Position numbers and translations under genes: made by a program
NCBI GenBank assembly: GCA_900550495.1
Contig: URSJ01000003.1
Span: 18,227-82,226 of the forward strand
Reading direction: 5' to 3'
DNA from: an uncultured Rickettsiales bacterium
GTDB lineage: Bacteria > Pseudomonadota > Alphaproteobacteria > Rs-D84
DNA length: 64,000 nucleotides
In this document: in pieces, positions 1 to 64,000 of the stretch
Layout of the letters: every line of letters begins with the position of its first letter
Position numbering within the stretch: the stretch's first letter is position 1
Notes under the pieces: generated by a model
What the model was told of the DNA's origin: nothing
The model's input: the letters and a program-made list of their open reading frames with translations, nothing else
Databases searched by the model: none

Positions 1-1
1 C

Positions 2-1210
2 GCCGCCCGGATTTATATACGTGAAAATGCAACGCAATTACCGTATAACGAAACAGTTATATCGGGTGATAAATTTGCCGACGTGTTGGAATCATATGGT
101 TTGCCGCTGGGGTTTGTTCCGCGCACCGCGTTAGGCCAGGATATTGCCTTGGTTATAAATCGTGATACAGAATCTGTATCGGCGTATCTGCGTATAACAG
201 GTGGCGATTTATCCGATGTGCAAATGGCGGAAATGGTTCGTCGAATTGGCTTTTATGCAGGCAGTGCTGATGGCGCTTTGCTGGTTGGAATTGCACTGGA
301 CGATGCGTATTCCGATGTTGTGCGCCGTAATGATACAGATTTGGATTCGGGCGCGTTTTTATCAGACTTGGATATGGGGGGGCATAATTTGAATAATGCG
401 TCTGATGTGCATATGCAAACTGGTGAATTTGAAACGGGTGAATTTACATCGCTGAGCCTGTTCGGCGTGGAAAGTGGGCGCAAGGTAAAAAATACAATCA
501 AAGAAATTACGGCCGACCGCGCAATATTCCAGAGCAGTGATGGCGCGTCCGCCCTGTCGGTAACCAAGGGCGAATTAAATCTGGCGTCATTGGATGCAAA
601 AACAATTTCGGCATTTGGTGATACGGGGAATTTTACAGCAACGTCTGGGGCAGTATATGATTTTGCAATGACGGCAGGGCGCACGGGATTTACTGGGCCG
701 GCAAATTGGAACGTTCGTGGCAATGTTGTTACCAGCAAGATAAATTTTTCGGTGGAACGTTTAGAAATAAACTCGTTCTTGAATGCGTCCCGCGGCCAGG
801 ACGTTTATATCAATTCTGATTCATTAGAATATTCTGCAAACAGTGGCATCAGCGTTGCAACCATTTCGGCGTCAAATATAACAATGCGTGACCAGACGTC
901 TGACGCTTTATCGCGTGGCGAAACGGGTGACGTGGTGCTTGATATTCGACCGGCCGGGACATCAATATTACCAGATGTTTTAATTACGGGAATTGATAAC
1001 AGTGCTGTTGACATTATCAGCAATCCCAGTGCTGATGATGGCGATATGGTCGCGTGCAAGAATATTATTGACCGATTAGATGGCGTTTATAACCAGAAGT
1101 CGTTGGCCCAGTATATAATATGCCAGTATTATTTTTGGCAGCGTCTGGAACAGCGTATTGATATAAAACAATGTTTGTTAAACGGTGGGGGTAATTGTGA
1201 ACGGAACTAG
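2..1210 (+). CDS. Giant pilin-like/fibre-like paralogue 1, 5'-partial (continues upstream of window)
   Basis: The frame of ORF 83..1210 has no in-frame stop back to nt 2. The protein is Asn/Thr/Gly/Val-rich. Motif LDMGGHNLNN (nt 368-397) is shared with the next two ORFs. Confidence 0.6.
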   Translation, partial: AARIYIRENATQLPYNETVISGDKFADVLESYGLPLGFVPRTALGQDIALVINRDTESVSAYLRITGGDLSDVQMAEMVRRIGFYAGSADGALLVGIALDDAYSDVVRRNDTDLDSGAFLSDLDMGGHNLNNASDVHMQTGEFETGEFTSLSLFGVESGRKVKNTIKEITADRAIFQSSDGASALSVTKGELNLASLDAKTISAFGDTGNFTATSGAVYDFAMTAGRTGFTGPANWNVRGNVVTSKINFSVERLEINSFLNASRGQDVYINSDSLEYSANSGISVATISASNITMRDQTSDALSRGETGDVVLDIRPAGTSILPDVLITGIDNSAVDIISNPSADDGDMVACKNIIDRLDGVYNQKSLAQYIICQYYFWQRLEQRIDIKQCLLNGGGNCERN

Positions 1211-2396
1211 GATTTTTTCCGACAGCGCACGTGGTACCAGCATGACCGAGGTTATATTGGCCATGGCGATTGTTGCGATTGTGACGCCGTTTCTGTATAC
1301 ACAAATCAACGACGCTACCGACAATGTTCGTGATATGGCCACGGCACGTGATATCATTGCGTTGCGTGGGAACGTGCTGAATTATGTTCGCACGAACCAA
1401 GACAAATGGCCAGATGTTGCGCAAATTAAACTGGCCGATGATGAACTGGCAGAAATATCAGAATCAGCAGCGACAGGATTTATTGATAAATATGCTGTAA
1501 ATGGCGCAACGGTTACAGATGTTTATTTGGCATTTGATACAGATTTAGATATGTTGCGCACAACGCGTATCGCGCGCCACATTGGCATGGATGCGGCTGT
1601 TGTGTCTGATGATGGGGTGGCGTATGGTGCGTCGTGGGCGGTTTCTGCACCGGATTTTCGTTCTGGGCAATTGATTTATCGGGTGACGCGTGATGTCGCC
1701 GGAATTGATACATCAAAATATTTGCACAGGACATCATCAGATGACGAAGGTCTAAATGTTATGCAACGTGATTTGAATATGGGCACAAATGGGCTGTTTA
1801 ACATTGGGGCGGCGATTGCAAAGTCTGCGCGGATAAAAAATGTGGCGGCAATATTTGCCGATGCTCATGAAATATCTGCTAATACAATATATTTTCCAAT
1901 GGGCTCGAATATGGACGCGGCTGATGTGAATATTGGTGCAATGCGTGTCACGGGCGACGTTACCGGATTTCGTAATATCACAGCCGACAATATGAATGGC
2001 ACGTCATATACAACGCGTGGGCGTATTGTAACTGATCGCGCGTCGGTTACAGGCTCGGTCAATGTGGCCAAGGATTTTGTCCTGAAATCAGATTCAACCC
2101 GCACGGTCAGTGGTTTTGCCGGAATATCTGCAAATACTGTTCGGACCCCATACGTATCCGCCACAGAAATGACGTTTTTTGAAAATTTTGGTTTAACGGT
2201 GTCGGGCGAATTGCTGATGTCAACGACCGCGCCACTGAAAATCGGGAATTGGACATTTCCATCAACGGTCCCGCCCCAGTTCAGCACATTGACATTTGAA
2301 CGTGCAATAATTCCTGCCGCCCCGGTGCGCAGTGCGTTTGGTGTGCTGATGCAATCTGGGTGGAAATCGGCCATGCCAAAGGATGTGCAACCATGA
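1185..2396 (+). CDS. Giant pilin-like paralogue 2 (degenerate prepilin-type N-terminus)
   Basis: The N-terminus ..SARG/TSMTEVILAMAIVAIVTPFLY has a Gly, a Glu at +5 and a long hydrophobic helix. It carries motif LNMGTNGLFN. Internal ATG 1242 would remove the leader. The stop overlaps the next start (ATGA at 2393-2396). Confidence 0.6.
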   Translation: MGVIVNGTRIFSDSARGTSMTEVILAMAIVAIVTPFLYTQINDATDNVRDMATARDIIALRGNVLNYVRTNQDKWPDVAQIKLADDELAEISESAATGFIDKYAVNGATVTDVYLAFDTDLDMLRTTRIARHIGMDAAVVSDDGVAYGASWAVSAPDFRSGQLIYRVTRDVAGIDTSKYLHRTSSDDEGLNVMQRDLNMGTNGLFNIGAAIAKSARIKNVAAIFADAHEISANTIYFPMGSNMDAADVNIGAMRVTGDVTGFRNITADNMNGTSYTTRGRIVTDRASVTGSVNVAKDFVLKSDSTRTVSGFAGISANTVRTPYVSATEMTFFENFGLTVSGELLMSTTAPLKIGNWTFPSTVPPQFSTLTFERAIIPAAPVRSAFGVLMQSGWKSAMPKDVQP

Positions 2397-3697
2397 TGAA
2401 ATCAAAACGTATTTTTTTGATTGCGCCCCAGCGTGGCGGCATGCTGATGGAATTATTGCTGACGGTTGCACTGGCCGCGATGATAATCCCGTTCTTGTTC
2501 CGATACCAGGCCCGCGCGACGGCGCGCGCCGAAAATATCGTCATTGCGCGCGAAATGGAAAATATACAGACGGCACTGGAACGTTACATCGTCGCCAAAC
2601 GTGAGGATTTATTACGTCCTGTGGGCAAGAATATCACGCGCGTCGAATTGTCTGATTTATACGATTTTGGTTTGAATACAAATCTGGCCGACACAAAGCG
2701 TCAATATCAATTGCGCATTTTAAAGACCGCGCAACGTGGTGGTAAATCAACGTTACAGGGTGTCATTGTCATGTCTGACGCCGATATGACCCCAATGCGT
2801 ACACGCGAAATTGTGTCAACCGGCGCGGGCCAGATTGGGTTTGTTGATAACGCGCGCACATACGGTGCATTTAATTCGTTCCGTACGGATAATATTGATT
2901 TGGGGATTACTGCATCAAGTGGTATTGTTGCCACGACCCCAGTTAACCGTGATAATGCACTATATTTGTGGCGCGTGCCATCAAATGATGCGCGGGATGC
3001 AACGATGCAGGCGGGATTAAACCTGGGGGGGCACGATGTCAAAAACACGACGTTCTTTGATGCCACAAATGCGACAATGAATTCGGGGCTGACAATCGGG
3101 CGTGCGGTTACAACTAATCTGGTATTTCAAACGCGACCAACAATTGACGGGGTGTTCGATGTCAAAAACGCAACGGTCATGGGCACGATGTCATCTGATG
3201 CGCGGTCAATGCAAGTGTCGGGTGGGCTGAAATTATCTGATGTTGGCAAGTTTTCTTTGTTTACGGTAAACGATCTGTGGGTGACGAATTTGACGTTGTC
3301 AGGTCTGTCTATCGGTGGCAGCAGAAAAGCCGCCGTCTTGCATGTAAATGATTCCGTTGATATGACTGGTGGGCGTATTAATGCGATATACGTAACGGTT
3401 GGATTTGCCGGGTCAATAACGCCGCGCCTGGTGGTCAGCAAACGTATCCAGGATTCGGTAAATTCAGATTATTATTGGGATGCGAGTGGTAACACAGCGC
3501 ATTTTATGGACGCAATACTGAAAAATTTGAACGATATGGCAGGGTATGCTGCGCGTGATACGCGTGGCAGCACGGTTTCATACCAACTGTTTGCACCAAT
3601 TGCGACAAACAAAAATGCAACGGTTTCGGATTACCTTAACGCGTTGCGTGAAATCCAGACGCGCGTCACTGCGAAATATAGCCAGTTGAATTTGTAA
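2393..3697 (+). CDS. Giant pilin-like paralogue 3 (degenerate prepilin-type N-terminus)
   Basis: MMKSKRIFLIAPQRGG/MLMELLLTVALAAMIIPFLF has a basic leader, Gly, Glu at about +5 and a hydrophobic helix. It carries motif LNLGGHDVKN. Start set at ATG 2393 (ATGA overlap) rather than track start 2360. Confidence 0.6.
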   Translation: MMKSKRIFLIAPQRGGMLMELLLTVALAAMIIPFLFRYQARATARAENIVIAREMENIQTALERYIVAKREDLLRPVGKNITRVELSDLYDFGLNTNLADTKRQYQLRILKTAQRGGKSTLQGVIVMSDADMTPMRTREIVSTGAGQIGFVDNARTYGAFNSFRTDNIDLGITASSGIVATTPVNRDNALYLWRVPSNDARDATMQAGLNLGGHDVKNTTFFDATNATMNSGLTIGRAVTTNLVFQTRPTIDGVFDVKNATVMGTMSSDARSMQVSGGLKLSDVGKFSLFTVNDLWVTNLTLSGLSIGGSRKAAVLHVNDSVDMTGGRINAIYVTVGFAGSITPRLVVSKRIQDSVNSDYYWDASGNTAHFMDAILKNLNDMAGYAARDTRGSTVSYQLFAPIATNKNATVSDYLNALREIQTRVTAKYSQLNL

Positions 3698-3719
3698 TAA
3701 TTTGTGGTATAAAAAAATC

Positions 3720-4235
3720 ATGAAAATAAAATGCGAATTTTGCAAGACAGAATATTCCGGGCAATTTCCCGCGGCCGTGCCGGTAAAGTGCGCGGTCTGT
3801 GGACATACGTGGGTGCCGCCACGGGCAAACCGGCGTGGGCCGCTGATGGTGTTGTTGGCGTCGTTGTGTGCACTTTTGTCGGCGATTGTGTTCACTATTG
3901 CCGTTGTCGCACGTCACCAGATTGATGCGGCGTCAACGGGGCCGTTGGTTGCACGCGCGACGGCTGTGCGAACTGTTTTAGACGAGGCAGGTAACACTCG
4001 TTTGACAGTTGATGGTATTGTTGAAAATGTATCTGGTGAAATTTACGGTGTTCCAGATTTGATTGTTGTTGCATATGACGCACATGACAATGTTATCGCA
4101 CAACAGAAATTTATGCCGACGGCAACGCTGTTAGATGCGGGCGGACACAGTCAATTTTCGTATACAATGTCAATATCACCAATGGGTGTGCGACGCGTGT
4201 CGGTGCGTTTGGCCACAGGGGGGACAGTAAAATGA
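3720..4235 (+). CDS. ZitP-like zinc-finger membrane protein (MJ0042-type zinc ribbon + TM + DUF3426-like domain)
   Basis: MKIKCEFCKTEY..VKCAVCGHTW gives CxxC-x15-CxxC. A TM segment follows (LMVLLASLCALLSAIVFTIAVV), then a C-terminal beta-rich domain with the DUF3426-like pattern (LTVDGIVENVSG..PDLIVVAYD..LDAGGHSQF). ATG 3720 preferred over TTG 3702. Confidence 0.7.
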   Translation: MKIKCEFCKTEYSGQFPAAVPVKCAVCGHTWVPPRANRRGPLMVLLASLCALLSAIVFTIAVVARHQIDAASTGPLVARATAVRTVLDEAGNTRLTVDGIVENVSGEIYGVPDLIVVAYDAHDNVIAQQKFMPTATLLDAGGHSQFSYTMSISPMGVRRVSVRLATGGTVK

Positions 4236-4696
4236 AAAAAATAATATCAGCAATATTTGCGATGTTTTTGTCGGCGCAGTGCATTGCCGGTGATGCACCC
4301 GTTGTTAAACGAGTCAGTATTTTTTCAACCAGCACAGATTGGCAGGCGGTAACAGGTTTGGACCTGAATCAATACACAGCGACATTTCGTCCTGATTCAA
4401 GATTGATTGGTCGTCAGGGATTGATTTTATATTACTTGGACGCATTTCCGTGTTATGGCCTGGCGTATGGGGTCCGTGTGTGGTTGGGGCCAAACGGTAA
4501 AAATGATGGCGCGTTACAAATCGCATGTGTTGCCGCACCGACCGAAATTCATTTTGCGTATCGCAATGCCACCCGTGACGCAGACCAGGCAACGACCACA
4601 GGAATATTGACGTGTCCGGTAGCCGGTCGCACGCGTGAACTGACAATTGATTTGTCGCGTTGCACCGTTGGACCCGATTGGCCAGAATATAAATAG
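4232..4696 (+). CDS. Secreted protein of unknown function
   Basis: Signal peptide MKKIISAIFAMFLSAQCIAG. ATGA overlap with the preceding gene (4232-4235). The antisense ORF 4314..4781 has no such features. Confidence 0.6.
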   Translation: MKKIISAIFAMFLSAQCIAGDAPVVKRVSIFSTSTDWQAVTGLDLNQYTATFRPDSRLIGRQGLILYYLDAFPCYGLAYGVRVWLGPNGKNDGALQIACVAAPTEIHFAYRNATRDADQATTTGILTCPVAGRTRELTIDLSRCTVGPDWPEYK

Positions 4697-4704
4697 GTGT
4701 TTTT

Positions 4705-5664
4705 ATGAACGAAATTCGCGAATTTATCACAGATGATGCTGCCGCTGGCGTGCGCCTGGACAAATTTCTAGCGGATAACATGTCCGACTTTTCTCGCAGC
4801 GAGATTCAGCGTTTCCCAATAACCTTGAATGGGACGTCTGCGCGTATGGCAACACGTCTGCGTTCTGGGGACAAAATCACAGTTGAAATTCCTGCACCCA
4901 AGACAGATGTTGCCGCCGAAAACATATCGTCTGATTTTGATTTGGATATTTTATACGAAGATGATGATATTATTGTTATCAATAAACCGCGTGGCGTGGT
5001 GATGTATCCGTCGGCTGGAAACAAGACAAAGACACTGGTTCAGAATATTTTGGCGCACTGTAATTTGTCGCTGTTGGGTGGCGCGACGCGTCCGGGGGTT
5101 GTGCATCGTCTGGACAAGGATACCAGTGGCGTTATGGTCTTTGCCAAATCTGACGCGGCATTTCGTGGGTTGGTAAAAATATTTTCCAGTCACGATTTAA
5201 TTCGTCGCTATGTTGCGTTTGTGTGGGGCGTGCCGAATTGGGACGGCGCAGACATAACGGGAAATATTGCCCGTTCGTCCCGTAATCGCCAGAAAATGAC
5301 CATGGTGAAATCTGGGGGAAAACCGGCCCATACCCAGGTGACTGTTATGTCGGTTTGGCCACGTGCAGGCTGTGCGGCGTTGCGTTGCAATTTGCTGACG
5401 GGGCGCACGCACCAGATACGCGTCCATCTGTCGTCGCATGGATTCCCGGTTTTGTGTGACCCGGTCTATGGTCGCGGGACAAATCGCCTGGCGTCGGTGC
5501 GCGATGGCGAATTGCTGGATTTCTTAAAGGCCCATAATGGTCAAATGTTGCATGCAGAATACCTGGAATTTGCCCATCCGGTAACAGGCATACGTATGCA
5601 TTTTAAATCGCGCCTGCCAAATGACATGAATGAATTGCGGTGTATTTTGGACGAAATTGGATAA
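4705..5664 (+). CDS. rluD: RluA-family 23S rRNA pseudouridine synthase (RluD-like), S4 domain at N-terminus
   Basis: Catalytic motif HRLDKDTSGVMVFAKS, plus ..TGRTHQIRVHL.. and an N-terminal S4-like RLDKFLA. Confidence 0.85.
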   Translation: MNEIREFITDDAAAGVRLDKFLADNMSDFSRSEIQRFPITLNGTSARMATRLRSGDKITVEIPAPKTDVAAENISSDFDLDILYEDDDIIVINKPRGVVMYPSAGNKTKTLVQNILAHCNLSLLGGATRPGVVHRLDKDTSGVMVFAKSDAAFRGLVKIFSSHDLIRRYVAFVWGVPNWDGADITGNIARSSRNRQKMTMVKSGGKPAHTQVTVMSVWPRAGCAALRCNLLTGRTHQIRVHLSSHGFPVLCDPVYGRGTNRLASVRDGELLDFLKAHNGQMLHAEYLEFAHPVTGIRMHFKSRLPNDMNELRCILDEIG

Positions 5665-5669
5665 ATTTT

Positions 5670-5694
5670 GGGGGCGCAGGCCCCCTTTTATTTT
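5670..5694 (+). terminator. Rho-independent terminator after rluD
   Basis: GGGGGC-GCAG-GCCCCC hairpin followed by TTTTATTTT. Confidence 0.8.
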
Positions 5695-5736
5695 GCCCAT
5701 GATTTCACAGATTTTTTCTTTATCAAACATATATTT

Positions 5737-5747
5737 TGTGATATAAT
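5737..5747 (+). promoter_or_regulatory. Extended -10 promoter element TGTGATATAAT
   Basis: TRTGnTATAAT match 27 nt upstream of ATG 5774. GGAG Shine-Dalgarno at 5762-5765. Confidence 0.5.
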
Positions 5748-5773
5748 AAACCATAAATAATGGAGTGGACAGG

Positions 5774-8700
5774 ATGAGTTTTCTGAATAAATCTATCAGT
5801 TTTGTTGCTGTTTTGGCATGCACATCTGCGGCTTTTGCGGTTACCGCACGCCCCAGTGTGATTGGCAATGCAATGCGTCGCATGCCGACGATGACGACAT
5901 CGGCGGGTGTGATTTCTGGCACAACGACGACAACGACATCCAATTTATTGGCAAATGCTGAATGTATTGACGCATACACCTCGTGCCTGAAAGGGGCAGA
6001 TGCGTGTGGCCCGAATTTCGAAGAATGCACAACACGCGTTTTGTTCCACGGCAAAATGCCACAATGTCTGTCCACATTGGCCCAGTGCAACACATCTGGG
6101 ATAAACAGTTTGTTCGGAACGTCCAGCACGACCGCATTGTCCAACGTCGCAACCAAGAATACGTATGGCGAGGTTACAGATTACACATACCCAACCGATG
6201 GCAGTGTCTTGGGCCAGTTGATTATCGGTGCGGCAATCTCTAATAAATATGACACATCGACTTGTGTAAAACGTTACACGTCTTGTTTAAAAAAGGACAA
6301 CGTTTGCGGTGCGGATTTTGAATTGTGCACAACGAACGCCGAATTCAGAAAGCAAATGGTGTATTGCGATTCTACATTGGCGCGGTGCCAATCAGATGGC
6401 AAGATTGAATTATTTGGTTCAACAAACACATCTGTATCGCCCAGCGCGACCAGCCGTATTGGCGAAATGATTTCCGAAGGGGCGTCCTTGGCGGCAATAA
6501 ATGCCGTATCCACTTGCTACAAGGTTGTTGACCAATGTATATTGAATGCATGTGCAGAAAATCCATATAAATGCTATGAAAACGCGTCAACCCAGACTGC
6601 CCAGTTGGTAACTGACATCAATTCCGGTAACGCCGATTCAACTGCGGGCGCGGCAATCACTGTTTCAGACAGTGTCAGCACATCTGCGATTGCGGCATAC
6701 ATCAAGAACTCTTGTATGGATACCATTGGTTCCAACAAATATTGCTATGCAACATTCTTGGGTAATGGCGCAATGCCAACGGCGTCCCAATTAAAGGACG
6801 AAGACAACCAAGAAGAAGTTTATGACGAGGCATATTCGTCCCGAATGAACAGCGCGATGAAGGCCAAAATTGCCGACCTGGTCGATAAATTTGATACCAA
6901 GGCCAAGGCAAAGTGCACCGACACAATCAAAACATGCGCAATGCGTGTTTGCGGTGGCGGTAATGGCGCAGCATGTTATTCCCAGGTATTTGGTGCAACT
7001 GACAAATCAATCAACAACGCGGTCAGCTATCAGGAAATCAAGACTGGATGCGCAGCGGTTGTGAATACTGATTTGTTTTGTAAATATTCGGCAATGAATC
7101 CGAATGCAACAGGGTCATACTCTTATTCATATATAAACAATGATGCATTTGACACATTGTTCCCTGAATACCAGGCTGGTGCCGCCGACCCAATCGGCGT
7201 TATCGCGACATTGAACGCATCATTAGCGAATTCTTACAGTGATGCTGCTATCGCCCAGATGAAAAAACAGTGTCAGGCTGTCGCAACCAGTTGCGTAAAA
7301 TCCATGTGCGGCACCGATTATGTAAATTGTTACCGCAACAGAACAGATATTTATTCCAATCTGACCAGCACGGGCGACAGTTCATTTGATAAATCAATGA
7401 ACAAGGTTGGTGGTGTTCTGGATTACACAATTGTGTTAGGACTGTGTATGGATACGGTTAAAAACGCATCTGTATGCGAACAGCATTTGGCAATTGAACA
7501 AAATAAATTGAAAATCGCAGGTAAATCAAATACAGGTGCGTGGGGCGATGCCACCAGTGTGCGCAGTGGTTGGATTGATGCCGGCGGTGCAACCGCGGTA
7601 ACGGCGGATACTGAAACTGTTCAGGCATACGATGAAAACGGTAATGCGTTGTGTAGTGCCAAAAATGGCGACCAGGGCACATGTAACACTGTTGACGATA
7701 ATGGCAACGTGTTTGATACGCCGGTTATGATTTCTTACACAACATATCTGCAGTCCCAGGCGGCAACATCATTGTTCAAAGATTTAATCTATGACATTGA
7801 AAAAGAAGCCCAGGCGAAATATAACGCCAAGTTGACCAAGGAACAGAATATGTGCATGTCCAGTAATGCTGGCGGTGTATTGGGTAATCGTGATACAGGC
7901 AGCACATATATGTGGGCAAAACTGAAATCAAACAAAGTTCCAAAGAACTATGCGGTCAATGGATTAAAGCCCAGCCAGTTCGCGGCCAGCAATGATTTGT
8001 ATGGTTCGTTCTGCCGTGTGCGTGTGACCTTGCAATCTGATGACAAACGTATCCAGGATACAATTAGAAAAGGCACAGATTGGTCTGTTGCATACTTTGC
8101 CGTCGGTGACAGTTTTACCTGTGGCAGTTGGATACCCCGCGATGCATTGGAAAAGATTGCCAATGCGGTCGCAGATAATGCAACCGCAGACAAGGCCGCA
8201 TCTCAATCCAGAACGCGTGGTTGGTTGACGGCGTTGGGCGTGCTTGGGTTCGGTGCTGGTGGCGCAGTCTTGGGCAGCAATATTCAAAGTGGTAAAGCCT
8301 TGGGTAGTCTGACAGGATTGAACAGTAACAAGGATACAAACACAGAAAGATTTATCAAAATCTGTGAAGACAGAGCCAAAACTGCTATGACTTCGGGCAT
8401 CAGCAAAGATGCACAAATTACTGCGGCTAACGAGGCAATAGTCGCAGCCAGCAGATTGGATTTAGATACCACTGATGCAGCAAGTCGTGTTGACGCACTT
8501 AGTAAAAAAACAAGTAGTTACGATAAAGAATCTTCCGCTTTAAGCACGGCCATGAGAAATCTGTCTTTATCGTGCAGTAAAAAAGACAGCGACGATAACA
8601 ATGATAACGAAAAGAAAAACAATACATTGTTGGGCACATCCATTGGCACAGTTGTGAGCAGTGTTGCCGGTGGTATCTTGATTAATAAATTGGTCGGCGA

Positions 8701-8842
8701 TATCCAGAAAACTAGCCTGGATTCTGCACAAAAGGCTGCATACGAAGAATGGATGAATAACGTCGGTCGTCATATTTCCTGCTATGTCGGTGGTGACGAG
8801 GCCGGTGAATACGGTGACATAATTACCACCAGCATTGAATAA
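5774..8842 (+). CDS. Giant secreted Cys-rich (CX6C-module) protein with two C-terminal Gly-rich hydrophobic segments
   Basis: Signal peptide MSFLNKSISFVAVLACTSAAFA. Many C-x6-C-x3-5-C modules. A ~52-aa module is duplicated exactly 100 aa apart (nt 5963-6418). Hydrophobic segments at ~8219-8285 and ~8628-8699. Confidence 0.75.
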   Translation: MSFLNKSISFVAVLACTSAAFAVTARPSVIGNAMRRMPTMTTSAGVISGTTTTTTSNLLANAECIDAYTSCLKGADACGPNFEECTTRVLFHGKMPQCLSTLAQCNTSGINSLFGTSSTTALSNVATKNTYGEVTDYTYPTDGSVLGQLIIGAAISNKYDTSTCVKRYTSCLKKDNVCGADFELCTTNAEFRKQMVYCDSTLARCQSDGKIELFGSTNTSVSPSATSRIGEMISEGASLAAINAVSTCYKVVDQCILNACAENPYKCYENASTQTAQLVTDINSGNADSTAGAAITVSDSVSTSAIAAYIKNSCMDTIGSNKYCYATFLGNGAMPTASQLKDEDNQEEVYDEAYSSRMNSAMKAKIADLVDKFDTKAKAKCTDTIKTCAMRVCGGGNGAACYSQVFGATDKSINNAVSYQEIKTGCAAVVNTDLFCKYSAMNPNATGSYSYSYINNDAFDTLFPEYQAGAADPIGVIATLNASLANSYSDAAIAQMKKQCQAVATSCVKSMCGTDYVNCYRNRTDIYSNLTSTGDSSFDKSMNKVGGVLDYTIVLGLCMDTVKNASVCEQHLAIEQNKLKIAGKSNTGAWGDATSVRSGWIDAGGATAVTADTETVQAYDENGNALCSAKNGDQGTCNTVDDNGNVFDTPVMISYTTYLQSQAATSLFKDLIYDIEKEAQAKYNAKLTKEQNMCMSSNAGGVLGNRDTGSTYMWAKLKSNKVPKNYAVNGLKPSQFAASNDLYGSFCRVRVTLQSDDKRIQDTIRKGTDWSVAYFAVGDSFTCGSWIPRDALEKIANAVADNATADKAASQSRTRGWLTALGVLGFGAGGAVLGSNIQSGKALGSLTGLNSNKDTNTERFIKICEDRAKTAMTSGISKDAQITAANEAIVAASRLDLDTTDAASRVDALSKKTSSYDKESSALSTAMRNLSLSCSKKDSDDNNDNEKKNNTLLGTSIGTVVSSVAGGILINKLVGDIQKTSLDSAQKAAYEEWMNNVGRHISCYVGGDEAGEYGDIITTSIE

Positions 8843-8867
8843 AAAACGCCCCCCCGGGGCGTTTTTT
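8841..8867. terminator. Bidirectional rho-independent terminator
   Basis: AAAAAACGCCCC-CCC-GGGGCGTTTTTT. Confidence 0.8.
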
Positions 8868-8868
8868 A

Positions 8869-8950
8869 AGTGAGAGAGTGAGAGAGTGAGAAAGTGATAG
8901 AGTGATTCAGTGATTTAGTGATAGAGTGATAAAGTGACAGAGTGATATAG
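8869..8950 (+). repeat. Tandem octamer array (AGTGAnnn) x10
   Basis: Strict 8-bp period: agtgagag agtgagag agtgagaa agtgatag agtgattc agtgattt agtgatag agtgataa agtgacag agtgatat. Confidence 0.9.
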
Positions 8951-8964
8951 TTTTAGAATAAAAA

Positions 8965-9005
8965 ACTTAAAAACTTGTCATTCCTGCGCAGGCAGGAATA
9001 GGGTC
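8965..9005 (+). repeat. Left terminal inverted repeat of GIY-YIG cassette
   Basis: acttaaaaacttgtcattcctgcgcaggcaggaatagggtc is the reverse complement of 9419-9459 except for about one position. Confidence 0.85.
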
Positions 9006-9049
9006 TTTAAAACCTTGTGTTGTGGTGCACGTTTTTATATACTGACCTT

Positions 9050-9370
9050 ATGCCAGGACATAACTATTGGGTATATATACTGTTTGACAAACCGGCCGGT
9101 GCAACATACATTGGTGTGACCAATGACCTGAAACGTCGTGTCTTTGAACACAAGATGGAATTGATACCCGGTTTTACCCAAGATAAACATATCCATAACC
9201 TGGGCTACTTTGAAGAATACAAATACATAGACAAAGCGATTGCGCGTGAAAAGGCGTTAAAGAAATGGAAACGTGCATGGAAGTATAAACTGATAGAAAC
9301 GATGAATCCCCATTGGCACGATTTGGCGTCTGACATAGACGAATATATCGCACGTATACAGCACGACTAA
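9050..9370 (+). CDS. GIY-YIG nuclease superfamily protein (small stand-alone type)
   Basis: YWVYILFDKPAGATYIGVTNDLKRRVFEH provides the GIY..YIG..R..EH motifs, with ..REKALKKW.. downstream. Start set at ATG 9050. Confidence 0.8.
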   Translation: MPGHNYWVYILFDKPAGATYIGVTNDLKRRVFEHKMELIPGFTQDKHIHNLGYFEEYKYIDKAIAREKALKKWKRAWKYKLIETMNPHWHDLASDIDEYIARIQHD

Positions 9371-9418
9371 GGACGCCGCGATTGTGTGGGTATGGCTCGC
9401 GTTCGCTCGCACTGCACG

Positions 9419-9459
9419 GTCCCTATTCCTGCCTGCGCAGGAATGACAAGTTTTTAAGT
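9419..9459 (-). repeat. Right terminal inverted repeat of GIY-YIG cassette
   Basis: gtccctattcctgcctgcgcaggaatgacaagtttttaagt. Confidence 0.85.
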
Positions 9460-9475
9460 TTTCTGTTCTTAAACT

Positions 9476-9539
9476 AAATCACTATATCACTTTGTCACTT
9501 TCTCACTATATCACTCTCTCACTCTATCACTTTGTCACT
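9476..9539 (-). repeat. Tandem octamer array (nnnTCACT) x8, inverted copy of the AGTGAnnn array
   Basis: aaatcact atatcact ttgtcact ttctcact atatcact ctctcact ctatcact ttgtcact. Confidence 0.9.
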
Positions 9540-9563
9540 AAAAAAAACCGCCCTGGGCGGTTT
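9540..9563 (-). terminator. Rho-independent terminator of the 9564..10793 gene
   Basis: AAAAAAACCGCCC-T-GGGCGGTTTTT directly abuts the stop codon. Confidence 0.75.
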
Positions 9564-10793
9564 TTATGGACATTGAGCCAATTGATACATTACATTTTGG
9601 ACGTCGTTGTTTACTGATACCGTAATCTCGCGCCCCAGGCCGTCGGTGTATGTATAATTAAACTTGGCATCTTTGAATTCTGGGACGGCCGCGTATGCGT
9701 CATTAAACGGTGCCAGCATTGCATTAAACCACTGGCGTCCACGACACAGACAACCGTTGCGAACATCGGCCGCCACCGCCGCTGTTGATGTGTTTGGATA
9801 TTTCGTATCCAATTCATTGTCGGTCATCATCAGGCAACGTGTGCCAAATCCGTAAAAGTTTGCGTCATCTGCCATAAATTTATAGACCAGACCATCAGAC
9901 GCCCCTGCACGGCGCAATGAATACGCCATGCCATCAGTGCAACACGCACGTGCCGAATTCAGCAACATTTTATACCGGGCCAGCAACGGTGCCGCCGCCG
10001 GATTTGATGCGTCAATATTTGCGTCGCAACGCGCCGCGTCAACGAATTCCGCCATACGGACATCTTGTATTTTACGACTGCGTGGGGCAACAGCCTCGCG
10101 CATGATGGGTTTGCGGCGCCAAATATCGCATTCGGCATCAGTATCAAACGGGCAACCGTCACTGCGCCCAAATACAGTTTGAACTGTTTCAGTCATATCC
10201 TGGGCAGTGTATGTGGCGCGTGGTGCAACCGTGTTATTCGTCCACAGATTATCCTGGGGCCTTTGTGGCGTCAATAATTCTTCTATACGTGCGCGTGTTG
10301 CGATTGCGTCGTTCATATTCTGATTATACATCTGGACAGCAATATCGGGCGTGGCCTGGATATCTTGTTCATAAATTTCTGGTAACGGTTCCAAGAACCA
10401 GTCTGAAAAATCCTTGTCCCGATACGAAACAATGGAATCGTCCCAGATTGGCACGCCATCACGCCAATCCACGGTTTTATCATATCCGCGTGATTGGTAT
10501 TTTTCGTGTGTTCCGTCCCATAACGGTGCGCGATTATCCGGCGCAACCGGTTTCACAGATAACATCTTGACCTGGCGCATAGGAATTTGGTCGGCATAGA
10601 AGTATTCCACAGGCTGACTGTATTCAGCGATTGGCGTTTGGATTATTCCCAATTGGCGCGGTTCAGATACAGTAACCTGGCGCGTATCCATTTGTTCAAT
10701 ATCACAGCCAGTGCCGATGCAGTCTGACGCACGCGCTACATTTGTCCCGAATAAACATACCAGGGACGATAAAATTGCAATCTTGGTATTCAT
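9564..10793 (-). CDS. Secreted Cys-rich protein of unknown function
   Basis: Signal peptide MNTKIAILSSLVCLFGTNVARA, then SDCIGTGCD. Multiple Cys pairs (ACCTDG, CLCRG, terminal QCP). Start set at ATG 10793. Confidence 0.65.
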   Translation of the reverse strand: MNTKIAILSSLVCLFGTNVARASDCIGTGCDIEQMDTRQVTVSEPRQLGIIQTPIAEYSQPVEYFYADQIPMRQVKMLSVKPVAPDNRAPLWDGTHEKYQSRGYDKTVDWRDGVPIWDDSIVSYRDKDFSDWFLEPLPEIYEQDIQATPDIAVQMYNQNMNDAIATRARIEELLTPQRPQDNLWTNNTVAPRATYTAQDMTETVQTVFGRSDGCPFDTDAECDIWRRKPIMREAVAPRSRKIQDVRMAEFVDAARCDANIDASNPAAAPLLARYKMLLNSARACCTDGMAYSLRRAGASDGLVYKFMADDANFYGFGTRCLMMTDNELDTKYPNTSTAAVAADVRNGCLCRGRQWFNAMLAPFNDAYAAVPEFKDAKFNYTYTDGLGREITVSVNNDVQNVMYQLAQCP

Positions 10794-10800
10794 ACTCTGA

Positions 10801-10811
10801 ATAATATCACA
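10801..10811 (-). promoter_or_regulatory. Extended -10 element TGTGATATTAT, 7 nt upstream of ATG (leaderless candidate)
   Basis: Reverse complement of ataatatcaca. The -10 hexamer ends 7 nt before ATG 10793 and there is no Shine-Dalgarno. Confidence 0.45.
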
Positions 10812-10922
10812 AAAATGCACATGTTTGAACAGGTTTTTGCGGAAAAACGTTTTTTACTTGTTGTCGCGTTGTTGTTCCGCTAGTATTAGGAATGTAGTCA
10901 ATATATAACCCCAGGAGAAAAA

Positions 10923-11783
10923 ATGAAAAAATACACAATCAGTATGTTCGGTGCGGTTGCCATGATGGCGGTGTCGCCGTGCGCATTTGCAGATGACGCG
11001 CCTGCAACAAATACAAAGACAAAGTTTCCCCATGGCGTCCAGATTGGAATGGGGGTGTCTGCAACCAGTGGATTAAACGGTTTTGTTGGCTATGTGAACA
11101 AAGACTTTGATTCTTTCTGGGCCAAGCGTTTTGGTGTTCGTCTGGATTTTGCTAGTACACGTCCAATAAAATCAGCAATAGATTCTGGAATCGATTCGTT
11201 TATGGGCGACGATGGAATTGATATCGGTGATAATCTGACGGTCAAAGATGGTGAAATAAAGTCATATCACGCAGCCGCATTGGTGGACTTTTACCCATTT
11301 GGTGATACATGGTTCTTGGGCGGCATGCGTCTGACCGGTGGTTATTATCTGGGAAAGACAGATATAGATGCGAATTTGGCAGGTCATATTGATGGTATGC
11401 CAAACGAATCGTATGAATTCAAATTGATGGACGAAATGTATCGTTATACTGGCAATTCTGTCCAGGGGACGGCTCACGCAGACTGGAAATATTCGGGGCC
11501 ATATATTGGGACAGGTTTTGATTTAGGGCTGTTTGCCGGGTTCAAGATTTATATGGACGCAGGTGTCGTATTTACTAACAAGGCCGCTCAGCTGGATTTA
11601 GATGTCCCGTTTGAAGGGCTGCAACATTGGAACGGTACTGGCTGGGATACTGTCGCCGACGACAGCGCATTACAGGACCAAGTTGACGCCGTTACGCGTG
11701 AAGCGTTGGCCGACGCCCAGCACGAATTGAACGATAACAAGTTTTATCCGATGGTCAAAATGGGCTTTATGTACCGATTCTGA
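10923..11783 (+). CDS. Outer-membrane beta-barrel protein
   Basis: Signal peptide MKKYTISMFGAVAMMAVSPCAFA, alternating Gly/aromatic strands, C-terminal ..KMGFMYRF (terminal Phe). AGGAG Shine-Dalgarno. Confidence 0.7.
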   Translation: MKKYTISMFGAVAMMAVSPCAFADDAPATNTKTKFPHGVQIGMGVSATSGLNGFVGYVNKDFDSFWAKRFGVRLDFASTRPIKSAIDSGIDSFMGDDGIDIGDNLTVKDGEIKSYHAAALVDFYPFGDTWFLGGMRLTGGYYLGKTDIDANLAGHIDGMPNESYEFKLMDEMYRYTGNSVQGTAHADWKYSGPYIGTGFDLGLFAGFKIYMDAGVVFTNKAAQLDLDVPFEGLQHWNGTGWDTVADDSALQDQVDAVTREALADAQHELNDNKFYPMVKMGFMYRF

Positions 11784-11808
11784 TGACGCGATTCGTTAAA
11801 TAAAATAT

Positions 11809-11838
11809 AAAACGCCCGCTTTTTGGGCGTTTTTTTTA
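11809..11838 (+). terminator. Rho-independent terminator
   Basis: CGCCC-GCTTTTT-GGGCG followed by a T8 tract. Confidence 0.75.
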
Positions 11839-12006
11839 TAAAACCGAATCAGATTTTGCCGAAAAACCGAATCGTGGCGTGGGCGGTCTGATAAAAAAAT
11901 CAAAAAAACTAAAAAAAATTTCAATTAAAAAAATGCCGAATTTTCAGGACGTTGACGATTTTTTGCGGTCGGTAAATAAATTTTCGTAAAATTATTTTCT
12001 AAAAAT

Positions 12007-12040
12007 CGCTTGACTTTTTTCGGGATAGGGCACATACTAT
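12007..12040 (+). promoter_or_regulatory. Candidate rRNA promoter (-35 TTGACT inside the 13-mer CGCTTGACTTTTT)
   Basis: TTGACT at 12010-12015, with CATACT/TACTAT 17-19 nt downstream. The identical 13-mer recurs upstream of rplU (27255-27267). Confidence 0.45.
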
Positions 12041-12204
12041 GCGGGCTTTCAAGTTGGGAACAAAACAAAAAAGACTCTCAACCCCTGAAATTCTGCGGTT
12101 ATCGGAACGACCGAATGAATAGGGTTCCTGATAAACTCGCAAACATTGTGAATAAAAGCAGCTCATCAAAAGATTTTTGATGCAAATCAAAAGTCTGTTC
12201 AAGA

Positions 12205-12221
12205 AGAGATATGCAGACAGT
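12205..12221 (+). other. 5' half of the 16S processing stem
   Basis: agagatatgcagacagt is complementary to 13942-13958 (actgtctgaatatctct) with one mismatch. The two halves bracket the 16S. Confidence 0.6.
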
Positions 12222-12395
12222 TGAATTTGGAAATATCCAAACTTTGACTAAGTCAATGTGCATATCCTAGACAGGTAGTAGGTTTACATATTAAACCTCG
12301 TTAAAAAACTTGTCTTGCGAATTATATATATGTAAAGACGAACTGATATTATGTCAGTGTTGTTTTATGCACAGGGCTTAAACCCAAGTTTTTTT

Positions 12396-13898
<1,503 letters not shown>

Positions 13899-13941
13899 AT
13901 AGAGAATACCGTTTACACGAAAACGGTCAAATCCAAACGCG

Positions 13942-13958
13942 ACTGTCTGAATATCTCT
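13942..13958 (+). other. 3' half of the 16S processing stem
   Basis: Complementary to 12205-12221. Confidence 0.6.
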
Positions 13959-13982
13959 TTTTGATGTGGGAATCTTTCTGCT

Positions 13983-14059
13983 GGGTCAGTAGTTCAGTTG
14001 GTTAGAATGCCGCTCTGATACAGCGGAGGTCGAAGATTCGAGTTCTTCCTGACCCACCA
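13983..14059 (+). tRNA. tRNA-Ile (anticodon GAU) in the 16S-23S spacer
   Basis: Cloverleaf GGGTCAG..CTGACCC-A-CCA. Anticodon arm CCGCT-CTGATAC-AGCGG. T-loop TTCGAGT. Confidence 0.95.
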
Positions 14060-14364
14060 CTTAAATTTGATGAGGTTGGAATCAGAAATGATTTAATCAT
14101 TTTTGATTCCAGATGTTCCATGATGAATATCGTCGGAATCTGCTTTTATAGCAATACATTGTGAATCGGTTTTTATGTCGCAAATCATAAAGTTTATAGA
14201 AATATGAATTTCTTGATTTGTTGAACATCGTAATAATCTCAAAAATCTTTCTATAAGAGTAATCACGAAAGTGATAATTCAATTAGAGAACAAGAATCAA
14301 CTTAAATGCTTAAAAAACTCATTAAGTTATTTTACTGTGCATGAAGACTTTCTCTTCAAGCATA

Positions 14365-17118
<2,754 letters not shown>

Positions 17119-17208
17119 TTTTGTCTTGACTTGATAACAAGTCAAGCGTATGCTTGAAGAGAACGTTGAAGTGATTCTGATACAGAATTACGATGTTCGC
17201 TGGATTTA

Positions 17209-17324
17209 TTCTGGTGATTATTGAGCGGGAGTCACCCTCTGTTCCATTCCGAACCAGACAGGGAAACCTCGTATCGCCGATGGTACTTTGGCTTAAGCCA
17301 CGGAAGAGTAGGTCGTCGCCAGAA
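17209..17324 (+). rRNA. rrf: 5S ribosomal RNA
   Basis: ..CCATTCCGAACCAGA..GCCGATGGTACT..AGAGTAGG.. The terminal helix pairs TCTGGTGA with TCGCCAGA. Confidence 0.9.
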
Positions 17325-17412
17325 TAAATCCAGTCTTGTTCCACATAGCCTTGGCGAAGTGGAATAGATGTAAAAACCGAATTTTAACCGCCCACGTGGC
17401 GGTTTTTTGTTT
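17316..17412 (+). repeat. 97-bp direct repeat, copy 1 (last 9 nt of 5S plus the rrn terminator)
   Basis: 94/97 identical to 19217-19313 by manual alignment. Confidence 0.95.
17386..17412 (+). terminator. rrn operon terminator
   Basis: CCGCC-CACGT-GGCGG followed by TTTTTTGTTT. Confidence 0.8.
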
Positions 17413-19216
17413 TTTAAGAAAAACTTTACAAAATGAACAAAAGTTTACAAAAAACATTGCAAAATGATTTTGTAAAGATTATGATATGAAAAAGGGTTGG
17501 CGTATGGAAGTGTCTTATGAATATTTGAGAGAAATGATTGGTTCAAAAGAAACGTTGTTTGTTGAATGGAAGTCAGACGATAACAACACCTTTAATGATT
17601 CTGTCTTGGTAAATTCATGTGTAGCATTGGCAAATGCAGAGGGGGGACAGCTGTTTATAGGTATAAGAGATTGTACTGGAGAAATAATAGGAAGTAAAAA
17701 AGCTCAGTTAAATAATGCTAATGAAAGAGCTTTGGAAGGATTGATTCGTTCTAGAACGATGCCAAATTTAAATGTTGATGTCATGTTTTTAAATTTACCT
17801 GACGGAAAAATAATCGTGAGAGTTGTTGTCCCTAAGGCCATTACAGTGATCGGAACAACAGATGGCAGATATTTAAAACGAGAAATTCTGCCAAGTGGTG
17901 AACCCAGTAACAAGCCAATGACACCAGATGAAATTTTTAGAAATACTACGAGTATTGGTTTTGTTGATCTATCTGCAAATATCATGTCAGGATTACATAT
18001 GGATGATATTGATATTGAATTAGTAGAAAATAGCATACGAGATGTTTTGAAAAAAGATTTGAAAGAGGAAGAAATCGCTATTTTTTCACAAGAACCGATA
18101 AATGTTTTAAAAACTTTGGGATTGGTGAATTCTGACAATATACCAAATATAGCCGCGGTGTTGTTGTTTGGAAAAGAGGAATCTTTGAAGGAAAAATTTC
18201 CAAATCATTTTGTCCAATATCAGGTCTTTGGATCGCAAGGAGAAGTGTTAAAAAATGAAAAATATTCGTTACCTATCATCAAGTTGTTGCCAAAGTTATT
18301 GGTAATGCCGGAGTTATTGAAAAATACAGATGAGTTTTTAGTAAATGCTCAAAGTCTGGTTGTACCTGAATATGCTCCTGATGCGATAAGAGAAGCCTTT
18401 GCAAACGCTATAGTCCACAGAGATTATAGTTTGTATTCAGGAATTCAGATACAAGTATTTAACGATGAATTAAACATTACAAGTGCAGGAGGTTTTGTGA
18501 AGGGGGTTTCTTTACAAAATTTGTTACGTACGCCTCCTATACCACGGAATCGCCGTTTGGCAGATGCCATGAAAGCGTTAAAGCTGGTCGAAACATCAGG
18601 TAGGGGAATAGATAAAATATATTACTTTCAAGCAAAGTATGGACGCCCCGCGCCAGACTATTCCGCATCAACTGAGAACCATGTTATTGTCAATATCTGT
18701 GGAGGAAAGGCAAATTTAGATTTTTGTAAATTTGTCTTTAGCATTAGTGACGAAATACATTTGTTTGATATGTTAATTTTAAATTACTTGTTTTATCAGC
18801 GTAGTGCAACAATGGCGCAACTGGCGTCTCTTGTCCAGTCATCAGAAATGGAGGTTCGTAGAATAACTCGAAGGTTGCTAGAAAAGAATTTGATAGAAGT
18901 GGTAGATGAAGGTAATCCTTTGTTTTTTTTAAAGGGTATGGCACCAAAGAATAAAATACGTTTAAGGGATAGTAATATTTCTGAGTATGAAAATAGTATC
19001 CAAAATTTATTGAAAGAGCATGATAAATTAAGTAGAAATGATATTGCAAAGTATATAGGTTTGTCTCCTGCTCAAACATATAGAGTATTGCTAAAAATGC
19101 AAGCGAGTGGCAAGGTTGTTATGACCGGGTATCGTTGGAAAGCGCAACAAATCTTTTTATAATCTTTTTAATATGATTTTTATAAAGATTTCTTAGAAAA
19201 ATAAAGATGCGCATCT
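17413..19216. mobile_element. More AT-rich insertion between the 97-bp direct repeats (no recognisable mobility gene)
   Basis: The segment is bounded by the duplicated 5S-3'end/terminator sequence, looks more AT-rich than its flanks, and carries a single ORF. Confidence 0.5.
17504..19162 (+). CDS. Schlafen/AlbA_2 (divergent AAA) + HATPase_c_4-type putative DNA-binding ATPase/regulator (RecG-C-terminal-like family)
   Basis: ETLFVEWKS..VALANAEGGQLFIGIRD..GEIIG (AlbA_2 pattern). IREAFANAIVHRDYS..ITSAGGF..PRNRRLADAM..ETSGRGIDKIY (HATPase_c_4 pattern). C-terminal wHTH-like region. Start ATG 17504 has AAGGG upstream; track start 17486 is also possible. Confidence 0.75.
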   Translation: MEVSYEYLREMIGSKETLFVEWKSDDNNTFNDSVLVNSCVALANAEGGQLFIGIRDCTGEIIGSKKAQLNNANERALEGLIRSRTMPNLNVDVMFLNLPDGKIIVRVVVPKAITVIGTTDGRYLKREILPSGEPSNKPMTPDEIFRNTTSIGFVDLSANIMSGLHMDDIDIELVENSIRDVLKKDLKEEEIAIFSQEPINVLKTLGLVNSDNIPNIAAVLLFGKEESLKEKFPNHFVQYQVFGSQGEVLKNEKYSLPIIKLLPKLLVMPELLKNTDEFLVNAQSLVVPEYAPDAIREAFANAIVHRDYSLYSGIQIQVFNDELNITSAGGFVKGVSLQNLLRTPPIPRNRRLADAMKALKLVETSGRGIDKIYYFQAKYGRPAPDYSASTENHVIVNICGGKANLDFCKFVFSISDEIHLFDMLILNYLFYQRSATMAQLASLVQSSEMEVRRITRRLLEKNLIEVVDEGNPLFFLKGMAPKNKIRLRDSNISEYENSIQNLLKEHDKLSRNDIAKYIGLSPAQTYRVLLKMQASGKVVMTGYRWKAQQIFL

Positions 19217-19313
19217 TCGCCAGAATAAATCCAGTCTTGTTCCACATAGCCTTGGCGAAGTGGAATAGATATAAAAACCGAAATTTGACCGCCCACGTGG
19301 CGGTTTTTTGTTT
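19217..19313 (+). repeat. 97-bp direct repeat, copy 2
   Basis: See 17316-17412. Preceded by the 14-bp palindrome aagatgcgcatctt (19204-19217). Confidence 0.95.
19287..19313 (+). terminator. Duplicate copy of the rrn terminator
   Basis: Same hairpin and T-tract as 17386-17412. Confidence 0.75.
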
Positions 19314-19345
19314 GCCATTTGCGTGGTGCATGGTAAAATGTCAGT

Positions 19346-20185
19346 ATGAAAAAAATGGATGATAATTTTCGTGGCACGCGGGGCAGTTTGCCACCACAAC
19401 TGTTTAAATATATTGATATGTCAAGAATATCTCAGACGACGACAAAGTTTGTAGAGTATATGAATAAATTGGCAGATACGTTTCATCAAAATGTTAATCA
19501 TGATGATGCGTTTGCTAGCATTAGAAATACAAAATTGAATGCCCCCGACTTGTTTGGTCAATGTGTCAAATTGCGCTATATTGACAGTGGTATAAGTGGC
19601 AGCGTATATGAAATGCGCATCGGAGACCAATGTTTTGCGTTCAAGATAAACCGTTCATCGTATTCGGACATCAGTGAATTGGAAACAATGCATTTCCAGA
19701 AAAAGGCGCGAAATTTATTAAATAAAATTTATATCGGTTCTACATTTGAATATGAAGGCAAAGTGTATTCGTGGTTATTGATGGATTATGTAGCCGCATC
19801 TAGTCAAGACACGTTTGATTTAGTGCGAGAGCGACTGTATTATGCAAATTTGACCAAGGGTTTGGTCTATGAAGACGTGTCCGAAGATAACCTGAGAAAT
19901 GGCAAGATTATTGACCGTGGCAATATGTGGCAACGTAAAATTCCTCTGGGGCGGACCGAAATAGACTTGGTCAAGAAACTGGTTTATGCCATGCGCACAG
20001 ATGATATGGTCGCGTTCGAGATATTGACATCACATGCGTTAACGTCATATCCGAAGGTTATAAATTACCTTACGATGTCGATGATGAATTTGCTGGGTGA
20101 AACGCCGGCCCGATTTAAAAAGTTCCGCGTCGTAATTTTTGATAAATCTAATATTATCAAGCAGGCAAAACACGCCGGCCGTTAA
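19346..20185 (+). CDS. Minimal protein-kinase-like fold protein
   Basis: Gly-loop IDSGISGSVY, Lys in CFAFKI, hinge LLMDYV, catalytic-loop-like YEDVSEDN (D-x4-N), DFG-like IIDRG. Confidence 0.55.
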   Translation: MKKMDDNFRGTRGSLPPQLFKYIDMSRISQTTTKFVEYMNKLADTFHQNVNHDDAFASIRNTKLNAPDLFGQCVKLRYIDSGISGSVYEMRIGDQCFAFKINRSSYSDISELETMHFQKKARNLLNKIYIGSTFEYEGKVYSWLLMDYVAASSQDTFDLVRERLYYANLTKGLVYEDVSEDNLRNGKIIDRGNMWQRKIPLGRTEIDLVKKLVYAMRTDDMVAFEILTSHALTSYPKVINYLTMSMMNLLGETPARFKKFRVVIFDKSNIIKQAKHAGR

Positions 20186-20670
20186 ATCCCCAGAAAATAT
20201 TCTGCCGCGCGTCCAATTATAAACGCAGCGCCAGATATTGTGGCACACACCAAAAACATTTCTATTGCGTTACGCCACCATGATTTGCGTTGAATGTTGC
20301 CGACAATAAAATTAAATGCAAATATAATAATAATTGCAATTGCAAAAGTTGCGCACAGTGCCAGTCCTCGATTTGAGGTCACACAAAATGGCAATATCAA
20401 AAATATGCATGTTATCATATACGCAGCACCTGTTAGTGCGCCTGTGCGCAATGCACAGGAAACATTTCCTGCGCGTGCGGCCAGATAATTTGATGCTGCC
20501 ATAGACAGAGCCGCCGTGATTGACGCGATGATTGCAGTTACTATTATATCGCGCCGGTGCGGAATTGTAAATGCAATCCCGGCAATCAATCCGGTCAGCG
20601 ATACCAGGGCATCATGCATGCCTAAAACAGTTGCGCCAATTGGATTAAAATCATTGTTTTGGTGTCTCAT
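20182..20670 (-). CDS. VIT1/CCC1-family (iron/manganese transporter-like) membrane protein
   Basis: Five hydrophobic segments. Motifs GMHDALVSLTGLIAG.. and ..AALSMAASNYLAARA resemble VIT family signatures. Confidence 0.55.
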   Translation of the reverse strand: MRHQNNDFNPIGATVLGMHDALVSLTGLIAGIAFTIPHRRDIIVTAIIASITAALSMAASNYLAARAGNVSCALRTGALTGAAYMITCIFLILPFCVTSNRGLALCATFAIAIIIIFAFNFIVGNIQRKSWWRNAIEMFLVCATISGAAFIIGRAAEYFLGI

Positions 20671-20770
20671 TTTGTTTGCAAATCAGCCTAGCCCAAACAG
20701 AATATTTTTGCCCCAGGAATCAATTGATAATATAGCCGTAAAAAAATACAAAGTTTACAAAGATTTTTTC

Positions 20771-20799
20771 TTGCAATTGCGGGCTTTTTTGCTCAAAAT
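20771..20799 (+). promoter_or_regulatory. Candidate ppdK promoter TTGCAA-N17-CAAAAT
   Basis: -35 at 20771-76, -10 at 20794-99. AAGGAG Shine-Dalgarno at 20820-25. Confidence 0.4.
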
Positions 20800-20830
20800 C
20801 ACAAGGTTTTTTAATTCAAAAGGAGAAACC

Positions 20831-23488
20831 ATGAGCAATAAATGGGTATATACTTTCGGCAATGGTGCTGCTGAAGGTCGCGCAGATATGCGTAATCTGT
20901 TGGGTGGCAAGGGCGCAAATTTGGCCGAAATGAATTTGGTCGGATTGCCGGTTCCTGCGGGTTTTACTGTGACAACCGACGTCTGCACGTATTACTATAA
21001 CAACAATGAAACATATCCAACCGATTTGATGGACCAGGTGCACGCAGGTATTGCACATATTGAATCTATTATGGGTAAAAAATTCGCAGATATGAATAAC
21101 CCTTTGCTGGTTTCTGTGCGATCTGGTGCGCGCGTTTCTATGCCTGGTATGATGGATACTGTTTTGAACCTGGGGTTGAACGATGAAACAGTCAAGGCAT
21201 TGGCGCGTCATTCGGGCAACGAACGTTTTGCATACGATTCATATCGCCGTTTTATCATGATGTTTTCTGATGTTGTGTTGGGGGCCGATATCAATCTGTT
21301 TGAACACAAACTGGAAGAAATGAAGGAATCCAAAGGTTACAAGGTTGACACCGAACTGACCGCGGAAGATTTGAAAGAATTGGTTGAACAGTTCAAACAA
21401 ATCGGTGTTCAAATTGGCAAAGTTTTTCCCCAAGACCCATGGGAACAGTTGCAACTGGGTATCGGTGCAGTGTTTGGCAGTTGGATGAGCAAAAAGGCCA
21501 TCACATATCGCAAACTGAACAATATTCCGGGCGATTGGGGAACCGCAGTCAACGTCCAGGCGATGGTGTTCGGTAATTCGGGCGAAGACAGCGCAACCGG
21601 TGTATGTTTCAGCCGTGACCCAGCCACCGGGGAAAACAAATATTATGGTGAATATTTAATTAATGCCCAGGGTGAAGACGTTGTCGCGGGTATCCGCACC
21701 CCACAACCGATGAGCAAAGATGATTCTGGTCGTCTGTCATTGGAAGAAGCAATGCCGGCTGTCTATAAAGAATTGTGCGATGTTCGTGAAAGACTGGAAC
21801 AGCATTACAAAGATATGCAGGATATGGAATTCACAATTGAACATGGCAAACTGTGGATGTTGCAATGCCGTAATGGTAAACGCACTGCGGCGGCCGCAGT
21901 TCGTATGGCGGTTGAAATGGTGAACGAAGGTCTGTTGACCAAAGAAGAAGCAATTTTGCGCGTTGGTGCAGACCAGTTAAATCATTTGTTACACCCGATG
22001 CTGGACCCTAAAGCCACACGTGATGTAATTGCGATTGGGTTGCCAGCGTCCCCTGGGGCCGCTGTTGGCCAGGCCGTATTTAATGCCGAAGATGCTGAAA
22101 AGTGGGCGTCCGAAGGTAAAAAGGTTATGCTGATTCGCGTTGAAACGTCGCCTGAAGATATCGCGGGTATGAACGCCGCCCAGGGGGTTATCACGGCGCG
22201 TGGTGGAATGACATCGCACGCGGCTGTGGTTGCACGTGGTATGGGGACACCATGCGTGTCGGGGTCACCGGACATAAAAATTGATTATACAACAAAAACA
22301 TTGACCACAACCGCCGGTGTTGTTATCCACGAAGGCGATTGGGTATCCATTGATGGCGCCCAGGGGCAGATTATTCGTGGCGCAGTTCCAACTGTATCTG
22401 TGGAATTGACCGGTAATTTCGGCACATTGATGCAGTGGGTTGATGAAATCAAAACACTGACGGTCAAGGCAAATGCTGAAACACCAAAGGATGCAAAACA
22501 GGCGCGTGATTTCGGTGCCGAAGGTATTGGTCTGGCACGAACAGAACATATGTTCTTTGACCCGTCCCGTATTCAAGATATGCGCGAAATGATTCTGGCC
22601 GATGACGAGGCAGGTCGTCGTGCAGCGTTGGCAAAATTGTTGCCATATCAGAAAGCGGACTTCATTGAATTGTTCAAGATTATGGACGGCCTGCCGGTCA
22701 CAGTTCGTCTGATTGATCCACCACTCCATGAATTCTTGCCACACACCGATGCAGAAGTCGCAGAATTGGCGGCGCATATTGGTAAAACTGTTGAGTTCGT
22801 AAAATCACGTCGCGAAGCATTGCGCGAAACTAATCCAATGTTGGGGCATCGTGGTTGCAGACTTGCGATTACATACCCAGAAATCTGTGAAATGCAGACA
22901 CGTGCGATTTTGTCGGCTGCATTGGAATGTCAGGCGGCAGGTGTTTCTGTTCGTCCAGAAATCGAAGTACCATTGGTTGGTTCGAAAAAAGAAGTAGATA
23001 TCGTCAAAGCCGTTATTGACGCGACTGCCCAAGAATTGTTTGCCGAAACGGGCAAGTCAATCGCATACACTGTTGGTTCAATGATTGAATTGCCGCGTGC
23101 GACAATATTGGCTGACGAAATCGCCGAAAGTTGCGAATTCTTTGAATTCGGAACAAACGATTTGACCCAGACGACATTAGGCATGTCCCGTGATGATACT
23201 GGTAAAATTTTGGACGAATATCGTGCACGCGGCGTGTATGTCGCAGACCCATTCGCATCTGTTGACCAGTTGGGCGTTGGACTGTTGATAAAGGACGCTG
23301 TTGCCAAGGCGCGTGCGACCAAGGGCGATAAAATCCACTTGGGCGTTTGCGGCGAACACGGTGGCGATCCAGATTCTATTGAATTCTTTCATAAAATTGG
23401 ATTTAATTCAGTATCGTGCAGTCCGTTCCGCGTGCCAATCGCACGTTTGGCGGCCGCACAAGCAGCGGTTAAATTCCCACGTAAATAA
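20831..23488 (+). CDS. ppdK: Pyruvate, phosphate dikinase
   Basis: MSNKWVYTFG..GGKGANLAEM.., phospho-His motif GGMTSHAAVVARGMG, C-terminal ..LGVCGEHGGDP... Start ATG 20831 follows the Shine-Dalgarno; the track extension from 20516 is rejected. Confidence 0.95.
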   Translation: MSNKWVYTFGNGAAEGRADMRNLLGGKGANLAEMNLVGLPVPAGFTVTTDVCTYYYNNNETYPTDLMDQVHAGIAHIESIMGKKFADMNNPLLVSVRSGARVSMPGMMDTVLNLGLNDETVKALARHSGNERFAYDSYRRFIMMFSDVVLGADINLFEHKLEEMKESKGYKVDTELTAEDLKELVEQFKQIGVQIGKVFPQDPWEQLQLGIGAVFGSWMSKKAITYRKLNNIPGDWGTAVNVQAMVFGNSGEDSATGVCFSRDPATGENKYYGEYLINAQGEDVVAGIRTPQPMSKDDSGRLSLEEAMPAVYKELCDVRERLEQHYKDMQDMEFTIEHGKLWMLQCRNGKRTAAAAVRMAVEMVNEGLLTKEEAILRVGADQLNHLLHPMLDPKATRDVIAIGLPASPGAAVGQAVFNAEDAEKWASEGKKVMLIRVETSPEDIAGMNAAQGVITARGGMTSHAAVVARGMGTPCVSGSPDIKIDYTTKTLTTTAGVVIHEGDWVSIDGAQGQIIRGAVPTVSVELTGNFGTLMQWVDEIKTLTVKANAETPKDAKQARDFGAEGIGLARTEHMFFDPSRIQDMREMILADDEAGRRAALAKLLPYQKADFIELFKIMDGLPVTVRLIDPPLHEFLPHTDAEVAELAAHIGKTVEFVKSRREALRETNPMLGHRGCRLAITYPEICEMQTRAILSAALECQAAGVSVRPEIEVPLVGSKKEVDIVKAVIDATAQELFAETGKSIAYTVGSMIELPRATILADEIAESCEFFEFGTNDLTQTTLGMSRDDTGKILDEYRARGVYVADPFASVDQLGVGLLIKDAVAKARATKGDKIHLGVCGEHGGDPDSIEFFHKIGFNSVSCSPFRVPIARLAAAQAAVKFPRK

Positions 23489-23515
23489 AAAATGCCCCAC
23501 CCGGGGCATTTTTTA
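23487..23515 (+). terminator. Rho-independent terminator after ppdK
   Basis: ATGCCCC-ACC-CGGGGCAT followed by a T6 tract. Confidence 0.8.
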
Positions 23516-23516
23516 A

Positions 23517-23544
23517 CAGAGAGCAGAGTACAGAGAGCAGAGAG
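23517..23544 (+). repeat. Tandem heptamer array (CAGAGnn) x4
   Basis: cagagag cagagta cagagag cagagag. Shorter versions follow the terminators at 27059 and 27938. Confidence 0.8.
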
Positions 23545-23596
23545 CAATGTTTGTGCTCGCGCGTCCGCTCGCGGCACCATACGTCTGGATCCTATG

Positions 23597-23700
23597 GTCA
23601 AGCCCCAGAATGACAAAGGCTGAATTATGTTTTTTATTTTACGGACATTGTTCAAATTTATGTCGCGGAATTTTTCTTAGGTGTCATTCTGGGGCTTGAC
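23597..23700. repeat. MITE-like unit: 19-bp perfect inverted repeats flanking a ~66-bp AT-rich core
   Basis: gtcaagccccagaatgaca (23597-23615) is the exact reverse complement of tgtcattctggggcttgac (23682-23700). Confidence 0.8.
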
Positions 23701-23761
23701 CCCAGAATCCAGGTGAAAAAAAGTGCGCCGGTGGCGCATTCAAAATTGTCATTCTAAAACT

Positions 23762-23793
23762 ATATCACTCTATCACTTTATCACTTACTCACT
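23762..23793 (-). repeat. Tandem octamer array (nnnTCACT) x4
   Basis: atatcact ctatcact ttatcact tactcact. Confidence 0.85.
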
Positions 23794-23794
23794 T

Positions 23795-23977
23795 TTAAAG
23801 TGCCAGGCTGTGGCGTGTTGCACTGATAAAACTAATCAATTGAAATGTATTTAAAGAATATCGCCCGATGGCCAGGCGTTCGTATTCGCCGGGTGTTAAA
23901 TCCATTGCATTGCACATAAATACAATGGACAATCCCATTTTTTGCCGAATTTGCTCAATCTGAACACCGATTTTCAT
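23795..23977 (-). CDS. Small XRE-type helix-turn-helix protein (tentative)
   Basis: MKIGVQIEQIRQKMGLS..MDLTPGEYERLAIGRYSLN fits an HTH_XRE pattern. Start set at the internal ATG (23977). Confidence 0.45.
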   Translation of the reverse strand: MKIGVQIEQIRQKMGLSIVFMCNAMDLTPGEYERLAIGRYSLNTFQLISFISATRHSLAL

Positions 23978-24266
23978 ATGCGCCCCCAAAAAGAAAACCA
24001 CCAGAAAATCAGGTGGTTGGAGGTTCATAACTATTCAAACGAGATAGTGTGCTTATTCAATATATTCGCACTCCTCCAACCAAGGGGCTGGAGTACTTTT
24101 CGCCGGTCAACACTCGGCGCGTTTGAGAGGTTATGAATTCCCCACAATGGCAACCCGCCATTGCACTGCGATTATACAATGTTTGTGCATGAAAAACAAG
24201 GAAACATTATTTTTTTTCTAAACTTTGGACTTTTATTCTGGGGTGGCTGGGTGTATAATTTTCGGT

Positions 24267-24824
24267 ATGAAAAAAATTGCAATTTTATCGTTGTTATGCG
24301 TGTTGCCAATCGCGGCGGTTGCTACGGAAAACCCAATGTTTGGGCGTGACGCACAAAATTCGCTGGGGCTGTATGTGGCGCAATCCACCGGCGATGGCAC
24401 ATTGTTCAAATTGGTTGAACCGTGGCTGTGGGAATTTTCGCCCCAGACGTTATTTATGTTCCAATATGCTCAACCGGTGGAAATTTTTCGCCTGCCAGCG
24501 CGAATAAATTTTGGGTTGACGCAAAATATCGGCCATCATGGTGGCCATGGTCTGTCGTTCTTTGCTGCTGGTGTGTCGTGGGACGTTGCATTGTTGCAGT
24601 GGCGCGGTTTCTATGCCGGTGTTGGGGTTGGGCCGTATATGCGTGATTCACGCGACCGGTGGGTGTCTTCGCGGTTGGTGTTTGGGGAACGCTTTTTCAT
24701 CGGATATAAAATTGCCGACAATATGACGGTTGAATATTTCACCCAACATTTTTCAAACGGTAATTTCACAGATCCAAATCGTGGATTTAATTTTACTGGG
24801 TTGTCATTTAATTACAGCTTTTAA
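24267..24824 (+). CDS. PagL-like lipid A deacylase / acyloxyacyl hydrolase family outer-membrane protein
   Basis: Signal peptide MKKIAILSLLCVLPIAAVA, 8-strand-sized barrel, H-x-S-N motif (QHFSNGN), C-terminal ..LSFNYSF. Confidence 0.6.
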   Translation: MKKIAILSLLCVLPIAAVATENPMFGRDAQNSLGLYVAQSTGDGTLFKLVEPWLWEFSPQTLFMFQYAQPVEIFRLPARINFGLTQNIGHHGGHGLSFFAAGVSWDVALLQWRGFYAGVGVGPYMRDSRDRWVSSRLVFGERFFIGYKIADNMTVEYFTQHFSNGNFTDPNRGFNFTGLSFNYSF

Positions 24825-24841
24825 TTGCACTCATTTCTTTA

Positions 24842-24870
24842 TTTACAGCACTTGGCAAAAATGTTATAAT
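24842..24870 (+). promoter_or_regulatory. Near-consensus promoter TTTACA-N17-TATAAT (with TGt extension)
   Basis: -35 at 24842-47, -10 at 24865-70. It leaves a structured 5'UTR of roughly 80 nt (depending on the start site) before ATG 24960. Confidence 0.6.
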
Positions 24871-24959
24871 TATGGGTAATAAAGGCGGAGCCTGTTTGGT
24901 GTCTGCCCCGTCAAATAACGGGTTTTCCGGGCGTTTTCCCGGATAACAGGAGAGTATTT

Positions 24960-27029
24960 ATGAAAAGCCGTAACATTGCAGATTGCTGCAAAAATGCTGT
25001 CGGAACAGTTTTCTTGTTGGCTGGCGCATTTTTTGTTTGTTCGACATTGTTATCAATACGCGCGGTATTTGCTGACCCAATTGCGCCGACTGCGGGTGCA
25101 ACGGTGACGGCACAATCGCCACGCACAATCGCCGCATCGCGTCGCGCAACATCGAACGTTGTGTCGCGTGGCACGACCGCAACACCGTCGGCAAACGTCG
25201 GGCGCAATGTTTCGTCGCGTACCATGGTGACCAGTCCGCGCACAACCACTGCCGCGACATCTCGTGGCGTTGTGTCCCGTGCAACTGGTACGTCGCGCAC
25301 AACCACAACATCGCGTAACGTTCGTGCCCGCACCGCAACATCAAGCCAGGCACGCATATCTTTGCAGGGCAGTGCAATTCGTGGCAGCAAGAAATCATCG
25401 CCCACGACATACACATACCTGGCGAATAAACTGTATACCGGCAACTATTCAAACATCATTGATTCAACAACTGGTCTAATTTCAGCCGATGCATACAACA
25501 ACTGTATGGAATCCTATTACACATGTATGGATGAAATCTGCACCGCGCGTAACACGGCGCAGCGTCGTTGTGCATGTGCAGGTCGTGTCAAGGCCTTTGC
25601 CGAAGCGGAAACAGCATTGGAATCAGCAAACGAAGAATTGATAAAAGTGTCTGGTGAATTGGCACTGTTGATTGCGAACAAGGGCAAGGATGTATCTGAT
25701 GCATTCCAGTTGACCGATGCAGAAAAGGTTATGAACTGTGTTTCGTGGCAGGAAGTGACCCAGAAATACGGAACTAATTCTGAACAAGCTATTGCGTGGT
25801 GCAATAACCACTCTATTTATGGCGAAAATGGGAATAAATTGTCCACGTGTGCAAAGCCGTCATATTGCACTGTATCGGGTAATAACTTTGGGTTCGATAT
25901 TGCTAATATTGATGGTTCTTCCAGTGATATTTTGGCGTCACTGCAATCATGGGCAGACGCCAAGGAAAATACATTGACAATTTTGACCGATGATACGGAC
26001 AATTTGACCAGTGCGTTTGACAATCTGTCAAATGTTGTTTCTGGGTTGGCTGGGATTGACGGCGCATTGAGTGACAGTAATAGTTTAAAAGATTCGTTGG
26101 CCCAAACATGGGGATATGAATTGTTTGAATACGCGCACAATAATGTTTGTAACCGCGTATTGGATTCCTGCTTTAATGGCATATACGAGGCGTGCGGAAC
26201 TCCGCCGTCGTCTGGTCGTAAATGTGGTAACGGTGCGTCCCAGTGTCCGTATAATTACAACAGTTATATCAGCGTATCCAATACCGGCACGTATGAACTG
26301 AATTTTATTACGGCAAATTCTGGATATACTGCGTCAAACAGCGCGACTTGTTTTGGATACACTTCATCGTCGGGCGATCCTTATTCAACGTTGCGTGGAC
26401 CTGTGGCTGATGCGCGTCGCAGTATTATGCAAAAGTATGCGCTGGACGCAAACGCAGATTGTGATTCATACGGCGAACAGTTGCGCAAAACAGCCCAGAA
26501 TATAGGCTATCAAAAGGTTGCCGCGCAACAGGCTTTGCAACAAAAACGTTTAGAATTTGTAACCGAAGAAAAGACATCGGTGTTGAATGCCGCGGTTGCA
26601 GCAGGAACGAATTTCAACGAATGTATCAGCGAAATTTACGACTGTTATGAAACCCAGGCAAAGTCAAATGCATCATGGACAACTGCGCGTATCAGAACAT
26701 ATTGCGCCCAGATTGCGAATGTTCCGCATTGCTATGAAGAAATGATTTGCAATCCGTCGAATTCGCCATTCAAGGCCGTTATAGACAAGGCTGATAATGC
26801 CCAGTGCAAGAATACCGTGGATTATACAACCAATACGTGCCGCAATGTTGTTACATTGAACGATATTTTGAATGGCACAGGTGCGACCGAGGCTGTTGAA
26901 TGCAAATTTGGCGATGGCCAGACGTGTGATTCTGCGGCAATGCGCCAGAAATGTTTGTTGGACGCAATCGGAACCGATGGCACCAATACAAATAAAAATG
27001 TTTTACAGACTTGGAAAAAGTCAGAGTAA
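24960..27029 (+). CDS. Secreted protein: Arg/Ser/Thr-rich low-complexity region + CX6C modules + coiled-coil-like segments
   Basis: Signal-anchor/signal peptide ..LLSIRAVFA. R/S/T-rich region at nt 25116-25385 with repeated VVSR-like motifs. Module CMESYYTCMDEIC..RRCAC from nt 25503 is homologous to the 28051 gene. Confidence 0.75.
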   Translation: MKSRNIADCCKNAVGTVFLLAGAFFVCSTLLSIRAVFADPIAPTAGATVTAQSPRTIAASRRATSNVVSRGTTATPSANVGRNVSSRTMVTSPRTTTAATSRGVVSRATGTSRTTTTSRNVRARTATSSQARISLQGSAIRGSKKSSPTTYTYLANKLYTGNYSNIIDSTTGLISADAYNNCMESYYTCMDEICTARNTAQRRCACAGRVKAFAEAETALESANEELIKVSGELALLIANKGKDVSDAFQLTDAEKVMNCVSWQEVTQKYGTNSEQAIAWCNNHSIYGENGNKLSTCAKPSYCTVSGNNFGFDIANIDGSSSDILASLQSWADAKENTLTILTDDTDNLTSAFDNLSNVVSGLAGIDGALSDSNSLKDSLAQTWGYELFEYAHNNVCNRVLDSCFNGIYEACGTPPSSGRKCGNGASQCPYNYNSYISVSNTGTYELNFITANSGYTASNSATCFGYTSSSGDPYSTLRGPVADARRSIMQKYALDANADCDSYGEQLRKTAQNIGYQKVAAQQALQQKRLEFVTEEKTSVLNAAVAAGTNFNECISEIYDCYETQAKSNASWTTARIRTYCAQIANVPHCYEEMICNPSNSPFKAVIDKADNAQCKNTVDYTTNTCRNVVTLNDILNGTGATEAVECKFGDGQTCDSAAMRQKCLLDAIGTDGTNTNKNVLQTWKKSE

Positions 27030-27030
27030 T

Positions 27031-27058
27031 AAAAAACGGGGCACGGCCCCGTTTTTTA
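27031..27058 (+). terminator. Rho-independent terminator
   Basis: ACGGGGC-AC-GGCCCCGT followed by a T6 tract. Confidence 0.8.
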
Positions 27059-27165
27059 TTAGAGAGCAGAGTGCGATGTATTTGCTCGCGCCACTCACAG
27101 CGTCATAGACCTGGATTTTGGGGACGTGGGCTTTTTCGTATGCGTCATCGGCGCACTGTTACTTT

Positions 27166-27197
27166 CTTGTCATTCCTGCCTGCGCAGGAATGACAAG
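27166..27197. repeat. 32-bp palindrome CTTGTCATTCCTGC-ctgc-GCAGGAATGACAAG (same core as the GIY-YIG cassette ends)
   Basis: 14-bp perfect arms with a 4-nt loop. Confidence 0.9.
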
Positions 27198-27254
27198 AAT
27201 AGAAAAAGTGACTTTGCACTATAAATGTCGTCTTGTTGTGGTTTTTCGTCAAAA

Positions 27255-27267
27255 CGCTTGACTTTTT
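27255..27267 (+). promoter_or_regulatory. -35 region of candidate rplU-rpmA promoter (CGCTTGACTTTTT)
   Basis: 13-mer identical to the one upstream of the rRNA operon (12007-12019). The -10 is unclear. Confidence 0.4.
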
Positions 27268-27340
27268 GTAAAAAAATGTTACTTTTGTAGCAAGTTTTAT
27301 ACAAAACGTAGAACAAGAACAATATACAAGAGAAAGAAAT

Positions 27341-27640
27341 ATGAGCAATTTCGCAATCTTTCAAACCGGTGGCAAACAGTATCGTGTCCAAGCGGGCGAT
27401 ATTATCAAGGTTGAAAAACTGGATGCCGAAGGTTCGGTCGAATTTGACCAGGTTTTGATGATTGGTGACAAGGTTGGGACACCGTTTGTTGACGGGGCCA
27501 AGGTTATTGCCACTGTCGTTGAACAGAAACGCGCTGACAAGGTTTTGGTGTTCAAGAAAAAACGCCGCCAGAACTATCGCCGCACACGTGGCCATCGTCA
27601 GTATATCACTGTTGTAAAAATCGCAGAGATTAAAGGCTAA
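27341..27640 (+). CDS. rplU: 50S ribosomal protein L21
   Basis: [27 protein letters not shown]... Confidence 0.95.
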
Positions 27641-27651
27641 GGAGTTTAATT

Positions 27652-27912
27652 ATGGCACACAAGAAAGCAGGTTCGGCGACCACTAATGGACGCGACTCGG
27701 CCGGACGCCGTTTAGGTGTTAAAAAATCCGGTGGCAGCCGTGTTATCCCAGGTAATATCATCATTCGCCAGCGTGGCACATCTGTGCACCCGGGCTTGAA
27801 TGTTGGCATGGGCAAGGATCACACATTGTTCGCAAAAATTGCGGGCATTGTGAAGTTCAAAAAAGGTTTTGGTGACCGCAAGACTGTTTCCGTTGAACCT
27901 GAATCCAAATAA
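27652..27912 (+). CDS. rpmA: 50S ribosomal protein L27
   Basis: [42 protein letters not shown]. Confidence 0.95.
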
Positions 27913-27937
27913 AAAACGCGCCATCGGCGCGTTTTTT
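27911..27937 (+). terminator. Rho-independent terminator after rpmA
   Basis: ACGCGCC-ATC-GGCGCGT followed by a T6 tract. Confidence 0.8.
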
Positions 27938-27948
27938 ATTAGAGCGCA

Positions 27949-27994
27949 GATAGTAATGAATATGTCCGCAACTGCGGACATATTCATTACTATC
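27949..27994. repeat. 46-bp perfect palindrome (22-bp arms)
   Basis: gatagtaatgaatatgtccgca-ac-tgcggacatattcattactatc. Confidence 0.95.
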
Positions 27995-28029
27995 TTATGT
28001 TAACTTTGAACTTTTATGTAGCGGGGACT

Positions 28030-28040
28030 TGTGATATAAT
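28030..28040 (+). promoter_or_regulatory. Extended -10 element TGTGATATAAT
   Basis: The hexamer ends 10 nt before ATG 28051, so the leader is very short or absent. Confidence 0.5.
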
Positions 28041-28050
28041 TAGACAGAGA

Positions 28051-30363
28051 ATGAAAAGGTTTCTGACATGTTTTGTTGCGTTGGCGTGCTTTTCGCCGGC
28101 GGCGTTTGCCACCGACGGTGCTGTAACGCCATCGCGTTTAATTCCGGGAACAAATGAAAAATCATCGTCGCCTGTGGCAATGTCTAACGGTGTAGATGGG
28201 GTGGGGGGCGTCACGGCAACTGCGACCATGTCTGAGGGCGCATCTCCATCGGTTGTGTCACGTTCCGCGACCAGAACATCAACAAATACCACCACCGCGG
28301 TACGCAGTGGCGCGCGCAGCGTAAATATCCCAGATGCCACCAAAACAACAAGCGGCGCGCGCAGCACGGGCGTTGTGTCGTCGCGTGGTAATGCGGCGTC
28401 GCGCGTTTCGGCCGGCACAGATACCAGTGGAAATAATCGCACGGGGTTGGATGCCGGGGTGAATACCGTCGGGCGCAGTGCCCGCACCGATGCGGCCAGT
28501 ATAAATAATAATCCGGCGGTCCGTCGTGCCGGCGTTGTTTTGCGTCCCACCACGGCCGAGGTTGGCGGTCGCGCCCATATCGCAGGCACTGATGTTCAAA
28601 CCGGTTCAAATATTTCGTTTGGCGCACGCAGTGTGACATCACGCGCGGCGTCCAAGACCGCAACCGCCGAAACAGTCAAAGAGGCCAAAGAACGCCTGGA
28701 ACAAACGGCCAGTCTGAACAAATCGTGCCAAGAACAATATAACGACTGTATGGACCAGTTTTGTGCGGTCATTGATTCTAATCAAAAGCGATGCAGTTGC
28801 AGTGCGAACCTGTCCAAATATACCAAGGTTGAAACCGCGGTCAAAGATGCTAATACCCAGTTGAACGAGGTGGCCCAGCGTATTCGTTATGTTGGTCTGT
28901 CGGCCGACGAAATTCGCGCAATTATGACCGCGACCGAGGCCGAAGATGCACTTAGTGGCACAACAGACACAACCGAAACGCGCAATATGCTGACGGAAAT
29001 AGAAAAGTTGATAAAGGACCCGAAAAGTTCAACGTCATATTCTGACACCTATACTGGGCTGGATATGGACCTGGATTTCACGTCTGATAGTTCGGATTTA
29101 TTTAATCTGGATTTCTTGAATATGAATACGTCCAGTTTTTCAAATCTGCGTGGAACAGAATTATACAGTGCGGCAAAAAAACGTTGCAACACGATATTGA
29201 CTCAGTGTAAAGAAGTTGGGGCAACATCGCAACAAATTACGGGTAACTATGACTTGGCAATTGACAAGGATTGTATCGCGTATGAACAGGGCTTGACCAA
29301 GATGAATGAAACATTGGTGTCCAATGTGCGCAGTGCAAATCGTATGTTGCAAAAGGCGCGTCTGGCTGTGTTGCAAAATAAGAATCAATATGATGCCAAG
29401 GGTTGTATTAGTGCACTGGATACATGTATGACCGATGATATGGTGTGTGGTGAGGATTATTCAAAATGTTTAGATCCGACCAAGACATATATTGATGAAA
29501 ATGGCAAGGTTGTCTTGGGGCAGAATATTACTAATATAACCGCGTTTATGCAAAATTATAATAATGCAAATATAAATACGGAATTTCTAGAAACTGCATC
29601 CGGCGTCAGTATAAATACGGATACGTGCAAGTCATCGCAATATTCCGATGGAACATGCATTGTTAAGTATTTATTAAAGAAAATCGGAACAAAGCAAAAG
29701 GTCACAGACGAGGGGTTATGTCGTGCCGTCTTGGATAAATGCCAGGCATATACATACGATTCCAACGGCAAATACAAGCCATACAATGATGTTGTCGTGA
29801 ATTATGTCCAACGTGCCATGGTCAATGTCAAGGCTGCCCAGCAACAGATTATATCCGATTATGCGTCATCATGTATGGTTGACATCGCATCATGCTATAA
29901 CCAACAGGTAACCCAGGTGAATGCATGGTCATCAACGGCCAGTGTCGCCAGTGTGTATAACGTCATGCGTGGTGCGTGCCGTAACGTTGCATTGACGTGT
30001 GCATATGCTGTATTCGCCAAAGATACGACCAGTTGTCCATCTGGTAATGATGAAATGTGTATCAACAGCATATCGGAAATGTTCTATCAGTCATTGTTAT
30101 GCCCGACAAATTCAATATATCAAGCAACCGAGGGAAGCGTTGGCACAAACGGCTATGTGAACAGCAGATGCAAATGTAATGTTGGCTATGAACCATACAG
30201 TGGTCAGTGTTTGCCAGCGTGCGGTTCAAATGAAACGCGTAATTCATACGGAACATGTGCATGTATTTCTGGCTATTCCAAGGTAAATGGTGTATGTGTC
30301 CAGAATGCATCAGGTGGTTCAACAGGCGAAAGCACATCGGGTGGTTCAACCAGTGGCAGTTAA
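28051..30363 (+). CDS. Secreted protein: Arg/Ser/Thr-rich region + CX6C modules + C-terminal EGF-like Cys module and Gly/Ser tail
   Basis: Signal peptide MKRFLTCFVALACFSPAAFA. R/S/T-rich region at nt 28243-28662. CQEQYNDCMDQFC..KRCSC from nt 28726. C-terminal CKCNVGYEPYSGQC..CACISGYSKVNGVC (~30099-30360). Confidence 0.75.
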   Translation: MKRFLTCFVALACFSPAAFATDGAVTPSRLIPGTNEKSSSPVAMSNGVDGVGGVTATATMSEGASPSVVSRSATRTSTNTTTAVRSGARSVNIPDATKTTSGARSTGVVSSRGNAASRVSAGTDTSGNNRTGLDAGVNTVGRSARTDAASINNNPAVRRAGVVLRPTTAEVGGRAHIAGTDVQTGSNISFGARSVTSRAASKTATAETVKEAKERLEQTASLNKSCQEQYNDCMDQFCAVIDSNQKRCSCSANLSKYTKVETAVKDANTQLNEVAQRIRYVGLSADEIRAIMTATEAEDALSGTTDTTETRNMLTEIEKLIKDPKSSTSYSDTYTGLDMDLDFTSDSSDLFNLDFLNMNTSSFSNLRGTELYSAAKKRCNTILTQCKEVGATSQQITGNYDLAIDKDCIAYEQGLTKMNETLVSNVRSANRMLQKARLAVLQNKNQYDAKGCISALDTCMTDDMVCGEDYSKCLDPTKTYIDENGKVVLGQNITNITAFMQNYNNANINTEFLETASGVSINTDTCKSSQYSDGTCIVKYLLKKIGTKQKVTDEGLCRAVLDKCQAYTYDSNGKYKPYNDVVVNYVQRAMVNVKAAQQQIISDYASSCMVDIASCYNQQVTQVNAWSSTASVASVYNVMRGACRNVALTCAYAVFAKDTTSCPSGNDEMCINSISEMFYQSLLCPTNSIYQATEGSVGTNGYVNSRCKCNVGYEPYSGQCLPACGSNETRNSYGTCACISGYSKVNGVCVQNASGGSTGESTSGGSTSGS

Positions 30364-30365
30364 AT

Positions 30366-30391
30366 AAAAAACGCCCGTTTGGGCGTTTTTT
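30366..30391. terminator. Bidirectional terminator between convergent genes
   Basis: AAAAAACGCCC-GTTT-GGGCGTTTTTT. Confidence 0.8.
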
Positions 30392-31067
30392 ATTTGGTTA
30401 TTTCTTCCATAAATTTATTATGATTTTCCAATTCATCAGCGTGTGCTGGGAATGTGCGACGTGGAAAATCCGCGCCGATTTTCGGGTGCTTTAAAAACGC
30501 GTTGTGTTGTTCTGCGATGACGTCATTTATATCGGGTGCAGGTGCGGTGTTTTCCAATTCCTTGTAGACCTTGGCCAAAATTTCAGCGTCAATCAGTGCA
30601 CCATGTGCGTCGGCACGTGCAGTCAGTGATATGCCATACCATTTTGCCAACGCGTCCAGTGAATAACTTTTGGGGCCAAATACGCGGTTGCGTGCGATGA
30701 CAATAGAGTCCAGTTGTCGGCTGCGCGGAATCTGGGGCAGGTTTAACATTTCCAATTCATGATTTATAAATGGAAAGTCAAAGTCAATTCCATTATGTGC
30801 GACCAGTGGTGCATCGCCAATGAATTCCAAAAATTTTGGCGCAACGACGGACATTTTCGGTTTATCTTCCAAAAACGCATTAGAAATTTTGTGAACCATA
30901 TATGTTTCTGGGGGAATAATCTTACCTTCTGGATTTATATATTCGTGGAAAGTATTATCGGTAATTTGCCCATCAATCATTTCAACTGCGCCAATTTCAA
31001 TACAGCGATCGCCACGCAAATATTCAAAACCTGTTGTTTCAATGTCAAAGCAAATAACGCGCCCCAT
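30390..31067 (-). CDS. dnaQ: DNA polymerase III epsilon subunit (3'-5' exonuclease)
   Basis: Exo I FDIETTG, Exo II VAHNGIDFDFPF, Exo III HGALIDAEILAKVY. Confidence 0.9.
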   Translation of the reverse strand: MGRVICFDIETTGFEYLRGDRCIEIGAVEMIDGQITDNTFHEYINPEGKIIPPETYMVHKISNAFLEDKPKMSVVAPKFLEFIGDAPLVAHNGIDFDFPFINHELEMLNLPQIPRSRQLDSIVIARNRVFGPKSYSLDALAKWYGISLTARADAHGALIDAEILAKVYKELENTAPAPDINDVIAEQHNAFLKHPKIGADFPRRTFPAHADELENHNKFMEEITK

Positions 31068-31101
31068 AATTTTCGTCCCATGGTTAAAATATATTTTTGA
31101 T

Positions 31102-33234
31102 ATGTGTTCGGTGGTGTATTATAATGAATACGTGAATTCAAATCTAGAAAATCTTAATCCTGAACAGAAATTGGCCGTCACCACAACTGATGGGCCGTTG
31201 TTGGTGCTGTCGGGCGCAGGCACGGGCAAGACGCGTGTGTTGACCACGCGTGTGGCGTATATTTTAAACGCGGGGCTGGCTATGCCGTGGCAGGTATTGG
31301 CCCTGACATTTACAAATCGTGCGGCAAACGAAATGAAAACGCGTATTGCCGAGTTTGCAGATAACAATACCACGTGGATTCCGTCAGACCTGTGGTGCGG
31401 GACGTTTCATTCAATTTGTCTGCGTATATTGCGTGCAAATGCGGCGATGGTTGGGTTGCGTCGTGATTTTTTAATATATGGTGAAGATGACCAGAAATCG
31501 TCGATTAAAAGTGCGCTGGTAACACTTGGACTGGACGCGGCGGATTACAAGCCTGCCGATTGGATTGAACGCATATCATCAATAAAGGACAGGGGCTTGC
31601 CTCGCCCTGGGGATATGACTGTTGGTGCGGTTGCACAAAAAATACTGGACGCATATAATGCGGAATTATCACGCCTGGGGGCGGTTGATTTTGGTGACAT
31701 AATATTACACGTATTGCACCTGTTTGATAAAAATCCAGATATTCTGGCGCGATATGCGCGGCAATTTAAATACATTATGGTAGACGAGTTCCAGGATACC
31801 AATCGCGCCCAAATGCAATTTCTGGAAATGCTGACGCGCGACAATGATAATCCGAATATCTGTTGCGTTGGCGATGATGACCAATCAATATACTCGTGGC
31901 GCGGGGCAGAAATAAAAAACATTCTGGGGTTTGAACAAAAATTTAAAAACGCCCAAATAATCCGTCTGGAAACAAACTATCGCAGCACGCCGAATATTCT
32001 GGGCGCGGCAAATTCATTGATACGTCATAATCGCGGTCGCCTGGGCAAGGATTTACGAACTGCCGCCGGCGCAACATCGGGCGAGCCAGTTTATGTTTTA
32101 ACATTGCCGTCTGATTGGGACGAGGTTCGTATTATATCAGACACAATCATGAACAGTGCCGATGGCGCATATTCTGATTTTGCGGTGCTGATTCGCGCAG
32201 GCAGTTTGTCACGTCTGTTCGAAGAAGAATTTACATCGCGCGGTATTCCATACAAATTGGTTGGTGCAACCAAGTTTTATGACCGTGCAGAAATCCGCGA
32301 CGCGATTGCATATTTGCGTTTGTTGGTTTATCCATTTGATGACATGTCATTTATGCGCATAATTGGCAAGCCGCGACGTGGATTTGGGCCGTCTGCATTA
32401 CAGAAATTACGCGACGCAGGTGATAGCCTGATGGCAGGCTTGCGCAATGCGCGTCTGACTGGGAAAATGGACGCATCGCGCGGGGAATTCTTGTCTGCAT
32501 TTGATTTTGATTGGGCGGCCATGCGACCGGCGGACGCGGCCCAGAAATTATTAAACGATGCGGGTTATATTCGATTCTGGCATGAAGCAAAGGACAGCGA
32601 TAAAAACGACCGTCTGGACAATATTCGCGAATTGATAACTAACGTTATTGCAAAGTATGACACGTTGCCAGAATTTTTGGAACACGCGGCACTGATGACG
32701 GCGGACGATAATGATGCCGATGCAACTGTTACTAATGCGGTGTCAATTATGACGATACACGCGGCCAAGGGATTGGAATTTAATACTGTATTTTTGCCCG
32801 CCTGGGAAGAGGGGATATTCCCGAACGACATGTCGGTAACCGATGGCGGATTAGAAGAAGAACGCCGTCTGGCGTACGTTGCAATTACGCGCGCGCGTCG
32901 TCGTGCAATTATTTCAAATGCAATGTCGCGTATGGTGTTTGGCACGCGTCAATATAATTCGCCCAGTCGTTTTATCACCGAAATGGATAATCGCTTTTTG
33001 GATTTCCAGGGTGGCGGTCCGCGCACATTGCGCAGTGCGCCTGCGCCAACGCAAACATATGCGCCCCGTCGCGCACCGATAATTAAAAATAAAAACGCCG
33101 TTGGGCGTTTGGTTGAACACAGTGAAATGGGCCGCGGCGTCGTTATCGAAGATGCGGGTGATATTTTAACCGTTGCATTTCGTCGCACCGGTATAAAAAA
33201 GGTCGCGTCAGGCTATTTGAAATTCGTAGATTAA
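31102..33234 (+). CDS. uvrD: UvrD/PcrA/Rep-family DNA helicase
   Basis: LNPEQKLAV, Walker A GAGTGKT, DEFQDTN, YRST, TIHAAKGLEF, VAITRAR. The start is uncertain: ATG 31102, or in-frame GTG 31132 lying 6 nt after a TATAAT at 31120-25. Confidence 0.9.
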   Translation: MCSVVYYNEYVNSNLENLNPEQKLAVTTTDGPLLVLSGAGTGKTRVLTTRVAYILNAGLAMPWQVLALTFTNRAANEMKTRIAEFADNNTTWIPSDLWCGTFHSICLRILRANAAMVGLRRDFLIYGEDDQKSSIKSALVTLGLDAADYKPADWIERISSIKDRGLPRPGDMTVGAVAQKILDAYNAELSRLGAVDFGDIILHVLHLFDKNPDILARYARQFKYIMVDEFQDTNRAQMQFLEMLTRDNDNPNICCVGDDDQSIYSWRGAEIKNILGFEQKFKNAQIIRLETNYRSTPNILGAANSLIRHNRGRLGKDLRTAAGATSGEPVYVLTLPSDWDEVRIISDTIMNSADGAYSDFAVLIRAGSLSRLFEEEFTSRGIPYKLVGATKFYDRAEIRDAIAYLRLLVYPFDDMSFMRIIGKPRRGFGPSALQKLRDAGDSLMAGLRNARLTGKMDASRGEFLSAFDFDWAAMRPADAAQKLLNDAGYIRFWHEAKDSDKNDRLDNIRELITNVIAKYDTLPEFLEHAALMTADDNDADATVTNAVSIMTIHAAKGLEFNTVFLPAWEEGIFPNDMSVTDGGLEEERRLAYVAITRARRRAIISNAMSRMVFGTRQYNSPSRFITEMDNRFLDFQGGGPRTLRSAPAPTQTYAPRRAPIIKNKNAVGRLVEHSEMGRGVVIEDAGDILTVAFRRTGIKKVASGYLKFVD

Positions 33235-33237
33235 TTG

Positions 33238-34527
33238 TTATTTTTTGTCCCCGCCTTTGCGGATAATTTTATACCACTTGGTGGCGGTATCGGTCACGTT
33301 ATTCAGTAATTTTTTGCCATCTTGTTTAATCTTGTCGCCCATGCTGGCGTCAATACTGCCCCCGATTTTTTTAGCAATTTCGTCGGCTCGATTGGCCAGG
33401 TATGCAACCAACATTGCCGTCAACAGCGTGACAAAGAAATCGCTGTTGTTTATGCTGGGCACATGCGTTGCCAAATCTGCGTCCACAGCGCCCGCCAGCA
33501 GTGCGCCACATACTGCAATCACGATGGATAGCGATACAAAGTAAATTGCTGCGTTTATAAAACGCATTATCTGTGATTGTAATGATTCAACTTTGAACAG
33601 TCCCAGAAAACCATTGTATATTGTGCCAGCAATTCCCTTGTATGAAGTTTTGCCGACTGTTTCGACAACTGCGGTAAATGGCAACATAAACACAGCCAAG
33701 AACAAATCGGCAATAACCCCCAGTGCCATAAATGCAAACTTGAATCCCAAGTACACAAACAATACAACGAATGTCAGGCCTACGACAAATGTGAACATAC
33801 TGTGTCCAATTCCGGCCAGCATCCATTTAAAACCGGCCACCACCGCAGTATAGAAAAATCCAGACAACCGTGTCGGCACACACAGCATATCGGCTGCGGC
33901 ATTTGCGTCAATTGTCATACGCGCTGATGTATGTGCGGTGGCGTATTCACGAATCGCGCCACATGTATCGGGCAGCGATGCACCAGATGCGGCGGCCACC
34001 GCGTTTAATATCAAATCAGACATATACGTGCCAACGGTTACAATTGGCCCCATAACCCACATAAATATCTGACCCGGGCCAAATCGCAATACTATAATCC
34101 ATATCGCAATCAGTGCGCCTTTCTTGACAATTTTTTCGGCCAATTCGCGCACATTTGATTTGGTGGTCATCATCTGGTATGCCTCGAACATAATCCAGAA
34201 CATGTATGCTAAAACAATAAATATAATCATAAAACGCACCAGTGATGTATCCAGTATTTCGCCCACCATGGACAGTGCGTTCATAAATGCCAGACCGGCT
34301 TTAGCCTCAACCGGGACATAATTATCAACTAATTGCACCTTGTGAAATCCGTTTAAATCGCGGGTCAGTTGCCCTGTCAGTATATCTTTGTTATGGTCTG
34401 TTGCCCACGTTCCGTAATCACCAATATCACCAGTTGTTGTAGTATTTGTTGCACTAAATGCAGGCATGACAAACATCAGGGCGCCACACATTATGATTTT
34501 TGTAAAAAATCGCATCAATTTTTTCAT
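33238..34527 (-). CDS. TrbL/VirB6-like polytopic membrane protein, paralogue A
   Basis: Signal peptide ..MFVMPAFSA, at least 6 hydrophobic segments, Cys pair in the central loop (TCGAIREY..MLCVPTR), core motif LAVFMLPFTAVVETVGKT, Lys-rich tail ..RKGGDKK. Confidence 0.6.
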   Translation of the reverse strand: MKKLMRFFTKIIMCGALMFVMPAFSATNTTTTGDIGDYGTWATDHNKDILTGQLTRDLNGFHKVQLVDNYVPVEAKAGLAFMNALSMVGEILDTSLVRFMIIFIVLAYMFWIMFEAYQMMTTKSNVRELAEKIVKKGALIAIWIIVLRFGPGQIFMWVMGPIVTVGTYMSDLILNAVAAASGASLPDTCGAIREYATAHTSARMTIDANAAADMLCVPTRLSGFFYTAVVAGFKWMLAGIGHSMFTFVVGLTFVVLFVYLGFKFAFMALGVIADLFLAVFMLPFTAVVETVGKTSYKGIAGTIYNGFLGLFKVESLQSQIMRFINAAIYFVSLSIVIAVCGALLAGAVDADLATHVPSINNSDFFVTLLTAMLVAYLANRADEIAKKIGGSIDASMGDKIKQDGKKLLNNVTDTATKWYKIIRKGGDKK

Positions 34528-35963
34528 CAGTCTTTCTTTGCCATTGCCTTTGATATTGCGTCAAAAATTTGTTGTGGGGCAGACCAAATTTTTTTACCTA
34601 ACTCTTTGGTCCATGTGCCAAAGTCGAACAATTCGCGCCCATCCTTGCCCAGCATTGCGTCAATTCGTGGCGATACCGCATAGAAATACAACAGGAACAT
34701 AAAGAACATTATCAGCAAGAAATCCCACCCATCGGCCAGAAAATCAAACGCACCCGGATATTGACGTTCAACCATCGCACGCTGTGCGGTAAAGCAATCT
34801 TTGAATTTGTCGGCATCCATTTCGCCGTCGGCCAATCCAACCCGTTCACAGGTTGAAAACACGTTCATCACAGACAGTGTTTGCGCATCTGGGTTTTGGA
34901 CGGTCTGGCCCATAAATGGTGGCATAATCACGCTGTATCCATCGTGGGGACCGGGGAAAAATTCATCGGCGGCAAATGAAACCGTTGCATAGATAATCAA
35001 AACTTTCAGTGAAATCGCAACAATTCGAACCGCCGATTTTACCAGCATATTTATCGCACCACCGACAACGTTACTGGCCAGTTTCCATGTCCCATCAAAC
35101 GCGTATGCCGCGACCAACAGTGGCAAGAATATAATCAGAAATACCAGTTTAAATACAACCGACAAAACCTGGAAAAACAAATCAAATCCGATTATCAAAA
35201 ACATTATGACCAGTGCCAATCCTGCAACCCATGTAAATGCGCCACCGCCCATCCCCAGCCATGCGTAATTCATCATTGCAAATCCGCCCGCCGCCCCGGC
35301 CAGCATAACACTGTTTAAATTTCCCATAACGCACATGAACGGTTGCAATACCGGGTTTAATATATCGCCCGTCGCGGCCGCGTCCATTGCGCCACATTGC
35401 GTTGCGTCGGTCACCCCGGTCGCTGCCATTGATAATTCTGCACCGACATACATCACGGGGGTAATTGTTATGTTTGTTATCGCGCGCAGTGCGGTTGTTC
35501 CGCCCATACCTAAAACACCCAGTACCGCGCCAACCAACATCACGCGCACGCCCTGACGCCATACCTTGTCAAACCAGGCAGAAAATTCCAGCTTTTTGTC
35601 CCCACCGTCCAGCGTGGTCGTTTGCTTTGCCGCGTCAAAAATGTATTGCGCGGTATAAACAAACAGGAAAATTCCAAACCCAATTACCAGCAATATCCAA
35701 ATGTTGTCCAGCATTGCCGTCCAGAACATTTCGGCGGCGTCACTGATTACTGTAAATAATTCGGCAATGTATCCACACATAAAGCAGCCGTTTGCCGCCG
35801 CAATATCGTCAGACGCGCCGATTGCCGACATAAAGTTATCCATGCTGGTATACGTCAATGCCGCCCCGCCAATTGACGATGACAAATACCATATCCCCAA
35901 CCCCAGGGCAATTGCCCACATAACAACACGGATGGCGATAGAAATCAGTTTTGCCTTCATCAT
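34527..35963 (-). CDS. TrbL/VirB6-like polytopic membrane protein, paralogue B
   Basis: N-terminal C-F-M-C motif, loop Cys pair (QCGAM..FMCVMG), core FLIIFLPLLVAAYAFDGTWK that closely resembles my recollection of the VirB6 core (..GPLILVGYIFDRT..), tail ..AMAKKD. The stop overlaps the next start by 1 nt. Confidence 0.65.
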   Translation of the reverse strand: MMKAKLISIAIRVVMWAIALGLGIWYLSSSIGGAALTYTSMDNFMSAIGASDDIAAANGCFMCGYIAELFTVISDAAEMFWTAMLDNIWILLVIGFGIFLFVYTAQYIFDAAKQTTTLDGGDKKLEFSAWFDKVWRQGVRVMLVGAVLGVLGMGGTTALRAITNITITPVMYVGAELSMAATGVTDATQCGAMDAAATGDILNPVLQPFMCVMGNLNSVMLAGAAGGFAMMNYAWLGMGGGAFTWVAGLALVIMFLIIGFDLFFQVLSVVFKLVFLIIFLPLLVAAYAFDGTWKLASNVVGGAINMLVKSAVRIVAISLKVLIIYATVSFAADEFFPGPHDGYSVIMPPFMGQTVQNPDAQTLSVMNVFSTCERVGLADGEMDADKFKDCFTAQRAMVERQYPGAFDFLADGWDFLLIMFFMFLLYFYAVSPRIDAMLGKDGRELFDFGTWTKELGKKIWSAPQQIFDAISKAMAKKD

Positions 35964-37141
35964 TTTTCGTCACCACCCTTGACAATTGTTTTTACGGTCT
36001 TGGCCGCGGTTTCAACAACGCGCCGCGTCAGTGTTTCGGCGTCATTTGCCAATTGGTCGCCCAATTTGTGATCTTCGCCAACGCCAAATGTATCCAGAAC
36101 CATACTTGTAACCTTGGGTATTTGTGCCTGGATAAAATTCAGAACGTAAATCAACACAACACTGCTGGCGATACCCAATTCGGCCAGGTTGTCATCTGAT
36201 AAATCCGCGTCAAAGACATCGCCCGATAATATTACCTGCATTAAATCTGCGCTGGTGGTGCCGTGTGCGGCAAAAAACGTCGCAATCAACACCATAATAA
36301 CAGTGTATGTCAGCACCGCCGACGCCAATGCGATAATTGCATTCATCAGGTTTTTAAATTGTCCTACACCCAAACTGGATCCAATTTTAGACATCCATGA
36401 TGGAACGTCGGACGCGCCCTTGAACGATACCAGCATCAGGGACAATGGGAAAAAGAACGCAAAAAACGTCATAGCGATAATAATGTCGGCAAAGTAAAAA
36501 CAGAAACGACAAAATAATTTGAAAAATCCATACGCCAAATACAGACCCACAAAGAATATGATAATGTGCTTTATCAATGCGCCGATACCCAGTAATGCCT
36601 TCCAGGTGAACGCACTGTCCATCACGGCAATGCCCAGTTTAATAAAGGTCTGGAACTGGGTAATCGTTGTCTTCATCAACAATATAATTTTGTCGCGCAT
36701 TTCTGGACGATAGAATCCCGTGTCGTCCATTTTCATGGGTTGGTATGTAACCTTTTCGTTCACGGTTTCGGTGTCGGTCTGCAACATTGTTTGGGTGTAT
36801 CCGATTGCGATTTCGGTTGCCGGTTCAAACGTGATTTGCGTCATAAATCGCGGCACCATCACGCCCAGGCTCAACAGTGACAACGCCACCAATGAATTTA
36901 TAATAACAGGGCGCACCGACTTTGAATACCATGGGTCGCGCATTCCGCCACGGATATTTTGCCACACGGCATTGATGATAAAGAACGCAAAGAATACACA
37001 AAATAATATGACGCAAAAAATGGTAAATTGTTTATATACCGCACCTGCCGCATATGACACAACTTGAAACAGGCGGTCAAATACCGCGCAGCCCCAACAT
37101 TGGACTGATGTATCCACCAAAGAATTCATCCAGCCGTTCAT
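35960..37141 (-). CDS. TrbL/VirB6-like polytopic membrane protein, paralogue C
   Basis: N-terminus ..CWGCAVFDRLF.. followed by ..NIRGG.., core FFAFFFPLSLMLVSFKG, tail ..VKGGDEK. 4-nt overlaps with both neighbours. Confidence 0.6.
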   Translation of the reverse strand: MNGWMNSLVDTSVQCWGCAVFDRLFQVVSYAAGAVYKQFTIFCVILFCVFFAFFIINAVWQNIRGGMRDPWYSKSVRPVIINSLVALSLLSLGVMVPRFMTQITFEPATEIAIGYTQTMLQTDTETVNEKVTYQPMKMDDTGFYRPEMRDKIILLMKTTITQFQTFIKLGIAVMDSAFTWKALLGIGALIKHIIIFFVGLYLAYGFFKLFCRFCFYFADIIIAMTFFAFFFPLSLMLVSFKGASDVPSWMSKIGSSLGVGQFKNLMNAIIALASAVLTYTVIMVLIATFFAAHGTTSADLMQVILSGDVFDADLSDDNLAELGIASSVVLIYVLNFIQAQIPKVTSMVLDTFGVGEDHKLGDQLANDAETLTRRVVETAAKTVKTIVKGGDEK

Positions 37142-38445
37142 TTCTTTTTAGCCCAGCCTGCTGCGTTAAATATCTTTTTGCCCCAATCCTTGGTTCCATT
37201 CCACAGTGTTTTGCGGTCACTGTTGACCTGTTTATACAGGTTATCCATACCAGAACCTACGTATTTATCCAGTTGCTTGCGCGTCAATTCAAATATGCGC
37301 AACATTACATAGAACGTCAGAATTGATGACAGCCACAGCACAGAATGATTGCCAAATCCCATCGCACTGTGTGCCATCTGAGGCATATTTGTTGATGTCG
37401 CGCTGCCCGCTGCAACGACAAAGACAGAACTAGACCATTGGAACAGAGATTTTATAATTGCCAGATTTATGCACAGGATAAATGCACATGCAATCATCGT
37501 AATAATCAGCTGTTGCAGTGATTTCGTTATCCCAGAAAATGCCGGCCATATGTCAAATATCTTGTCCGGATTTTTCGGCTTTGCGACCCAAATCAATACC
37601 TGGAACGGATACAGAATCAACGCCATGCCGAAATTGAATATCCCCTGAATAATCAACAGTGCCATAAATATATTACTGGACACAAACGTTGTTACCAATA
37701 AAATTCCTGTAATCAAATTAAGAAAATCTTCGCCACCGTGGGGCACCAGTGTAGTCAGCCCGCGCAGGCCCTGTATAATAAAATCGAACCCGCGTTTGAT
37801 AATTTGATTATTTGCGTGCGACAGGTCGGCAACCGGTTGAACCAAGAATTCACACGATTCGCGACTAATCCACTCTTTCTGGACAATCGATTCGGGACAT
37901 TCAACCTTGTCTGTGGTGGCACCGCCGGTGTTGTCATTTATCGTTTCGGTTATCGCGTGTGTGTATAATGACCCAAATTGCAAGAACGGGTTTATCAACC
38001 ATTGTGTTACATACACGGGTCTGATTTGCAACAGAACAACGGCGGCAATCAATGCGCGAAATCCTGGTTGCATAACATTTTTTATAATTGTTTCACCGGT
38101 GACGCCTGACGCCATATTACCGCCACCAGAAAATCCGAAAAAAGAAACCCATACTTTTGGTAAATATAATTTTATTAGATACAGCGCAATCGATACCGCC
38201 AAAAATCCCCAGACCAAAACATATATAATGCCGGTCCCGTTACCGACAAAGAAATCATATCCGCCGGTTGCAATTTGCATCATCGCGTCCAGCACCATTG
38301 GCACCATCGGCGACAGATCCAATGCGTCAACAATTCCGTATTCGGCGTGCGCTGGGAATGGCAATGCAAACAACGCCAGCCCAACCAACATTGGGCATAT
38401 CGCGCGCGACGCGCGAAACAAAAACTGGCGCAGTGACAAATACAT
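37138..38445 (-). CDS. TrbL/VirB6-like polytopic membrane protein, paralogue D (first gene of the minus-strand operon)
   Basis: Signal peptide ..LALFALPFPAHA, loop Cys pair (ECPES..ESCEF), core MALILYPFQVLIWVAKP, tail ..GWAKKK. Confidence 0.55.
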   Translation of the reverse strand: MYLSLRQFLFRASRAICPMLVGLALFALPFPAHAEYGIVDALDLSPMVPMVLDAMMQIATGGYDFFVGNGTGIIYVLVWGFLAVSIALYLIKLYLPKVWVSFFGFSGGGNMASGVTGETIIKNVMQPGFRALIAAVVLLQIRPVYVTQWLINPFLQFGSLYTHAITETINDNTGGATTDKVECPESIVQKEWISRESCEFLVQPVADLSHANNQIIKRGFDFIIQGLRGLTTLVPHGGEDFLNLITGILLVTTFVSSNIFMALLIIQGIFNFGMALILYPFQVLIWVAKPKNPDKIFDIWPAFSGITKSLQQLIITMIACAFILCINLAIIKSLFQWSSSVFVVAAGSATSTNMPQMAHSAMGFGNHSVLWLSSILTFYVMLRIFELTRKQLDKYVGSGMDNLYKQVNSDRKTLWNGTKDWGKKIFNAAGWAKKK

Positions 38446-38476
38446 TACTCTAATTTTATTATAATTTATCTGTTCA

Positions 38477-38510
38477 ATTATATCACATTTGGGACAAAAT
38501 GTGATATACT
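38477..38510. promoter_or_regulatory. Back-to-back divergent extended -10 promoters forming a 12-bp-arm palindrome
   Basis: TATATCACATTT-gggaca-AAATGTGATATA (38479-38508). Minus strand reads TGTGATATAAT (38477-87); plus strand reads TGTGATATACT (38500-10), ending 7 nt before ATG 38518. Confidence 0.55.
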
Positions 38511-38517
38511 TTAAACG

Positions 38518-39807
38518 ATGAACAGACTAAAAAAGTTTTGGATTCTTTTTGTTTCGTTCCTGCCATTGACGGCAGGGGCAGTTGCGCCACTGGTTATAGG
38601 TGGTATTGCGGGTCTGGGGGTAATCGTCGGTTTTTCAATATTTCGCACAGCGTCGCCGGTCAATATGGCGGACGCAATGAATTTCTTTTCGTCGTGTTGG
38701 TCGTGCCAGATGTTTTCAGATGTTATGGCGGCAATGTCTAATTTGTTGCCGCGGGCATACAGCGCAATTGGCACGGTTGTAATTCCGGTGGCGGCGGGTC
38801 TGTCAGCAGTGTGGTTCGCGTGGAAATTATTCGGTGGATTTTTTAATGCCAAGATAGAACAACCCTGGGCCATCGCGGGAAATTTCGGCACACACCTGGT
38901 CAAGCTGGTCACGCTGTGTGCGTTGCTGTTGGTGCCACTGCCACGTATGATATCAGAAATTGCGATAACGCCGATATTCAACATCGGATTGTCACTGAAT
39001 AGGGCGGTGTCGGGCAACGATGCTTTTTCTGAATGTGTTGTTGCCACTGCGGTGGCTGATCCTGTGTCGGTTGATGCCGCGGCGGCGTCTGCGGGGGCAT
39101 ATTCGCCGCGTTTGCGTCATAATCTGGCGTGCGAATTGGCAAATGTGCATCAAATGACCGGCCTGGGAATGACGGTCGGGTGGACAATGCTGAACATGGC
39201 GTTCAATTCCAAATATATGCACAAGATTATGTGGGATATCCCAATTTTTCCAAATGTCCCGATTTTCTTTGCAGGGTTGTTGGTATTGGTTTTATTCTTG
39301 TGTGCATTGTTGCCCGTGCCAATGTATTTTTTAGAGGTATTTATAAAACTGTCCATGGATTTGATAATGTTGCCACTGATGTTGCTGGCGTGGCTGTTCA
39401 AGGGTTGGCCAATATTCCCAAATGGTGGCGGAAACATTCGTTCCATTATTGATGATGTCGTCCGGGCAACCGCTGGAATCGCGATGGTTGGTGTATTTGT
39501 AACATTTTCTATAATGTTTTTAAATGCGGTATTTGGCCAATGGACAGGGGCGTCACGTTTGGCTGTGGCATTGGCGCAAAACGATTCGACTTTATTGATT
39601 GATGGATTGATGATGCGCAACGACAGTTTGATAACAATCATACTGATGGGAATCTTTATCGCGATGTTCATGACGTCGATTCCCGCCCTGGTCAAGGCAT
39701 TGTTCGCAAACGTGAATATTCCTACGTCTTTCTATGAAACAACAAAAAAGAACATAAATATTATGTGGGGAAACCTGAAAAAGTGGTATGCCGCAATAAA
39801 AAAATAA
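38518..39807 (+). CDS. TrbL/VirB6-like polytopic membrane protein, paralogue E (divergent)
   Basis: N-terminal hydrophobic leader, CWSCQMF motif, loop Cys pair (ECVVAT..LACELA), core DLIMLPLMLLAWLFKGW, tail ..YAAIKK. Confidence 0.6.
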   Translation: MNRLKKFWILFVSFLPLTAGAVAPLVIGGIAGLGVIVGFSIFRTASPVNMADAMNFFSSCWSCQMFSDVMAAMSNLLPRAYSAIGTVVIPVAAGLSAVWFAWKLFGGFFNAKIEQPWAIAGNFGTHLVKLVTLCALLLVPLPRMISEIAITPIFNIGLSLNRAVSGNDAFSECVVATAVADPVSVDAAAASAGAYSPRLRHNLACELANVHQMTGLGMTVGWTMLNMAFNSKYMHKIMWDIPIFPNVPIFFAGLLVLVLFLCALLPVPMYFLEVFIKLSMDLIMLPLMLLAWLFKGWPIFPNGGGNIRSIIDDVVRATAGIAMVGVFVTFSIMFLNAVFGQWTGASRLAVALAQNDSTLLIDGLMMRNDSLITIILMGIFIAMFMTSIPALVKALFANVNIPTSFYETTKKNINIMWGNLKKWYAAIKK

Positions 39808-39858
39808 AAAATCAAGCCCTTTATTTAACATAGCCCCCTTTTTTGTGCAATCCGAATC

Positions 39859-39867
39859 TGATATAAT
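39859..39867 (+). promoter_or_regulatory. Extended -10 element TGaTATAAT, 8 nt upstream of ATG 39876
   Basis: There is no Shine-Dalgarno between the -10 and the ATG, so the mRNA is near-leaderless. Confidence 0.45.
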
Positions 39868-39875
39868 TCATAGCA

Positions 39876-40394
39876 ATGAAGCAGTTTCCGATTCTTTATT
39901 GGCCACCCCGGGCAAACGGCGATAATGATTACCGCCTGGCACGCAAGGTTATAAATACAACCGTCGGCATAATGCCAGATGTTTTAACCGATGACATTGA
40001 CGTTGTGGCGTTTTTGCGCGACAATCCAGATGCAACGGTGTTTTATCCTGTTTTCTGTGAATCAACCGGGTGGTGGGGCGAATTGTTGGGGTCGGACGCT
40101 ATTGTAACCGACAAACTGATTATATCCCCAGAATGTCAACTGATGGTTATCCGCGCGGCTACTTCGACGCCTGCACCGCGGCGTACTGGTCAGAACCAGT
40201 TGCTGGCGGCAGAAATTTATCCGACCAGCGGATTCTTTAAAAAGATGAATTCCAGCGTTGCCACAGTCGCAGATATGCTGGCCACGGACGCGGGGACGAT
40301 ATTGGCATTATTTTCTGGAAAAAATCAGTCCCAGTTTATAAATATCCTGGAATCGACGGGAAATTCGTATCTGGGTTGCATTGGTCGATACTAA
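39876..40394 (+). CDS. Hypothetical cytoplasmic protein
   Basis: 172-aa ORF with no signal peptide or TM segment and no motif I recognise. Confidence 0.5.
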   Translation: MKQFPILYWPPRANGDNDYRLARKVINTTVGIMPDVLTDDIDVVAFLRDNPDATVFYPVFCESTGWWGELLGSDAIVTDKLIISPECQLMVIRAATSTPAPRRTGQNQLLAAEIYPTSGFFKKMNSSVATVADMLATDAGTILALFSGKNQSQFINILESTGNSYLGCIGRY

Positions 40395-40400
40395 TAATCC

Positions 40401-40428
40401 TTGCAATATGCAAAAATCCTTGTATAAT
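40401..40428 (+). promoter_or_regulatory. Promoter TTGCAA-N16-TATAAT upstream of rpmE
   Basis: -35 at 40401-06, -10 at 40423-28. Confidence 0.6.
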
Positions 40429-40463
40429 CTGCACGCTAAATTTAAAATAAAAAGGGTAATAAG

Positions 40464-40676
40464 ATGAAAAAAGGAATTCATCCTGAATATCACGAAATCA
40501 ACGTCACACGCACAGATGGCAAGACGGTGAAAATGTATTCTTCTGTTAAAAAAGACTTGGTTTTGTCCACAGATAACTTGAACCACAGTGCCTGGACCGG
40601 CCAGCGTTCTAACGCCGGTGACAAGGGTCAGCGTGCCGAAAAATTCAAGGGCAAATTTGCTGGATTCAAATTCTAA
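40464..40676 (+). CDS. rpmE: 50S ribosomal protein L31 (no CxxC zinc motif)
   Basis: MKKGIHPEYHEINV..HSAWTGQ..KFKGKFAGF. Confidence 0.9.
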   Translation: MKKGIHPEYHEINVTRTDGKTVKMYSSVKKDLVLSTDNLNHSAWTGQRSNAGDKGQRAEKFKGKFAGFKF

Positions 40677-40704
40677 ATATCGCAAACCTGTGGGGTGGGA
40701 CACA

Positions 40705-41409
40705 ATGGAACTGTTGATAAAGGGTTCAACCGAATTAAACAAAATGTTCATGGCGTTGCAACGGACGGCGTCCGGTCTGCGTCGTGACTTTGGAGAGGTT
40801 GAAAACCTGCAACAGTCGTTGCACGGTGCGCACGATTTTGTGCAAAAGGCATCTGCCCGCATCGAAGAAAGCATTTTGTCCGATTTGCTGTTGGTGCGCC
40901 CATCGGCGGGATTACTGACGCCAAACGTATCACGTGATGGCGACGGTCGTGATGAATTTGTTTTGTCACTGTCGGGCGCAGCAAATTTTGTCCGTGCGAA
41001 TCCGTATTTTGCTATTTCACTGGCATTGCGGACAAATGACGAAACAAAAATCGCGTTGGTGTATTCGCCAATTGATGAACGTCTGTATTATGCAGAATCT
41101 GGTCGTGGCGCGTATGCGTTTTCGGCATTTCATTCTGCCCGCGTTCGGGTTTCTAATATTACCGATTTGCCCCAGGCGACAATCGCATTTAATACAAACG
41201 ACGCACGCACGGTATCGGCGGATATTCGTCGCACAGGGTGCCCGGCATTGGATTTGGCGTGGGTTGCGTCGGGTAAATTTGACGGTTTTGTATCCGAACC
41301 ATTGGATTTTGCAGAAATTGCGGCCGGCGACCTGTTAGTGCGCGAGGCCGGCGGACAAATATCCATGGGGGCAGATTTAATCGCCACCAACGGCAAGATT
41401 GAATTATAA
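40705..41409 (+). CDS. SuhB/inositol-monophosphatase-family protein with substituted metal-binding motifs
   Basis: The C-terminal half aligns with SuhB (RRTGCPALDLAWVASGKFDGF..AAGDLLVREAGG). However WVIDPLDGTTNF is replaced by FVLSLSGAANF, and the EE motif is replaced by LLTPN. Start ATG 40705. Confidence 0.7.
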   Translation: MELLIKGSTELNKMFMALQRTASGLRRDFGEVENLQQSLHGAHDFVQKASARIEESILSDLLLVRPSAGLLTPNVSRDGDGRDEFVLSLSGAANFVRANPYFAISLALRTNDETKIALVYSPIDERLYYAESGRGAYAFSAFHSARVRVSNITDLPQATIAFNTNDARTVSADIRRTGCPALDLAWVASGKFDGFVSEPLDFAEIAAGDLLVREAGGQISMGADLIATNGKIEL

Positions 41410-41436
41410 AATCACGCGCCACTGGCGCGTTTTTTA
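41408..41436 (+). terminator. Rho-independent terminator
   Basis: ACGCGCC-ACT-GGCGCGT followed by a T5 tract. Confidence 0.8.
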
Positions 41437-41497
41437 TACGAATTTTATGAATTATGGACACTTGCAAAGTTTGAATAAATATCTTAAACTTTGTGCT

Positions 41498-43546
41498 ATG
41501 AAATTCAAAAAAATCTTACGTATTTTGTTAAATGTTGTGTTCTGGTGCTTTACAGCGGCAATTGCGGCGTTGGCGGCATTGGTTTTGATTTATGGTAACG
41601 ATTTGCCAGACTATAAAAAATTAGCGACATATGCGCCACCGGTTGCGACACGACTGTATGCGTCGGACGGGTCGTTGTTAATTGAGTATGCCGAAGAACG
41701 CCGTGTCTTTATTGATTTTGCCGATATGCCACCAATGTTGGTAAATGCGTTTGTCGCCGCCGAAGACCAGAATTTCTGGACGCATCCTGGTATTGATGTC
41801 CAGGGTATAATCCGCGCCACGGCAAACAATACGCTGGGGGCATTGGGGTTCCATACCAATTTTTCCGGCGCATCAACCATCACGCAACAGGTTGCCAAGA
41901 ATTTCTTTTTGACATCTGAACGCACAATTTCGCGCAAGATTAAAGAAGCGATATTAGCCCTGCGACTGGAACGTACGTTTTCCAAACAACATATCATGAC
42001 CTTGTATTTGAACCAGATATTTTTGGGTGCGCGCGCATATGGCGTTGGGTCGGCAGCATTAATGTATTTCAACAAACCTGTGTCAGAATTAACGTTGTCA
42101 GAATGTGCATTTTTGGCTTCCTTGCCCAAGGCTCCAAATAATCGTGACCGCGCGGTTGAACGTCGTAACTACGTTCTGCGCCGTATGGTCGAAGAAAAAT
42201 ACATCACGCGCGAACAGGCGGCCGCCGCTGCAGACGAGCCACTAAATATCAACAGTGGGTTTACCGCACAGATGGCACCCGATTTTCAATATTTCGCCGA
42301 AGATGTTCGTCGTCAATTGCTGAACACAATCGGGCGCGAACGTTTGTATAACGACGGTCTGTATATCAAAACAACAATTGTCCCAGAATACCAGCAGGCG
42401 GCATCAGCAGCGTTAAACAAGGAATTGGACAGATATAATTCTGTGCGTGACGCAAACGAACCGAAGTTACAGGGTGCGATTATTGCAATGAATCCGCATA
42501 CGGGACGCATTGTTGCGATGGCGGGTGGTCGTTCGTTTGTTGACAGTTCGTTTAACCGCGCAACCCAAGCAATGCGCCAGGTTGGTTCTACGATTAAACC
42601 ATTTGTATATCTGGCGGCACTGGAACGTGGAATGTCACCCGAAGAATTGATTTTGGACGCACCAATCGTCGGTTGGCGCGAGGATAATACGCTGTGGAAA
42701 CCTGAAAATTACGACAAAAAATTCTTGGGCGACGTGCCGTTGCGTCTGGCATTGGAAACGTCGCGCAATGTTCCGGCCGTCCGTTTGGTTGAAAAAATCG
42801 GCGTTACCTCCGCCATAGAGGTCGCCCAGCGTTTCGGTGTGTATCCTGAAAATCTAAGAAATGTGAATTTATCCTTGGCGTTGGGCTCGGGTGAAACAAC
42901 ACTGGAAAATTTGGTGCTGGGATATTCGGCATTTGTAAACGGTGGACGCAAGATTCAACCGAAATTGGTTGATTATATTGAAGACAGATATGGTCGTGTT
43001 CTTGATGGCAACGCCATACAGATTGTTAAATGGGACGATGACATGTTGCCACCTGAACGCGTGGACGTCGCAGAGCCCTTGTCAGACCCCCAGAGTTTGT
43101 ATCAGTTAGTATCCATATTACAGGGCGCGGTTGAACGCGGGACAGGAAAACAGGCACGCGTTGCCGGTCATACAATTGCGGGTAAAACCGGCACAACTAA
43201 TGATGTCAAGGATGTGTGGTTTGTCGGGTTTTCCAAGAATTTGATTGCAGGCGTTTATTTAGGGTATGATACACCACGTGCCTTGGGGCGGGGCAGTGGC
43301 AGTCACATGGCTGCGCGTGTGTTTTCTGAATTTATGACAGCGGCATTAGCTGGTCAAAAGAACCAGCCATTTGCCGTGCCAGATGGTTTGACTTTTATGC
43401 GTGTGAACCGCCGCAATGGCGTATCCGCCGCCGCTGATTCCGATGGGGTCATTATTACCGAGGCGTTTAAGCCGGGACAAAAACCGAATGTTCCCAAGAC
43501 GACAGCACAAAATGATAATAATGCGGTTGTTGGGGGTGTTTTTTAA
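41498..43546 (+). CDS. mrcA: Class A penicillin-binding protein (PBP1A; glycosyltransferase + transpeptidase)
   Basis: GT motifs EDQNFWTHPGID and RKIKEAILALRLE. TP motifs STIKP, SRN, KTGTTND. N-terminal TM segment. Start ATG 41498. Confidence 0.9.
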   Translation: MKFKKILRILLNVVFWCFTAAIAALAALVLIYGNDLPDYKKLATYAPPVATRLYASDGSLLIEYAEERRVFIDFADMPPMLVNAFVAAEDQNFWTHPGIDVQGIIRATANNTLGALGFHTNFSGASTITQQVAKNFFLTSERTISRKIKEAILALRLERTFSKQHIMTLYLNQIFLGARAYGVGSAALMYFNKPVSELTLSECAFLASLPKAPNNRDRAVERRNYVLRRMVEEKYITREQAAAAADEPLNINSGFTAQMAPDFQYFAEDVRRQLLNTIGRERLYNDGLYIKTTIVPEYQQAASAALNKELDRYNSVRDANEPKLQGAIIAMNPHTGRIVAMAGGRSFVDSSFNRATQAMRQVGSTIKPFVYLAALERGMSPEELILDAPIVGWREDNTLWKPENYDKKFLGDVPLRLALETSRNVPAVRLVEKIGVTSAIEVAQRFGVYPENLRNVNLSLALGSGETTLENLVLGYSAFVNGGRKIQPKLVDYIEDRYGRVLDGNAIQIVKWDDDMLPPERVDVAEPLSDPQSLYQLVSILQGAVERGTGKQARVAGHTIAGKTGTTNDVKDVWFVGFSKNLIAGVYLGYDTPRALGRGSGSHMAARVFSEFMTAALAGQKNQPFAVPDGLTFMRVNRRNGVSAAADSDGVIITEAFKPGQKPNVPKTTAQNDNNAVVGGVF

Positions 43547-43566
43547 TTTTACAATTTGGCACGTTA

Positions 43567-43575
43567 TGGTATAAT
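43567..43575 (+). promoter_or_regulatory. Extended -10 element TGgTATAAT
   Basis: Upstream of mliC. GGGG Shine-Dalgarno before ATG 43607. Confidence 0.45.
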
Positions 43576-43606
43576 CTCGTGTGTAAACCAACAAAGGGGC
43601 AATGAT

Positions 43607-43921
43607 ATGAAAAAAATCATGTTTTATGGTGTTGCGGCATTAGCATTAGCGGCATGTGATAAAAAAACAGACGAAAATGTTATCGCACAAACATGTGGTG
43701 ATTATGCTGTGGAAATCAAACTGTCTGAAAATGCAGATACATTGACAGCGGTAATCAACGGGGACGAAACAATACTGACACATGCGGTGTCGGCATCTGG
43801 TGCGCGATTCGTTGGGACATTGAACGATACAATGGTTACATTGTGGAACAAGGGCGAGGCATGGACCATGTTCTTGGGTGACGATGATAACGCCGTTGCA
43901 ATTGAATGTGTGGCGAAATAA
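43607..43921 (+). CDS. mliC: MliC-family lipoprotein (inhibitor of C-type lysozyme)
   Basis: Lipobox LALAAC. SASGARF..LWNKGEAWTM matches the MliC signature (SxSGAxY..WxKGDEA). Confidence 0.8.
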   Translation: MKKIMFYGVAALALAACDKKTDENVIAQTCGDYAVEIKLSENADTLTAVINGDETILTHAVSASGARFVGTLNDTMVTLWNKGEAWTMFLGDDDNAVAIECVAK

Positions 43922-43941
43922 GATTTATTTTACCGTATCTT

Positions 43942-43952
43942 TGTGATAAAAT
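43942..43952 (+). promoter_or_regulatory. Extended -10 element TGTGATAAAAT
   Basis: Upstream of mraY. AAGGAG Shine-Dalgarno before ATG 43977. Confidence 0.45.
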
Positions 43953-43976
43953 GGTCAGCATAAGAAGGAGTTTTTT

Positions 43977-45065
43977 ATGCTGACTAATTTTTTTCTGGCG
44001 CGTGGTTATTCATTTTTTGCCAGTGGTTGGACCCAATTCGCAATGGCGTTTGGTGTCGCTTTTTTTATAATGTTGGTGTTTGGGCGTTCGTTTATTGCCG
44101 CCATGCATGCGTGGCAGAAAAAAGGGCAACCAATCAGTGAAAATGTTCCAGAATCCCACCGCCAAAAAGCGGGCACACCAACAATGGGCGGAATGTTACT
44201 GGTTTTGGCGATATTGATTCCGTCGGTGCTGTTTATGCCCAGTGACAGTGCACCTGCGTGGATTGCGCTGATGTCGTTGGTTATGTTTGGTTTGATTGGA
44301 TTTGTTGACGATTATAAAAAGGTTACATCGCAATCTAAAAAGGCATCAAATGGTCTGTCGCCGAAAACACGCCTGATTGTCGAAGGAATTTGTGTTATCG
44401 TGTTGGCGTATTTGATAAACAAAACAATGCCACCATATATCCCAGAATATTCGCTGGCACTGGGCGCGGGAATAATATTACCGTTGGGGTTGTTGTATTA
44501 TGTGTTCGCATACTTTGTGATTTGTGGTTCGGCGAATGCCACAAATATCACAGATGGTCTGGACGGTATGCTCGCTAAATTATATCTGCCGGTGTTAGTT
44601 GTTCTGGTCGTGGCATTGTATGGGGCTACACGTATTGGTTTTATGGATACGGTCATGTTCCTGCCGGGGGCATCTGGGTTGTATGCGCCATTGGGTGCGG
44701 CGTTTGGTGCAGTGCTGGGATTCTTGTGGTATAATGCAAAACCTGCGGCGATATTTATGGGTGACGTTGGGTCACTGGCGTTGGGCGGATTTATGGGCGC
44801 AGTTGCGATGCTGTTGAAATCAGAAATCATTATGGGCATTGCAGCGGGTATGATGGTTATCATATTGTTGTCGTCATTTGCCCAAACAATGTGCTTTAAA
44901 ATCACGCGTCGAATTACCGGCACGGGTCGTCGTATATTCTTGCGTGCGCCGTTGCATCATCATTTTGAAGAACGTGGTTGGGCAGAAACAAAAATCGTTG
45001 ACCGCTTCTTTATAATATCAGTGCTATTTTCTGGGCTGGCATTGGTGCTGTTGAAATTTGCATAG
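43977..45065 (+). CDS. mraY: Phospho-N-acetylmuramoyl-pentapeptide transferase
   Basis: ..KAGTPTMGG.., NATNITDGLDGM, ..APLHHHFE.. Confidence 0.95.
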   Translation: MLTNFFLARGYSFFASGWTQFAMAFGVAFFIMLVFGRSFIAAMHAWQKKGQPISENVPESHRQKAGTPTMGGMLLVLAILIPSVLFMPSDSAPAWIALMSLVMFGLIGFVDDYKKVTSQSKKASNGLSPKTRLIVEGICVIVLAYLINKTMPPYIPEYSLALGAGIILPLGLLYYVFAYFVICGSANATNITDGLDGMLAKLYLPVLVVLVVALYGATRIGFMDTVMFLPGASGLYAPLGAAFGAVLGFLWYNAKPAAIFMGDVGSLALGGFMGAVAMLLKSEIIMGIAAGMMVIILLSSFAQTMCFKITRRITGTGRRIFLRAPLHHHFEERGWAETKIVDRFFIISVLFSGLALVLLKFA

Positions 45066-45068
45066 ATT

Positions 45069-45098
45069 AAAAATTCCCCAAAGACGGGGGATTTTTTT
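45069..45098 (+). terminator. Rho-independent terminator between mraY and ftsW
   Basis: TCCCC-AAAGAC-GGGGGA followed by a T7 tract. Confidence 0.7.
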
Positions 45099-45123
45099 AA
45101 TCAGTATATTTTCATAAAAATCG

Positions 45124-45132
45124 TGGTATAAT
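45124..45132 (+). promoter_or_regulatory. Extended -10 element TGgTATAAT, 6 nt upstream of ftsW ATG (leaderless candidate)
   Basis: TATAAT at 45127-32, ATG at 45139, no Shine-Dalgarno. Confidence 0.5.
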
Positions 45133-45138
45133 GAAACC

Positions 45139-46278
45139 ATGGTTGCAAGAACAGAAGATAGTAAATTCACTAATTGGCATTTTGAAATTGATCGGCGTTT
45201 GCTGGCGGCGGTTTTGTTGCTGATTGCGATTGGCGTTATGTATGTTATTTCCGCAGGCAGTGTGGCGGCTGAACGCATTGGGCAACCGTGGTATTTCTTT
45301 TTCAAAAAGGCGGTGCCGTTTTATTTTATTGGCATTACAACCCTGGTTGGGGTCAGTATGCTGAATAGAAAGTGGATTATGGGAATATCAGCGTTTAATG
45401 TGGCAGTTGGTTTGCTGTTGCTGTTGGTAACGTTTGCAATGCCACACGTGATAAAAGGGTCGGCCCGATTCGTTTCAATTGGCCCGTTTAACATTATGCC
45501 GTCTGATATTATGAAACCTGGATTTATCATAATGACTGCGTGGTTTTTGTCACGTATGAAATCTGAATACGGCGCAGATATATTTTTCAACAAGGCAGCG
45601 TGGCAGTTTAAAAAACTTAGTTGGTGGACATATCTGGCGGTATTTTTGCCGGCGTTGTTTATTATATTCAGACACCCTGACGTTGGAACATCGGCGTTGT
45701 ATTGTGGGGTGCTGGCCATGATGATGTTTATGGCGGGGTTGCCTGGTATTTTGGTTGGCGGATTTATTGGTGTTGGTGCGCTGGGGTTTATCACGGCGTT
45801 TTTGACAATGTCGCACGTGCACGGACGCGTCATTTCGTTCGTGACGGGGACTGGTAATACATACCAGGTGCGCCAGTCTGTTCAGTCAATTCAGCATGGT
45901 GGTCTGTTGGGCAGTGGCGATGACGCGTTTGTAAAGCAATCGTTGCCAGACGCGCATACTGATTTTATATTTGCCGCCGTTGCCGAAGATTTGGGCGCAA
46001 TTATGGCATGCTTGTTATTGTGCCTGTTGCTATATGTATTAAAGCGTTTAACGACTGATGCGATTGGTGCACGCAGTCCGTTTGTATTCTATGCAGCAGG
46101 TGGCGCGGTGGCATTGTTTGGAATCCAGGTTTGCATAAACCTGGCGTCGACATTGCATCTGATGCCACCCAAGGGTATGACGTTGCCATTTATTTCATAC
46201 GGAGGCAGTTCGTTTGTTGCGTTCTGTTTGTTGTTCGGTATGGTGTTGGCGTTGGTGCGCGAAGATAAATGGAAATAA
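45139..46278 (+). CDS. ftsW: SEDS-family peptidoglycan polymerase / cell division protein FtsW
   Basis: ..LPDAHTDFIFA.., ..PPKGMTLPFISYGGSS.., about 10 TM segments. Confidence 0.9.
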   Translation: MVARTEDSKFTNWHFEIDRRLLAAVLLLIAIGVMYVISAGSVAAERIGQPWYFFFKKAVPFYFIGITTLVGVSMLNRKWIMGISAFNVAVGLLLLLVTFAMPHVIKGSARFVSIGPFNIMPSDIMKPGFIIMTAWFLSRMKSEYGADIFFNKAAWQFKKLSWWTYLAVFLPALFIIFRHPDVGTSALYCGVLAMMMFMAGLPGILVGGFIGVGALGFITAFLTMSHVHGRVISFVTGTGNTYQVRQSVQSIQHGGLLGSGDDAFVKQSLPDAHTDFIFAAVAEDLGAIMACLLLCLLLYVLKRLTTDAIGARSPFVFYAAGGAVALFGIQVCINLASTLHLMPPKGMTLPFISYGGSSFVAFCLLFGMVLALVREDKWK

Positions 46279-46296
46279 ATCAAGGGGGAAATAAAT

Positions 46297-47343
46297 ATGA
46301 AAATTTGGATTGCAACAGGTGGCACGGGTGGACATGTTTTCCCGGCGTTGAGTGTTGCCGAAGAATTGGTCGCACGTGGTCATCGCATTACGATTTCATG
46401 TGATGGTCGCGTTCGCAAAATGGTGCGTGACGGTGCCCCGCGCGGCGCGCGTATATCGCATATCTGGGCGTCGGGTGTTGGCGCGAAAAGTAGACTGCAC
46501 CAGATGATTGCACTGTTTAAAATTGGTGTGTCGGCGTGCGCATTGATATTGCGTTTTATGGTTGCACGCCCCGACCGCGTTGTGGCATTTGGTGGATATG
46601 CATCGGTGCCGGCGGTTTTTGCAGCGCACATTTGGCACGTGCCAACATTTTTGCACGAACAAAATGGTGCAATTGGTCGCGCGAATAAATTTGCAATGCG
46701 CTGGGTCAAAACACTGATGACCAGTTTCCCAAATGTGTCCGGAATTCCATCTGGCACGGCAACAAATGTTGTTTATACCGGCCTGCCTGTGCGCAAGGAT
46801 TTCTTGGCGCATGCCGGCGCACCAATTACTGGTAAATCAAAACTATTGGTGACGGGTGGTTCGTTGGGGGCCCAGATTCTGGACGAAGTTGTCCCCGCAG
46901 CGATTGCGGCGATGAAAAATAAAAAGATTTTCGTCACACATCAAACGCGCCCGGAAAATGTTGCGCACTTGCAAAAGTTTTATGCCGATAATAAAATCCG
47001 CGCAAACGTGTTATCATTTATTCACGATATGGCGGCCCAGATTGTTGATGCTGATTTGATTATCGGACGCAGTGGGGCCAGCACCGTCATAGAATTGGAA
47101 ACAATCGGACGTGCGGCAATATTGGTGCCACTGAATATCAACCCAGACCAGGCCGCCAATGCGGAAAACTTTGCGCGTTTGGGTGGTGGTTTTGCCATAG
47201 AACAATCAAAATTCACACCACGATGGTTGGCGGCAACATTGTCAGAACTGTTTGATAACCCGTCACGTCTGGCGAAAATGGCAAAAAAGTCCTGTGTTCC
47301 AAATAATGCGGTCAAAATGATTGCCGACACAGTAACAAAATGA
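46297..47343 (+). CDS. murG: UDP-GlcNAc:lipid I N-acetylglucosaminyltransferase
   Basis: GGTGGHVFPALSVAEEL, ..GRSGASTVIELE.. Confidence 0.95.
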   Translation: MKIWIATGGTGGHVFPALSVAEELVARGHRITISCDGRVRKMVRDGAPRGARISHIWASGVGAKSRLHQMIALFKIGVSACALILRFMVARPDRVVAFGGYASVPAVFAAHIWHVPTFLHEQNGAIGRANKFAMRWVKTLMTSFPNVSGIPSGTATNVVYTGLPVRKDFLAHAGAPITGKSKLLVTGGSLGAQILDEVVPAAIAAMKNKKIFVTHQTRPENVAHLQKFYADNKIRANVLSFIHDMAAQIVDADLIIGRSGASTVIELETIGRAAILVPLNINPDQAANAENFARLGGGFAIEQSKFTPRWLAATLSELFDNPSRLAKMAKKSCVPNNAVKMIADTVTK

Positions 47344-47413
47344 TATCAGATGTATTTTCCGCTTGCGCCTGATTCGTCATTTGTTCTATGATTGAATCAG
47401 GAAGGAAAGGAAA

Positions 47414-48691
47414 ATGCGTCAAATCGCCGTTTCTGTATTTACGATATTTGTTGTTTTGCCCGCGTGGGCCAGTGCGCGTCTGCCGGTGGTCAATATTGCT
47501 GCGGGTGGTGTTTCCGCGCGTAGTGCATTTGGTGACACGATAACGAACGTGACGCCTGCTGCGCCGGTTCCTGCCGTCGCCACGCCCTCGATAGAGAAAA
47601 AGGTTATCGCCCGCGCATCGTCGAAAAAAAATGCTACGCCACGCGCTACTGCGGATATTACCGCTGGGGCCCAGATTGCAAAAAACGTTGATGTTTTATC
47701 CCCACGTCGCCCCAGTGGTGATCTGTGGGCACGTGCAACAGATGTGCCCCTGCGTATGCCAGATGCGTCTGAATTCGCGGTTTTTCGCAATGACAGCGCG
47801 TTGCCCGAAGAAAGTCTGGACGCATCGCCACGCGGAAATGTTGTCGCCAACGCCAGTACGCAATCAGATGTTATGCCATTGTCCGAATTTGATGCCCAGA
47901 TTGCACGTTTGAACGAGTTGCAAAAACGTGCTGACAACAGCGTAAATTCACGCGATTTTGCTGCCACAAAGCCAGCTGACATCACGGTGCACAGTATGCG
48001 TCCTGTCGTCGATGCGGCGGCGGTAACCGTGCCAGCACCCGTGAAATTATCGCGTATGGTTGTGCCTATGGCAGATGACGTTGTCGTTCGTGCGGTTGAA
48101 AAATCTGAATCTCCACGCATTATCGCGGTGCGCGATGATATGACAAAAATGTCGCCGACCGAATTGCGTCGCGCGTTTCGTAAAACATTTTTATCCGAAA
48201 ATAAACATTTATCAACATACCAAATTGATGACAGATTTGATGTGGCCAGTGATATGACAGCCAGTAGCGAGGGGTTCACCGCACGTCGTGATTTGTCCGA
48301 GGTTGGCGGTATCCGCCCATTGGAAATTAAAATAAAGTTCCGGGACGAAGATTCGGCCTTGTCACGTGATAATTATAACCTGTTGTCTGAATACGCAGGG
48401 ATTGTTTTGGCAAACCCTACGCGTGCGGTCCAGGTTGGTATTCCGCAAAACGTCGCAAACAATGCAGATGCGCGTAAATTGGCGGCGCGTCGCTTGGCCA
48501 TTGTGGAACAGGTCTTGCGCGACAGTGGTGTGTCTGAACAGCGTATTATGCCTGTCCTGTCCCAGCGTAATGACGAAGGTTTTGTTTTGCGTATGATTTC
48601 AAATGACCAGTATGAAACGCTGACCCAGAAGCGTCGTGATATCTTTGGTGACACGGTCAGTAAAAAAACATACAAAAGTATGAGTTGGTAA
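47414..48691 (+). CDS. Secreted protein with Arg-rich N-terminal region and weak OmpA/MotB-like C-terminal domain
   Basis: Signal peptide ..VVLPAWASA. The C-terminus IKFRDEDSALSRDNYNLLSEYAG..AVQVG..ARKLAARRLAIVEQVLRDSGVSEQRI follows the OmpA_C pattern loosely. The antisense ORF 47419..48279 is rejected. Confidence 0.55.
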   Translation: MRQIAVSVFTIFVVLPAWASARLPVVNIAAGGVSARSAFGDTITNVTPAAPVPAVATPSIEKKVIARASSKKNATPRATADITAGAQIAKNVDVLSPRRPSGDLWARATDVPLRMPDASEFAVFRNDSALPEESLDASPRGNVVANASTQSDVMPLSEFDAQIARLNELQKRADNSVNSRDFAATKPADITVHSMRPVVDAAAVTVPAPVKLSRMVVPMADDVVVRAVEKSESPRIIAVRDDMTKMSPTELRRAFRKTFLSENKHLSTYQIDDRFDVASDMTASSEGFTARRDLSEVGGIRPLEIKIKFRDEDSALSRDNYNLLSEYAGIVLANPTRAVQVGIPQNVANNADARKLAARRLAIVEQVLRDSGVSEQRIMPVLSQRNDEGFVLRMISNDQYETLTQKRRDIFGDTVSKKTYKSMSW

Positions 48692-48706
48692 TCCAACAAA
48701 TATAAA

Positions 48707-49447
48707 ATGCGTATCTCTGGAATTATTAAAAAATATTTTTCAGGTTTTATTGATTTTTTGTTCCCGCCGTCGTGCCCGTTATGTTCGGCGGCGGTGTCTA
48801 ATCATGGGCAGCTGTGTGCAGATTGTTGGACGGCATTTAATTGGATTGACGGCCTGCGTTGTGCCCAGTGTGGATATCCGTTCCCGATGCATCTTGATTT
48901 GCCGGACGGGGCGTTGTGTCCAGTATGTGCGTCTGGTGCGTGTGAATTGGATTCGATACGCAGTGCCTGTGTTTATGACGAGGCGTCGCGTGCAGCTATG
49001 TTGCCGTTCAAGCATTGTGGGCGCACGAAATATGCGCGTTTTATGTCGCACGCGTGTATTTGGGCGTTACGTGATACTGATATTGCCCCAGATATTGTAA
49101 TGCCGGTGCCACTGGCGTATCGACGGTTGGTTCATCGCACGTATAACCAGGCAACATTGTTGGCACGCCCGATTGCGCGTGCATACAATGCGTATCTGGA
49201 CGTGGCTAGTGTGCGTCGTGCGTATCGTCCAGATATGGGACATAAAAATGCACGCCAGCGTGCTGAAAATATCCGCGGTGCATTCCACGTTGTCCGTCCT
49301 GATAAAATTCGTGGACGGCGAATATTGTTGGTCGATGATGTTATGACATCTGGTGCAACTTTTTCAGAATTGCGACGTGTCCTGGTGCGGGCGGGTGCGG
49401 TTGCAGTATATGGCGTGACGTTTTGTCGCGTTGTTCGTGCGCATTAA
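48707..49447 (+). CDS. comF: ComF-family phosphoribosyltransferase-like protein
   Basis: N-terminal Cys clusters (CPLC..CADC..CAQC..CPVC), PRT motif ILLVDDVMTSGAT. Confidence 0.85.
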   Translation: MRISGIIKKYFSGFIDFLFPPSCPLCSAAVSNHGQLCADCWTAFNWIDGLRCAQCGYPFPMHLDLPDGALCPVCASGACELDSIRSACVYDEASRAAMLPFKHCGRTKYARFMSHACIWALRDTDIAPDIVMPVPLAYRRLVHRTYNQATLLARPIARAYNAYLDVASVRRAYRPDMGHKNARQRAENIRGAFHVVRPDKIRGRRILLVDDVMTSGATFSELRRVLVRAGAVAVYGVTFCRVVRAH

Positions 49448-49454
49448 AGTTGTA

Positions 49455-49482
49455 TAAAAAAATCCCGCCAACGGCGGGGTTA
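49455..49482. terminator. Hairpin terminator shared by convergent genes
   Basis: CCCGCC-AAC-GGCGGG. The T-tract is good on the minus strand. Confidence 0.65.
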
Positions 49483-49483
49483 C

Positions 49484-49885
49484 TTATTTTACGTTTTGCA
49501 ATGACTTCAAGAACATCAATGCTGCTTTATCTTTTTCATTCATCAGCGCGGCGTTTTCTTGAATCTGTTTTTCTTTTTCTTGGTCACGCATTTTGTTCGC
49601 GCATGCGTCAATGATATTGAATACAGACTCCTGCTCATCGGTCTTTTTGGCCAATGGATTTACATACCATTCAATTTTGGCGATACTTTGACCGTTCACA
49701 CTGACATCATACATACCGTAATCCCAGCCGTCTGACACAGAAATGATTTCTTTGCCAGCATTGTTCAATACACTATAGATGTCAATCCCCCAATTTGCGC
49801 GGCGCACAACACGGTTAGATTTGATTGTGTTAATAATTTCTTTTTCCAGAATTTTGTTCATGCCATATCCTTTTTTATTTCGCAT
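49484..49885 (-). CDS. Hypothetical protein
   Basis: 133-aa ORF followed by a terminator. No recognisable motif. Internal start MNKILEKE (49861) is possible. Confidence 0.45.
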   Translation of the reverse strand: MRNKKGYGMNKILEKEIINTIKSNRVVRRANWGIDIYSVLNNAGKEIISVSDGWDYGMYDVSVNGQSIAKIEWYVNPLAKKTDEQESVFNIIDACANKMRDQEKEKQIQENAALMNEKDKAALMFLKSLQNVK

Positions 49886-50014
49886 CTAGTGTATAATACG
49901 TAAAATAAATTTGTCAAGTGTTTTTACGTTGGTGTTTGATATGCGTGCTTGAATTTTCAAATTATTCTGATACGATTTGCAAGATAGTTTAAAAACAACC
50001 AAGAAGCACATAAA

Positions 50015-52417
50015 ATGAACATAGAATTGGGCAAAAATATAAACGCACGTGAAATTGAAACAAAAATCCAGGAATTTTGGGATAAAAATCAGTTTTGGAA
50101 CAATGATGTAAAATCGGACAAGCCGGCATTTTGCATTATGATGCCACCGCCAAACGTGACAGGCAGCTTGCATATGGGGCATGCGCTGGATAACGTTTTG
50201 ACTGATATTGTTTGTCGTTATAAACGTATGTGCGGTTATGATGTTTTATGGCAACCGGGAACCGATCACGCGTCAATCGCGACCCAGTTACTGGTGGAAC
50301 GTGATTTGTCCAAGCGCGGAATCAATCCACGCACAAAAACCAAGCAAGAATTGCTGGATATTGCTTGGGCGTGGAAGGCGGACAAAGGCGGTCAGATTAT
50401 GAACCAGTTGCACATATTGGGCGTGACGCCGGTATGGGCACGTGAACGCTTTACAATGGACGCTGGGCTGTCTGCGGCGGTGAATAAATTATTTGTTCAA
50501 ATGTATAACCAGGGGCTGATTTATCGTGCGCGTCGGTTGGTCAACTGGTGTCCAAAGCAACAGACGTCTATTTCTGATTTAGAGGTAGAAGTTCGCGAAG
50601 AACACGGTAAATTCTATTATTTCAAATATCCGTTGCGCGATGGTGGTTTTATTGAAATTGCGACAACGCGTCCCGAAACACTGTTCGGCGACCAGGCGAT
50701 TGCGATTCACCCAGATAATGAAAAATTAAAACACTTGATTGGCAAAACGGCAATTATTCCGCTGACGAATATCGAAATCCCGGTTATTGCCGATGTGCAC
50801 GCCGACCCAGACAAGGGAACCGGTGCGGTGAAAATCACACCTGCGCACGACAAAGATGACTGGGCGGTTGGTATGCGTCATAATTTGCCGGTTGTATGTG
50901 TTTTGACCAATGACGCCAAAATGGCAGACATTGATGTCGTGCCAGAAAAATATCGTGGTATGGACCGCTTTGCCGCACGTGCCGAAATAATCAAAGATTT
51001 AGATGCCGCCGGATTGATGATAAAAATTGACGACAAGGTTATTCCGACGCCGTATTCTGAACGTGGCAATGTTGTTATTGAATACATGGTTCGTGACGAG
51101 TGGTTTGTTGATGCCAAGAAATTGGCCGCGCCGGCAATTCGCGCCGTAGAAGAGGGCAAGGTTAAATTCATGCCTGAACATCGTTATAACCTGTTTATGG
51201 CATGGATGCGCGATATTCACGAGTGGTCTATTTCGCGTCAACTGTGGTGGGGACACCAGATTCCGGCCTGGTATGACGCAGACGGTAATATCTATGTCGC
51301 CGAAACCGAGGCAGACGCCATCGCGCAATCAGGTGGACGTGAATTGACGCGTGACACATCGTGTTTGGATACGTGGTTCTCGTCTGGGTTGTGGCCGTTT
51401 TCTACGCTGGGGTGGCCAGAACAGACACCAGAACTGAAAAAATATTATCCAACAGATTTGTTATACACGGCCGCAGATATTATATTCTTTTGGGTTGCGC
51501 GTATGCTGATGATGGGTATATACGTGATGGGCGACGTTCCGTTCCACACGGTGAATTTCCACGGCCTGGTTCGCGATGCCAAGGGACAGAAAATGTCCAA
51601 GACCAAGGGCAACGGCACAGACCCATTGGCGGTGGTTGAAAAGTTTGGTGTTGATGCGCTACGCTATTGGGTTGCAACGGCACCTATTGGAACAGACATC
51701 AGATACAGCGATGACGAGGTTAAACGTGGTTCTAAATTACTGACCAAGTTGTGGAACGCGTCAAAATACACATTGATGAATCTGACAGATTTTGACCCGA
51801 AAACGGCGACGCCGGTGGCGGTCAAAGACCGTTATATAGAAGACCGCTGGGTCATGGCGGAATTGAACAAAACAATCGCAGATGTTCGTCGCAATTTGGA
51901 TAAATACGATAATTATAATTCCCGTGCGGCGATTGACACGTTCTTTTACGATGTGTTCTGTGACCAGTATTTGGAATTCATCAAGGATCGTTTTTGGTCG
52001 CCGGAAAAATACGACGCGAATTCTAAATTGTCGGCCCAGTGGACATTGTTCCAGGTCTTGCGTGCGATTATCGGATTGTATGCGCCGTTTATCCCGTTCC
52101 TGACCGAAGAATTGTGGCAGAAAATTTATCAGGATTCCGAAGGGGGCGAAACCCTGCACCTGACGGCATATCCAGCAGTGGACGATGCGCACGATACCGA
52201 TGTTCGTGACATGCAAATTGCGCTGGATATATTGCGGACGGTTCGTGGTCTGCGCACAGAGCGCAAGGTTGGCAATGGTGCAAAACTGGAAACACTGACG
52301 ATTCCGGCGACGACGCCTGTGGCGTTACATGGGGTTATAAAGTCTGCTGCACGTGCAAATCAAATCGTGTTGGGCGATAACGTTGATTTTGTCGTTGCCC
52401 AGAATATCCAAGGGTAA
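50015..52417 (+). CDS. valS: Valyl-tRNA synthetase (short form, apparently lacking the C-terminal coiled-coil)
   Basis: PPPNVTGSLHMGHAL (HIGH) and KMSKTKGN (KMSKS). 800 aa, ending soon after the anticodon-binding region. Confidence 0.95.
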   Translation: MNIELGKNINAREIETKIQEFWDKNQFWNNDVKSDKPAFCIMMPPPNVTGSLHMGHALDNVLTDIVCRYKRMCGYDVLWQPGTDHASIATQLLVERDLSKRGINPRTKTKQELLDIAWAWKADKGGQIMNQLHILGVTPVWARERFTMDAGLSAAVNKLFVQMYNQGLIYRARRLVNWCPKQQTSISDLEVEVREEHGKFYYFKYPLRDGGFIEIATTRPETLFGDQAIAIHPDNEKLKHLIGKTAIIPLTNIEIPVIADVHADPDKGTGAVKITPAHDKDDWAVGMRHNLPVVCVLTNDAKMADIDVVPEKYRGMDRFAARAEIIKDLDAAGLMIKIDDKVIPTPYSERGNVVIEYMVRDEWFVDAKKLAAPAIRAVEEGKVKFMPEHRYNLFMAWMRDIHEWSISRQLWWGHQIPAWYDADGNIYVAETEADAIAQSGGRELTRDTSCLDTWFSSGLWPFSTLGWPEQTPELKKYYPTDLLYTAADIIFFWVARMLMMGIYVMGDVPFHTVNFHGLVRDAKGQKMSKTKGNGTDPLAVVEKFGVDALRYWVATAPIGTDIRYSDDEVKRGSKLLTKLWNASKYTLMNLTDFDPKTATPVAVKDRYIEDRWVMAELNKTIADVRRNLDKYDNYNSRAAIDTFFYDVFCDQYLEFIKDRFWSPEKYDANSKLSAQWTLFQVLRAIIGLYAPFIPFLTEELWQKIYQDSEGGETLHLTAYPAVDDAHDTDVRDMQIALDILRTVRGLRTERKVGNGAKLETLTIPATTPVALHGVIKSAARANQIVLGDNVDFVVAQNIQG

Positions 52418-52422
52418 TTGTG

Positions 52423-53148
52423 ATGTCTGATAAACTGGTTGTGAAACGTGTTTTACAGGCATACCAATGTGACCGATATGGTTACGTGCGCCCGTTGATT
52501 CTGATGAACGAATTACAGGGGTGCGCCGACACGCATGCCGAAATGTTGGGCTGTGGTCGCACGTTCTTGACCGAACAGAATATGGCGTGGGTGGTGACGC
52601 ATTACCTGGTTGATATCCTGGAATTGCCACGCGAAGGCGAAGAATTAACATTTTCAACATGGCCCTCGATGAAAGAATTATTGCGTGCCACGCGTGATTT
52701 TGAAATTCGTGGCGCAGACGGTCGTCTGATGGTGCGTGCAACGTCCCAGTGGGTCTTGATTGATATGGCAACGCGTCGCCCGGTGCGATTAGATGCCGCG
52801 GTGCCAGCGTTGGTGCAAAGTGGCGCACGTGCCTGGGACAGAATATTTTGTAAGTTCCCGGATTTTGTGGCAGAGAAAACGCACGTATTCAAATGCCGGT
52901 TTGACGATATTGATGTGAACCAGCATATAAATAATGCGGTCTATGCCGTATGGGCAACAGAAAGTGTTGGATATGTATTTCGCAATGCGCACAAATTACG
53001 TTGCATTGAGTTGAGCTTTAAAAAAGAAATTAATCCTGACACGCCCCAGGTTGAAATTGACGTTGCGATTGACGGCGATGTTTCGCGTCATCGTATTCGC
53101 ACAGGTGACACAGAACATGCATCGGTCATATGCACCTGGTCAGAATAA
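52423..53148 (+). CDS. Acyl-ACP thioesterase-family protein (double hotdog)
   Basis: ..QCDRYGYVRPLILMNELQ..MAWVVTHY.. and a second half ..FDDIDVNQHINNAVY.. typical of the family. Confidence 0.6.
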   Translation: MSDKLVVKRVLQAYQCDRYGYVRPLILMNELQGCADTHAEMLGCGRTFLTEQNMAWVVTHYLVDILELPREGEELTFSTWPSMKELLRATRDFEIRGADGRLMVRATSQWVLIDMATRRPVRLDAAVPALVQSGARAWDRIFCKFPDFVAEKTHVFKCRFDDIDVNQHINNAVYAVWATESVGYVFRNAHKLRCIELSFKKEINPDTPQVEIDVAIDGDVSRHRIRTGDTEHASVICTWSE

Positions 53149-53175
53149 AAAACCGCCCCACCGGGCGGTTTTTTT
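53147..53175 (+). terminator. Rho-independent terminator
   Basis: CCGCCC-CAC-CGGGCGG followed by a T7 tract. Confidence 0.8.
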
Positions 53176-53263
53176 AGTGACAAAGTGAGAAAGTGACAGA
53201 GTGAGAAAGTGACAGAGTGAGAGAGTGACAAAGTGAGAGAGTGACAAAGTGACAGAGTGATAA
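53176..53263 (+). repeat. Tandem octamer array (AGTGAnnn) x11
   Basis: agtgacaa agtgagaa agtgacag agtgagaa agtgacag agtgagag agtgacaa agtgagag agtgacaa agtgacag agtgataa. Confidence 0.9.
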
Positions 53264-53281
53264 ATTTTTTATTCTAAAACT

Positions 53282-53321
53282 AAATCACTAAATCACTATA
53301 TCACTGTATCACTTCATCACT
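53282..53321 (-). repeat. Tandem octamer array (nnnTCACT) x5, inverted partner of 53176-53263
   Basis: aaatcact aaatcact atatcact gtatcact tcatcact. Separated from the left array by only 18 bp (attttttattctaaaact). Confidence 0.9.
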
Positions 53322-53347
53322 AAAAACCACCCCGTTGGGGTGGTTTT
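53322..53347 (-). terminator. Rho-independent terminator of the minus-strand two-gene operon
   Basis: AAAAACCACCCC-GTT-GGGGTGGTTTT. Confidence 0.75.
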
Positions 53348-54134
53348 ATTGTTGTTTTTGGGGTTGTTGCTGTTTTGATGTCAGATTACTGGTCGCGTTT
53401 CGTATTGATATGTTCAATTTATTCAAGCATTGCTGAAATATCGTGCGATTGTTGATTTGCTTGACTTGGGTGCAGTCAACTGTTTTGCCATCAATTTTGA
53501 CCTGTTGCAAATCGCCTTTGTTTATTGTTGCCCCAGCTGCATTATCAACCACGACCTGGACATCGTTTGCCAATTGTTTGCGTAATTCGGCCGAAATATT
53601 CGTGCCACCATTTGACATGTTGTAAATCAGATTATAATTACTGCGCAGGCATGTAAATACTTCGGATGTGGTGCTCATATTGTTGCAATTTTGGGTTCCT
53701 GCCAGGTAATTGTTTTTATCGCCACTGATATTCCCCATGCCGCGCACGCTAGATGATGTGCCACTATTGGACGAATCGGCACCTGCTGCTTGGAGTTTTG
53801 TGGTCAAAACGGCCTTTTCCAGTTGGGTTTTAAAACGGCGAAGTGTTGCGTCCAGATAGTCATACTGTTTTTTCATCTGTTGCGTCATGACCGTCGTTTT
53901 TAATGCGACAACATCGCGCATTAACTGTTTGTCAGATTCATTTGTTGGGTTTGATACGTCGCCAATGTTATAGACGTGCGTGCTGCACAATGCCAGTTCC
54001 GCGACAATGCGATCGTTTTTTTCGTCGTCGCAACCATCAGATGCAGCAAACGCCGGCACCACAAAAGCGGCGATAACGGTTGTCACGCATAGAAAATTTT
54101 TTATCCTGTCAAAACTAGTTTGTTTTGTTTGCAT
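53346..54134 (-). CDS. Secreted protein of unknown function (second gene of the Cys-rich operon)
   Basis: Signal peptide ..VIAAFVVPAFA, then ASDGCDD. Central coiled-coil-like KKQYDYLDATLRRFKTQLEK. Gln-rich tail. Start ATG 54134 overlaps the upstream gene end by 20 nt. Confidence 0.6.
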   Translation of the reverse strand: MQTKQTSFDRIKNFLCVTTVIAAFVVPAFAASDGCDDEKNDRIVAELALCSTHVYNIGDVSNPTNESDKQLMRDVVALKTTVMTQQMKKQYDYLDATLRRFKTQLEKAVLTTKLQAAGADSSNSGTSSSVRGMGNISGDKNNYLAGTQNCNNMSTTSEVFTCLRSNYNLIYNMSNGGTNISAELRKQLANDVQVVVDNAAGATINKGDLQQVKIDGKTVDCTQVKQINNRTIFQQCLNKLNISIRNATSNLTSKQQQPQKQQ

Positions 54135-55893
54135 CTGATAAACTCCAAGTGCACCCTTTTTTAGGGTCAAATGTCAAATAACGGCAGTTGCATTGTGACA
54201 TAATACCCGCAGAGAGCCACGTTCCGCCGGTTCTTTTACACAGAGCGCATGTTTCATTACCGGCACAATTAAACATTATTTGCATGTTTTGTGTCGAAAA
54301 GTCATACAGGCTAGTTGCGTCAATACGCCCCACGCCTTGGGCAGAGATGCCACCTTTGTTTTTCCATTTGGTCAACAAATCTGTGTCAGTTGTGCATATT
54401 TTCGAAGGTAATTTTTTCAAACTGGCATATTTTTGTAAATCACTCAATGTCGTTTCGTTCACTGCACAATATTTTACACCGTCTGGATTAGGTTGCATGT
54501 TGCCACGCAGTTTACTTGAACCATACACAGATGGGGCGTCCTGTTCAATAATGCGTTGCAGTGTGTCAATATCAATTGATGCCTGTTTTTTGCGGTTGCG
54601 GAACAGGGCGGATGTGTCCAGTGCCTCGGACGCACAGCCGACGCGAACCTGGGCATTTTCAAAACCTTCGTCTGGATATAACCAATTATACTGGACTTCG
54701 TCATTGCTGGTCAGCATTTGAATCAATTGACAGCCGCCGTCGGATGTGGGCACAACCTGGCCAACCTTGCATTTTGCGCCGCCCAGAACAGTCGCTTTAT
54801 CCCCGTTTTCGGATATTGAAATGCCATTTACGCAATTTTTGCTGGTATAATGCATAACCTGACCGTCGGCGCACAGATATTTTGCCCATGCGTTACATGT
54901 TCCATTCAACATCATATAAATATCGGTGATGTCAACGCCGACCGATTGCGCCATTATCAATGCATCATATAATTCGTCCAGCACGGCGTTATATGGGTCA
55001 AAAAATTCCATTGCACGTTGTTTAAATGTCTTGACCCGTTTTGGGCCGGCACAATTGTTGCCCGATGTGTCGCACCCGGCATATTCAAACGTGCGTTCCA
55101 TTGCAGATTTTAATGTTTTTAATTTGTTTTGGGCATTTTCAATTTTTGACATAATTTGTCCCGCGATTTGTTCGCGTGCCAATATATCGGCCGATACGCC
55201 TGATTCTGCCGCTGTCGTTTGTGCCACTGTCAAATTATTATCTGATGTTATTGTAGAATTGTCCGACTGTGTGATACTGGTCGTCGCGCTGTTCGCGGGT
55301 GTCGGATTTGCTGACGCAACAGCAGACGCGATTGCGGCGGCGGTGGCCTCTTGCTGTTGGGTCAGGGCATCGCGCAGCGCACTGGCGGTTTCGGCATTTT
55401 GTTGCTGTAATTCCTGCATCTGGGCCTGCATGGCCTGTAATTGCTCGCTACTCTGCTGTGCGGCGGCCTGTGCGGCGGCGGTTTGTGCGGCCGCAGCCTG
55501 GGCATTGGCGCGCGCGGTTGACGTTGCAACCAGTTGCGCCGAAATATATTCAACCAGTTCGTTACCATATTGCTTGCACGTGGCGTTTGATTGCACGCAA
55601 CCCGATACAATCGGCGTGGCAATTTCCATTGTGGTGCAACCGCCCGATGCGCACTTTGGCTGGGCACAGCGCAATATCAGCGCGTTACAATTACCAAAAT
55701 CTGCACGCGGGGCATTCGCAACATTCTGGCCGCGCGGATTCATCATTGTGTTCCATGTGTTGTTATTAATTGCGCCCGCCGCACCGTTATATGCTGTTAA
55801 ATTGCTGCCCGCAGTGGTTGCAACAGCGGCCATCGCTGGTGTCACAGACACTAGCGCCAATGCCGAAACTAAAAATTTTGATATAGATTTCAT
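54115..55893 (-). CDS. Secreted Cys-rich (CX6C-module) protein with Ala/Gln coiled-coil segment
   Basis: Signal peptide MKSISKFLVSALALVSVTPAMA. CNALILRCAQPKCASGGC.. module. AQAAAAQTAAAQ..QAMQAQMQELQQQ segment. The long antisense ORF 54926..55912 is rejected. Confidence 0.7.
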   Translation of the reverse strand: MKSISKFLVSALALVSVTPAMAAVATTAGSNLTAYNGAAGAINNNTWNTMMNPRGQNVANAPRADFGNCNALILRCAQPKCASGGCTTMEIATPIVSGCVQSNATCKQYGNELVEYISAQLVATSTARANAQAAAAQTAAAQAAAQQSSEQLQAMQAQMQELQQQNAETASALRDALTQQQEATAAAIASAVASANPTPANSATTSITQSDNSTITSDNNLTVAQTTAAESGVSADILAREQIAGQIMSKIENAQNKLKTLKSAMERTFEYAGCDTSGNNCAGPKRVKTFKQRAMEFFDPYNAVLDELYDALIMAQSVGVDITDIYMMLNGTCNAWAKYLCADGQVMHYTSKNCVNGISISENGDKATVLGGAKCKVGQVVPTSDGGCQLIQMLTSNDEVQYNWLYPDEGFENAQVRVGCASEALDTSALFRNRKKQASIDIDTLQRIIEQDAPSVYGSSKLRGNMQPNPDGVKYCAVNETTLSDLQKYASLKKLPSKICTTDTDLLTKWKNKGGISAQGVGRIDATSLYDFSTQNMQIMFNCAGNETCALCKRTGGTWLSAGIMSQCNCRYLTFDPKKGCTWSLSDANKTN

Positions 55894-55911
55894 ATTCTCT
55901 CTGTTGCGGTA

Positions 55912-55922
55912 ATTTTATCACA
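55912..55922 (-). promoter_or_regulatory. Extended -10 element TGTGATAAAAT (minus strand)
   Basis: Reverse complement of attttatcaca, 18 nt upstream of ATG 55893. Confidence 0.45.
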
Positions 55923-55974
55923 AAACCGCACACACTGCAAAAAAAAAATACCCTATGTGGGTCGATTGCTGGTA

Positions 55975-56003
55975 TAAAAAAACCGCCAAACGGCGGATTT
56001 TTT
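55975..56003 (-). terminator. Rho-independent terminator after rpmH
   Basis: CCGCC-AAAC-GGCGG flanked by A7 and T6 tracts. Overlaps the rpmH stop. Confidence 0.75.
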
Positions 56004-56154
56004 AATTAGCGGCAGTCACGGCCAAGCGTTTGCGCCCCGCCGCGCGACGACGATTCAATACATCGCGACCGCCCTTGGTTGCCATTCTTTCACGAAAGCC
56101 GTGCGTGCGCACGCGACGTGTTTTTGACGGTTGATAAGTTCTTTTTGTTGCCAT
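56002..56154 (-). CDS. rpmH: 50S ribosomal protein L34 (below the ORF-track size cut-off)
   Basis: Manual translation: [50 protein letters not shown]. Confidence 0.9.
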
Positions 56155-56330
56155 AACTAAATCCTTTTGCGCGTCTATTTAACCACAGGTTTTTATAAAA
56201 CGCAACCTTTTTATTTAGATTTTACTAAACCCAGCTTTTTTAACCCCTCTAGGATTAAATAGTAACTGAACAGCAGGGTAAATAAACGCCAAAATGGTAA
56301 AAACATTGTCTTGTCCGTTGGTTAGGTTGA

Positions 56331-56549
56331 TTATTTTGTTTTTTGAAATCTGTCACAGAATTGTTGGCGCACCTGGCATAACCGCTTGCGTGCACGGTCA
56401 GCGGCATGAATTACGCTTAATGCGAATTTTATATTGGTGCAAATCCCACGCAACTGCATGCGGATAATACGATCATCAGTTCCATATGCATCCAACATTC
56501 TGGCCGCTTCGTCTTGTGCTGCGTGAAGCACTTTTTCTAGTTCTGTCAT
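56331..56549 (-). CDS. Small hypothetical protein
   Basis: 72-aa ORF between rpmH and gyrA. No motif recognised. Confidence 0.35.
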   Translation of the reverse strand: MTELEKVLHAAQDEAARMLDAYGTDDRIIRMQLRGICTNIKFALSVIHAADRARKRLCQVRQQFCDRFQKTK

Positions 56550-56669
56550 AGTGCTATTTATGTTATTACGAAAAAGTCTTTTGTCAATATGTTTTTTAGT
56601 CGTTATGTCTTGACCGTTTGCCTAAAAATTTGCTATTGTTGCAGTATTAAATATAGGGGAAAATGAAGT

Positions 56670-59411
56670 ATGTCTGAAATTGCTAATAATGCCGATGATA
56701 TGGCGGTAAAAATTCCACAGTCGTCGATTGAACACGAAATGCGGACCAGTTTCTTGGATTACGCAATGTCTGTTATCGTTGACCGTGCGTTGCCTGATGT
56801 TCGTGATGGGTGCAAGCCTGTGCATCGTCGTATTTTATACGTTATGAACGATGTTGCGCCGGCAACAAAGCCAACGGTTAAATCTGCGCGTATCGTGGGC
56901 GAGGTTATGGGTAAATATCACCCCCATGGCGACAGTTCTATTTATGACGCGATGGCCCGTATGGCCCAGGATTTTTCTATGGGCGAAACATTGGTTCAGG
57001 GCCAAGGTAACTTTGGGTCGCGCGACGGGGATAAACCTGCGGCTATGCGTTATACCGAGGCACGCCTGTCCAAACTGGGCGCGTCCCTGATGGACGATAT
57101 GGACAAAGATACCGTTGATTGGCAGCCGAACTTTGACGGCACATTGCAAGAGCCGGTTGTCTTGCCAACCAAGTTTCCAAATTTCTTGGTAAATGGTGGT
57201 TCGGGTATTGCGGTTGGTATGGCGACAAATGTTCCGACATATAACCTGGGTGAAATTTGTAATGGTATTTTGGCAATCTTGGACAACAAGGATTTGTCAG
57301 ATGATGAATTGTTCGGCATTATCCCTGGGCCTGATTTCCCAACAGGGGCGATAATAATGGGACGTGCCGGCGCATACAAGGCGCATACGACCGGGCGCGG
57401 GTCTATTATCGTTCGTGCAAAAACACACATGGAAAAATTTCACGACCATGATGCAATCGTTGTTGATGAAATCCCTTACCAGGTCAACAAGGCCCAGATG
57501 ATTATCAAAATCGCCGAATTGATAAAAGATAAACGCATAGAAGGTATTTCTGAAATTCGCGATGAATCGTCCAAAGAAGGTCTGCGTATCGTTATTGAAT
57601 TAAAGCGCGACGCGATTTCTGATGTGGTGTTAAATCACCTGTTCCAATATACGGAAATGCAGACGAATTTCCCGGTCAATATGATGGCGTTAAATCGTGG
57701 TCGCCCAATGTTGTTCAATATTCGTGGCGTGCTGGACGCGTTCATTGATTTCCGGTGCGAGGTTATACGTCGTCGCACGATTTTCGATTTGAACAAGGCG
57801 CGTGCGCGTGCGCACACATTGTTGGGCCTGTCGGTGGCGGTTGGAAATCTGGACGAAGTTATTGAACTGATTAAATCCAGTCCGAACCCGGACGCCGCGC
57901 GCGATGCATTGATTTCACGCGGTTGGCGTGCGTCGGACATTGAATCATATATTCAACTGATTGATGACCCGAATACAGAATACAAAGACGGTATGTTCTA
58001 TATGTCCGAAGATCAGGCACGTGCAATTCTGGAATTGCAATTGCATCGTCTGACGGGGTTGGAACGCGACAAGATTCACGATGATTTAACAACGTTGGGC
58101 GCGTTGATAAAAGACCTGTTGGATATTCTGGGCAGTCACGAACGTATTATTCAAATTATTCGTGATGAAACTACGGCAGTTCGTGATAACTGGGCATCGC
58201 CACGTCGCACAGAAATATCTGATGCAGAAATAGATATTGATATAGAAGATTTGATTGCACGCGAAGATATGGTTATCACGGTGTCTAATACCGGTTATAT
58301 CAAGCGCGTATCACTGGATACATATCGTGCGCAAAAACGTGGTGGCAAGGGTCGTAATGCAATGACCACCAAAGACGACGACTATGTGGTCCAGGTGTTT
58401 GTTGCAAACACGCATACGCCGTTGTTGTTCTTCAGTTCCAAGGGATTGTGCTATAAACTAAAAACCTACAAATTGCCCGAAGCAGCCGCCGCCGCCAAGG
58501 GACGGCCATTGGTCAATCTGTTGCCGTTGGAAAATGGCGAAACGATTACCGCAATATTGCCGGTGCCCGAAGAAGAAGTCGCGCGCGTTCGCGCATCTGG
58601 CCAGGAACATTTCCTGATGTTTGCAACTGCGTCCGGCACGGTGCGTCGCAATCGTATGTCTGATTTTGATTCAATCCGCGCAAACGGTAAAATTGCAATG
58701 AAATTGGACGACGGGGACAGTTTGATTTCTGTTCTGCCGTGCAACGAAGACCAAGATGTGTTCTTGGCAACATATCGCGGTCGTTGTATACGTTTCCCAG
58801 TCAACGAAATTCGCGTCTTTGCAGGCCGCAATTCAACCGGGGTTCGTGGTATGAATCTGGGTGCAGATGATAAAATCATCGGTATGGCAATGTTGACGCA
58901 TGGCGAATCTGATGCGACGGTGCGTGCGGCGTATATTAAACAGTCGCGTGCATTGCGTCGTGCGGCAACTGGCGTTGACGAAGAAGCGTCTGATGACGAA
59001 GAAACAACAACACTGACGCTGACTGATGAACAAATGGCGCGTATGGCGGCCGATGAACAGTTTATATTGACCATATCTGAAAATGGATTTGGTAAACGCA
59101 CCAGTGCATATGAATATCGCACAACACACCGTGGCGGTAATGGATTTACCAATATTAAACTGGGGGGTAAAAACACAGCGGTCGCAGGTTCGTTCCCAGT
59201 TGAAAATGGGCACGACGTTATGATGGTGACCGATGGCGGTAAAATTATTCGCACACCGGTTGATGACGTTCGTATTGCTGGACGCAGTACGGCCGGTGTG
59301 ACGCTGTTCCGCACAGGTGAAAATGAACGCGTTGTGTCGGCAATTTCAATAGTCAGTGACGAAGAAGAAGCGGCCGAGGTTGAAGCCGACGCTGCCGCAA
59401 TCGCAGAATAA
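56670..59411 (+). CDS. gyrA: DNA gyrase subunit A
   Basis: ..FLDYAMSVIVDRALPDVRDGCKPVHRRILY.., YHPHGD, C-terminal beta-pinwheel repeats and an acidic tail. Confidence 0.95.
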   Translation: MSEIANNADDMAVKIPQSSIEHEMRTSFLDYAMSVIVDRALPDVRDGCKPVHRRILYVMNDVAPATKPTVKSARIVGEVMGKYHPHGDSSIYDAMARMAQDFSMGETLVQGQGNFGSRDGDKPAAMRYTEARLSKLGASLMDDMDKDTVDWQPNFDGTLQEPVVLPTKFPNFLVNGGSGIAVGMATNVPTYNLGEICNGILAILDNKDLSDDELFGIIPGPDFPTGAIIMGRAGAYKAHTTGRGSIIVRAKTHMEKFHDHDAIVVDEIPYQVNKAQMIIKIAELIKDKRIEGISEIRDESSKEGLRIVIELKRDAISDVVLNHLFQYTEMQTNFPVNMMALNRGRPMLFNIRGVLDAFIDFRCEVIRRRTIFDLNKARARAHTLLGLSVAVGNLDEVIELIKSSPNPDAARDALISRGWRASDIESYIQLIDDPNTEYKDGMFYMSEDQARAILELQLHRLTGLERDKIHDDLTTLGALIKDLLDILGSHERIIQIIRDETTAVRDNWASPRRTEISDAEIDIDIEDLIAREDMVITVSNTGYIKRVSLDTYRAQKRGGKGRNAMTTKDDDYVVQVFVANTHTPLLFFSSKGLCYKLKTYKLPEAAAAAKGRPLVNLLPLENGETITAILPVPEEEVARVRASGQEHFLMFATASGTVRRNRMSDFDSIRANGKIAMKLDDGDSLISVLPCNEDQDVFLATYRGRCIRFPVNEIRVFAGRNSTGVRGMNLGADDKIIGMAMLTHGESDATVRAAYIKQSRALRRAATGVDEEASDDEETTTLTLTDEQMARMAADEQFILTISENGFGKRTSAYEYRTTHRGGNGFTNIKLGGKNTAVAGSFPVENGHDVMMVTDGGKIIRTPVDDVRIAGRSTAGVTLFRTGENERVVSAISIVSDEEEAAEVEADAAAIAE

Positions 59412-59426
59412 AAACGGGGTGCCGAA

Positions 59427-59807
59427 ATGGAAAACAATGAATACTTTTCATCAATAAATGATGTATCCAAACGTTTGGACATTCCGGCACACACCCTGCG
59501 TTATTGGGAAAAACAATTCCCTGTCGCGATAAAGCCGACAACGGGTGCCGGTGGTCGTCGCTATTATCGCGTTGAGACGGTAAATCGCCTGGTCGTTATC
59601 AAGGATTTGTTGTATAACCGCGGTATGACGATTGCAGGTGTAAAAAAAATGCTGCGTGATGGCACATTCCCAGATACGCCTGGTGATGTGGTTATTGGTG
59701 CAACGTCGGCTGCGGTGCCTGGGGCACACAATGCGGCACACGCCGATGATATTTCTGCGGCGATAACATTGCTGGACGCGGCAAAGCAGATTTTGACGGC
59801 GGTGTAA
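59427..59807 (+). CDS. MerR-family transcriptional regulator
   Basis: SINDVSKRLDIPAHTLRYWEKQF..GGRRYY is the MerR HTH signature. Confidence 0.8.
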   Translation: MENNEYFSSINDVSKRLDIPAHTLRYWEKQFPVAIKPTTGAGGRRYYRVETVNRLVVIKDLLYNRGMTIAGVKKMLRDGTFPDTPGDVVIGATSAAVPGAHNAAHADDISAAITLLDAAKQILTAV

Positions 59808-60551
59808 ATGCTGTTCACATCTGTTCCACATTTTCTTAGTAATATTATTTGCGGTCTGATTCCGGACAAGGCGCGTCGCAAAAAGGCGCGTGTGATGATG
59901 AATTCGCCTATGGCAATCCAGGTGCAATTTATTCGTCGCAATATTGATGAGCCAATTCGGCGTCTGAAAACATTTGTTGGATATCAGGCACGCAGTCTGA
60001 TTATCGGCGTGAACGATAAATGGATTTTCAAGTTTCCGTTGCGTCGCGATAACAGTGACGAATTGGCCCAGCGCGAGGCGCGAATTGTCAACGCGTTGTC
60101 GCCACTGTCGCCGATTTATATTCCGCCGGTCCAGATTTTAAAATTGCGTGGACGTTTGGTTCGTAAATATGAATTTGTGCGTGGCAAAACTCTGCGCCAG
60201 ACATCGCCCGATTTAATACTGAAACATAAAACAAAGTTGGCGCGCCAGATTGCAAATTTCTTGTATGTTGTTGGCACATCAGACCCGGCCCAGATTCGTG
60301 ATTTGAAACCATCTGTGTCTGCGCGTCCTGGGTTCTTGTTCGGCTGGTCCCAGGGGGACGTTTGCGACAATTTTATGATAGATACGGAAACAATGAACGT
60401 GATTGCGATTATTGACTGGGAAGATGCACATTTCGGCGATATTTTGCCCCAGTTGGTAAATGACCGACGTTCGCCCCAGCGCGAACTGATGGCCGCGGTC
60501 AAAGACGAATATGAAAAAATCTGGCACGCACACAATAAACAGAAAAAATAA
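59808..60551 (+). CDS. Phosphotransferase (APH/choline-kinase-like) family protein
   Basis: ..WIFKFP.. (Lys), ..GDVCDNFMID.. (D-x4-N-like), IIDWEDAHFGD motif. The ATG directly follows the MerR stop. Confidence 0.65.
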   Translation: MLFTSVPHFLSNIICGLIPDKARRKKARVMMNSPMAIQVQFIRRNIDEPIRRLKTFVGYQARSLIIGVNDKWIFKFPLRRDNSDELAQREARIVNALSPLSPIYIPPVQILKLRGRLVRKYEFVRGKTLRQTSPDLILKHKTKLARQIANFLYVVGTSDPAQIRDLKPSVSARPGFLFGWSQGDVCDNFMIDTETMNVIAIIDWEDAHFGDILPQLVNDRRSPQRELMAAVKDEYEKIWHAHNKQKK

Positions 60552-60581
60552 AATTCGCCGAACACGTCGGCGATTTTATTT
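60549..60581. terminator. Bidirectional terminator (after the phosphotransferase gene and after tRNA-Glu)
   Basis: TCGCCGA-ACACG-TCGGCGA flanked by A- and T-tracts. Confidence 0.75.
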
Positions 60582-60656
60582 TGGCAGTCCCAAGGGGAAT
60601 TGAACCCCTGTTCCCAGAATGAGAATCTGGTGTCCTGACCGCTAGACGATGGGACC
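60582..60656 (-). tRNA. tRNA-Glu (anticodon read as CUC)
   Basis: Reverse complement GGTCCCATCGTCTAGCGGTCAGGACACCAGATTCTCATTCTGGGAACAGGGGTTCAATTCCCCTTGGGACTGCCA folds as a cloverleaf. Anticodon loop is TTCTCAT. Confidence 0.85.
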
Positions 60657-60666
60657 AAACGGCACA

Positions 60667-60695
60667 ATCATATCAGGATTTTTTATGTTTTGCAA
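60667..60695 (-). promoter_or_regulatory. Promoter TTGCAA-N17-TATGAT for tRNA-Glu
   Basis: On the minus strand, -35 at 60695-60690 and -10 at 60672-60667. The tRNA 5' end lies 10 nt downstream. Confidence 0.55.
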
Positions 60696-60747
60696 ATAAA
60701 TCAATGTATTTATGTTATTGCTCATTCAATTCACGTTGCACGTTTGT

Positions 60748-60871
60748 GCCTGCGGGGCAACCGTGACGATTTGATTATGCACGGCTTATCAAATCTACTT
60801 GTTGTCGAACCGGCAACTGCGTTGCAGGTATCGCGCCGTGGCTGCGAACCAAAAATAAAACCGGCACAAGG
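60748..60871. repeat. ~124-bp direct repeat, copy 1 (structured spacer element)
   Basis: About 90 percent identical to 60947-61070 (roughly 13 mismatches by hand). Contains hairpin GATTTGAT..ATCAAATC. Confidence 0.9.
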
Positions 60872-60946
60872 CATAGCTAATTTGTATAATCCTTGCTGTG
60901 TGTGGGGGCGCACGGGGTTCCCTCGGCTGTGGCACAGATGCGCCAC

Positions 60947-61070
60947 GCCTGCGGGGCAACCGTAACGATTTGATTGCGCATGGCTTATCAAATCTACTTG
61001 TTGTCGAACCGGCAACTGTGTTGCGGGTGTCGATCCGTGGTCGCCAACCAAAAATAAAACCGGCACAGGG
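60947..61070. repeat. ~124-bp direct repeat, copy 2
   Basis: Period 199 bp relative to copy 1. Its 3' part includes the tRNA-Gln terminator hairpin. Confidence 0.9.
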
Positions 61071-61083
61071 CCGGTTTGATTTT
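61047..61083 (-). terminator. Rho-independent terminator after tRNA-Gln
   Basis: AACCGGC-CCTGT-GCCGGTT followed by TTTATTTTT on the minus strand. Confidence 0.75.
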
Positions 61084-61157
61084 TGGTTGGGGCGCACGGA
61101 TTCGAACCATGATAAAGAGAACCAAAATCTCTTGTCCTACCATTAGACGACACCCCA
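61084..61157 (-). tRNA. tRNA-Gln (anticodon UUG)
   Basis: Reverse complement TGGGGTGTCGTCTAATGGTAGGACAAGAGATTTTGGTTCTCTTTATCATGGTTCGAATCCGTGCGCCCCAACCA. Anticodon loop is TTTTGGT. Confidence 0.9.
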
Positions 61158-61169
61158 AAAGTGATTATG

Positions 61170-61197
61170 ATTATAAGTATCTTTTGAATTTTTGCAA
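61170..61197 (-). promoter_or_regulatory. Promoter TTGCAA-N16-TATAAT for tRNA-Gln
   Basis: On the minus strand, -35 at 61197-61192 and -10 at 61175-61170. The tRNA 5' end lies 12 nt downstream. Confidence 0.6.
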
Positions 61198-61368
61198 TAA
61201 TAAAAATTTAATATTTTGAATATGCAATTAAAAAAATCAGATTTTTTTACTATTTTGTCCTTGCATTAAACTGTTTAGAATATATAATTATTCAGTTTTT
61301 TAATGATTAAAAGTCTTTTAATTATTAAACGCTTACCGTTACATTTTGCCACAAAAGGGGCGCGAGAT

Positions 61369-61818
61369 ATGGCACGTAAAGAATTTATTCGTTTGTTGGA
61401 ATCAAATATTTTGACTTTGGACCGGTTGGCTGAACGGTTGCGCAAGGAACCGTTGGATGCGGGATTGTATCCCAAGAATCAGATGACGGTCTTGGTGCGG
61501 CTGCATATGGGTGGACGTGCGCGACTGAAAGAAATTGCGCGTCGTGAATTGGTTCCAGCACCAAATTTATGTGCGACGTTTCGCAAACTGGAACGTGACG
61601 GATTGGTAGCGCGGACGATTGATGAAAATGATCGTCGTAACACATGGTATGAATGCACGCCAGCTGGCGAAAAATTAGCAGACAAGGCGATGGAGATGTT
61701 TCGTTGCGCAATATCGCGTCTGTTTGAGAATATCGCCCCAGCGGACGAGACTGCATTGACGGGGGCACTGAAAATAATGAATGAAATACTGACAAAGATG
61801 GAGATAAAGCATGTTTAA
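61369..61818 (+). CDS. MarR-family transcriptional regulator
   Basis: ..MTVLVRLHMGGRARLKEIARRELVPAPNLCATFRKLERDGLVARTIDENDRRN.. is a winged HTH. Start ATG 61369 follows AAGGGG. Confidence 0.8.
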   Translation: MARKEFIRLLESNILTLDRLAERLRKEPLDAGLYPKNQMTVLVRLHMGGRARLKEIARRELVPAPNLCATFRKLERDGLVARTIDENDRRNTWYECTPAGEKLADKAMEMFRCAISRLFENIAPADETALTGALKIMNEILTKMEIKHV

Positions 61819-63139
61819 AATTGGACGTTTGACCGCGATTTTTTGTGGCGTGATTGTGGGGACGACAAATGCAAATGCAATGGACTTGTCGTTGAGCACA
61901 GCGGTAGACAAGATTGTTACTGAATCCCAGGATTTAAAAAAGGCCGATGCAAATGTTAAAAAGGCCCAGGCGTCCTTGGATGCGGCAAACGCCAATCGTT
62001 GGTTCACGGTTGATGGCACGGTATCATATATGAATCTGATAAATGTTAAAAAGCCGTTTGAATCATATGGCGTAGATTTGACACCGGAAATGGGCGGTGT
62101 GTTGGCGCGTGTTTTAGACACAGATATTAATCATATTGAGGTTCCAGATAATATCTTTACAGCAGGTGTCCAGGTGACTCAGCCAATTTATACATTTGGT
62201 AAAATAGGCAATGCTGTTGATGGTGTACGCAGTGCGATAAAGATGGCCGATGCCAGTCGTGAAATGACGCTGCGTGCGGTGAAATATAGTGCGGCAGATA
62301 TTTATTGGACTGCGAAAATGACTGATGAAATTGTTAAAATTGCACAACAAGATTTGAATTCTGCGCGCAATGCACAAAAGAGTTTGACGTCGGCTGGTCG
62401 TGCAAATCGCAGCAATTTGGTTAAAATTGAATCTGATATTGCCACCAAAGAAATCAATTTATCTGACGCAGAATTCAATCGTGATACTGCGCACAGAATG
62501 CTAAAAATCTTGGCTGGAATCGACATGAGTGAAACGTTAAATTTGACTGATGATTTCCCAGCAACATTTTCTGATTTGAACGCAGGCGAATTAAAATCAA
62601 CCCCCCAGTGGCGTGTCCTGGACGAGCAGGTTATGATGTATGAAAAACAGGCTCGGGCCCAGCGTGCAGGCGGATACCCGACATTGGCAGCGGTTGGTTC
62701 GTACAGTTATCTGGCAATGGATCAGGATTTTAACAACATGTTTAATCGCACGAATTCCCAGTCTGCATATTGGGGACTGGCGTTACAGGTGCCAATTTTC
62801 AGTGGTGGTTTGCATCGTGCAAATGCCACGGCCCAGGCCATGAATGCCGAGGCTGCTCGCCAAGACCTGGACAAGGCGAAAAAGATGACCAGCGAAGAAT
62901 ATTCGCGTGCAATTGATAAATACAATCATCTGCGCGGGAATCTGAAAACGTTAGAAAATGCTCGTAATCTGGCGGCCAAAGCATACGGTATTTCCAGTGA
63001 TCGTTTCGCCGCTGGGCAAACATCTGCCGTTGAATTAGCCGAGGTGTCAGCTGGTCTGTATCAGTTAGATATGGCGTTGTTAAATGCGAAATACAATATA
63101 CTTATGTCTGCGGAATCGGTGAAAAAGTTGGGTGAATAA
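61811..63139 (+). CDS. TolC-like outer-membrane efflux protein
   Basis: Signal peptide, then two repeats of coiled-coil/beta segments typical of the OEP family (..VTQPIYTFGK.., ..LQVPIFSGG..). 8-nt overlap with the MarR gene. Confidence 0.8.
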   Translation: MFKIGRLTAIFCGVIVGTTNANAMDLSLSTAVDKIVTESQDLKKADANVKKAQASLDAANANRWFTVDGTVSYMNLINVKKPFESYGVDLTPEMGGVLARVLDTDINHIEVPDNIFTAGVQVTQPIYTFGKIGNAVDGVRSAIKMADASREMTLRAVKYSAADIYWTAKMTDEIVKIAQQDLNSARNAQKSLTSAGRANRSNLVKIESDIATKEINLSDAEFNRDTAHRMLKILAGIDMSETLNLTDDFPATFSDLNAGELKSTPQWRVLDEQVMMYEKQARAQRAGGYPTLAAVGSYSYLAMDQDFNNMFNRTNSQSAYWGLALQVPIFSGGLHRANATAQAMNAEAARQDLDKAKKMTSEEYSRAIDKYNHLRGNLKTLENARNLAAKAYGISSDRFAAGQTSAVELAEVSAGLYQLDMALLNAKYNILMSAESVKKLGE

Positions 63140-63140
63140 T

Positions 63141-63773
63141 ATGAAAAATACTGTGAATAAACTGATGTCAAAAATCGAAAGTGCGATTGCATTTATGAAA
63201 ACACCACGCGGTCGTAAGTGTGCATCAATTGGCATGCTAGGGATTGTTGTTTTATGGTGTGTGTTCCGTTTTACAATGATTGGAATTGAACACGCGCGTG
63301 TTGTGTTTAATGCGTCACGTGATGCCGCACAAAACGGCGTTCCTGTTGTTGCAATCACACTATCGCGCACATCTGGCGATTTGCGCGAACCAATCGCAGT
63401 CAAGGATAATCGTGCATACGTTTCTTCGGGGCGTATAAACAAGTTTGGTGTCGGCCAGCATGTTGGCAGTGGCGTAATCGTATCTGTTTCTGGGGGAATT
63501 GATTTGGATTCGGGTATGCATATTATTCGGACGCGTGGTGTGGCTGATGGCCTGCAATATGCCGAATACCGTGCAACGGGATATTTTGTGCCGGTATATG
63601 CCATAAACAATGGTGTCGTTATGGTTGCAGATGGTAATATTGCGCGGACGCGTAATGTGCGGGTTGGGCGTCAGGACGCCGAAAATGCTTTGGTTGAATC
63701 GGGCTTGCGCGATGGCGATATTGTCATTTTGACACGTGTGTCTGATGGTGACAAGATTCAAATTAAACAGTAA
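63141..63773 (+). CDS. Short membrane-fusion (periplasmic adaptor)-like protein
   Basis: N-terminal TM segment. C-terminal ..VRVGRQDAENALVESGLRDGDIVIL.. is typical of MFP barrel/MP domains. At only 210 aa there is no obvious alpha-hairpin. Confidence 0.5.
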   Translation: MKNTVNKLMSKIESAIAFMKTPRGRKCASIGMLGIVVLWCVFRFTMIGIEHARVVFNASRDAAQNGVPVVAITLSRTSGDLREPIAVKDNRAYVSSGRINKFGVGQHVGSGVIVSVSGGIDLDSGMHIIRTRGVADGLQYAEYRATGYFVPVYAINNGVVMVADGNIARTRNVRVGRQDAENALVESGLRDGDIVILTRVSDGDKIQIKQ

Positions 63774-63794
63774 AATATTGGGGAGATTTCAGTC

Positions 63795-64000
63795 ATGTTA
63801 AAATTTTTCGTTCGCAGACCTGTTACAACAGTTATGTTTGTTTTGTTATGGGTTGCGTTGGGTTTGGTTTCATTTCCAAAGATGAACGTTGAACGCACGC
63901 CGTCATTGGATTTTCCAATGGTTACGGCAACATTTATATATCCTGGTGCGTCGCCTGCGGAAATTGAATCCCAGGTTATTAAAAAGGCTGAAGACGCCAT
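63795..64000 (+). CDS. RND (AcrB-like) efflux permease, 3'-partial
   Basis: Manual translation MLKFFVRRPVTTVMFVLLWVALGLVSFPKMNVERTPSLDFPMVTATFIYPGASPAEIESQVIKKAEDA. GGGGAG Shine-Dalgarno. The frame runs off the window. Confidence 0.85.
   Translation, partial: MLKFFVRRPVTTVMFVLLWVALGLVSFPKMNVERTPSLDFPMVTATFIYPGASPAEIESQVIKKAEDA

What the first reader, a model, noticed from the sequence alone, without database searches (positions are those of the whole stretch)
2..3697. Three tandem, translationally coupled giant pilin-like paralogues sharing an L-x-x-G-G-H-x-x-x-N motif
ORFs 2..1210 (5'-partial), 1185..2396 and 2393..3697 are paralogous. All are Asn/Thr/Gly/Val-rich with short-strand periodicity. 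They share a motif: LDMGGHNLNN (nt 368-397) in ORF1, LNMGTNGLFN in ORF2 and LNLGGHDVKN in ORF3. ORF2 and ORF3 each start with a basic leader, a Gly, a Glu at about +5, and a 17-20-residue hydrophobic helix ending P-F-L-(Y/F) (RG/TSMTEVILAMAIVAIVTPFLY and RGG/MLMELLLTVALAAMIIPFLF). That is a degenerate class-III (prepilin-peptidase) signal. The mature parts are about 380-410 aa, far larger than ordinary pilins or pseudopilins. No pilB/C/D, secretin or tad genes are in the window. These could be fibre or tip subunits of an undescribed pilus-like appendage.
Basis: partly seen in the sequence, partly recalled or inferred. Interest (0 to 1): 0.7.

Follow-up and report, generated by a model that had tools for sequence, protein, structure and literature searches.

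The report
Three tandem PilV-like minor pilin genes
Three neighbouring genes in a tiny-genome gut alphaproteobacterium (Candidatus Enterousia group) encode large pilin-like proteins distantly related to PilV, the tip adhesin of plasmid conjugative type IV pili; the trio is core and strictly conserved, but no pilus-assembly genes were found near it.

Summary
ORF1 (2..1210, 5'-partial), ORF2 (1185..2396) and ORF3 (2393..3697) overlap by 26 and 4 nt. Their N-terminal 200-270 residues are paralogous by profile comparison, although BLASTP detects only ORF2/ORF3.

The pilin reading is supported, and the family can be named. All three are remote relatives of PilV (Pfam Shufflon_N, PF04917), the 410-470 aa minor pilin and tip adhesin of IncI-type conjugative type IVb pili. 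hhalign against verified PilV proteins gives 99.7 % (ORF3), 98.7 % (ORF2) and 93.9 % (ORF1). ORF1 has Gln(+5).

What differs from PilV:
- No shufflon, and no variable C-terminus.
- A chromosomal core block, g1-g2-g3-ZitP-like-g5-rluD, kept in 79 of 80 species.
- The same triad occurs in other Alphaproteobacteria/Rickettsiales-labelled MAGs.
- No pil, gsp or tad gene lies within 10 kb anywhere I looked.

Best reading: a heterotrimeric tip or priming module of a type IV filament. Whether the genome encodes a prepilin peptidase or assembly ATPase could not be tested here. I class it as a new variant of a known kind, of moderate interest.

The parts
2..1210 (+). g1 (ORF1), 5'-partial; the full protein is 457 aa. 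It is a PilV-like pilin-like protein with Gln at +5 and four conserved C-terminal Cys.
   Evidence: full-length orthologue N-terminus MKIVPRNQSG|NFLLQ. G10 and Q15 at least 90 % conserved; C407, C429, C446 and C454 invariant. hhalign vs PilV set 93.9 %, E 1.5e-7; vs ORF3 family 95.4 %.
368..397 (+). PilV-type signature motif in g1 (LDMGGHNLNN)
   Evidence: Coordinates. Aligned in register with the PilV motif IDMGGN.L.N.
1185..2396 (+). g2 (ORF2), 403 aa, PilV-like pilin-like protein. Its start overlaps the end of g1 by 26 nt.
   Evidence: hhalign vs PilV set 98.7 %, E 1.7e-16; vs ORF3 family 98.0 %. Weak TIGR02532 prepilin-domain hit, E 0.16.
1185..1298 (+). g2 class-III-like signal. The leader is 17 aa ending in Gly (nt 1233-1235), Glu is at +5, and the hydrophobic helix ends PFLY.
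   Evidence: In orthologues from 82 loci the pattern RG|ASxLE is kept, with one Asn exception seen.
1773..1802 (+). PilV-type signature motif in g2 (LNMGTNGLFN)
   Evidence: in register with PilV.
2393..3697 (+). g3 (ORF3), 434 aa, PilV-like pilin-like protein. Its ATG overlaps the g2 stop codon (ATGA).
   Evidence: hhalign vs PilV set 99.7 %, E 1.4e-25, 227 columns. Its profile retrieves verified PilV proteins from 1.84 billion representatives. The best tblastn hits in 7.3 Gb of plasmids are annotated pilV genes. AlphaFold2 model pLDDT 77.6.
2393..2500 (+). g3 class-III-like signal. The leader is 15 aa ending in Gly15 (nt 2435-2437), Glu20 is at +5, and the hydrophobic helix ends PFLF.
   Evidence: G15 and E20 are invariant in 62 orthologues. 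The window scan finds this site.
3017..3046 (+). PilV-type signature motif in g3 (LNLGGHDVKN)
   Evidence: G212 and H214 invariant. In register with PilV.
3720..4235 (+). g4, 171 aa: N-terminal zinc ribbon, one TM helix, and a periplasmic FxLYD/DUF3426-like domain. This is the ZitP-like architecture. It starts 22 nt after g3 and is probably co-transcribed.
   Evidence: Pfam Zn_ribbon_4 E 0.0019 and DUF3426 E 0.017, both below cutoff. NCBIfam FxLYD domain 25.8 bits, above the 23-bit cutoff; MJ0042 zinc finger E 0.0038. Junction. Follows g3 in all 80 species loci.
4232..4696 (+). g5, 154 aa, a secreted Cys-containing protein of unknown function. It overlaps the end of g4 and always follows it.
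   Evidence: No Pfam or NCBIfam hit.
4705..5664 (+). rluD-like pseudouridine synthase, the last gene of the conserved block (context only)
   Evidence: PF00849 on the orthologous genes. Block order kept in 79 of 80 loci.

Best explanation
g1, g2 and g3 are diverged chromosomal relatives of PilV, the large minor pilin and tip adhesin of type IVb (IncI-type conjugative) pili.

Proposed mechanism:
- Each protein is made as a prepilin with a short basic leader, inserted in the inner membrane by its N-terminal helix, and cleaved after the conserved Gly by a prepilin peptidase encoded elsewhere in the genome.
- The three products are made in fixed proportion from overlapping genes. They assemble through their N-terminal helices into a heterotrimeric cap or priming complex of a type IV filament (a pilus or a short pseudopilus).
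- g1 lacks Glu5, so it would be the outermost subunit. Their distinct, conserved C-terminal halves would form the exposed tip.
- In these 0.75-1.0 Mb, probably partner-dependent gut Alphaproteobacteria (order Rs-D84, Candidatus Enterousia), the tip would mediate contact with a conserved ligand. That ligand could be a partner-cell surface, or DNA, since ComF and ComEC are present.

Shown: homology to PilV, the conserved class-III-like motif, the strict triad and its synteny.
Inferred: processing, heterotrimer formation, tip location, the existence of the filament, and the ligand.
For: Homology to PilV.
- The ORF3 profile, searched against 1.84 billion representatives, retrieves proteins that score E 1e-15 to 4e-74 on Pfam Shufflon_N.
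- One of these is 58-65 % identical to annotated plasmid PilV.
- hhalign to that PilV set: 99.7 %, 98.7 % and 93.9 % for g3, g2 and g1.
- Direct tblastn of ORF3 against plasmids hits annotated pilV genes best (E 4e-3; 6 of 9 hits).
- The shared motif equals the PilV signature.

Pilin features.
- Gly(-1) and Glu(+5) are invariant or near-invariant.
- An ORF3 profile search of the PDB hits only the pilin N-terminal helix, Geopilin, E 0.01.
- The AlphaFold2 model has helix 14-68 followed by a beta-sheet domain at pLDDT about 90.
- Four of the 51 distant relatives scanned (A3) hit the N_methyl prepilin motif.

Triad logic.
- Three tandem genes of this family recur in distant lineages: L085, L087, L088 and L089.
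- g1 has Gln at +5 in three of those lineages. From my own knowledge of the GspK literature, the cap subunit GspK also lacks Glu5; I did not check this in a paper.
- Known tip and priming complexes are trimers: the GspI-J-K heterotrimer and the CofB and TcpB homotrimers (PMC7248040).
- The genes overlap.

Extracytoplasmic location. g1 has four invariant C-terminal Cys.

Context.
- g4 has the architecture of ZitP. ZitP's periplasmic DUF3426 domain is required for Tad pilus biogenesis in Caulobacter (PMC5182063).
- ComF lies in the window, and ComEC lies about 8 kb beyond it in the same species. From established knowledge of transformation in diderms, DNA uptake normally depends on a type IV filament.
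Against: - No prepilin peptidase, PilB/GspE/TadA-type ATPase, platform protein, secretin or candidate major pilin is in the 64-kb window, nor within 10 kb of the triad in about 90 loci (neighbours).
- A published survey of Rs-D84 genomes mentions type IV pili only for another lineage (PMC12306168). This is absence of mention, not a test.
- None of the three proteins reaches any Pfam or NCBIfam pilin model.
- Foldseek against PDB and BFVD gives nothing significant.
- Conservation is flat along all three proteins. PilV adhesins, by contrast, have variable C-termini.
- The middle third of the ORF3 model is only pLDDT 55-70.
Confidence: 0.5

Rival explanations
1. Exapted pilins that work without a pilus machine. 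The three proteins would stay anchored in the inner membrane by the uncleaved or cleaved N-terminal helix. They would form a periplasmic or trans-envelope complex with a housekeeping role, for example envelope organisation at a pole together with the ZitP-like g4. No polymerisation would occur.
For: - No assembly genes near any of about 90 loci.
- Very small genomes, for which type IV pili were not reported (PMC12306168).
- Strict core synteny next to envelope genes (OmpA, Skp/OmpH, LpxD, FabZ upstream) and a ZitP-like gene downstream.
- Uniform, moderate conservation with no hypervariable part: 54-61 % median identity, similar to g4 and g5.
Against: - Gly(-1) and Glu(+5) are invariant over 60-80 species and persist in distant lineages. 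That is hard to explain without peptidase cleavage and helix-helix packing of the pilin type.
- Type IV pilus genes are commonly scattered around genomes (PMC9045228, for class IVa), so lack of linkage is weak evidence.
- ComF and ComEC are retained.
Confidence: 0.25
2. Competence pseudopilus subunits. The triad would prime a short type IV filament whose job is DNA uptake for nucleotides, feeding ComEC and ComF. It would not be an adhesin for cell contact.
For: - A ComF/GntX-family gene lies at 48707-49447 (TIGR00201 E 1.4e-24; Pfam DZR_2).
- ComEC/Rec2 lies about 8 kb right of the window in the same species.
- The lineage has reduced metabolism and lacks standard transporters (PMC12306168).
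Against: - ComEC and ComF are widespread, including in bacteria not known to be transformable (my own knowledge, not checked here).
- They are about 45-70 kb from the triad.
- The nearest relatives (PilV) are cell-surface adhesins, not DNA receptors.
- No ComEA, secretin or ATPase was seen in the stretches examined.
Confidence: 0.15
3. A mobile-element PilV: a remnant of an IncI-like conjugative element or ICE whose thin pilus uses these proteins as mating adhesins.
For: The closest named relatives are plasmid PilV proteins.
Against: - The same chromosomal position between dnaX and rluD in 79 of 80 species.
- No rci recombinase, no sfx-like inverted repeats, and no variable 3' cassettes.
- No tra or pil genes nearby.
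- GC content (46-49 %) matches the rest of the window.
Confidence: 0.02
4. Chance resemblance: ordinary signal-anchored periplasmic proteins whose N-termini merely look like class III signals.
For: - No direct Pfam or NCBIfam pilin hit.
- No significant fold match.
Against: - Profile-profile probabilities of 94-99.7 % to verified PilV over 200-250 columns, including the globular domain and the signature motif, not only the helix.
- E 3e-12 to 9e-9 against a library of 1.84 billion proteins.
Confidence: 0.03

Closest known systems
PilV (Pfam PF04917 Shufflon_N), the minor pilin and tip adhesin of IncI1/IncI2 conjugative type IVb thin pili (R64, TP114)
   Same: - Similar size: 403-457 aa here, 414-458 aa in TP114 (PMC9045228).
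- Prepilin-type N-terminus with Gly(-1) and Glu(+5), and a leader of 10-17 aa.
- Homologous N-terminal domain of about 230-270 aa, ending in the signature ...YLYR..VP..P.LN.M.T.(I/L)DMGGN.(I/L).N.
- A beta-rich region follows the motif.
   Different: - Below every Pfam threshold on direct scan.
- Three paralogues in tandem instead of one gene.
- No shufflon, rci or variable C-terminus.
- Core chromosomal genes of a reduced genome, not plasmid genes.
- No linked pilL-U genes.
- g1 has Gln at +5.
- The C-terminal halves are unrelated to each other by BLASTP. The hhalign match to PilV ends at about residue 235-270.
CofB and TcpB, the large type IVb minor pilins that cap and prime CFA/III and TCP pili as homotrimers
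   Same: A large minor pilin with a pilin domain followed by beta-rich domains, and a trimeric tip or initiator role (PMC7248040, PMC5207764). This is the functional model I propose.
   Different: - No sequence or fold match was detected. The ORF3 profile found no PDB hit except a pilin helix, and Foldseek gave nothing significant.
- A heterotrimer of three paralogues is proposed here, rather than a homotrimer.
- There is no adjacent pilus operon.
GspI-GspJ-GspK (T2SS) and PilV-W-X / FimU (T4aP) core minor-pilin tip complexes
   Same: Several different pilin-like subunits encoded together, forming a staggered cap that primes filament assembly (PMC7248040). One subunit lacks Glu5; for GspK this is from my own knowledge. 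g1 likewise has Gln5.
   Different: - No detectable homology beyond the N-terminal helix.
- The subunits here are two to three times larger.
- All three belong to one family (PilV-like).
ZitP (ZnR-TM-DUF3426), the polar organiser needed for Tad pilus biogenesis in Caulobacter. This comparison concerns the neighbouring gene g4 only.
   Same: The same domain order: a cytoplasmic CxxC...CxxC zinc ribbon, one TM helix, and a periplasmic DUF3426/FxLYD-like domain (PMC5182063).
   Different: - g4 is 171 aa against 311 aa for ZitP.
- The Pfam hits are below the gathering score.
- Orthology was not tested, because no ZitP sequence was at hand.
- No CpaM or PopZ homologue was looked for.

Membership tests
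PilV / Shufflon_N (PF04917) | Scores at or above the Pfam gathering threshold on PF04917 | tested here: not met
   No Pfam family at E <= 1 for ORF1, ORF2 or ORF3.
PilV / Shufflon_N (PF04917) | Homology of the N-terminal constant region, by profile-level comparison | tested here: met
   hhalign to six PF04917-positive proteins: g3 99.7 % (E 1.4e-25), g2 98.7 % (E 1.7e-16), g1 93.9 % (E 1.5e-7). The ORF3 profile retrieves PF04917-positive proteins at E 3e-12 to 9e-9 from 1.84 billion representatives. tblastn best hits are annotated pilV genes.
PilV / Shufflon_N (PF04917) | Signature ...LN.M.T.(I/L)DMGGN.(I/L).N at the end of the constant domain | tested here: met
   LDMGGHNLNN, LNMGTNGLFN and LNLGGHDVKN align in register with the PilV consensus. 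G212 and H214 are invariant in g3.
PilV / Shufflon_N (PF04917) | Variable C-terminus produced by a shufflon (sfx inverted repeats plus the Rci recombinase) | tested here: not met
   No strong inverted repeats in 1-5000. No recombinase among the neighbours. C-termini are as conserved as N-termini.
PilV / Shufflon_N (PF04917) | Encoded within a type IVb pil operon (pilN, pilQ, pilR, pilS, pilU) | tested here: not met
   None within 10 kb in about 90 loci. No GspE/PilB-type Walker A or A24 motif in 1.76 Mb of fetched DNA.
Type IV pilin superfamily (class III signal) | Gly at -1 and Glu at +5, followed by about 20 hydrophobic residues | tested here: met
   g3 has G15 and E20 invariant. g2 keeps the pattern, with one Asn exception seen in 82 loci. 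g1 keeps Gly but has Gln at +5.
Type IV pilin superfamily (class III signal) | Match to the N-methylation or prepilin cleavage models (PF07963, TIGR02532) | tested here: not met
   Only ORF2 hits TIGR02532, at E 0.16 and 11.9 bits against a cutoff of 16.3. Four of the 51 distant relatives do hit PF07963.
Type IV pilin superfamily (class III signal) | Pilin fold: a helix of about 53 residues (alpha-1) packed on an antiparallel beta-sheet | tested here: inconclusive
   The AlphaFold2 model of g3 has helix 14-68 plus five or six strands at pLDDT about 90. Foldseek finds no significant pilin match; pilins appear only at E > 6. The PDB profile search hits the Geopilin helix at E 0.01.
Type IV pilin superfamily (class III signal) | A prepilin peptidase (A24) and an assembly ATPase and platform in the same genome, with cleavage of the leader | not testable with these tools
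   Only the window and 10-kb flanks could be read. 
Minor-pilin tip / priming complex (GspIJK-like, CofB/TcpB-like) | The subunits form a trimeric cap at the filament tip | not testable with these tools
   No multimer prediction was available. Indirect support only: a constant triad, overlapping genes, and one subunit without Glu5.
ZitP (g4 only) | Zinc ribbon, TM helix and periplasmic DUF3426 | tested here: inconclusive
   Zn_ribbon_4 E 0.0019 and DUF3426 E 0.017 are both below the gathering score. The FxLYD domain is above its cutoff.

The most novel reading that the evidence does not exclude
Rs-D84 and related reduced-genome Alphaproteobacteria may have no canonical type IV pilus machinery at all: no PilB/C/D, no secretin and no major pilin. 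In that case the conserved PilV-like triad, together with the ZitP-like g4 and g5, would be a self-contained pilin-derived envelope or contact organelle. It would be assembled by an unknown route and used to attach to, or exchange material with, a partner cell.
Probability: 0.15. Interest if true: 0.8.

Novelty: new variant of a known kind. Interest (0 to 1): 0.5.

Why it matters
Rs-D84 / Candidatus Enterousia are widespread, uncultured gut Alphaproteobacteria. Their genomes are 0.75-1.0 Mb, they lack respiration and standard transporters, and a partner-dependent life has been proposed for them (PMC12306168). How they contact partners is unknown.

A strictly conserved, co-translated trio of PilV-like pilins gives a concrete candidate for that contact or uptake apparatus. 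It also extends the PilV family from plasmid mating adhesins to core chromosomal genes of Rickettsiales-like lineages.

For type IV filament biology, the trio would be a natural case in which the homotrimeric CofB/TcpB-type cap has been replaced by three paralogues. If the genomes prove to lack assembly machinery, it would show pilins working outside a pilus.

Tried and rejected
- Direct Pfam and NCBIfam scans of the three proteins gave nothing usable.
- BLASTP of ORF1 against ORF2 and ORF3 was not significant. Profiles were needed.
- The first AlphaFold2 model (62 close orthologues) was poor, at pLDDT 62. A more diverse alignment raised it to 77.6.
- Foldseek of both models against the PDB, and of the second against BFVD, gave no match at E <= 0.001. 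Structure therefore neither confirms nor refutes the pilin fold.
- The third large protein search, with a profile of distant g3-type proteins, returned only two sequences. It did not help to name the other lineages.
- Cluster look-ups named only 'Rickettsiales bacterium' and 'Alphaproteobacteria bacterium' MAGs.
- The Enterousia genome paper of 2023 is not held, and the 2025 paper has no supplements held.
- A shufflon was looked for and not found.
- I checked whether the five tandem membrane proteins at 33-40 kb were VirB6/TrbL-like, which would have linked PilV-like adhesins to a type IV secretion system. There was no family hit, so I dropped the idea.
- The mobile-element origin was rejected on synteny.

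Full report
**What is in the sequence**

The left end of the window carries three + strand genes: g1 (ORF1, 2..1210, 5'-partial), g2 (ORF2, 1185..2396) and g3 (ORF3, 2393..3697). g2's GTG start lies 26 nt inside the end of g1. g3's ATG overlaps g2's TGA as ATGA. A fourth gene starts 22 nt after g3.

The N-termini of g2 (...SARG|TSMTEVILAMAIVAIVTPFLY) and g3 (...QRG|GMLMELLLTVALAAMIIPFLF) are as described. A six-frame scan of all 64 kb for this kind of signal finds only these two sites. The Asn/Thr/Gly/Val enrichment is real but mild: 29-32 % against 23-26 % in housekeeping proteins.

**The missing N-terminus and the surroundings**

A 97 %-identical locus (L001) and a 57 %-identical one (L003) show that g1 is 451-457 aa. 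It begins MKIVPRNQSG|NFLLQALLALTCVFAFMPFF, which is the same design as g2 and g3 but with Gln at +5.

- Upstream lie a small minus-strand gene, dnaX, and OmpA, Skp/OmpH, LpxD and FabZ.
- Downstream lie g4, g5, rluD and a 1,022-1,056 aa protein with no Pfam hit; the window's 1,025-aa copy is Cys-rich.
- There are no pil, gsp or tad genes.

**Organism**

The window has an rRNA operon. g3 relatives occur in 173 stretches of the GTDB species collection. The best 80 are MAGs labelled Alphaproteobacteria, 'Rickettsiales' or Candidatus Enterousia, from human, ruminant, horse and chicken gut.

This is the order Rs-D84. It has genomes of 0.75-1.0 Mb, no flagella, no respiration and no standard transporters, and a partner-dependent life has been suggested (PMC12306168).

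**Paralogy**

- BLASTP links g2 and g3 (E 1e-5, about 200 aa) but not g1.
- Family profiles link all three: g1/g3 95.4 % (E 1.7e-8, 207 columns), g2/g3 98.0 % (E 1.7e-13), g1/g2 87.1 % (E 4e-6).
- The related part is the N-terminal 200-270 residues, ending at the shared motif. The C-terminal halves differ.

**What family it is**

Direct Pfam and NCBIfam scans are empty, apart from a sub-threshold prepilin-domain hit in g2.

A profile of 62 g3 orthologues was searched against 1.84 billion representative proteins. It found 352 proteins at E <= 0.001. The distant ones match only profile positions of about 10-270.

- Of 51 distant hits scanned, 11 hit Pfam Shufflon_N (PF04917, best E 3.8e-74) and 4 hit the N_methyl prepilin motif.
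- One of them is 58-65 % identical to annotated 'shufflon system plasmid conjugative transfer pilus tip adhesin PilV'.
- hhalign of each family against six such PilV proteins gives 99.7 % (g3), 98.7 % (g2) and 93.9 % (g1).
- tblastn of g3 against 7.3 Gb of plasmids puts annotated pilV genes on top: E 4-5e-3, 25 % identity over residues 1-241, and 6 of 9 hits.

So the motif is genuine and is the hallmark of a known family. PilV proteins are themselves 414-458 aa (PMC9045228), so the size is normal for this kind of minor pilin.

**Pilin features**

- Gly(-1) and Glu(+5) are invariant in g3 (G15, E20).
- They are kept in g2 orthologues, with one Asn exception seen in 82 loci.
- In g1, Gly is at least 90 % conserved and the +5 residue is Gln.
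- The g3 profile's only PDB hits are pilin N-terminal helices (Geopilin, E 0.01).
- With a diverse alignment, AlphaFold2 gives pLDDT 77.6. The model has a 55-residue helix (14-68) and a beta-sheet domain at about 90, a beta-rich middle at 55-70, and three C-terminal helices at 85-90.
- Foldseek finds nothing significant in the PDB or BFVD. The fold test is therefore inconclusive.
- g1 has four invariant C-terminal cysteines, which fits an extracytoplasmic location.

**The triad is the unit**

In the 80 species loci, the order g1-g2-g3-g4-g5-rluD is kept in 79; the 80th is cut by a contig end. Median identities to the window are 61 % (g1), 58 % (g2), 54 % (g3), 50 % (g4), 62 % (g5) and 73.5 % (RluD).

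Distant relatives in other MAGs are again three tandem genes set among housekeeping genes:

| Locus | Protein lengths (aa) | Note |
|---|---|---|
| L085 | 469 / 455 / 489 | |
| L087 | 443 / 426 / 483 | 'Rickettsiales bacterium' |
| L088 | 469 / 446 / 482 | |
| L089 | 1203 / 1150 / 1092 | first gene is Shufflon_N-positive |

. All of these carry G-x4-E/Q, and g1 has Gln in L087, L088 and Rs-D84. A flagellated alphaproteobacterial MAG has a single giant copy.

No shufflon is present, and conservation is flat along each protein. This is unlike the variable C-termini of plasmid PilV.

**Machinery**

- No assembly gene is in the window.
- No GspE/PilB-type Walker A or A24 GGGDxK motif occurs in 1.76 Mb of fetched loci.
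- No further pilin-like N-terminus is in the window.

Circumstantial hints that a type IV filament exists:

- g4 has the ZitP architecture of zinc ribbon, TM helix and DUF3426/FxLYD-like domain. ZitP's periplasmic domain is required for Tad pilus assembly in Caulobacter (PMC5182063).
- A ComF-family gene is in the window, and ComEC lies about 8 kb beyond it in the same species.

**Interpretation**

The three proteins are PilV-family pilin-like proteins (confidence about 0.9). How they work is inferred.

By analogy with the GspI-J-K heterotrimer and the CofB and TcpB homotrimers that cap and prime type IV filaments (PMC7248040), I propose the following. Three co-translated paralogues, one of them without Glu5, most likely form a heterotrimeric cap or priming complex. 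Its conserved C-terminal parts would bind a conserved ligand, either a partner-cell surface or DNA (confidence about 0.5).

The main rival is that they are exapted, non-polymerising, membrane-anchored envelope proteins (about 0.25). A whole-genome search for peptidase A24, T2SSE and T2SSF would decide between the two.

A mobile-element origin and a chance resemblance are rejected.

**Verdict**

- Observation: confirmed.
- Interpretation: partly supported. The proteins are pilin-like and probably tip subunits, but they belong to a known family, and the appendage itself is unproven.
- Novelty: a new variant of a known kind.
- Interest: moderate. It would be higher if the genomes turn out to lack pilus machinery.

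Noticed in passing
window 33238-39807: Five tandem genes for polytopic membrane proteins of similar size: 429, 478, 393 and 435 aa on the - strand, and 429 aa divergently on the + strand. None has a Pfam or NCBIfam hit. They resemble a paralogous membrane-protein array. I suspected VirB6/TrbL-like proteins, but nothing supports this.
   Followed up: partly
window 5765-8842, 9564-10820 (-), 24960-27029, 27997-30363, 53346-54170 (-), 54115-55893 (-): Six signal-peptide-bearing, Cys-rich proteins of 274-1025 aa. They have Ser/Thr-rich N-terminal stretches and repeated C-x-x-C-like spacing, and no Pfam hit. This looks like a lineage-specific family of secreted or surface proteins that occupies a large share of the window.
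   Followed up: partly
window 48707-49447 (+); L092:19265-21199 (-), about 8 kb beyond the right end of the window in the same species: A ComF/GntX-family protein (TIGR00201 E 1.4e-24; Pfam DZR_2) and a ComEC/Rec2 protein (PF03772; TIGR00360 above cutoff). DNA-uptake inner-membrane components are retained in a genome of about 0.9 Mb.
   Followed up: partly
window 3720-4235 (+): A 171-aa protein with a zinc ribbon, one TM helix and an FxLYD/DUF3426-like domain. It has the architecture of the alphaproteobacterial polar organiser ZitP at about half the length, and it always lies directly after the triad.
   Followed up: partly
window 17486-20185: Just after the 5S rRNA gene lies a 558-aa Schlafen/AlbA_2 plus HATPase_c_4 protein and a 279-aa protein with no family hit. 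They sit in a low-GC stretch (36 % at 18-20 kb against about 46 % elsewhere). This may be an inserted defence-type island.
   Followed up: no
window 12397-17324: A complete rRNA operon: 16S at 12397-13898, one tRNA called in the spacer at 13983-14056, 23S at 14368-17117, and 5S at 17210-17324.
   Followed up: no
L011 (CAVGNU010000002.1): A 102-kb contig carrying the Rs-D84 triad block is deposited under the name 'Bacteroides fragilis isolate ... cleanbin'. This is evidently a mislabelled or mis-binned MAG.
   Followed up: no
L089:10001-20383; L090:10001-13255: Giant members of the same family (1,084-1,203 aa) keep the PilV-like N-terminal 230 residues, for example QKGSMMVEALAMLGLI..., and then add about 800-1,000 further residues. 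They occur as a triad in L089 and as a single gene next to flagellar genes in L090.
   Followed up: partly
window 41399-47343: Cell-wall genes: a class A PBP at 41399-43546, then a MraY-like gene, an FtsW/RodA-family gene and MurG at 43977-47343. The lineage therefore keeps peptidoglycan synthesis despite its reduced genome.
   Followed up: no

What the first reader, a model, noticed from the sequence alone, without database searches (positions are those of the whole stretch)
5774..8842. 1022-aa secreted Cys-rich protein built from CX6C modules, with an exact 100-aa-spaced internal duplication and a C-terminal double Gly-zipper-like anchor
After a signal peptide the protein contains more than ten C-x6-C-x3-5-C units (CIDAYTSC..C, CVKRYTSC..C, CYKVVDQC..C, CTDTIKTC..C, CQAVATSC..C). 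One block of about 52 aa, C(I/V)xxYTSCLKxxxxCGxxFExCTTxxxFxxxMxxCxSTLAxCxxxGxxxLFG, occurs twice exactly 100 residues apart (nt 5963-6418). The C-terminus carries two Gly-rich hydrophobic segments (WLTALGVLGFGAGGAVLG and LLGTSIGTVVSSVAGGILINKLVG). I do not recognise this family. The same C-x3-Y-x2-C-x4/5-C signature recurs in three other large secreted proteins in the window.
Basis: seen in the sequence. Interest (0 to 1): 0.65.

Follow-up and report, generated by a model that had tools for sequence, protein, structure and literature searches.

The report
Cysteine-rich envelope protein with hypervariable tip
This gene encodes a large disulfide-rich envelope protein found in nearly all members of an uncultured, tiny-genome group of gut bacteria (Candidatus Enterousia), with no known relatives; almost all of it is strongly conserved, but one small domain flanked by two glycine-zipper segments differs even between strains, as a surface contact or recognition site would.

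Summary
The ORF at 5774-8842 (+) encodes a 1022-aa protein with a signal peptide and 39 Cys. It has 13 C-x6-C pairs, against 1.4 expected by shuffling. A 60-aa block is duplicated exactly 100 residues apart, and there are two C-terminal glycine-zipper segments.

The host is Candidatus Enterousia (order Rs-D84), gut Alphaproteobacteria with genomes under 1 Mb. The family is present in 232 GTDB species representatives and is always labelled hypothetical. It has no Pfam, NCBIfam, PDB-sequence or Foldseek match.

AlphaFold2 gives a confident model. It shows an array of helical repeats (two B blocks, three to four M modules), a beta-rich domain, then zipper 1, a four-helix bundle, zipper 2 and a conserved tail.

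New here: the bundle between the zippers is hypervariable. Its mean pairwise identity is 0.18, against 0.6-0.74 elsewhere; one relative 96-100% identical elsewhere is 56% identical there. It is mosaic between relatives. Its Cys count is even in 89% of 214 relatives. The ectodomain has an odd Cys count and the tail has exactly one.

So the "anchor" is unlikely to be an inner-membrane hairpin with a cytoplasmic loop. My preferred reading is an outer-membrane glycine-zipper hairpin displaying a variable surface domain on a conserved periplasmic rod. Function is unproven. Only one of the three other proteins demonstrably shares the module.

The parts
5720..5747 (+). Sigma-70-type promoter: TTATCA, 16-nt spacer, TATAAT, with an extended -10 (TGn).
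   Evidence: Consensus scan, 10 of 12 matches with TG before the -10. It lies after the rluD terminator at 5670-5685. This is a consensus match only.
5762..5765 (+). Shine-Dalgarno GGAG, 8 nt upstream of the ATG.
   Evidence: Read from the sequence.
5774..8842 (+). CDS of the 1022-aa Cys-rich envelope protein, stop codon included.
   Evidence: More than 979 relatives were found.
5774..5839 (+). Sec signal peptide, aa 1-22, with a probable cleavage at AFA|V.
   Evidence: Hydrophobic N-terminus. An A-x-A motif is conserved before the TARPSV motif. Cys16 is conserved in only 3% of relatives, so this is not a lipobox.
5840..5896 (+). Conserved linear motif at the mature N-terminus, aa 23-41: x-T-A-R-P-S-V ... 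R-M-P-T-M.
   Evidence: Conserved down to relatives of 23-30% identity. R26, R36 and P38 are each at least 90% conserved. AF2 models it as disordered. It is unique within the window.
5945..6127 (+). Block B1, aa 58-118, with six Cys (C64-C105).
   Evidence: It is absent in about 35% of full-length relatives.
6245..6427 (+). Block B2, aa 158-218, with six Cys (C164-C205). This is the ancestral copy.
   Evidence: Its Cys are 97-100% conserved. hhalign of B1 against B2 gives P = 99.7%.
6455..7519 (+). Three diverged helical modules, M1 (aa 228-330), M2 (360-442) and M3 (476-582). Each has C-x6-C-x4-C-x6/7-C followed by C-x9-C.
   Evidence: hhalign between the modules gives P = 74-88% for M1-M3 and M2-M3 and 25% for M1-M2. 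Cross-hits between the module HMMs have E from 6e-5 to 1e-3. All Cys are invariant. AF2 models them as helical with pLDDT about 90.
7559..8209 (+). Module M4 (aa 596-700: beta hairpins plus a 42-residue helix) and the beta-rich C-terminal ectodomain (aa 701-812), which carries the unpaired-looking trio C694, C747 and C783.
   Evidence: AF2 secondary structure and pLDDT. Conservation.
8219..8317 (+). Glycine zipper 1, aa 816-848: GxxxGxxxGxxxG at 822-834, then GxxxGxxxG at 840-848.
   Evidence: Per-column Gly frequencies of 75-96%. AF2 pLDDT is below 50.
8324..8623 (+). Hypervariable four-helix-bundle domain (called LOOP here), aa 851-950, with C864 and C934.
   Evidence: Mean pairwise identity is 0.18. 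There is a mosaic nucleotide-identity profile and strain-level divergence. The Cys count is even-biased. AF2 gives four helices with pLDDT 87-96.
8624..8698 (+). Glycine zipper 2, aa 951-975: GxxxGxxxSxxxG.
   Evidence: AF2 pLDDT is below 50.
8699..8839 (+). Conserved C-terminal tail, aa 976-1022: a helix followed by three short strands, with invariant C1003.
   Evidence: There is exactly one Cys in 234 of 237 relatives. pLDDT is 72-91.
8841..8867 (+). Intrinsic terminator-like hairpin: AAAAAACGCCCCCCCGGGGCGTTTTTT.
   Evidence: Read from the sequence. It overlaps the stop codon.

Best explanation
This is a core, single-copy, monocistronic gene of Candidatus Enterousia / order Rs-D84. It encodes a Sec-exported protein that is folded oxidatively outside the cytoplasm.

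Most of the protein (aa ~57-812) is a conserved array of disulfide-stapled helical repeats ending in a beta-rich domain. At the C-terminus, two glycine-zipper helices bracket a folded helical-bundle domain that is hypervariable and is exchanged between lineages. The conserved tail that follows returns to the ectodomain and is probably locked to it by a disulfide through C1003.

My preferred topology is inferred, not shown. The two zippers form an alpha-helical hairpin in the outer membrane, as in SlyB-type glycine-zipper proteins. The variable bundle is then exposed on the cell surface. The conserved rod, its N-terminal TARPSV...RMPT motif and the tail stay in the periplasm.

The likely role is a trans-envelope strut whose surface tip mediates, or evades, recognition by partner cells, phages or host antibody. 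The bacterium is predicted to live off other cells.

Shown here: the architecture, the conservation pattern, the hypervariability and mosaicism, and the Cys parity. Inferred: the disulfide connectivity, which membrane is involved, and the function.
For: Gene signals and distribution:
- The gene has a signal peptide and its own promoter, Shine-Dalgarno and terminators.
- The family is found in 232 of 234 matched GTDB species-representative stretches, all Enterousia, Alphaproteobacteria or uncultured Rickettsiales MAGs except one bin labelled Bacteroides fragilis. It forms 237 clusters at 50% identity among 1.84 billion proteins.
- The position after rluD is kept in about 73 of 83 loci.

Structure and disulfides:
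- 36 of 39 Cys are conserved.
- AF2 gives mean pLDDT 78, with the ectodomain mostly above 85. The same architecture appears in a 67%-identical relative.

Hypervariability of the domain between the zippers (LOOP):
- Its mean pairwise identity is 0.18, against 0.60-0.74 for the ectodomain modules. Its dN is 0.29-0.34, against at most 0.04 in the ectodomain modules (0.16 in zipper 1), in the closest pairs.
- Nucleotide identity to L004 and L005 falls from 0.9-0.99 to 0.54-0.76 over aa 801-960. L006 is 0.77-0.90 elsewhere but 0.90-0.93 over aa 841-960.
- P0002 is 96-100% identical elsewhere but 56% identical in the LOOP.
- The LOOP is about 0.2 identical once core identity drops below 0.85.

Cys parity:
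- The LOOP Cys count is 2, 4, 6 or 8 in 75 of 76 diverse relatives and even in 190 of 214.
- The ectodomain count is odd in 212 of 214, and the tail has exactly one Cys in 234 of 237.

Membrane segments:
- K+R residues are not enriched on the loop side of the zippers: 2.8 and 1.9 outside against 1.0 and 2.3 inside.
- The zipper segments have positive approximate insertion free energies in all relatives (medians +4.7 and +3.4 kcal/mol, none below +1). MraY and FtsW segments from the same window reach -3 to +1.
- Outer-membrane glycine-zipper hairpins have precedent in SlyB and YfgH.
- The window encodes TolC-like and PagL proteins, so an outer membrane exists.
- The lineage is predicted to be an obligate symbiont or parasite that lacks standard transporters (PMC12306168).
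Against: - There is no experimental localisation or expression evidence of any kind.
- The protein has no lipobox, and no route is known for inserting a non-lipoprotein alpha-helical hairpin, with a folded 100-300-aa domain, into or across an outer membrane.
- AF2 gives pLDDT below 50 for both zipper segments. I could not obtain coordinates, so no disulfide pair or tail-to-domain contact was checked.
- About 11% of relatives, mainly one clade with a single "TECEN" Cys, have an odd LOOP Cys count.
- The sequences are phylogenetically related, so the parity counts are not independent trials.
- The hydrophobicity scale values were recalled from memory and applied without position weighting.
- Conservation of the rod could also arise from dense packing on the surface rather than a periplasmic location.
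Confidence: 0.45

Rival explanations
1. Surface fibril or secreted contact protein. The whole mature protein is exported beyond the outer membrane, perhaps by the neighbouring pilin-like, T2SS-like gene set. It is held by its conserved N-terminal motif, and the zipper-LOOP-zipper unit sits at the distal tip. There the glycine zippers oligomerise or insert into a partner or host membrane, in the manner of pore-formers or translocators, while the LOOP selects the target.
For: - GxxxG zippers are typical of homo-oligomeric channel formers (Kim et al. 2005, cited).
- There are weak profile hits to the alpha-pore-forming toxin subunits YaxA and XaxA over profile positions 842-1014 (E = 0.07).
- A conserved operon of three pilin-like proteins sits next to the gene in about 73 of 83 loci.
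- The lineage lacks standard transporters and is proposed to take metabolites from other cells.
- The Cys parity is equally consistent with an entirely extracellular location.
Against: - The YaxA and XaxA hits are not significant.
- No secretin or secretion ATPase was seen in the window.
- Synteny with the pilin-like operon is lost in a distant relative, where the gene follows ftsQ-ftsA.
- The sharp switch from strong conservation to hypervariability exactly at the two zippers is more simply explained by a membrane barrier.
Confidence: 0.25
2. Inner-membrane anchor, the simplest reading of the first reader's view. The ectodomain is periplasmic, zipper 1 and zipper 2 are two inner-membrane helices, the LOOP is cytoplasmic, and the tail is periplasmic.
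For: There are two hydrophobic stretches of about 19 residues with Kyte-Doolittle means of 1.4-1.8. The tail Cys parity fits a tail that returns to the periplasm.
Against: - The LOOP Cys count is even in 89% of relatives and ranges over 0-8 with non-conserved positions. This is not expected in a reducing cytoplasm.
- Strain-level hypervariability and mosaicism are not expected of a cytoplasmic loop.
- The positive-inside rule is not obeyed.
- Zipper 1 falls below the hydrophobicity threshold in many relatives.
- The approximate insertion energies are all positive.
Confidence: 0.08
3. The LOOP is merely an unconstrained linker drifting neutrally, and the protein is a conserved periplasmic structural protein with no exposed part.
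For: The LOOP HMM is very weak (17 bits against its own sequence). LOOP length ranges from 73 to 325 aa. dN/dS is below 1 (0.28-0.56).
Against: - AF2 predicts a confident four-helix bundle, pLDDT 87-96. In a relative with an unrelated LOOP sequence, three N-terminal helices and the last helix are again predicted at pLDDT about 73-92, around a low-confidence insertion.
- A domain of at least 73 aa is always retained.
- The Cys come in pairs.
- Synonymous divergence is saturated in the LOOP between otherwise 91-93% identical genes, and is lower than background in another pair. That pattern indicates allele exchange, not local drift.
Confidence: 0.1

Closest known systems
SlyB / YfgH / OsmB / Pcp glycine-zipper 2TM outer-membrane lipoproteins (Pfam PF05433, PF13488 and relatives)
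   Same: They have paired GxxxG-repeat helices of G/A/V/T-rich composition that sit as a hairpin in the outer membrane, attached to a periplasmic domain, and they oligomerise.
   Different: The target has no lipobox and no Pfam match even at E <= 10. Its two zippers are separated by a 73-325-aa folded variable domain rather than a tight turn. Its periplasmic part is a 750-aa Cys-rich helical array.
TraN of F-like conjugative plasmids
   Same: It is an outer-membrane protein with about 22 conserved, disulfide-forming Cys. It has a conserved core plus a variable tip that determines which surface protein of the partner cell is bound, and it is anchored by an amphipathic helix rather than a beta-barrel (PMC9246713). 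This is the best functional analogy for a conserved Cys-rich body carrying a variable recognition tip.
   Different: There is no sequence match, as no Pfam family was hit. TraN is mainly beta-sheet, whereas the target is mainly helical. TraN is plasmid-borne and part of a type IV secretion system. The target is a chromosomal core gene among housekeeping genes.
Helicobacter cysteine-rich proteins (Hcp; Sel1-like repeats)
   Same: They are secreted proteins built from helix-turn-helix repeats, each stapled by a disulfide (from my knowledge of the family).
   Different: Hcp repeats are 36-aa Sel1-like repeats with C-x7-C. No Sel1 hit was found. The target's modules are 60-105 aa with C-x6-C, C-x4-C and C-x9-C spacings.
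Surface proteins with a recombining hypervariable segment flanked by conserved parts (Anaplasma Msp2/P44, Neisseria Opa)
   Same: A conserved frame carries one short, highly diverse, recombining segment, as seen here. The comparison itself rests on my knowledge of those families.
   Different: Those are beta-barrel proteins with variable loops and, for Msp2, silent donor cassettes. No extra LOOP copy exists in this window, and the frame here is helical.
Chlamydial cysteine-rich envelope proteins OmcA and OmcB
   Same: They are abundant Cys-rich, disulfide-linked envelope proteins in a reduced-genome, host-dependent bacterium (from my knowledge).
   Different: There is no homology. The fold and architecture differ. 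Peptidoglycan synthesis genes (MraY, FtsW, MurG) are present in this window, so there is no obvious need for a disulfide-linked substitute wall.

Membership tests
Glycine zipper 2TM / Gly-zipper_Omp families (PF05433, PF13488, PF13441, PF13436) | Match to the family HMM | tested here: not met
   hmmscan against Pfam-A at E <= 10 returned no family for the target. No distant relative matched any of these families either; the only weak, sub-threshold hits were to two other families, C19orf12-like and DUF2076.
Glycine zipper 2TM / Gly-zipper_Omp families | Two adjacent GxxxG-repeat helices joined by a short turn | tested here: not met
   GxxxGxxxGxxxG repeats are present and conserved, but the two main zippers are 73-325 residues apart.
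Glycine zipper 2TM / Gly-zipper_Omp families | N-terminal lipobox, as in the E. coli members, which are outer-membrane lipoproteins | tested here: not met
   Cys16 is conserved in 3% of relatives. The conserved cleavage motif is A-x-A.
Glycine zipper 2TM / Gly-zipper_Omp families | Outer-membrane location | not testable with these tools
   Only indirect arguments are available: Cys parity, hypervariability and hydrophobicity.
TraN (F-type mating-pair stabilisation protein) | Match to the TraN family HMM, and a location within a tra/T4SS operon | tested here: not met
   There was no Pfam or NCBIfam hit. The neighbours are rluD, pilin-like genes and an rRNA operon, with no T4SS genes.
Sel1-like repeat / Helicobacter cysteine-rich proteins | Sel1 repeat HMM match, with a 36-aa period and C-x7-C | tested here: not met
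   There was no Sel1 hit. There is a single C-x7-C, against 13 C-x6-C.
Twin CX9C / CHCH helical-hairpin proteins | Two C-x9-C motifs on antiparallel helices of one hairpin | tested here: not met
   The four C-x9-C pairs (314-324, 426-436, 558-568, 627-637) occur singly. In the M modules each spans a helix-turn-helix junction in the AF2 secondary structure.
ClyA / XaxA / YaxA alpha-pore-forming toxins | Significant sequence or fold similarity to the head, stalk and foot architecture | tested here: not met
   The profile search against PDB gives only E = 0.066-0.076. Foldseek against PDB has no such hit at E <= 0.001.
DGR (diversity-generating retroelement) variable protein | A template repeat near the variable region and a reverse-transcriptase gene | tested here: not met
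   No second copy of the LOOP DNA exists in the 64-kb window. No RT domain was found among the ORFs scanned. The variation includes large indels.

The most novel reading that the evidence does not exclude
A previously unrecognised class of Gram-negative surface-display protein. A non-lipoprotein, alpha-helical glycine-zipper hairpin spans the outer membrane and presents a disulfide-bonded, hypervariable, horizontally exchanged helical-bundle domain on the cell surface. A 750-residue disulfide-stapled helical rod with a conserved N-terminal docking peptide spans the periplasm beneath it. The variable tip would set partner, phage or antibody specificity for an obligate cell-dependent gut alphaproteobacterium.
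Probability: 0.3. Interest if true: 0.85.

Novelty: new variant of a known kind. Interest (0 to 1): 0.66.

Why it matters
Candidatus Enterousia / Rs-D84 bacteria are widespread in human and animal guts. They have genomes under 1 Mb, lack respiration and standard transporters, and are thought to live off other cells, yet nothing is known about how they make contact (PMC12306168).

This protein is one of the few large genes kept in essentially every member, so it must matter to the cell. Its fold has no counterpart in PDB or BFVD. It carries a single sharply bounded domain that differs even between strains and is swapped between lineages. That makes it the obvious candidate for the molecule that other cells, phages or host IgA see.

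If the zipper hairpin really crosses the outer membrane, it would extend the short list of alpha-helical outer-membrane proteins and give a new way of displaying a folded domain. Practically, the variable domain is a ready strain marker for metagenomic tracking, and the conserved rod is a lineage marker.

Tried and rejected
- Pfam and NCBIfam scans of the target at permissive thresholds found nothing. A Pfam scan of ten distant relatives also found nothing.
- PDB sequence and profile searches gave only a designed helical binder (E = 5e-4) and non-significant YaxA/XaxA hits.
- Foldseek of the full AF2 model against PDB and BFVD gave no match at E <= 0.001. The top hits were generic four-helix bundles and coiled coils with TM-scores up to about 0.1 normalised to the query; the bundle hits reach about 0.5 normalised to their own 100-residue length.
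- Lipoprotein reading rejected: Cys16 is not conserved.
- DGR or silent-cassette mechanism for the variable domain rejected for this window: there is no second copy.
- The short proteins that match only the C-terminal 100-200 residues look like fragments or truncated gene calls, not an independent small family.
- The idea that the 689-aa and 418-aa Cys-rich ORFs share the module was not supported by HMM or BLASTP.
- A functional link to the upstream pilin-like operon is not established. Synteny holds within the genus but not in a 25%-identical relative.
- An attempt to scan all 76 alignment members against Pfam in one call exceeded the size limit.
- The last fold search was not spent on the second AF2 model. 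That model (relative P0077) gave only low confidence for the 130-aa insertion in its LOOP.


Full report
OBSERVATION. The ORF is real. It runs from 5774 to 8842 on the + strand and encodes 1022 aa. The ORF listing starts it at a GTG at 5765, but that codon overlaps the GGAG Shine-Dalgarno at 5762-5765. M1 is conserved in at least 90% of relatives, so the ATG at 5774 is the start.

The protein has 39 Cys and 13 C-x6-C pairs. In 20,000 shuffles the mean was 1.4 and the maximum 7. The pattern C-x6-C-x6-C-x6-C-x12-C-x6-C occurs at aa 64-105 and again at 164-205, exactly 100 residues apart, at nt 5963-6418. The copies share 27 of 65 residues and only 54% DNA identity, so the duplication is old. Three further units of C-x6-C-x4-C-x6/7-C followed by C-x9-C lie at 248-324, 381-436 and 500-568, with one more C-x9-C at 627-637.

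Profile-profile comparison confirms that B1 and B2 are homologous (P = 99.7%, E = 1.4e-25). It also shows that M1, M2 and M3 are diverged copies of one module: P = 74% for M1-M3, 88% for M2-M3 and 25% for M1-M2, with HMM cross-hits of 6e-5 to 1e-3.

GENE CONTEXT. The gene looks like its own transcription unit. A terminator (5670-5685) follows rluD. Then come a TTATCA-16-TGnTATAAT promoter (5720-5747), the Shine-Dalgarno, the CDS, and a GC hairpin with a T-run at 8841-8867. These are consensus matches, not proof of expression.

The window also holds an rRNA operon and the housekeeping genes PPDK, UvrD/PcrA, ValS and GyrA. It encodes the cell-wall genes MraY, FtsW and MurG, a PagL-like lipid A deacylase and a TolC-like protein. 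This is therefore a diderm chromosome.

ORGANISM AND DISTRIBUTION. Relatives are numerous: 979 proteins at E <= 1e-3 among the candidates scored, all unnamed or "hypothetical protein", from MAGs labelled Alphaproteobacteria. An exhaustive phmmer search over 1.84 billion cluster representatives finds only 237 clusters, so the family is narrow. A scan of one genome per GTDB species found relatives in 232 of 234 matched stretches. The 80 loci kept are titled Candidatus Enterousia, uncultured Alphaproteobacteria or uncultured Rickettsiales (apart from one bin labelled Bacteroides fragilis), from human, mouse, bird and ruminant guts, and include a circular 958-kb chromosome.

The literature describes Enterousia / order Rs-D84 as uncultured gut bacteria with genomes under 1 Mb. 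They have no TCA cycle, respiration or standard transporters, and are presumed to be obligate symbionts or parasites with many hypothetical membrane proteins (PMC12306168). No paper found mentions this protein.

The arrangement up1-up2-up3-Zn-ribbon-up5-rluD-target is kept in about 73 of 83 loci. A relative at 25% identity instead sits after ftsQ-ftsA. The gene is therefore a vertically inherited core gene, and its linkage to the upstream operon is unproven.

NO KNOWN RELATIVES. Pfam and NCBIfam give nothing, even at E <= 10. Distant family members also give nothing above threshold. PDB sequence and profile searches give only a designed helical binder (5e-4) and non-significant YaxA/XaxA hits (0.07) in the C-terminal region.

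STRUCTURE. AlphaFold2 with a 76-sequence alignment gives mean pLDDT 78, with 410 residues at or above 90. Its features are:
- Residues 1-56 are disordered.
- Residues 57-610 are all-helical.
- Residues 612-785 are beta-rich, with a 42-residue helix.
- A long helix (789-823) runs into zipper 1.
- A confident four-helix bundle (852-939, pLDDT 87-96) lies between the zippers.
- Both zippers are low-confidence.
- The tail (969-1018) is a helix plus three strands at pLDDT 72-91.

Foldseek finds nothing at E <= 0.001 in PDB or BFVD. The best hits are cytochrome-b562-like bundles, presumably matching the small bundle, and coiled coils with TM about 0.1. A second model of a 67%-identical relative (P0077) reproduces the ectodomain. 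Three N-terminal helices and the last helix of its LOOP are again predicted as confident helices, interrupted by a roughly 130-aa low-confidence insertion.

CONSERVATION. 36 of 39 Cys are conserved, and most are invariant across sequences down to 23% identity. Block 1 is absent from about 35% of full-length relatives, including all the most distant ones. Block 2 is universal, so block 1 is the derived copy.

The motif T-A-R-P-S-V...R-M-P-T-M lies directly after the A-x-A signal-peptidase site. It is one of the best-conserved linear features of the whole family although it is modelled as disordered, and it is unique in the window. Its position at the mature N-terminus suggests a docking or attachment peptide. 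I could not say for what.

THE C-TERMINAL UNIT. Both hydrophobic segments are canonical glycine zippers, conserved across 239 sequences. G822, G826, G830 and G834 are 75-96% Gly. A second run lies at G840, G844 and G848. The third runs G954, G958, G962/963, G966. The region between them behaves quite differently from the rest of the protein, in three ways.

(1) Hypervariability.
- Mean pairwise identity among 63 orthologues is 0.18 there, against 0.60-0.74 in the ectodomain modules.
- Per-column conservation collapses at about aa 851 and recovers at about aa 960.
- In the closest pairs, LOOP dN is 0.29-0.34, against at most 0.04 in the ectodomain modules, and LOOP dS is saturated.
- The nucleotide profile is mosaic. 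L004 and L005 are 0.9-0.99 identical to the window except over aa 801-960, where they are 0.54-0.76. L006 is 0.77-0.90 elsewhere but 0.90-0.93 over aa 841-960. Alleles of this domain are therefore exchanged between lineages.
- A near-identical relative (P0002, 96-100% elsewhere) is 56% identical in the LOOP.
- Over 6000 pairs, LOOP identity is about 0.2 as soon as core identity falls below 0.85.
- LOOP length ranges from 73 to 325 aa.
- No second copy of the LOOP DNA lies in the window.

(2) Cys parity.
- In the 76-sequence alignment the LOOP holds 2, 4, 6 or 8 Cys, at non-conserved positions, in 75 sequences. The exception is a truncated fragment.
- In 214 full-length sequences the count is even in 190. 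The odd cases are mainly one clade with a single Cys.
- Meanwhile the ectodomain (aa 27-845) has an odd count in 212 of 214, and the tail has exactly one Cys (invariant C1003) in 234 of 237.
- The simplest reading is that the LOOP Cys pair among themselves and C1003 pairs with the spare ectodomain Cys. That puts the ectodomain, LOOP and tail all in oxidising compartments.

(3) Membrane-segment properties.
- Lys and Arg are not enriched on the loop side.
- Zipper 1 fails a modest hydrophobicity threshold in many relatives.
- A rough translocon-scale estimate is positive for both zippers in every relative, unlike several MraY and FtsW helices from the same window. The scale values were recalled from Hessa et al. 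2005, and the estimate is unweighted and approximate.

TOPOLOGY AND MECHANISM. An inner-membrane hairpin with a cytoplasmic loop fits none of these three observations. Two readings remain.

If both zippers cross one membrane, both of its sides must be oxidising. That means the outer membrane, with the variable bundle outside and the rod and tail in the periplasm. This is the topology of SlyB-type glycine-zipper hairpins, with a domain inserted at the turn. It also explains why hypervariability starts and stops exactly at the zippers.

If the zippers cross nothing, the whole protein is periplasmic or extracellular. The zippers would then be oligomerisation or latent membrane-insertion elements at a distal tip.

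Neither can be settled computationally. The absence of a lipobox or any known insertion route is a real weakness of the first.

In either case the conserved body with a variable, exchanged tip recalls TraN. In TraN a conserved disulfide-rich core carries a variable tip that picks the partner cell's surface protein (PMC9246713). For a bacterium thought to depend on other cells, partner recognition is an attractive role for the tip. Escape from phage or IgA would produce the same signature.

OTHER CYS-RICH PROTEINS. The 788-aa ORF (27997-30363) shares the first half of the B block. The evidence is a domain E of 2e-6, BLASTP 3e-4, and hhalign P = 50%, E = 1.7e-4 over target aa 82-221. Its family is likewise conserved in the lineage, unnamed and without Pfam domains. 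The 689-aa ORF is its paralogue but does not match the target significantly, and nor does the 418-aa ORF. The lineage therefore has several Cys-rich secreted families that are at most distantly related.

VERDICT. The protein founds an undescribed, lineage-restricted family with an unmatched fold. The main new finding is a sharply bounded, recombining hypervariable domain between two conserved glycine zippers. Function and location remain inferences.

Noticed in passing
window 8869-9540: A GIY-YIG ORF (9017-9370, Pfam PF01541 3e-14) is flanked by 119-nt inverted repeats (8885-9003 and 9421-9539, 88% complementary). Each repeat is made of about ten copies of an 8-nt unit (AGTGATAG) plus the stem-loop TATTCCTGCCTGCGCAGGAATG. 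Homologues occur in only 5 of 83 related loci and at different positions. It therefore looks like a small mobile element inserted just after the target's terminator.
   Followed up: partly
window 83-4696: This is a conserved five-gene operon upstream of rluD. Three proteins of about 400-450 aa have prepilin-like N-termini (G|NFLLQ, G|TSMTEV, G|MLMEL) and no Pfam hit. They are followed by a Zn-ribbon/DUF3426-like membrane protein and a small secreted Cys-containing protein. The operon is syntenic with the target in about 73 of 83 loci but not in a distant relative. It may be a pseudopilus or secretion apparatus.
   Followed up: partly
window 24960-27029 and 27997-30363: Two paralogous Cys-rich secreted proteins (29 and 33 Cys) have long Ser/Thr/Arg-rich low-complexity N-terminal regions with repeated (A/G)R(S)V and VVSR motifs. 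The 788-aa family has more than 1200 unnamed relatives in the same lineage.
   Followed up: partly
window 33238-39807: Five consecutive ORFs of about 390-480 aa have no Pfam match (four on the - strand, one on the +). Many genes of this reduced genome are unannotatable.
   Followed up: no
window 14368-17117: The 23S rRNA match spans only 2750 nt for model positions 1-2925, so it is shorter than usual. The 16S-23S spacer carries tRNA-Ile, and no tRNA-Ala was detected.
   Followed up: no
window 17486-19162: Directly after the rRNA operon lies a Schlafen/AlbA_2 + HATPase_c_4 + wHTH protein in a region of low GC (0.36 at 18001-20000). It is possibly a foreign or defence-related insertion.
   Followed up: no
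L056:6001-15252: In one relative the target gene is inverted relative to the rluD/pilin-like block but remains adjacent to it. This is consistent with an in-place inversion of the target gene alone.
   Followed up: no

What the first reader, a model, noticed from the sequence alone, without database searches (positions are those of the whole stretch)
8841..9567. Large composite palindrome between convergent genes: terminator / AGTGAnnn octamer array / 41-bp inverted repeat / GIY-YIG gene / inverted repeat / inverted array / terminator
A strict 8-bp-period array (AGTGAnnn x10, 8869-8950) and its inverted counterpart (nnnTCACT x8, 9476-9539) flank a 525-bp cassette. The cassette ends are 41-bp near-perfect inverted repeats containing the palindrome ATTCCTGC..GCAGGAAT, and it encodes only a 106-aa GIY-YIG nuclease. 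A second locus (53176-53321) has the same paired arrays with just 18 bp between them, which looks like an unoccupied site. Decayed pieces of the cassette ends and of its GC-rich 3' flank (GCTCGCG..CGCTCGC) occur at 23553-23575, 27083-27095 and 27166-27197. This looks like a GIY-YIG selfish element that targets, or co-evolves with, terminator-proximal octamer arrays.
Basis: partly seen in the sequence, partly recalled or inferred. Interest (0 to 1): 0.65.

Follow-up and report, generated by a model that had tools for sequence, protein, structure and literature searches.

The report
Invertible hairpin-bracketed GIY-YIG nuclease cassette
Between two converging genes of an uncultured gut alphaproteobacterium sits a small nuclease gene bracketed by mirror-image DNA hairpins and by hypervariable 8-base repeat arrays; the gene-plus-hairpin unit recurs across many bacterial phyla and resembles the known REP/RAYT repeat systems, but is built around a different enzyme.

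Summary
Window 8840-9567 reads terminator, AGTGAnAn x10, linker, hairpin, 106-aa GIY-YIG gene, hairpin, linker, inverted array x8, terminator. The arms are 119 nt and 88% complementary.

- **True partner of the nuclease:** it is the 20-nt hairpin TTGTC-ATTCCTGC-GCAG-GCAGGAAT, not the octamer array. In 79 distant metagenomic relatives the same hairpin family sits, inverted, within about 50 bp of both gene ends. It is the hairpin family of Neisseria dRS3/REPIN.
- **Octamer arrays:** they are an independent, hypervariable satellite of 4-21 units. They occur in many phyla without any GIY-YIG gene. At locus 2, other strains carry other array types instead.
- **Behaviour among strains:** the cassette lies in both orientations, occupies at least two loci per genome and shares alleles between them. 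It leaves decayed remnants and is under strong purifying selection (dN/dS about 0.06). At locus 1 it was present in every assembly examined.

Best reading: a REPtron-like, Slx1/UPF0213-type nuclease cassette nested in a NIME-like intergenic mosaic. That the nuclease acts on the hairpins is inferred, not shown. I found no description of this in the searched literature.

The parts
8840..8868 (+). Rho-independent terminator of the upstream 1025-aa gene (stop at 8842); a bidirectional type with an A-run and a T-run
   Evidence: 13-nt perfect inverted repeat with a 3-nt loop (I18). The sequence is locus-specific: it differs at the HU locus.
8869..8948 (+). Left octamer array, AGTGAnAn x10; hypervariable in unit number between strains
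   Evidence: TRF period 8, 10.4 copies. Pattern hits against 0 expected. 4-13 units at this locus in other strains. Positions 1-5 are fixed and positions 6 and 8 carry about 1.6 bits of entropy over 241 units, with the caveat that units were ascertained on the core.
8949..8979 (+). Left linker (AGTTTTAGAATAAAAAACTTAAAAA) plus outer flank CTTGTC; with the hairpin it forms an outward-facing terminator on the - strand
   Evidence: Mirror of 9445-9475. Scored as terminator-like on the - strand, 9000-8979 plus ACAAGTTTTT. Two linker variants swap sides in some flipped strains.
8980..9003 (+). Left REP-like hairpin ATTCCTGC-GCAG-GCAGGAAT plus inner flank AGGG
   Evidence: 8-bp stem and 4-nt loop. 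DNA fold -7.9 kcal/mol, z -4.1. Same family as the hairpins flanking 79 distant homologues and as Neisseria dRS3/REPIN.
9004..9049 (+). 5' region of the cassette; putative promoter with TATATA about 11 nt before the ATG (near-leaderless); not verified
   Evidence: Read from the sequence. Conserved in L002 and L003. The consensus scan found no strong sigma-70 site here.
9050..9370 (+). GIY-YIG nuclease gene, 106 aa, stand-alone Slx1/UPF0213-type
   Evidence: Pfam PF01541 E 2e-14. Invariant Y9, Y20, R30, H34, E67 and N86 in 30 homologues. PDB relatives 1zg2, 1ywl and UvrC by sequence. AF2 pLDDT 90.8; Foldseek hits to UPF0213 and Slx1. dN/dS 0.05-0.08.
9371..9424 (+). 3' untranslated part with the GC-rich motif GCTCGCGTTCGCTCGC (9395-9410) and inner flank CCCT (9421-9424)
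   Evidence: Conserved in type-1 and type-2 cassettes. Remnants at 23553-23575 and 27083-27095.
9425..9450 (+). Right REP-like hairpin ATTCCTGC-CTGC-GCAGGAAT plus outer flank GACAAG; likely terminator of the GIY-YIG transcript
   Evidence: -8.2 kcal/mol. Terminator-like, 9424-9445 plus ACAAGTTTTT.
9451..9475 (+). Right linker (TTTTTAAGTTTTCTGTTCTTAAACTA), the imperfect mirror of the left linker
9476..9539 (-). Right octamer array, nnnTCACT x8 (AGTGAnAn on the - strand)
   Evidence: 6-11 units in other strains.
9541..9567 (-). Terminator of the converging 418-aa gene (9564-10820, -)
   Evidence: I20.
53147..53347 (.). Locus 2: terminator, AGTGAnAn x11 (53176-53263), a centre of about 21 bp holding one linker copy, TCACT x5 (53285-53321), terminator; no cassette
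   Evidence: It folds as a ladder of 5-6-bp helices with 3x3 loops, -43 kcal/mol, z -8.9. In other strains there are 11-21 units, or completely different alleles including a type-2 GIY cassette.
23486..23795 (.). Degenerate type-2 cassette locus, in order: terminator; AGAGCAG-type array (23508-23546); 3'-end remnant GCTCGCG..CGCTCGC (23553-23575); decayed hairpin (about 23590-23613); intact hairpin TGTCATTCTGGGG-CTTGA-CCCCAGAATCCAG (23682-23712); GTGCGCC hairpin; linker; TCACT x4-5 (23759-23795). The gene is missing.
   Evidence: The same module order, with the gene present, is seen in L233 and L222.
27030..27198 (.). Degenerate cassette locus: terminator, AGAGAGCAGAG, 3'-end remnant (27083-27095), decayed hairpin, and a solo full hairpin CTTGTCATTCCTGC-CTGC-GCAGGAATGACAAG (27167-27198) in which the two outer flanks are joined
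   Evidence: DNA fold -17.8 kcal/mol, z -10.6.

Best explanation
The composite has three nested layers at a converging-gene junction of an uncultured gut alphaproteobacterium close to Candidatus Enterousia.

**Layer 1.** The two host genes' own terminators.

**Layer 2.** A pair of inverted, hypervariable AGTGAnAn octamer satellites. These are a general feature of terminator-proximal intergenic DNA in this lineage. They occur independently of any nuclease gene here and in many other phyla.

**Layer 3.** A cassette of about 500 bp (8974-9450). It is a stand-alone Slx1/UPF0213-type GIY-YIG nuclease gene bracketed by inverted copies of a REP-like hairpin: TTGTC-ATTCCTGC-GNRN-GCAGGAAT, with the outer flank GTC/GAC and the inner flank AGGG/CCCT. 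These hairpins also look like outward-facing terminators that would insulate the cassette.

**Shown.**
- The gene-plus-two-hairpins unit is conserved across very distant bacteria.
- The protein is under strong purifying selection.
- The whole inner segment flips between strains, with different crossover points.
- Copies at different loci of one genome share alleles.
- Alternative alleles join at the hairpin or in the arrays.
- Gene-less remnants and solo hairpins with joined outer flanks exist.

**Inferred mechanism.** The nuclease is structure-selective, like Slx1. It nicks or cuts at the extruded hairpin or cruciform of its own flanks and of solo hairpins. Repair from another cassette copy, using the hairpin, linker and array as homology, then gives gene conversion between copies, occasional copying into hairpin-bearing intergenic sites, and inversion or deletion between the palindromic repeats.

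This would be a GIY-YIG counterpart of a REPtron (REP plus RAYT), living inside a NIME-like mosaic. It is kept mostly vertically, as RAYTs are. The arrays act as extra inverted homology and as recombination joints, not as the nuclease's target.
For: **Anatomy of the composite.**

**Hairpin-gene association in 79 metagenomic relatives (47-58% identity).**
- Perfect hairpins pile up 0-50 bp upstream (37) and 0-50 bp downstream (65) of the ORF, against single digits per equal bin elsewhere.
- 18 of 61 loci have an upstream/downstream inverted repeat above the 95th percentile of mismatched controls, and that repeat is almost always this hairpin.
- Polarity is consistent: TTGTC-[hairpin, loop GAAA/GAAG/GCAG]-CCA ... 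gene ... TGG-[hairpin, loop TTTC/CTTC/CTGC]-GACAA.
- GTCATTCC occurs 173 times in 274 kb, against 6-12 for two of the three control octamers.

**Same hairpin family as a known REP.** Neisseria REPIN/dRS3 is ATTCCCGCGCAGGCGGGAATC. An N. gonorrhoeae homologue of the gene sits among dRS3 copies.

**The enzyme.**
- Pfam GIY-YIG match.
- Residues at the catalytic positions are invariant.
- Relatives by sequence and fold are UPF0213, Slx1 and HIGLE. Slx1-family assignment follows PMC1564403.
- dN/dS is 0.05-0.08.

**Dynamics.**
- Both orientations occur at locus 1 (5 and 5 displayed assemblies), with at least two classes of crossover point. Both orientations also occur at the HU locus.
- Two copies lie on one contig.
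- The HWH and DWR alleles are shared across loci.
- Allele series exist at locus 2 and the HU locus, with junctions in the hairpin (loop flipped, GCAG against CTGC) and in the AGAGCAG array.
- Remnants occur at 23.5 and 27.1 kb.
- 5 of 9 assemblies break at the cassette.
- Locus 1 and locus 2 are synteny breakpoints relative to the sister species.

**Independence of the arrays.**
Against: - No cleavage data exist. That the nuclease recognises the hairpin is inference from co-location and from the Slx1-like fold. The Foldseek E-values are modest (1e-3 to 0.1).
- No clean empty/occupied allele pair was found. Locus 1 was occupied in every assembly seen, so active mobility is not demonstrated. 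RecA-type recombination between 120-150-bp inverted repeats could explain the flips without the nuclease.
- Only 3 type-1 and 2 type-2 hairpins lie in 64 kb, and all are in cassette-related loci. A dispersed REP population, the hallmark of REP/RAYT systems, is therefore not shown.
- In Neisseria the same hairpin is attributed to a RAYT. A RAYT elsewhere in this genome was not excluded.
- The two hairpins of one cassette can differ in type or in stem position 6, so there is no tight one-enzyme-one-hairpin covariation.
- The role proposed for the arrays is weakly supported.
Confidence: 0.55

Rival explanations
1. The cassette is a GIY-YIG homing element whose recognition site or co-evolving partner is the terminator-proximal AGTGAnnn array, and locus 2 (53176-53321) is its unoccupied target.
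For: In the window, L001, L002, L131-L140, L221 and L368-L371 the type-1 cassette always lies between two AGTGA arrays. Locus 2 has the same arrays with only a short centre. One strain has a GIY-YIG gene at locus 2.
Against: - 120 array loci in other genomes (850 kb) have no GIY-YIG gene and no hairpin enrichment.
- The strain with a GIY-YIG gene at locus 2 (L233) has no AGTGA arrays there.
- L222/L223 and all distant relatives have cassettes without such arrays.
- Allele junctions map to the hairpin.
- Array unit number changes from 4 to 21 with no cassette involved.
Confidence: 0.07
2. A domesticated housekeeping nuclease. The gene is a vertically inherited Slx1-like repair enzyme. The flanking hairpins are merely its insulating terminators or regulatory sites. 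The flips, allele sharing and remnants are generic consequences of homologous recombination between inverted and dispersed repeats.
For: - Strong purifying selection.
- Present at locus 1 in all assemblies, and next to the same neighbour in the sister species.
- Orthologous position in two environmental contigs, L150 and L151.
- The hairpins score as terminators facing outward.
- The literature treats the family as repair-related and mostly vertical (PMC1564403).
Against: - A generic terminator would not keep the same 8-bp stem sequence, loop class and flank polarity across phyla.
- In most relatives the hairpin is followed by CCAG or GACA, not a T-run.
- There are two or more copies per genome, a paralogue swap at the same sites, and gene-less remnants that keep the hairpins.
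- Tandem arrays of half hairpins lie next to cassettes in several lineages.
Confidence: 0.22
3. The hairpins are ordinary REP/REPIN elements mobilised by a RAYT (a Y1 transposase) encoded elsewhere. The GIY-YIG gene is a passenger or preferred landing pad, not their enzyme.
For: The identical hairpin family in Neisseria is assigned to a Group-2 RAYT (bioRxiv 10.1101/2021.07.10.451892). In N. gonorrhoeae the GIY-YIG homologue lies in a dRS3-rich region with the hairpin flanks in the opposite polarity.
Against: - The inverted, polarity-consistent bracketing within about 50 bp of both ends in most of 79 unrelated contigs is hard to obtain by chance landing.
- No RAYT is seen in the 64-kb window or in the fetched flanks. 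This is a weak argument, because it rests only on the gene lists, and no systematic search was run.
Confidence: 0.12
4. The octamer arrays are functional sites in their own right. They could be a binding platform for a DNA- or RNA-binding protein reading AGTGA every 8 nt, or an extension of a bidirectional terminator hairpin. The cassette merely sits in their centre.
For: - The core is invariant while positions 6 and 8 vary.
- Inverted pairs recur in several phyla in intergenic DNA.
- In some acidobacterial pairs the arms pair fully if G-U pairs are allowed (by inspection).
- The arrays always abut terminators in this lineage.
Against: - Unit number varies 4-21 between strains, and the whole array can be replaced by 7- or 14-bp repeats of other sequence at the same locus.
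- No control scan could show that AGTGA is commoner than other cores, because the scans saturate.
- The entropy estimate is biased by how units were found.
Confidence: 0.2

Closest known systems
REP/REPIN-RAYT systems (REPtrons) of Proteobacteria
   Same: - A single small enzyme gene is bracketed by inverted copies of a short palindromic hairpin with a conserved asymmetric flank.
- The hairpin family here is the same sequence family as the Neisseria REPIN.
- The gene is kept at a fixed locus, in few copies, under purifying selection.
   Different: - The enzyme is a GIY-YIG hydrolytic nuclease of 106 aa, not an HUH/Y1 transposase, so any mobility must go through host repair rather than a covalent ssDNA intermediate.
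- A large dispersed hairpin population is not shown in this genome.
Neisseria intergenic mosaic elements (NIMEs: RS modules bounded by dRS3, ATTCCC-N8-GGGAAT)
   Same: - Intergenic mosaics lie downstream of genes.
- They are built of exchangeable modules joined at 20-bp ATTCC..GGAAT palindromes.
- They are hotspots of rearrangement and allele replacement.
   Different: - The organism is an alphaproteobacterium, not Neisseria.
- One module is a nuclease gene.
- The outer arms are short tandem arrays (AGTGAnAn, AGAGCAG, AGAGCATAGATWAT) in inverted pairs.
Slx1 and prokaryotic stand-alone Slx1-like/UPF0213 GIY-YIG proteins (PDB 1zg2, 1ywl; Slx1 4xm5, 6seh, 7cq4)
   Same: Closest by sequence and predicted fold. 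It is the minimal GIY-YIG domain without accessory domains, and residues at the catalytic positions are conserved.
   Different: - Slx1 works with Slx4 on branched DNA in repair.
- The bacterial proteins have no assigned function and were regarded as vertically inherited repair factors.
- The hairpin bracketing and locus polymorphism found here are, to my knowledge, not part of their description.
Free-standing GIY-YIG homing endonuclease genes (phage T4 Seg proteins, I-TevI relatives)
   Same: A GIY-YIG gene sits in an intergenic position, with presence/replacement polymorphism and signs of gene conversion between copies.
   Different: - There is no C-terminal DNA-binding domain (NUMOD or HTH).
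- The NCBIfam group I intron endonuclease model scores far below its cut-off (19.8 against 56 bits).
- There is no clean empty allele.
- The element is chromosomal and long-term resident.
Invertible DNA segments bounded by inverted repeats, and bacterial VNTR satellites
   Same: The inner segment is found in both orientations in a population. The arrays change unit number rapidly between strains.
   Different: - There is no site-specific recombinase gene.
- Crossover points vary, which fits homologous or break-induced recombination.
- The arrays keep a fixed 5-nt core with variable spacers, unlike simple slippage products.

Membership tests
Stand-alone Slx1-like / UPF0213 GIY-YIG nucleases | GIY-YIG catalytic domain covering essentially the whole protein, with no accessory domain | tested here: met
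   Pfam PF01541 matches residues 5-80 of 106, E 2e-14, and is the only family hit. The AF2 model is a single compact domain, pLDDT 90.8.
Stand-alone Slx1-like / UPF0213 GIY-YIG nucleases | Conserved catalytic positions (two Tyr, Arg, His, Glu, plus or minus Asn) | tested here: met
   Y9, Y20, R30, H34, E67 and N86 are invariant in 30 homologues. Assigning them catalytic roles rests on knowledge of I-TevI and UvrC. PMC1564403 says the Slx1 cluster lacks the C-terminal Asn, so the invariant N86 is a small discrepancy.
Stand-alone Slx1-like / UPF0213 GIY-YIG nucleases | Closest solved structures are UPF0213 and Slx1 | tested here: met
   By sequence: 1zg2 at 7.5e-7, 1ywl at 4e-5, UvrC at 4e-3. 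Foldseek ranks 1-13 are UPF0213, Slx1 and At-HIGLE, with probabilities 0.91-1.0 but E-values only 1e-3 to 0.16.
Stand-alone Slx1-like / UPF0213 GIY-YIG nucleases | Structure-selective nuclease activity | not testable with these tools
   Needs biochemistry.
REP-RAYT system (REPtron / REPIN) | Enzyme gene flanked by inverted copies of the cognate REP hairpin | tested here: met
   Seen in the window. It holds generally in 79 relatives.
REP-RAYT system (REPtron / REPIN) | Enzyme is an IS200/IS605-like HUH Y1 transposase | tested here: not met
   The only domain is GIY-YIG. It is therefore not a member, only an analogue.
REP-RAYT system (REPtron / REPIN) | Tens to hundreds of dispersed REP/REPIN copies in the same genome | tested here: inconclusive
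   Only 64 kb is available. It holds 3 type-1 and 2 type-2 hairpins, all within cassette-related loci. Solo hairpins do occur away from the gene in metagenomic contigs: 22 of 102 distant hairpins are of the ATTCC type.
REP-RAYT system (REPtron / REPIN) | Vertical persistence at a fixed locus in few copies | tested here: met
   Locus 1 is occupied in all assemblies seen, and the cassette sits next to the same neighbour in the sister species.
Free-standing GIY-YIG homing endonuclease | Catalytic domain linked to a sequence-specific DNA-binding domain | tested here: not met
   106 aa with the catalytic domain only. TIGR01453 scores 19.8 bits against a cut-off of 56.
Free-standing GIY-YIG homing endonuclease | Empty allele that differs from the occupied one only by the element (the homing site) | tested here: inconclusive
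   No empty locus 1 was found. Locus 2 and the HU locus show replacement alleles rather than a clean insertion. The solo hairpin with joined outer flanks (27167-27198, also L227) is compatible with an empty site.
NIME-like intergenic mosaic (dRS3-bounded modules) | Modules bounded by 20-bp ATTCC-N-GGAAT palindromes and exchanged between alleles | tested here: met
   Hairpins of this type are in the window. The allele series has a junction in the hairpin. The sequence family is shared with dRS3.
Insertion sequence / MITE | Terminal inverted repeats plus a target-site duplication, and a transposase of a known family | tested here: not met
   Inverted ends are present. There is no consistent flanking direct repeat beyond the palindromic hairpin itself, and no known transposase domain.

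The most novel reading that the evidence does not exclude
The very large family of stand-alone UPF0213/Slx1-like GIY-YIG proteins has about 9,500 clusters at 50% identity with E<=1e-10. These proteins may be the cognate enzymes of a pan-bacterial REP/dRS3-type hairpin family. That would make a second, mechanistically different nuclease-repeat symbiosis alongside REPIN-RAYT. Its cleavage-and-repair cycles at hairpins would generate the intergenic mosaics, half-hairpin arrays, inversions and synteny breaks seen at gene ends.
Probability: 0.3. Interest if true: 0.8.

Novelty: new variant of a known kind. Interest (0 to 1): 0.62.

Why it matters
**A testable function for an uncharacterised family.** Small [quoted passage not shown] genes are annotated by the thousand and have solved structures (1zg2, 1ywl) but no function. 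Showing that they travel as a unit with a specific, phylum-spanning hairpin gives a concrete substrate to test.

**A link to well-known repeats.** The hairpin is the one known as dRS3/REPIN in Neisseria. This connects the nuclease family to the origin and dynamics of REP-like repeats and intergenic mosaics.

**Consequences for this gut alphaproteobacterium.** The element marks sites of strain-level inversion, allele replacement and synteny breaks. It also breaks short-read assemblies: 5 of 9 contigs end there. That matters for strain tracking and MAG quality.

**An open side question.** The octamer arrays, with a fixed 5-nt core at 8-nt period, often occur in inverted pairs and in many phyla. 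Their role remains unexplained.

Tried and rejected
1. **Count-based control for the AGTGA core.** I planned to compare its arrays with arrays of scrambled pentamers. No claim is made that AGTGA is special among octamer cores.
2. **Empty allele of the HU locus.** The detour through the search for homologous proteins showed the locus occupied in all strains, by either the type-1 or the type-2 cassette.
3. **Empty allele of locus 1.** I searched through the 286-aa and pseudouridine-synthase neighbours and found none.
4. **Target-site duplication.** Flanking direct repeats in 59 relatives are almost all the palindromic hairpin units themselves. One locus (L172) duplicates 34 bp of the host gene end. 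There is no general rule.
5. **Are the AGTGA arrays shrunken half-hairpin arrays (AATGACAA against AGTGACAA)?** Rejected. Their orientation relative to the adjacent hairpin half is opposite to that of the true half-hairpin arrays in L357, L142, L210, L217 and Planktothrix.
6. **One nuclease subtype, one hairpin type?** Rejected. The type-2 gene has CTTGA-loop hairpins on both sides in L222, but a type-1 hairpin downstream in L233. In the relatives the two flanks often differ.
7. **Rfam.** No family matched in the region at gathering threshold.
8. **Literature.** Searches for GIY-YIG with REP, RAYT, MITE, YhbQ, COG2827, and for the hairpin sequences themselves, found no description of the association. 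The library lacks most subscription journals.

Full report

Yes. Reading 8500-9900 shows, in order:
- the stop of a 1025-aa ORF at 8842;
- a terminator hairpin at 8840-8868;
- ten AGTGAnnn units at 8869-8948;
- a linker;
- the hairpin ATTCCTGC-GCAG-GCAGGAAT at 8980-8999;
- a 106-aa ORF at 9050-9370;
- a GC-rich stretch;
- the mirrored hairpin at 9425-9444;
- the mirrored linker;
- eight nnnTCACT units at 9476-9539;
- a second terminator at 9541-9567, which overlaps the end of a converging 418-aa ORF.

Tandem Repeats Finder reports the period-8 arrays. The three-unit pattern occurs 28 times against 0 in shuffles, confined to three loci. The ORF is a full-length Pfam GIY-YIG domain. The second locus (53147-53347) and the decayed pieces at 23.5 and 27.1 kb are as described.

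**2. Organism and relatives.**

The window carries an rRNA operon. Its proteins match uncultured gut Alphaproteobacteria close to Candidatus Enterousia. Many metagenome assemblies of the same species and a sister species could be fetched. They supplied the strain-level comparisons below.

**3. The cassette is a unit defined by its hairpins, not by the arrays.**

A second copy lies on the same 628-kb contig as a locus-1 copy. It sits between an HU/IHF gene and an 825-aa gene, with different terminators but the same arrays, linkers, hairpins and gene.

Eighty metagenomic loci encoding homologues at 47-58% identity were fetched, and the family ORF was located in 79 of them.
- Perfect hairpins with a stem of 8 or more are concentrated within 50 bp upstream (37) and 50 bp downstream (65) of the ORF.
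- 18 of 61 loci have an upstream/downstream inverted repeat beyond the 95th percentile of mismatched controls.
- The repeat is nearly always TTGTC-ATTCCnGC-(GAAA/GAAG/GCAG)-GCnGGAAT-CCA upstream and its reverse complement downstream. A second type has a CTTGA loop.
- GTCATTCC occurs 173 times in these 274 kb, against 6-12 for two of the three control octamers. In 850 kb of AGTGA-array loci from other genomes it is at background (23).

The window's two hairpin types, ATTCCTGC-GCAG-GCAGGAAT and ATTCTGGGG-CTTGA-CCCCAGAAT at 23686-23708, are both members of this pan-bacterial pair.

A full-text search for the hairpin sequence returned Neisseria papers. ATTCCCGCGCAGGCGGGAATC is the master REPIN/dRS3 sequence there and is attributed to a Group-2 RAYT. 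An N. gonorrhoeae chromosome filed among the plasmids holds an unannotated 47%-identical homologue of the GIY-YIG gene in the middle of dRS3 copies.

**4. The enzyme.**

- Thirty homologues keep Y9, Y20, R30, H34, E67 and N86 invariant.
- By sequence, the nearest solved structures are the UPF0213 proteins 1zg2 and 1ywl, then UvrC.
- A confident AF2 model (pLDDT 90.8) retrieves UPF0213, Slx1 (including Slx1 with 5'-flap DNA) and the Slx1-lineage Holliday-junction resolvase At-HIGLE. Foldseek E-values are modest.
- PMC1564403 classifies these bacterial stand-alone proteins as the Slx1 family. It regards them as minimal, mostly vertically inherited and presumably repair-related.
- The gene is under strong purifying selection, with dN/dS 0.05-0.08 and dS up to about 2 against the sister species.
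- The family is large: 9,485 clusters at 50% identity with E<=1e-10.

**5. Dynamics among strains.**

*Inversion.* With an identical protein, ten assemblies show the cassette at locus 1 in both orientations, five each among the displayed places.
- Printing the flanks shows that in L131, L132 and L134 the two linker variants have swapped sides, so the crossover was in or beyond the arrays.
- In L136 the linkers have not swapped, so the crossover was in the hairpin region.
- L133 is mixed.
- The inversions are therefore independent events with different crossover points.

Both orientations also occur at the HU locus.

*Array length.* Arrays range from 4 to 13 units at locus 1 and from 11 to 21 at locus 2.

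*Allele sharing.* The HWH and DWR variants are shared between the two loci. Paralogues are no more divergent than orthologues, which indicates gene conversion.

*Alleles at the HU locus.* Some strains carry a 102-aa paralogue (49% identity) bracketed by CTTGA-loop hairpins, next to a remnant of the type-1 3' end.

*Alleles at locus 2.* Strains with an identical thioesterase protein show four alleles:
- A, the window's arrangement;
- B, a 120-bp palindrome made of a different 14-bp repeat around a GTGCGCC hairpin, with no AGTGA units and no left terminator;
- C, allele B with a nested insertion that includes three AGTGA units and a solo ATTCCTGC hairpin with both outer flanks;
- D, the type-2 GIY-YIG cassette.

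C and D share both flanks. They diverge on the left inside an AGAGCAG array and on the right inside the ATTCCTGC hairpin, whose loop is flipped (GCAG against CTGC).

*Solo hairpins.* Because the hairpin is palindromic, its two copies around a cassette are also direct repeats. A deletion between them would give exactly the solo outer/outer hairpins seen at window 27167-27198 (loop CTGC) and in allele C (loop GCAG).

*Persistence.* Locus 1 was never found empty. Five of nine assemblies end at the cassette.

*Synteny.* Relative to the sister species, the neighbours of locus 1 and locus 2 are recombined, and the cassette is inverted relative to the 418-aa orthologue.

**6. The arrays.**

Hits were in Acidobacteriota, Bacteroidota, Cyanobacteriota, Planctomycetota, Betaproteobacteria and others. 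About eleven are inverted pairs around short centres. None of these 120 loci encodes a GIY-YIG protein of this family.

In this lineage the arrays abut terminators. They keep AGTGA invariant with an nAn spacer, with the caveat that units were ascertained on the core. As single strands they fold into ladders of 5-6-bp helices with 3x3 loops. About half of the window's terminators are followed by such arrays or by related purine-rich repeats (AGAGAGCAG, AGAGCGCAGATAG).

In other lineages the position outside the cassette hairpin is occupied by tandem arrays of half hairpins. Examples are GGGAATGACAAAATACGCCTGC x4 in L357 and TGTCATTCTGAG plus spacer x3 on a Planktothrix plasmid. Tandem duplication next to cassette ends is therefore a recurrent theme, but the AGTGA units are not half hairpins, because their orientation is opposite.

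**7. Mechanism.**

*Shown.*
- A conserved nuclease-plus-two-inverted-hairpins unit.
- Outward-facing terminator-like hairpins.
- Flipping, allele sharing, replacement at hairpin and array joints, remnants, and long-term residence.

*Inferred.*
- The Slx1-like nuclease acts on the extruded hairpin or cruciform.
- The breaks are repaired from other copies.
- This produces conversion, occasional copying into hairpin-bearing sites, deletions to solo hairpins, and inversions.

The system thus works like a REPtron or REPIN-RAYT inside a NIME-like mosaic. It is not a member of that family, because the defining Y1 transposase is absent.

*Rivals retained.*
- A domesticated repair nuclease whose hairpins are only insulators.
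- REPs mobilised by an unseen RAYT.
- Arrays as independent functional sites.

**8. Novelty and limits.**

Searches of the held literature found no description of bacterial stand-alone GIY-YIG genes bracketed by REP-like hairpins. The library omits most subscription journals, so prior description cannot be excluded.

I rate the finding a new variant of a known kind, namely REP-associated enzyme systems and intergenic mosaics. Interest is moderately high. The main gap is biochemical: nothing here shows what the nuclease cuts.

Noticed in passing
L035, L036, L048, L054, L099 (Acidobacteriota); L043 (Bacteroidales); L061, L063 (Cytophagales/Hymenobacter); L058 (Alcaligenaceae); L012; L119: AGTGAnnn arrays occur as inverted pairs (4-9 units, a centre of 15-150 bp, then the inverted array) in intergenic DNA of unrelated phyla. 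They have no GIY-YIG gene or REP-like hairpin nearby. In L035 and L054 the arms pair completely if G-U pairs are allowed, which hints at an RNA-level structure.
   Followed up: partly
L365 (N. gonorrhoeae NZ_CP119140.1, about 1882275-1882553; a 2.17-Mb chromosome filed as a plasmid): An unannotated 93-aa GIY-YIG ORF, 47% identical to the window's protein, is embedded among dRS3 hairpins. The hairpin polarity around it is opposite to the canonical cassette: GAC faces the gene upstream and GTC follows directly after the stop.
   Followed up: partly
L366 (Planktothrix agardhii plasmid NZ_LR882964.1, 18847-19131 and flanks); also L357, L142, L210, L217: GIY-YIG genes are flanked by tandem arrays (3-4 copies, period about 19-32) of half hairpins such as TGTCATTCTGAG or GGGAATGACAAAATAC. 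The Planktothrix copy lies between an MmeI-type RM gene and DISARM drmA.
   Followed up: partly
L133, right hairpin of the locus-1 cassette: A 40-bp insertion that is itself a palindrome (CCCACAAAATC-TGAC-GATTTTGTGGG) sits inside the loop of the ATTCCTGC hairpin. The hairpin loop can therefore receive nested small elements.
   Followed up: no
L372-L376 (assemblies carrying the window's pseudouridine synthase gene): Five of nine assemblies end inside or just before the GIY-YIG cassette. This is consistent with a multi-copy repeat or mixed orientation within samples.
   Followed up: no
window 53346-54170 and 54115-55893 (-): The gene right of locus 2 is split into two overlapping ORFs. It is called as 262 + 593 aa in all strains of this species, but is a single 786-799-aa gene in the sister species (L003-L006). 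This may be a fixed frameshift, a pseudogene or programmed frameshifting.
   Followed up: no
window 27908-27995: A terminator at 27908-27940 is followed directly by a 21-bp-stem palindrome (27948-27995) that begins TTAGAGCGCAGATAG. This is another member of the purine-rich post-terminator repeat family.
   Followed up: no
window 8842/9564 and 53148/53346, compared with L003: Loci 1 and 2 are synteny breakpoints. In the sister species the 418-aa orthologue converges on the orthologue of the gene right of locus 2, with the cassette between them and inverted. The 1025-aa orthologue faces an LRR_5 gene that is absent from the window.
   Followed up: partly
L172 (metagenome contig Ga0184636_1001784): A 34-bp direct repeat of the upstream host gene's 3' end, including its stop, lies on both sides of a GIY-YIG cassette. 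It looks as if the insertion had duplicated or replaced the gene end.
   Followed up: no
P0311: A 2519-aa predicted protein has 14 partial matches to the GIY-YIG profile (positions 36-72). It may be a read-through of a repeat array or a genuine repeat protein.
   Followed up: no
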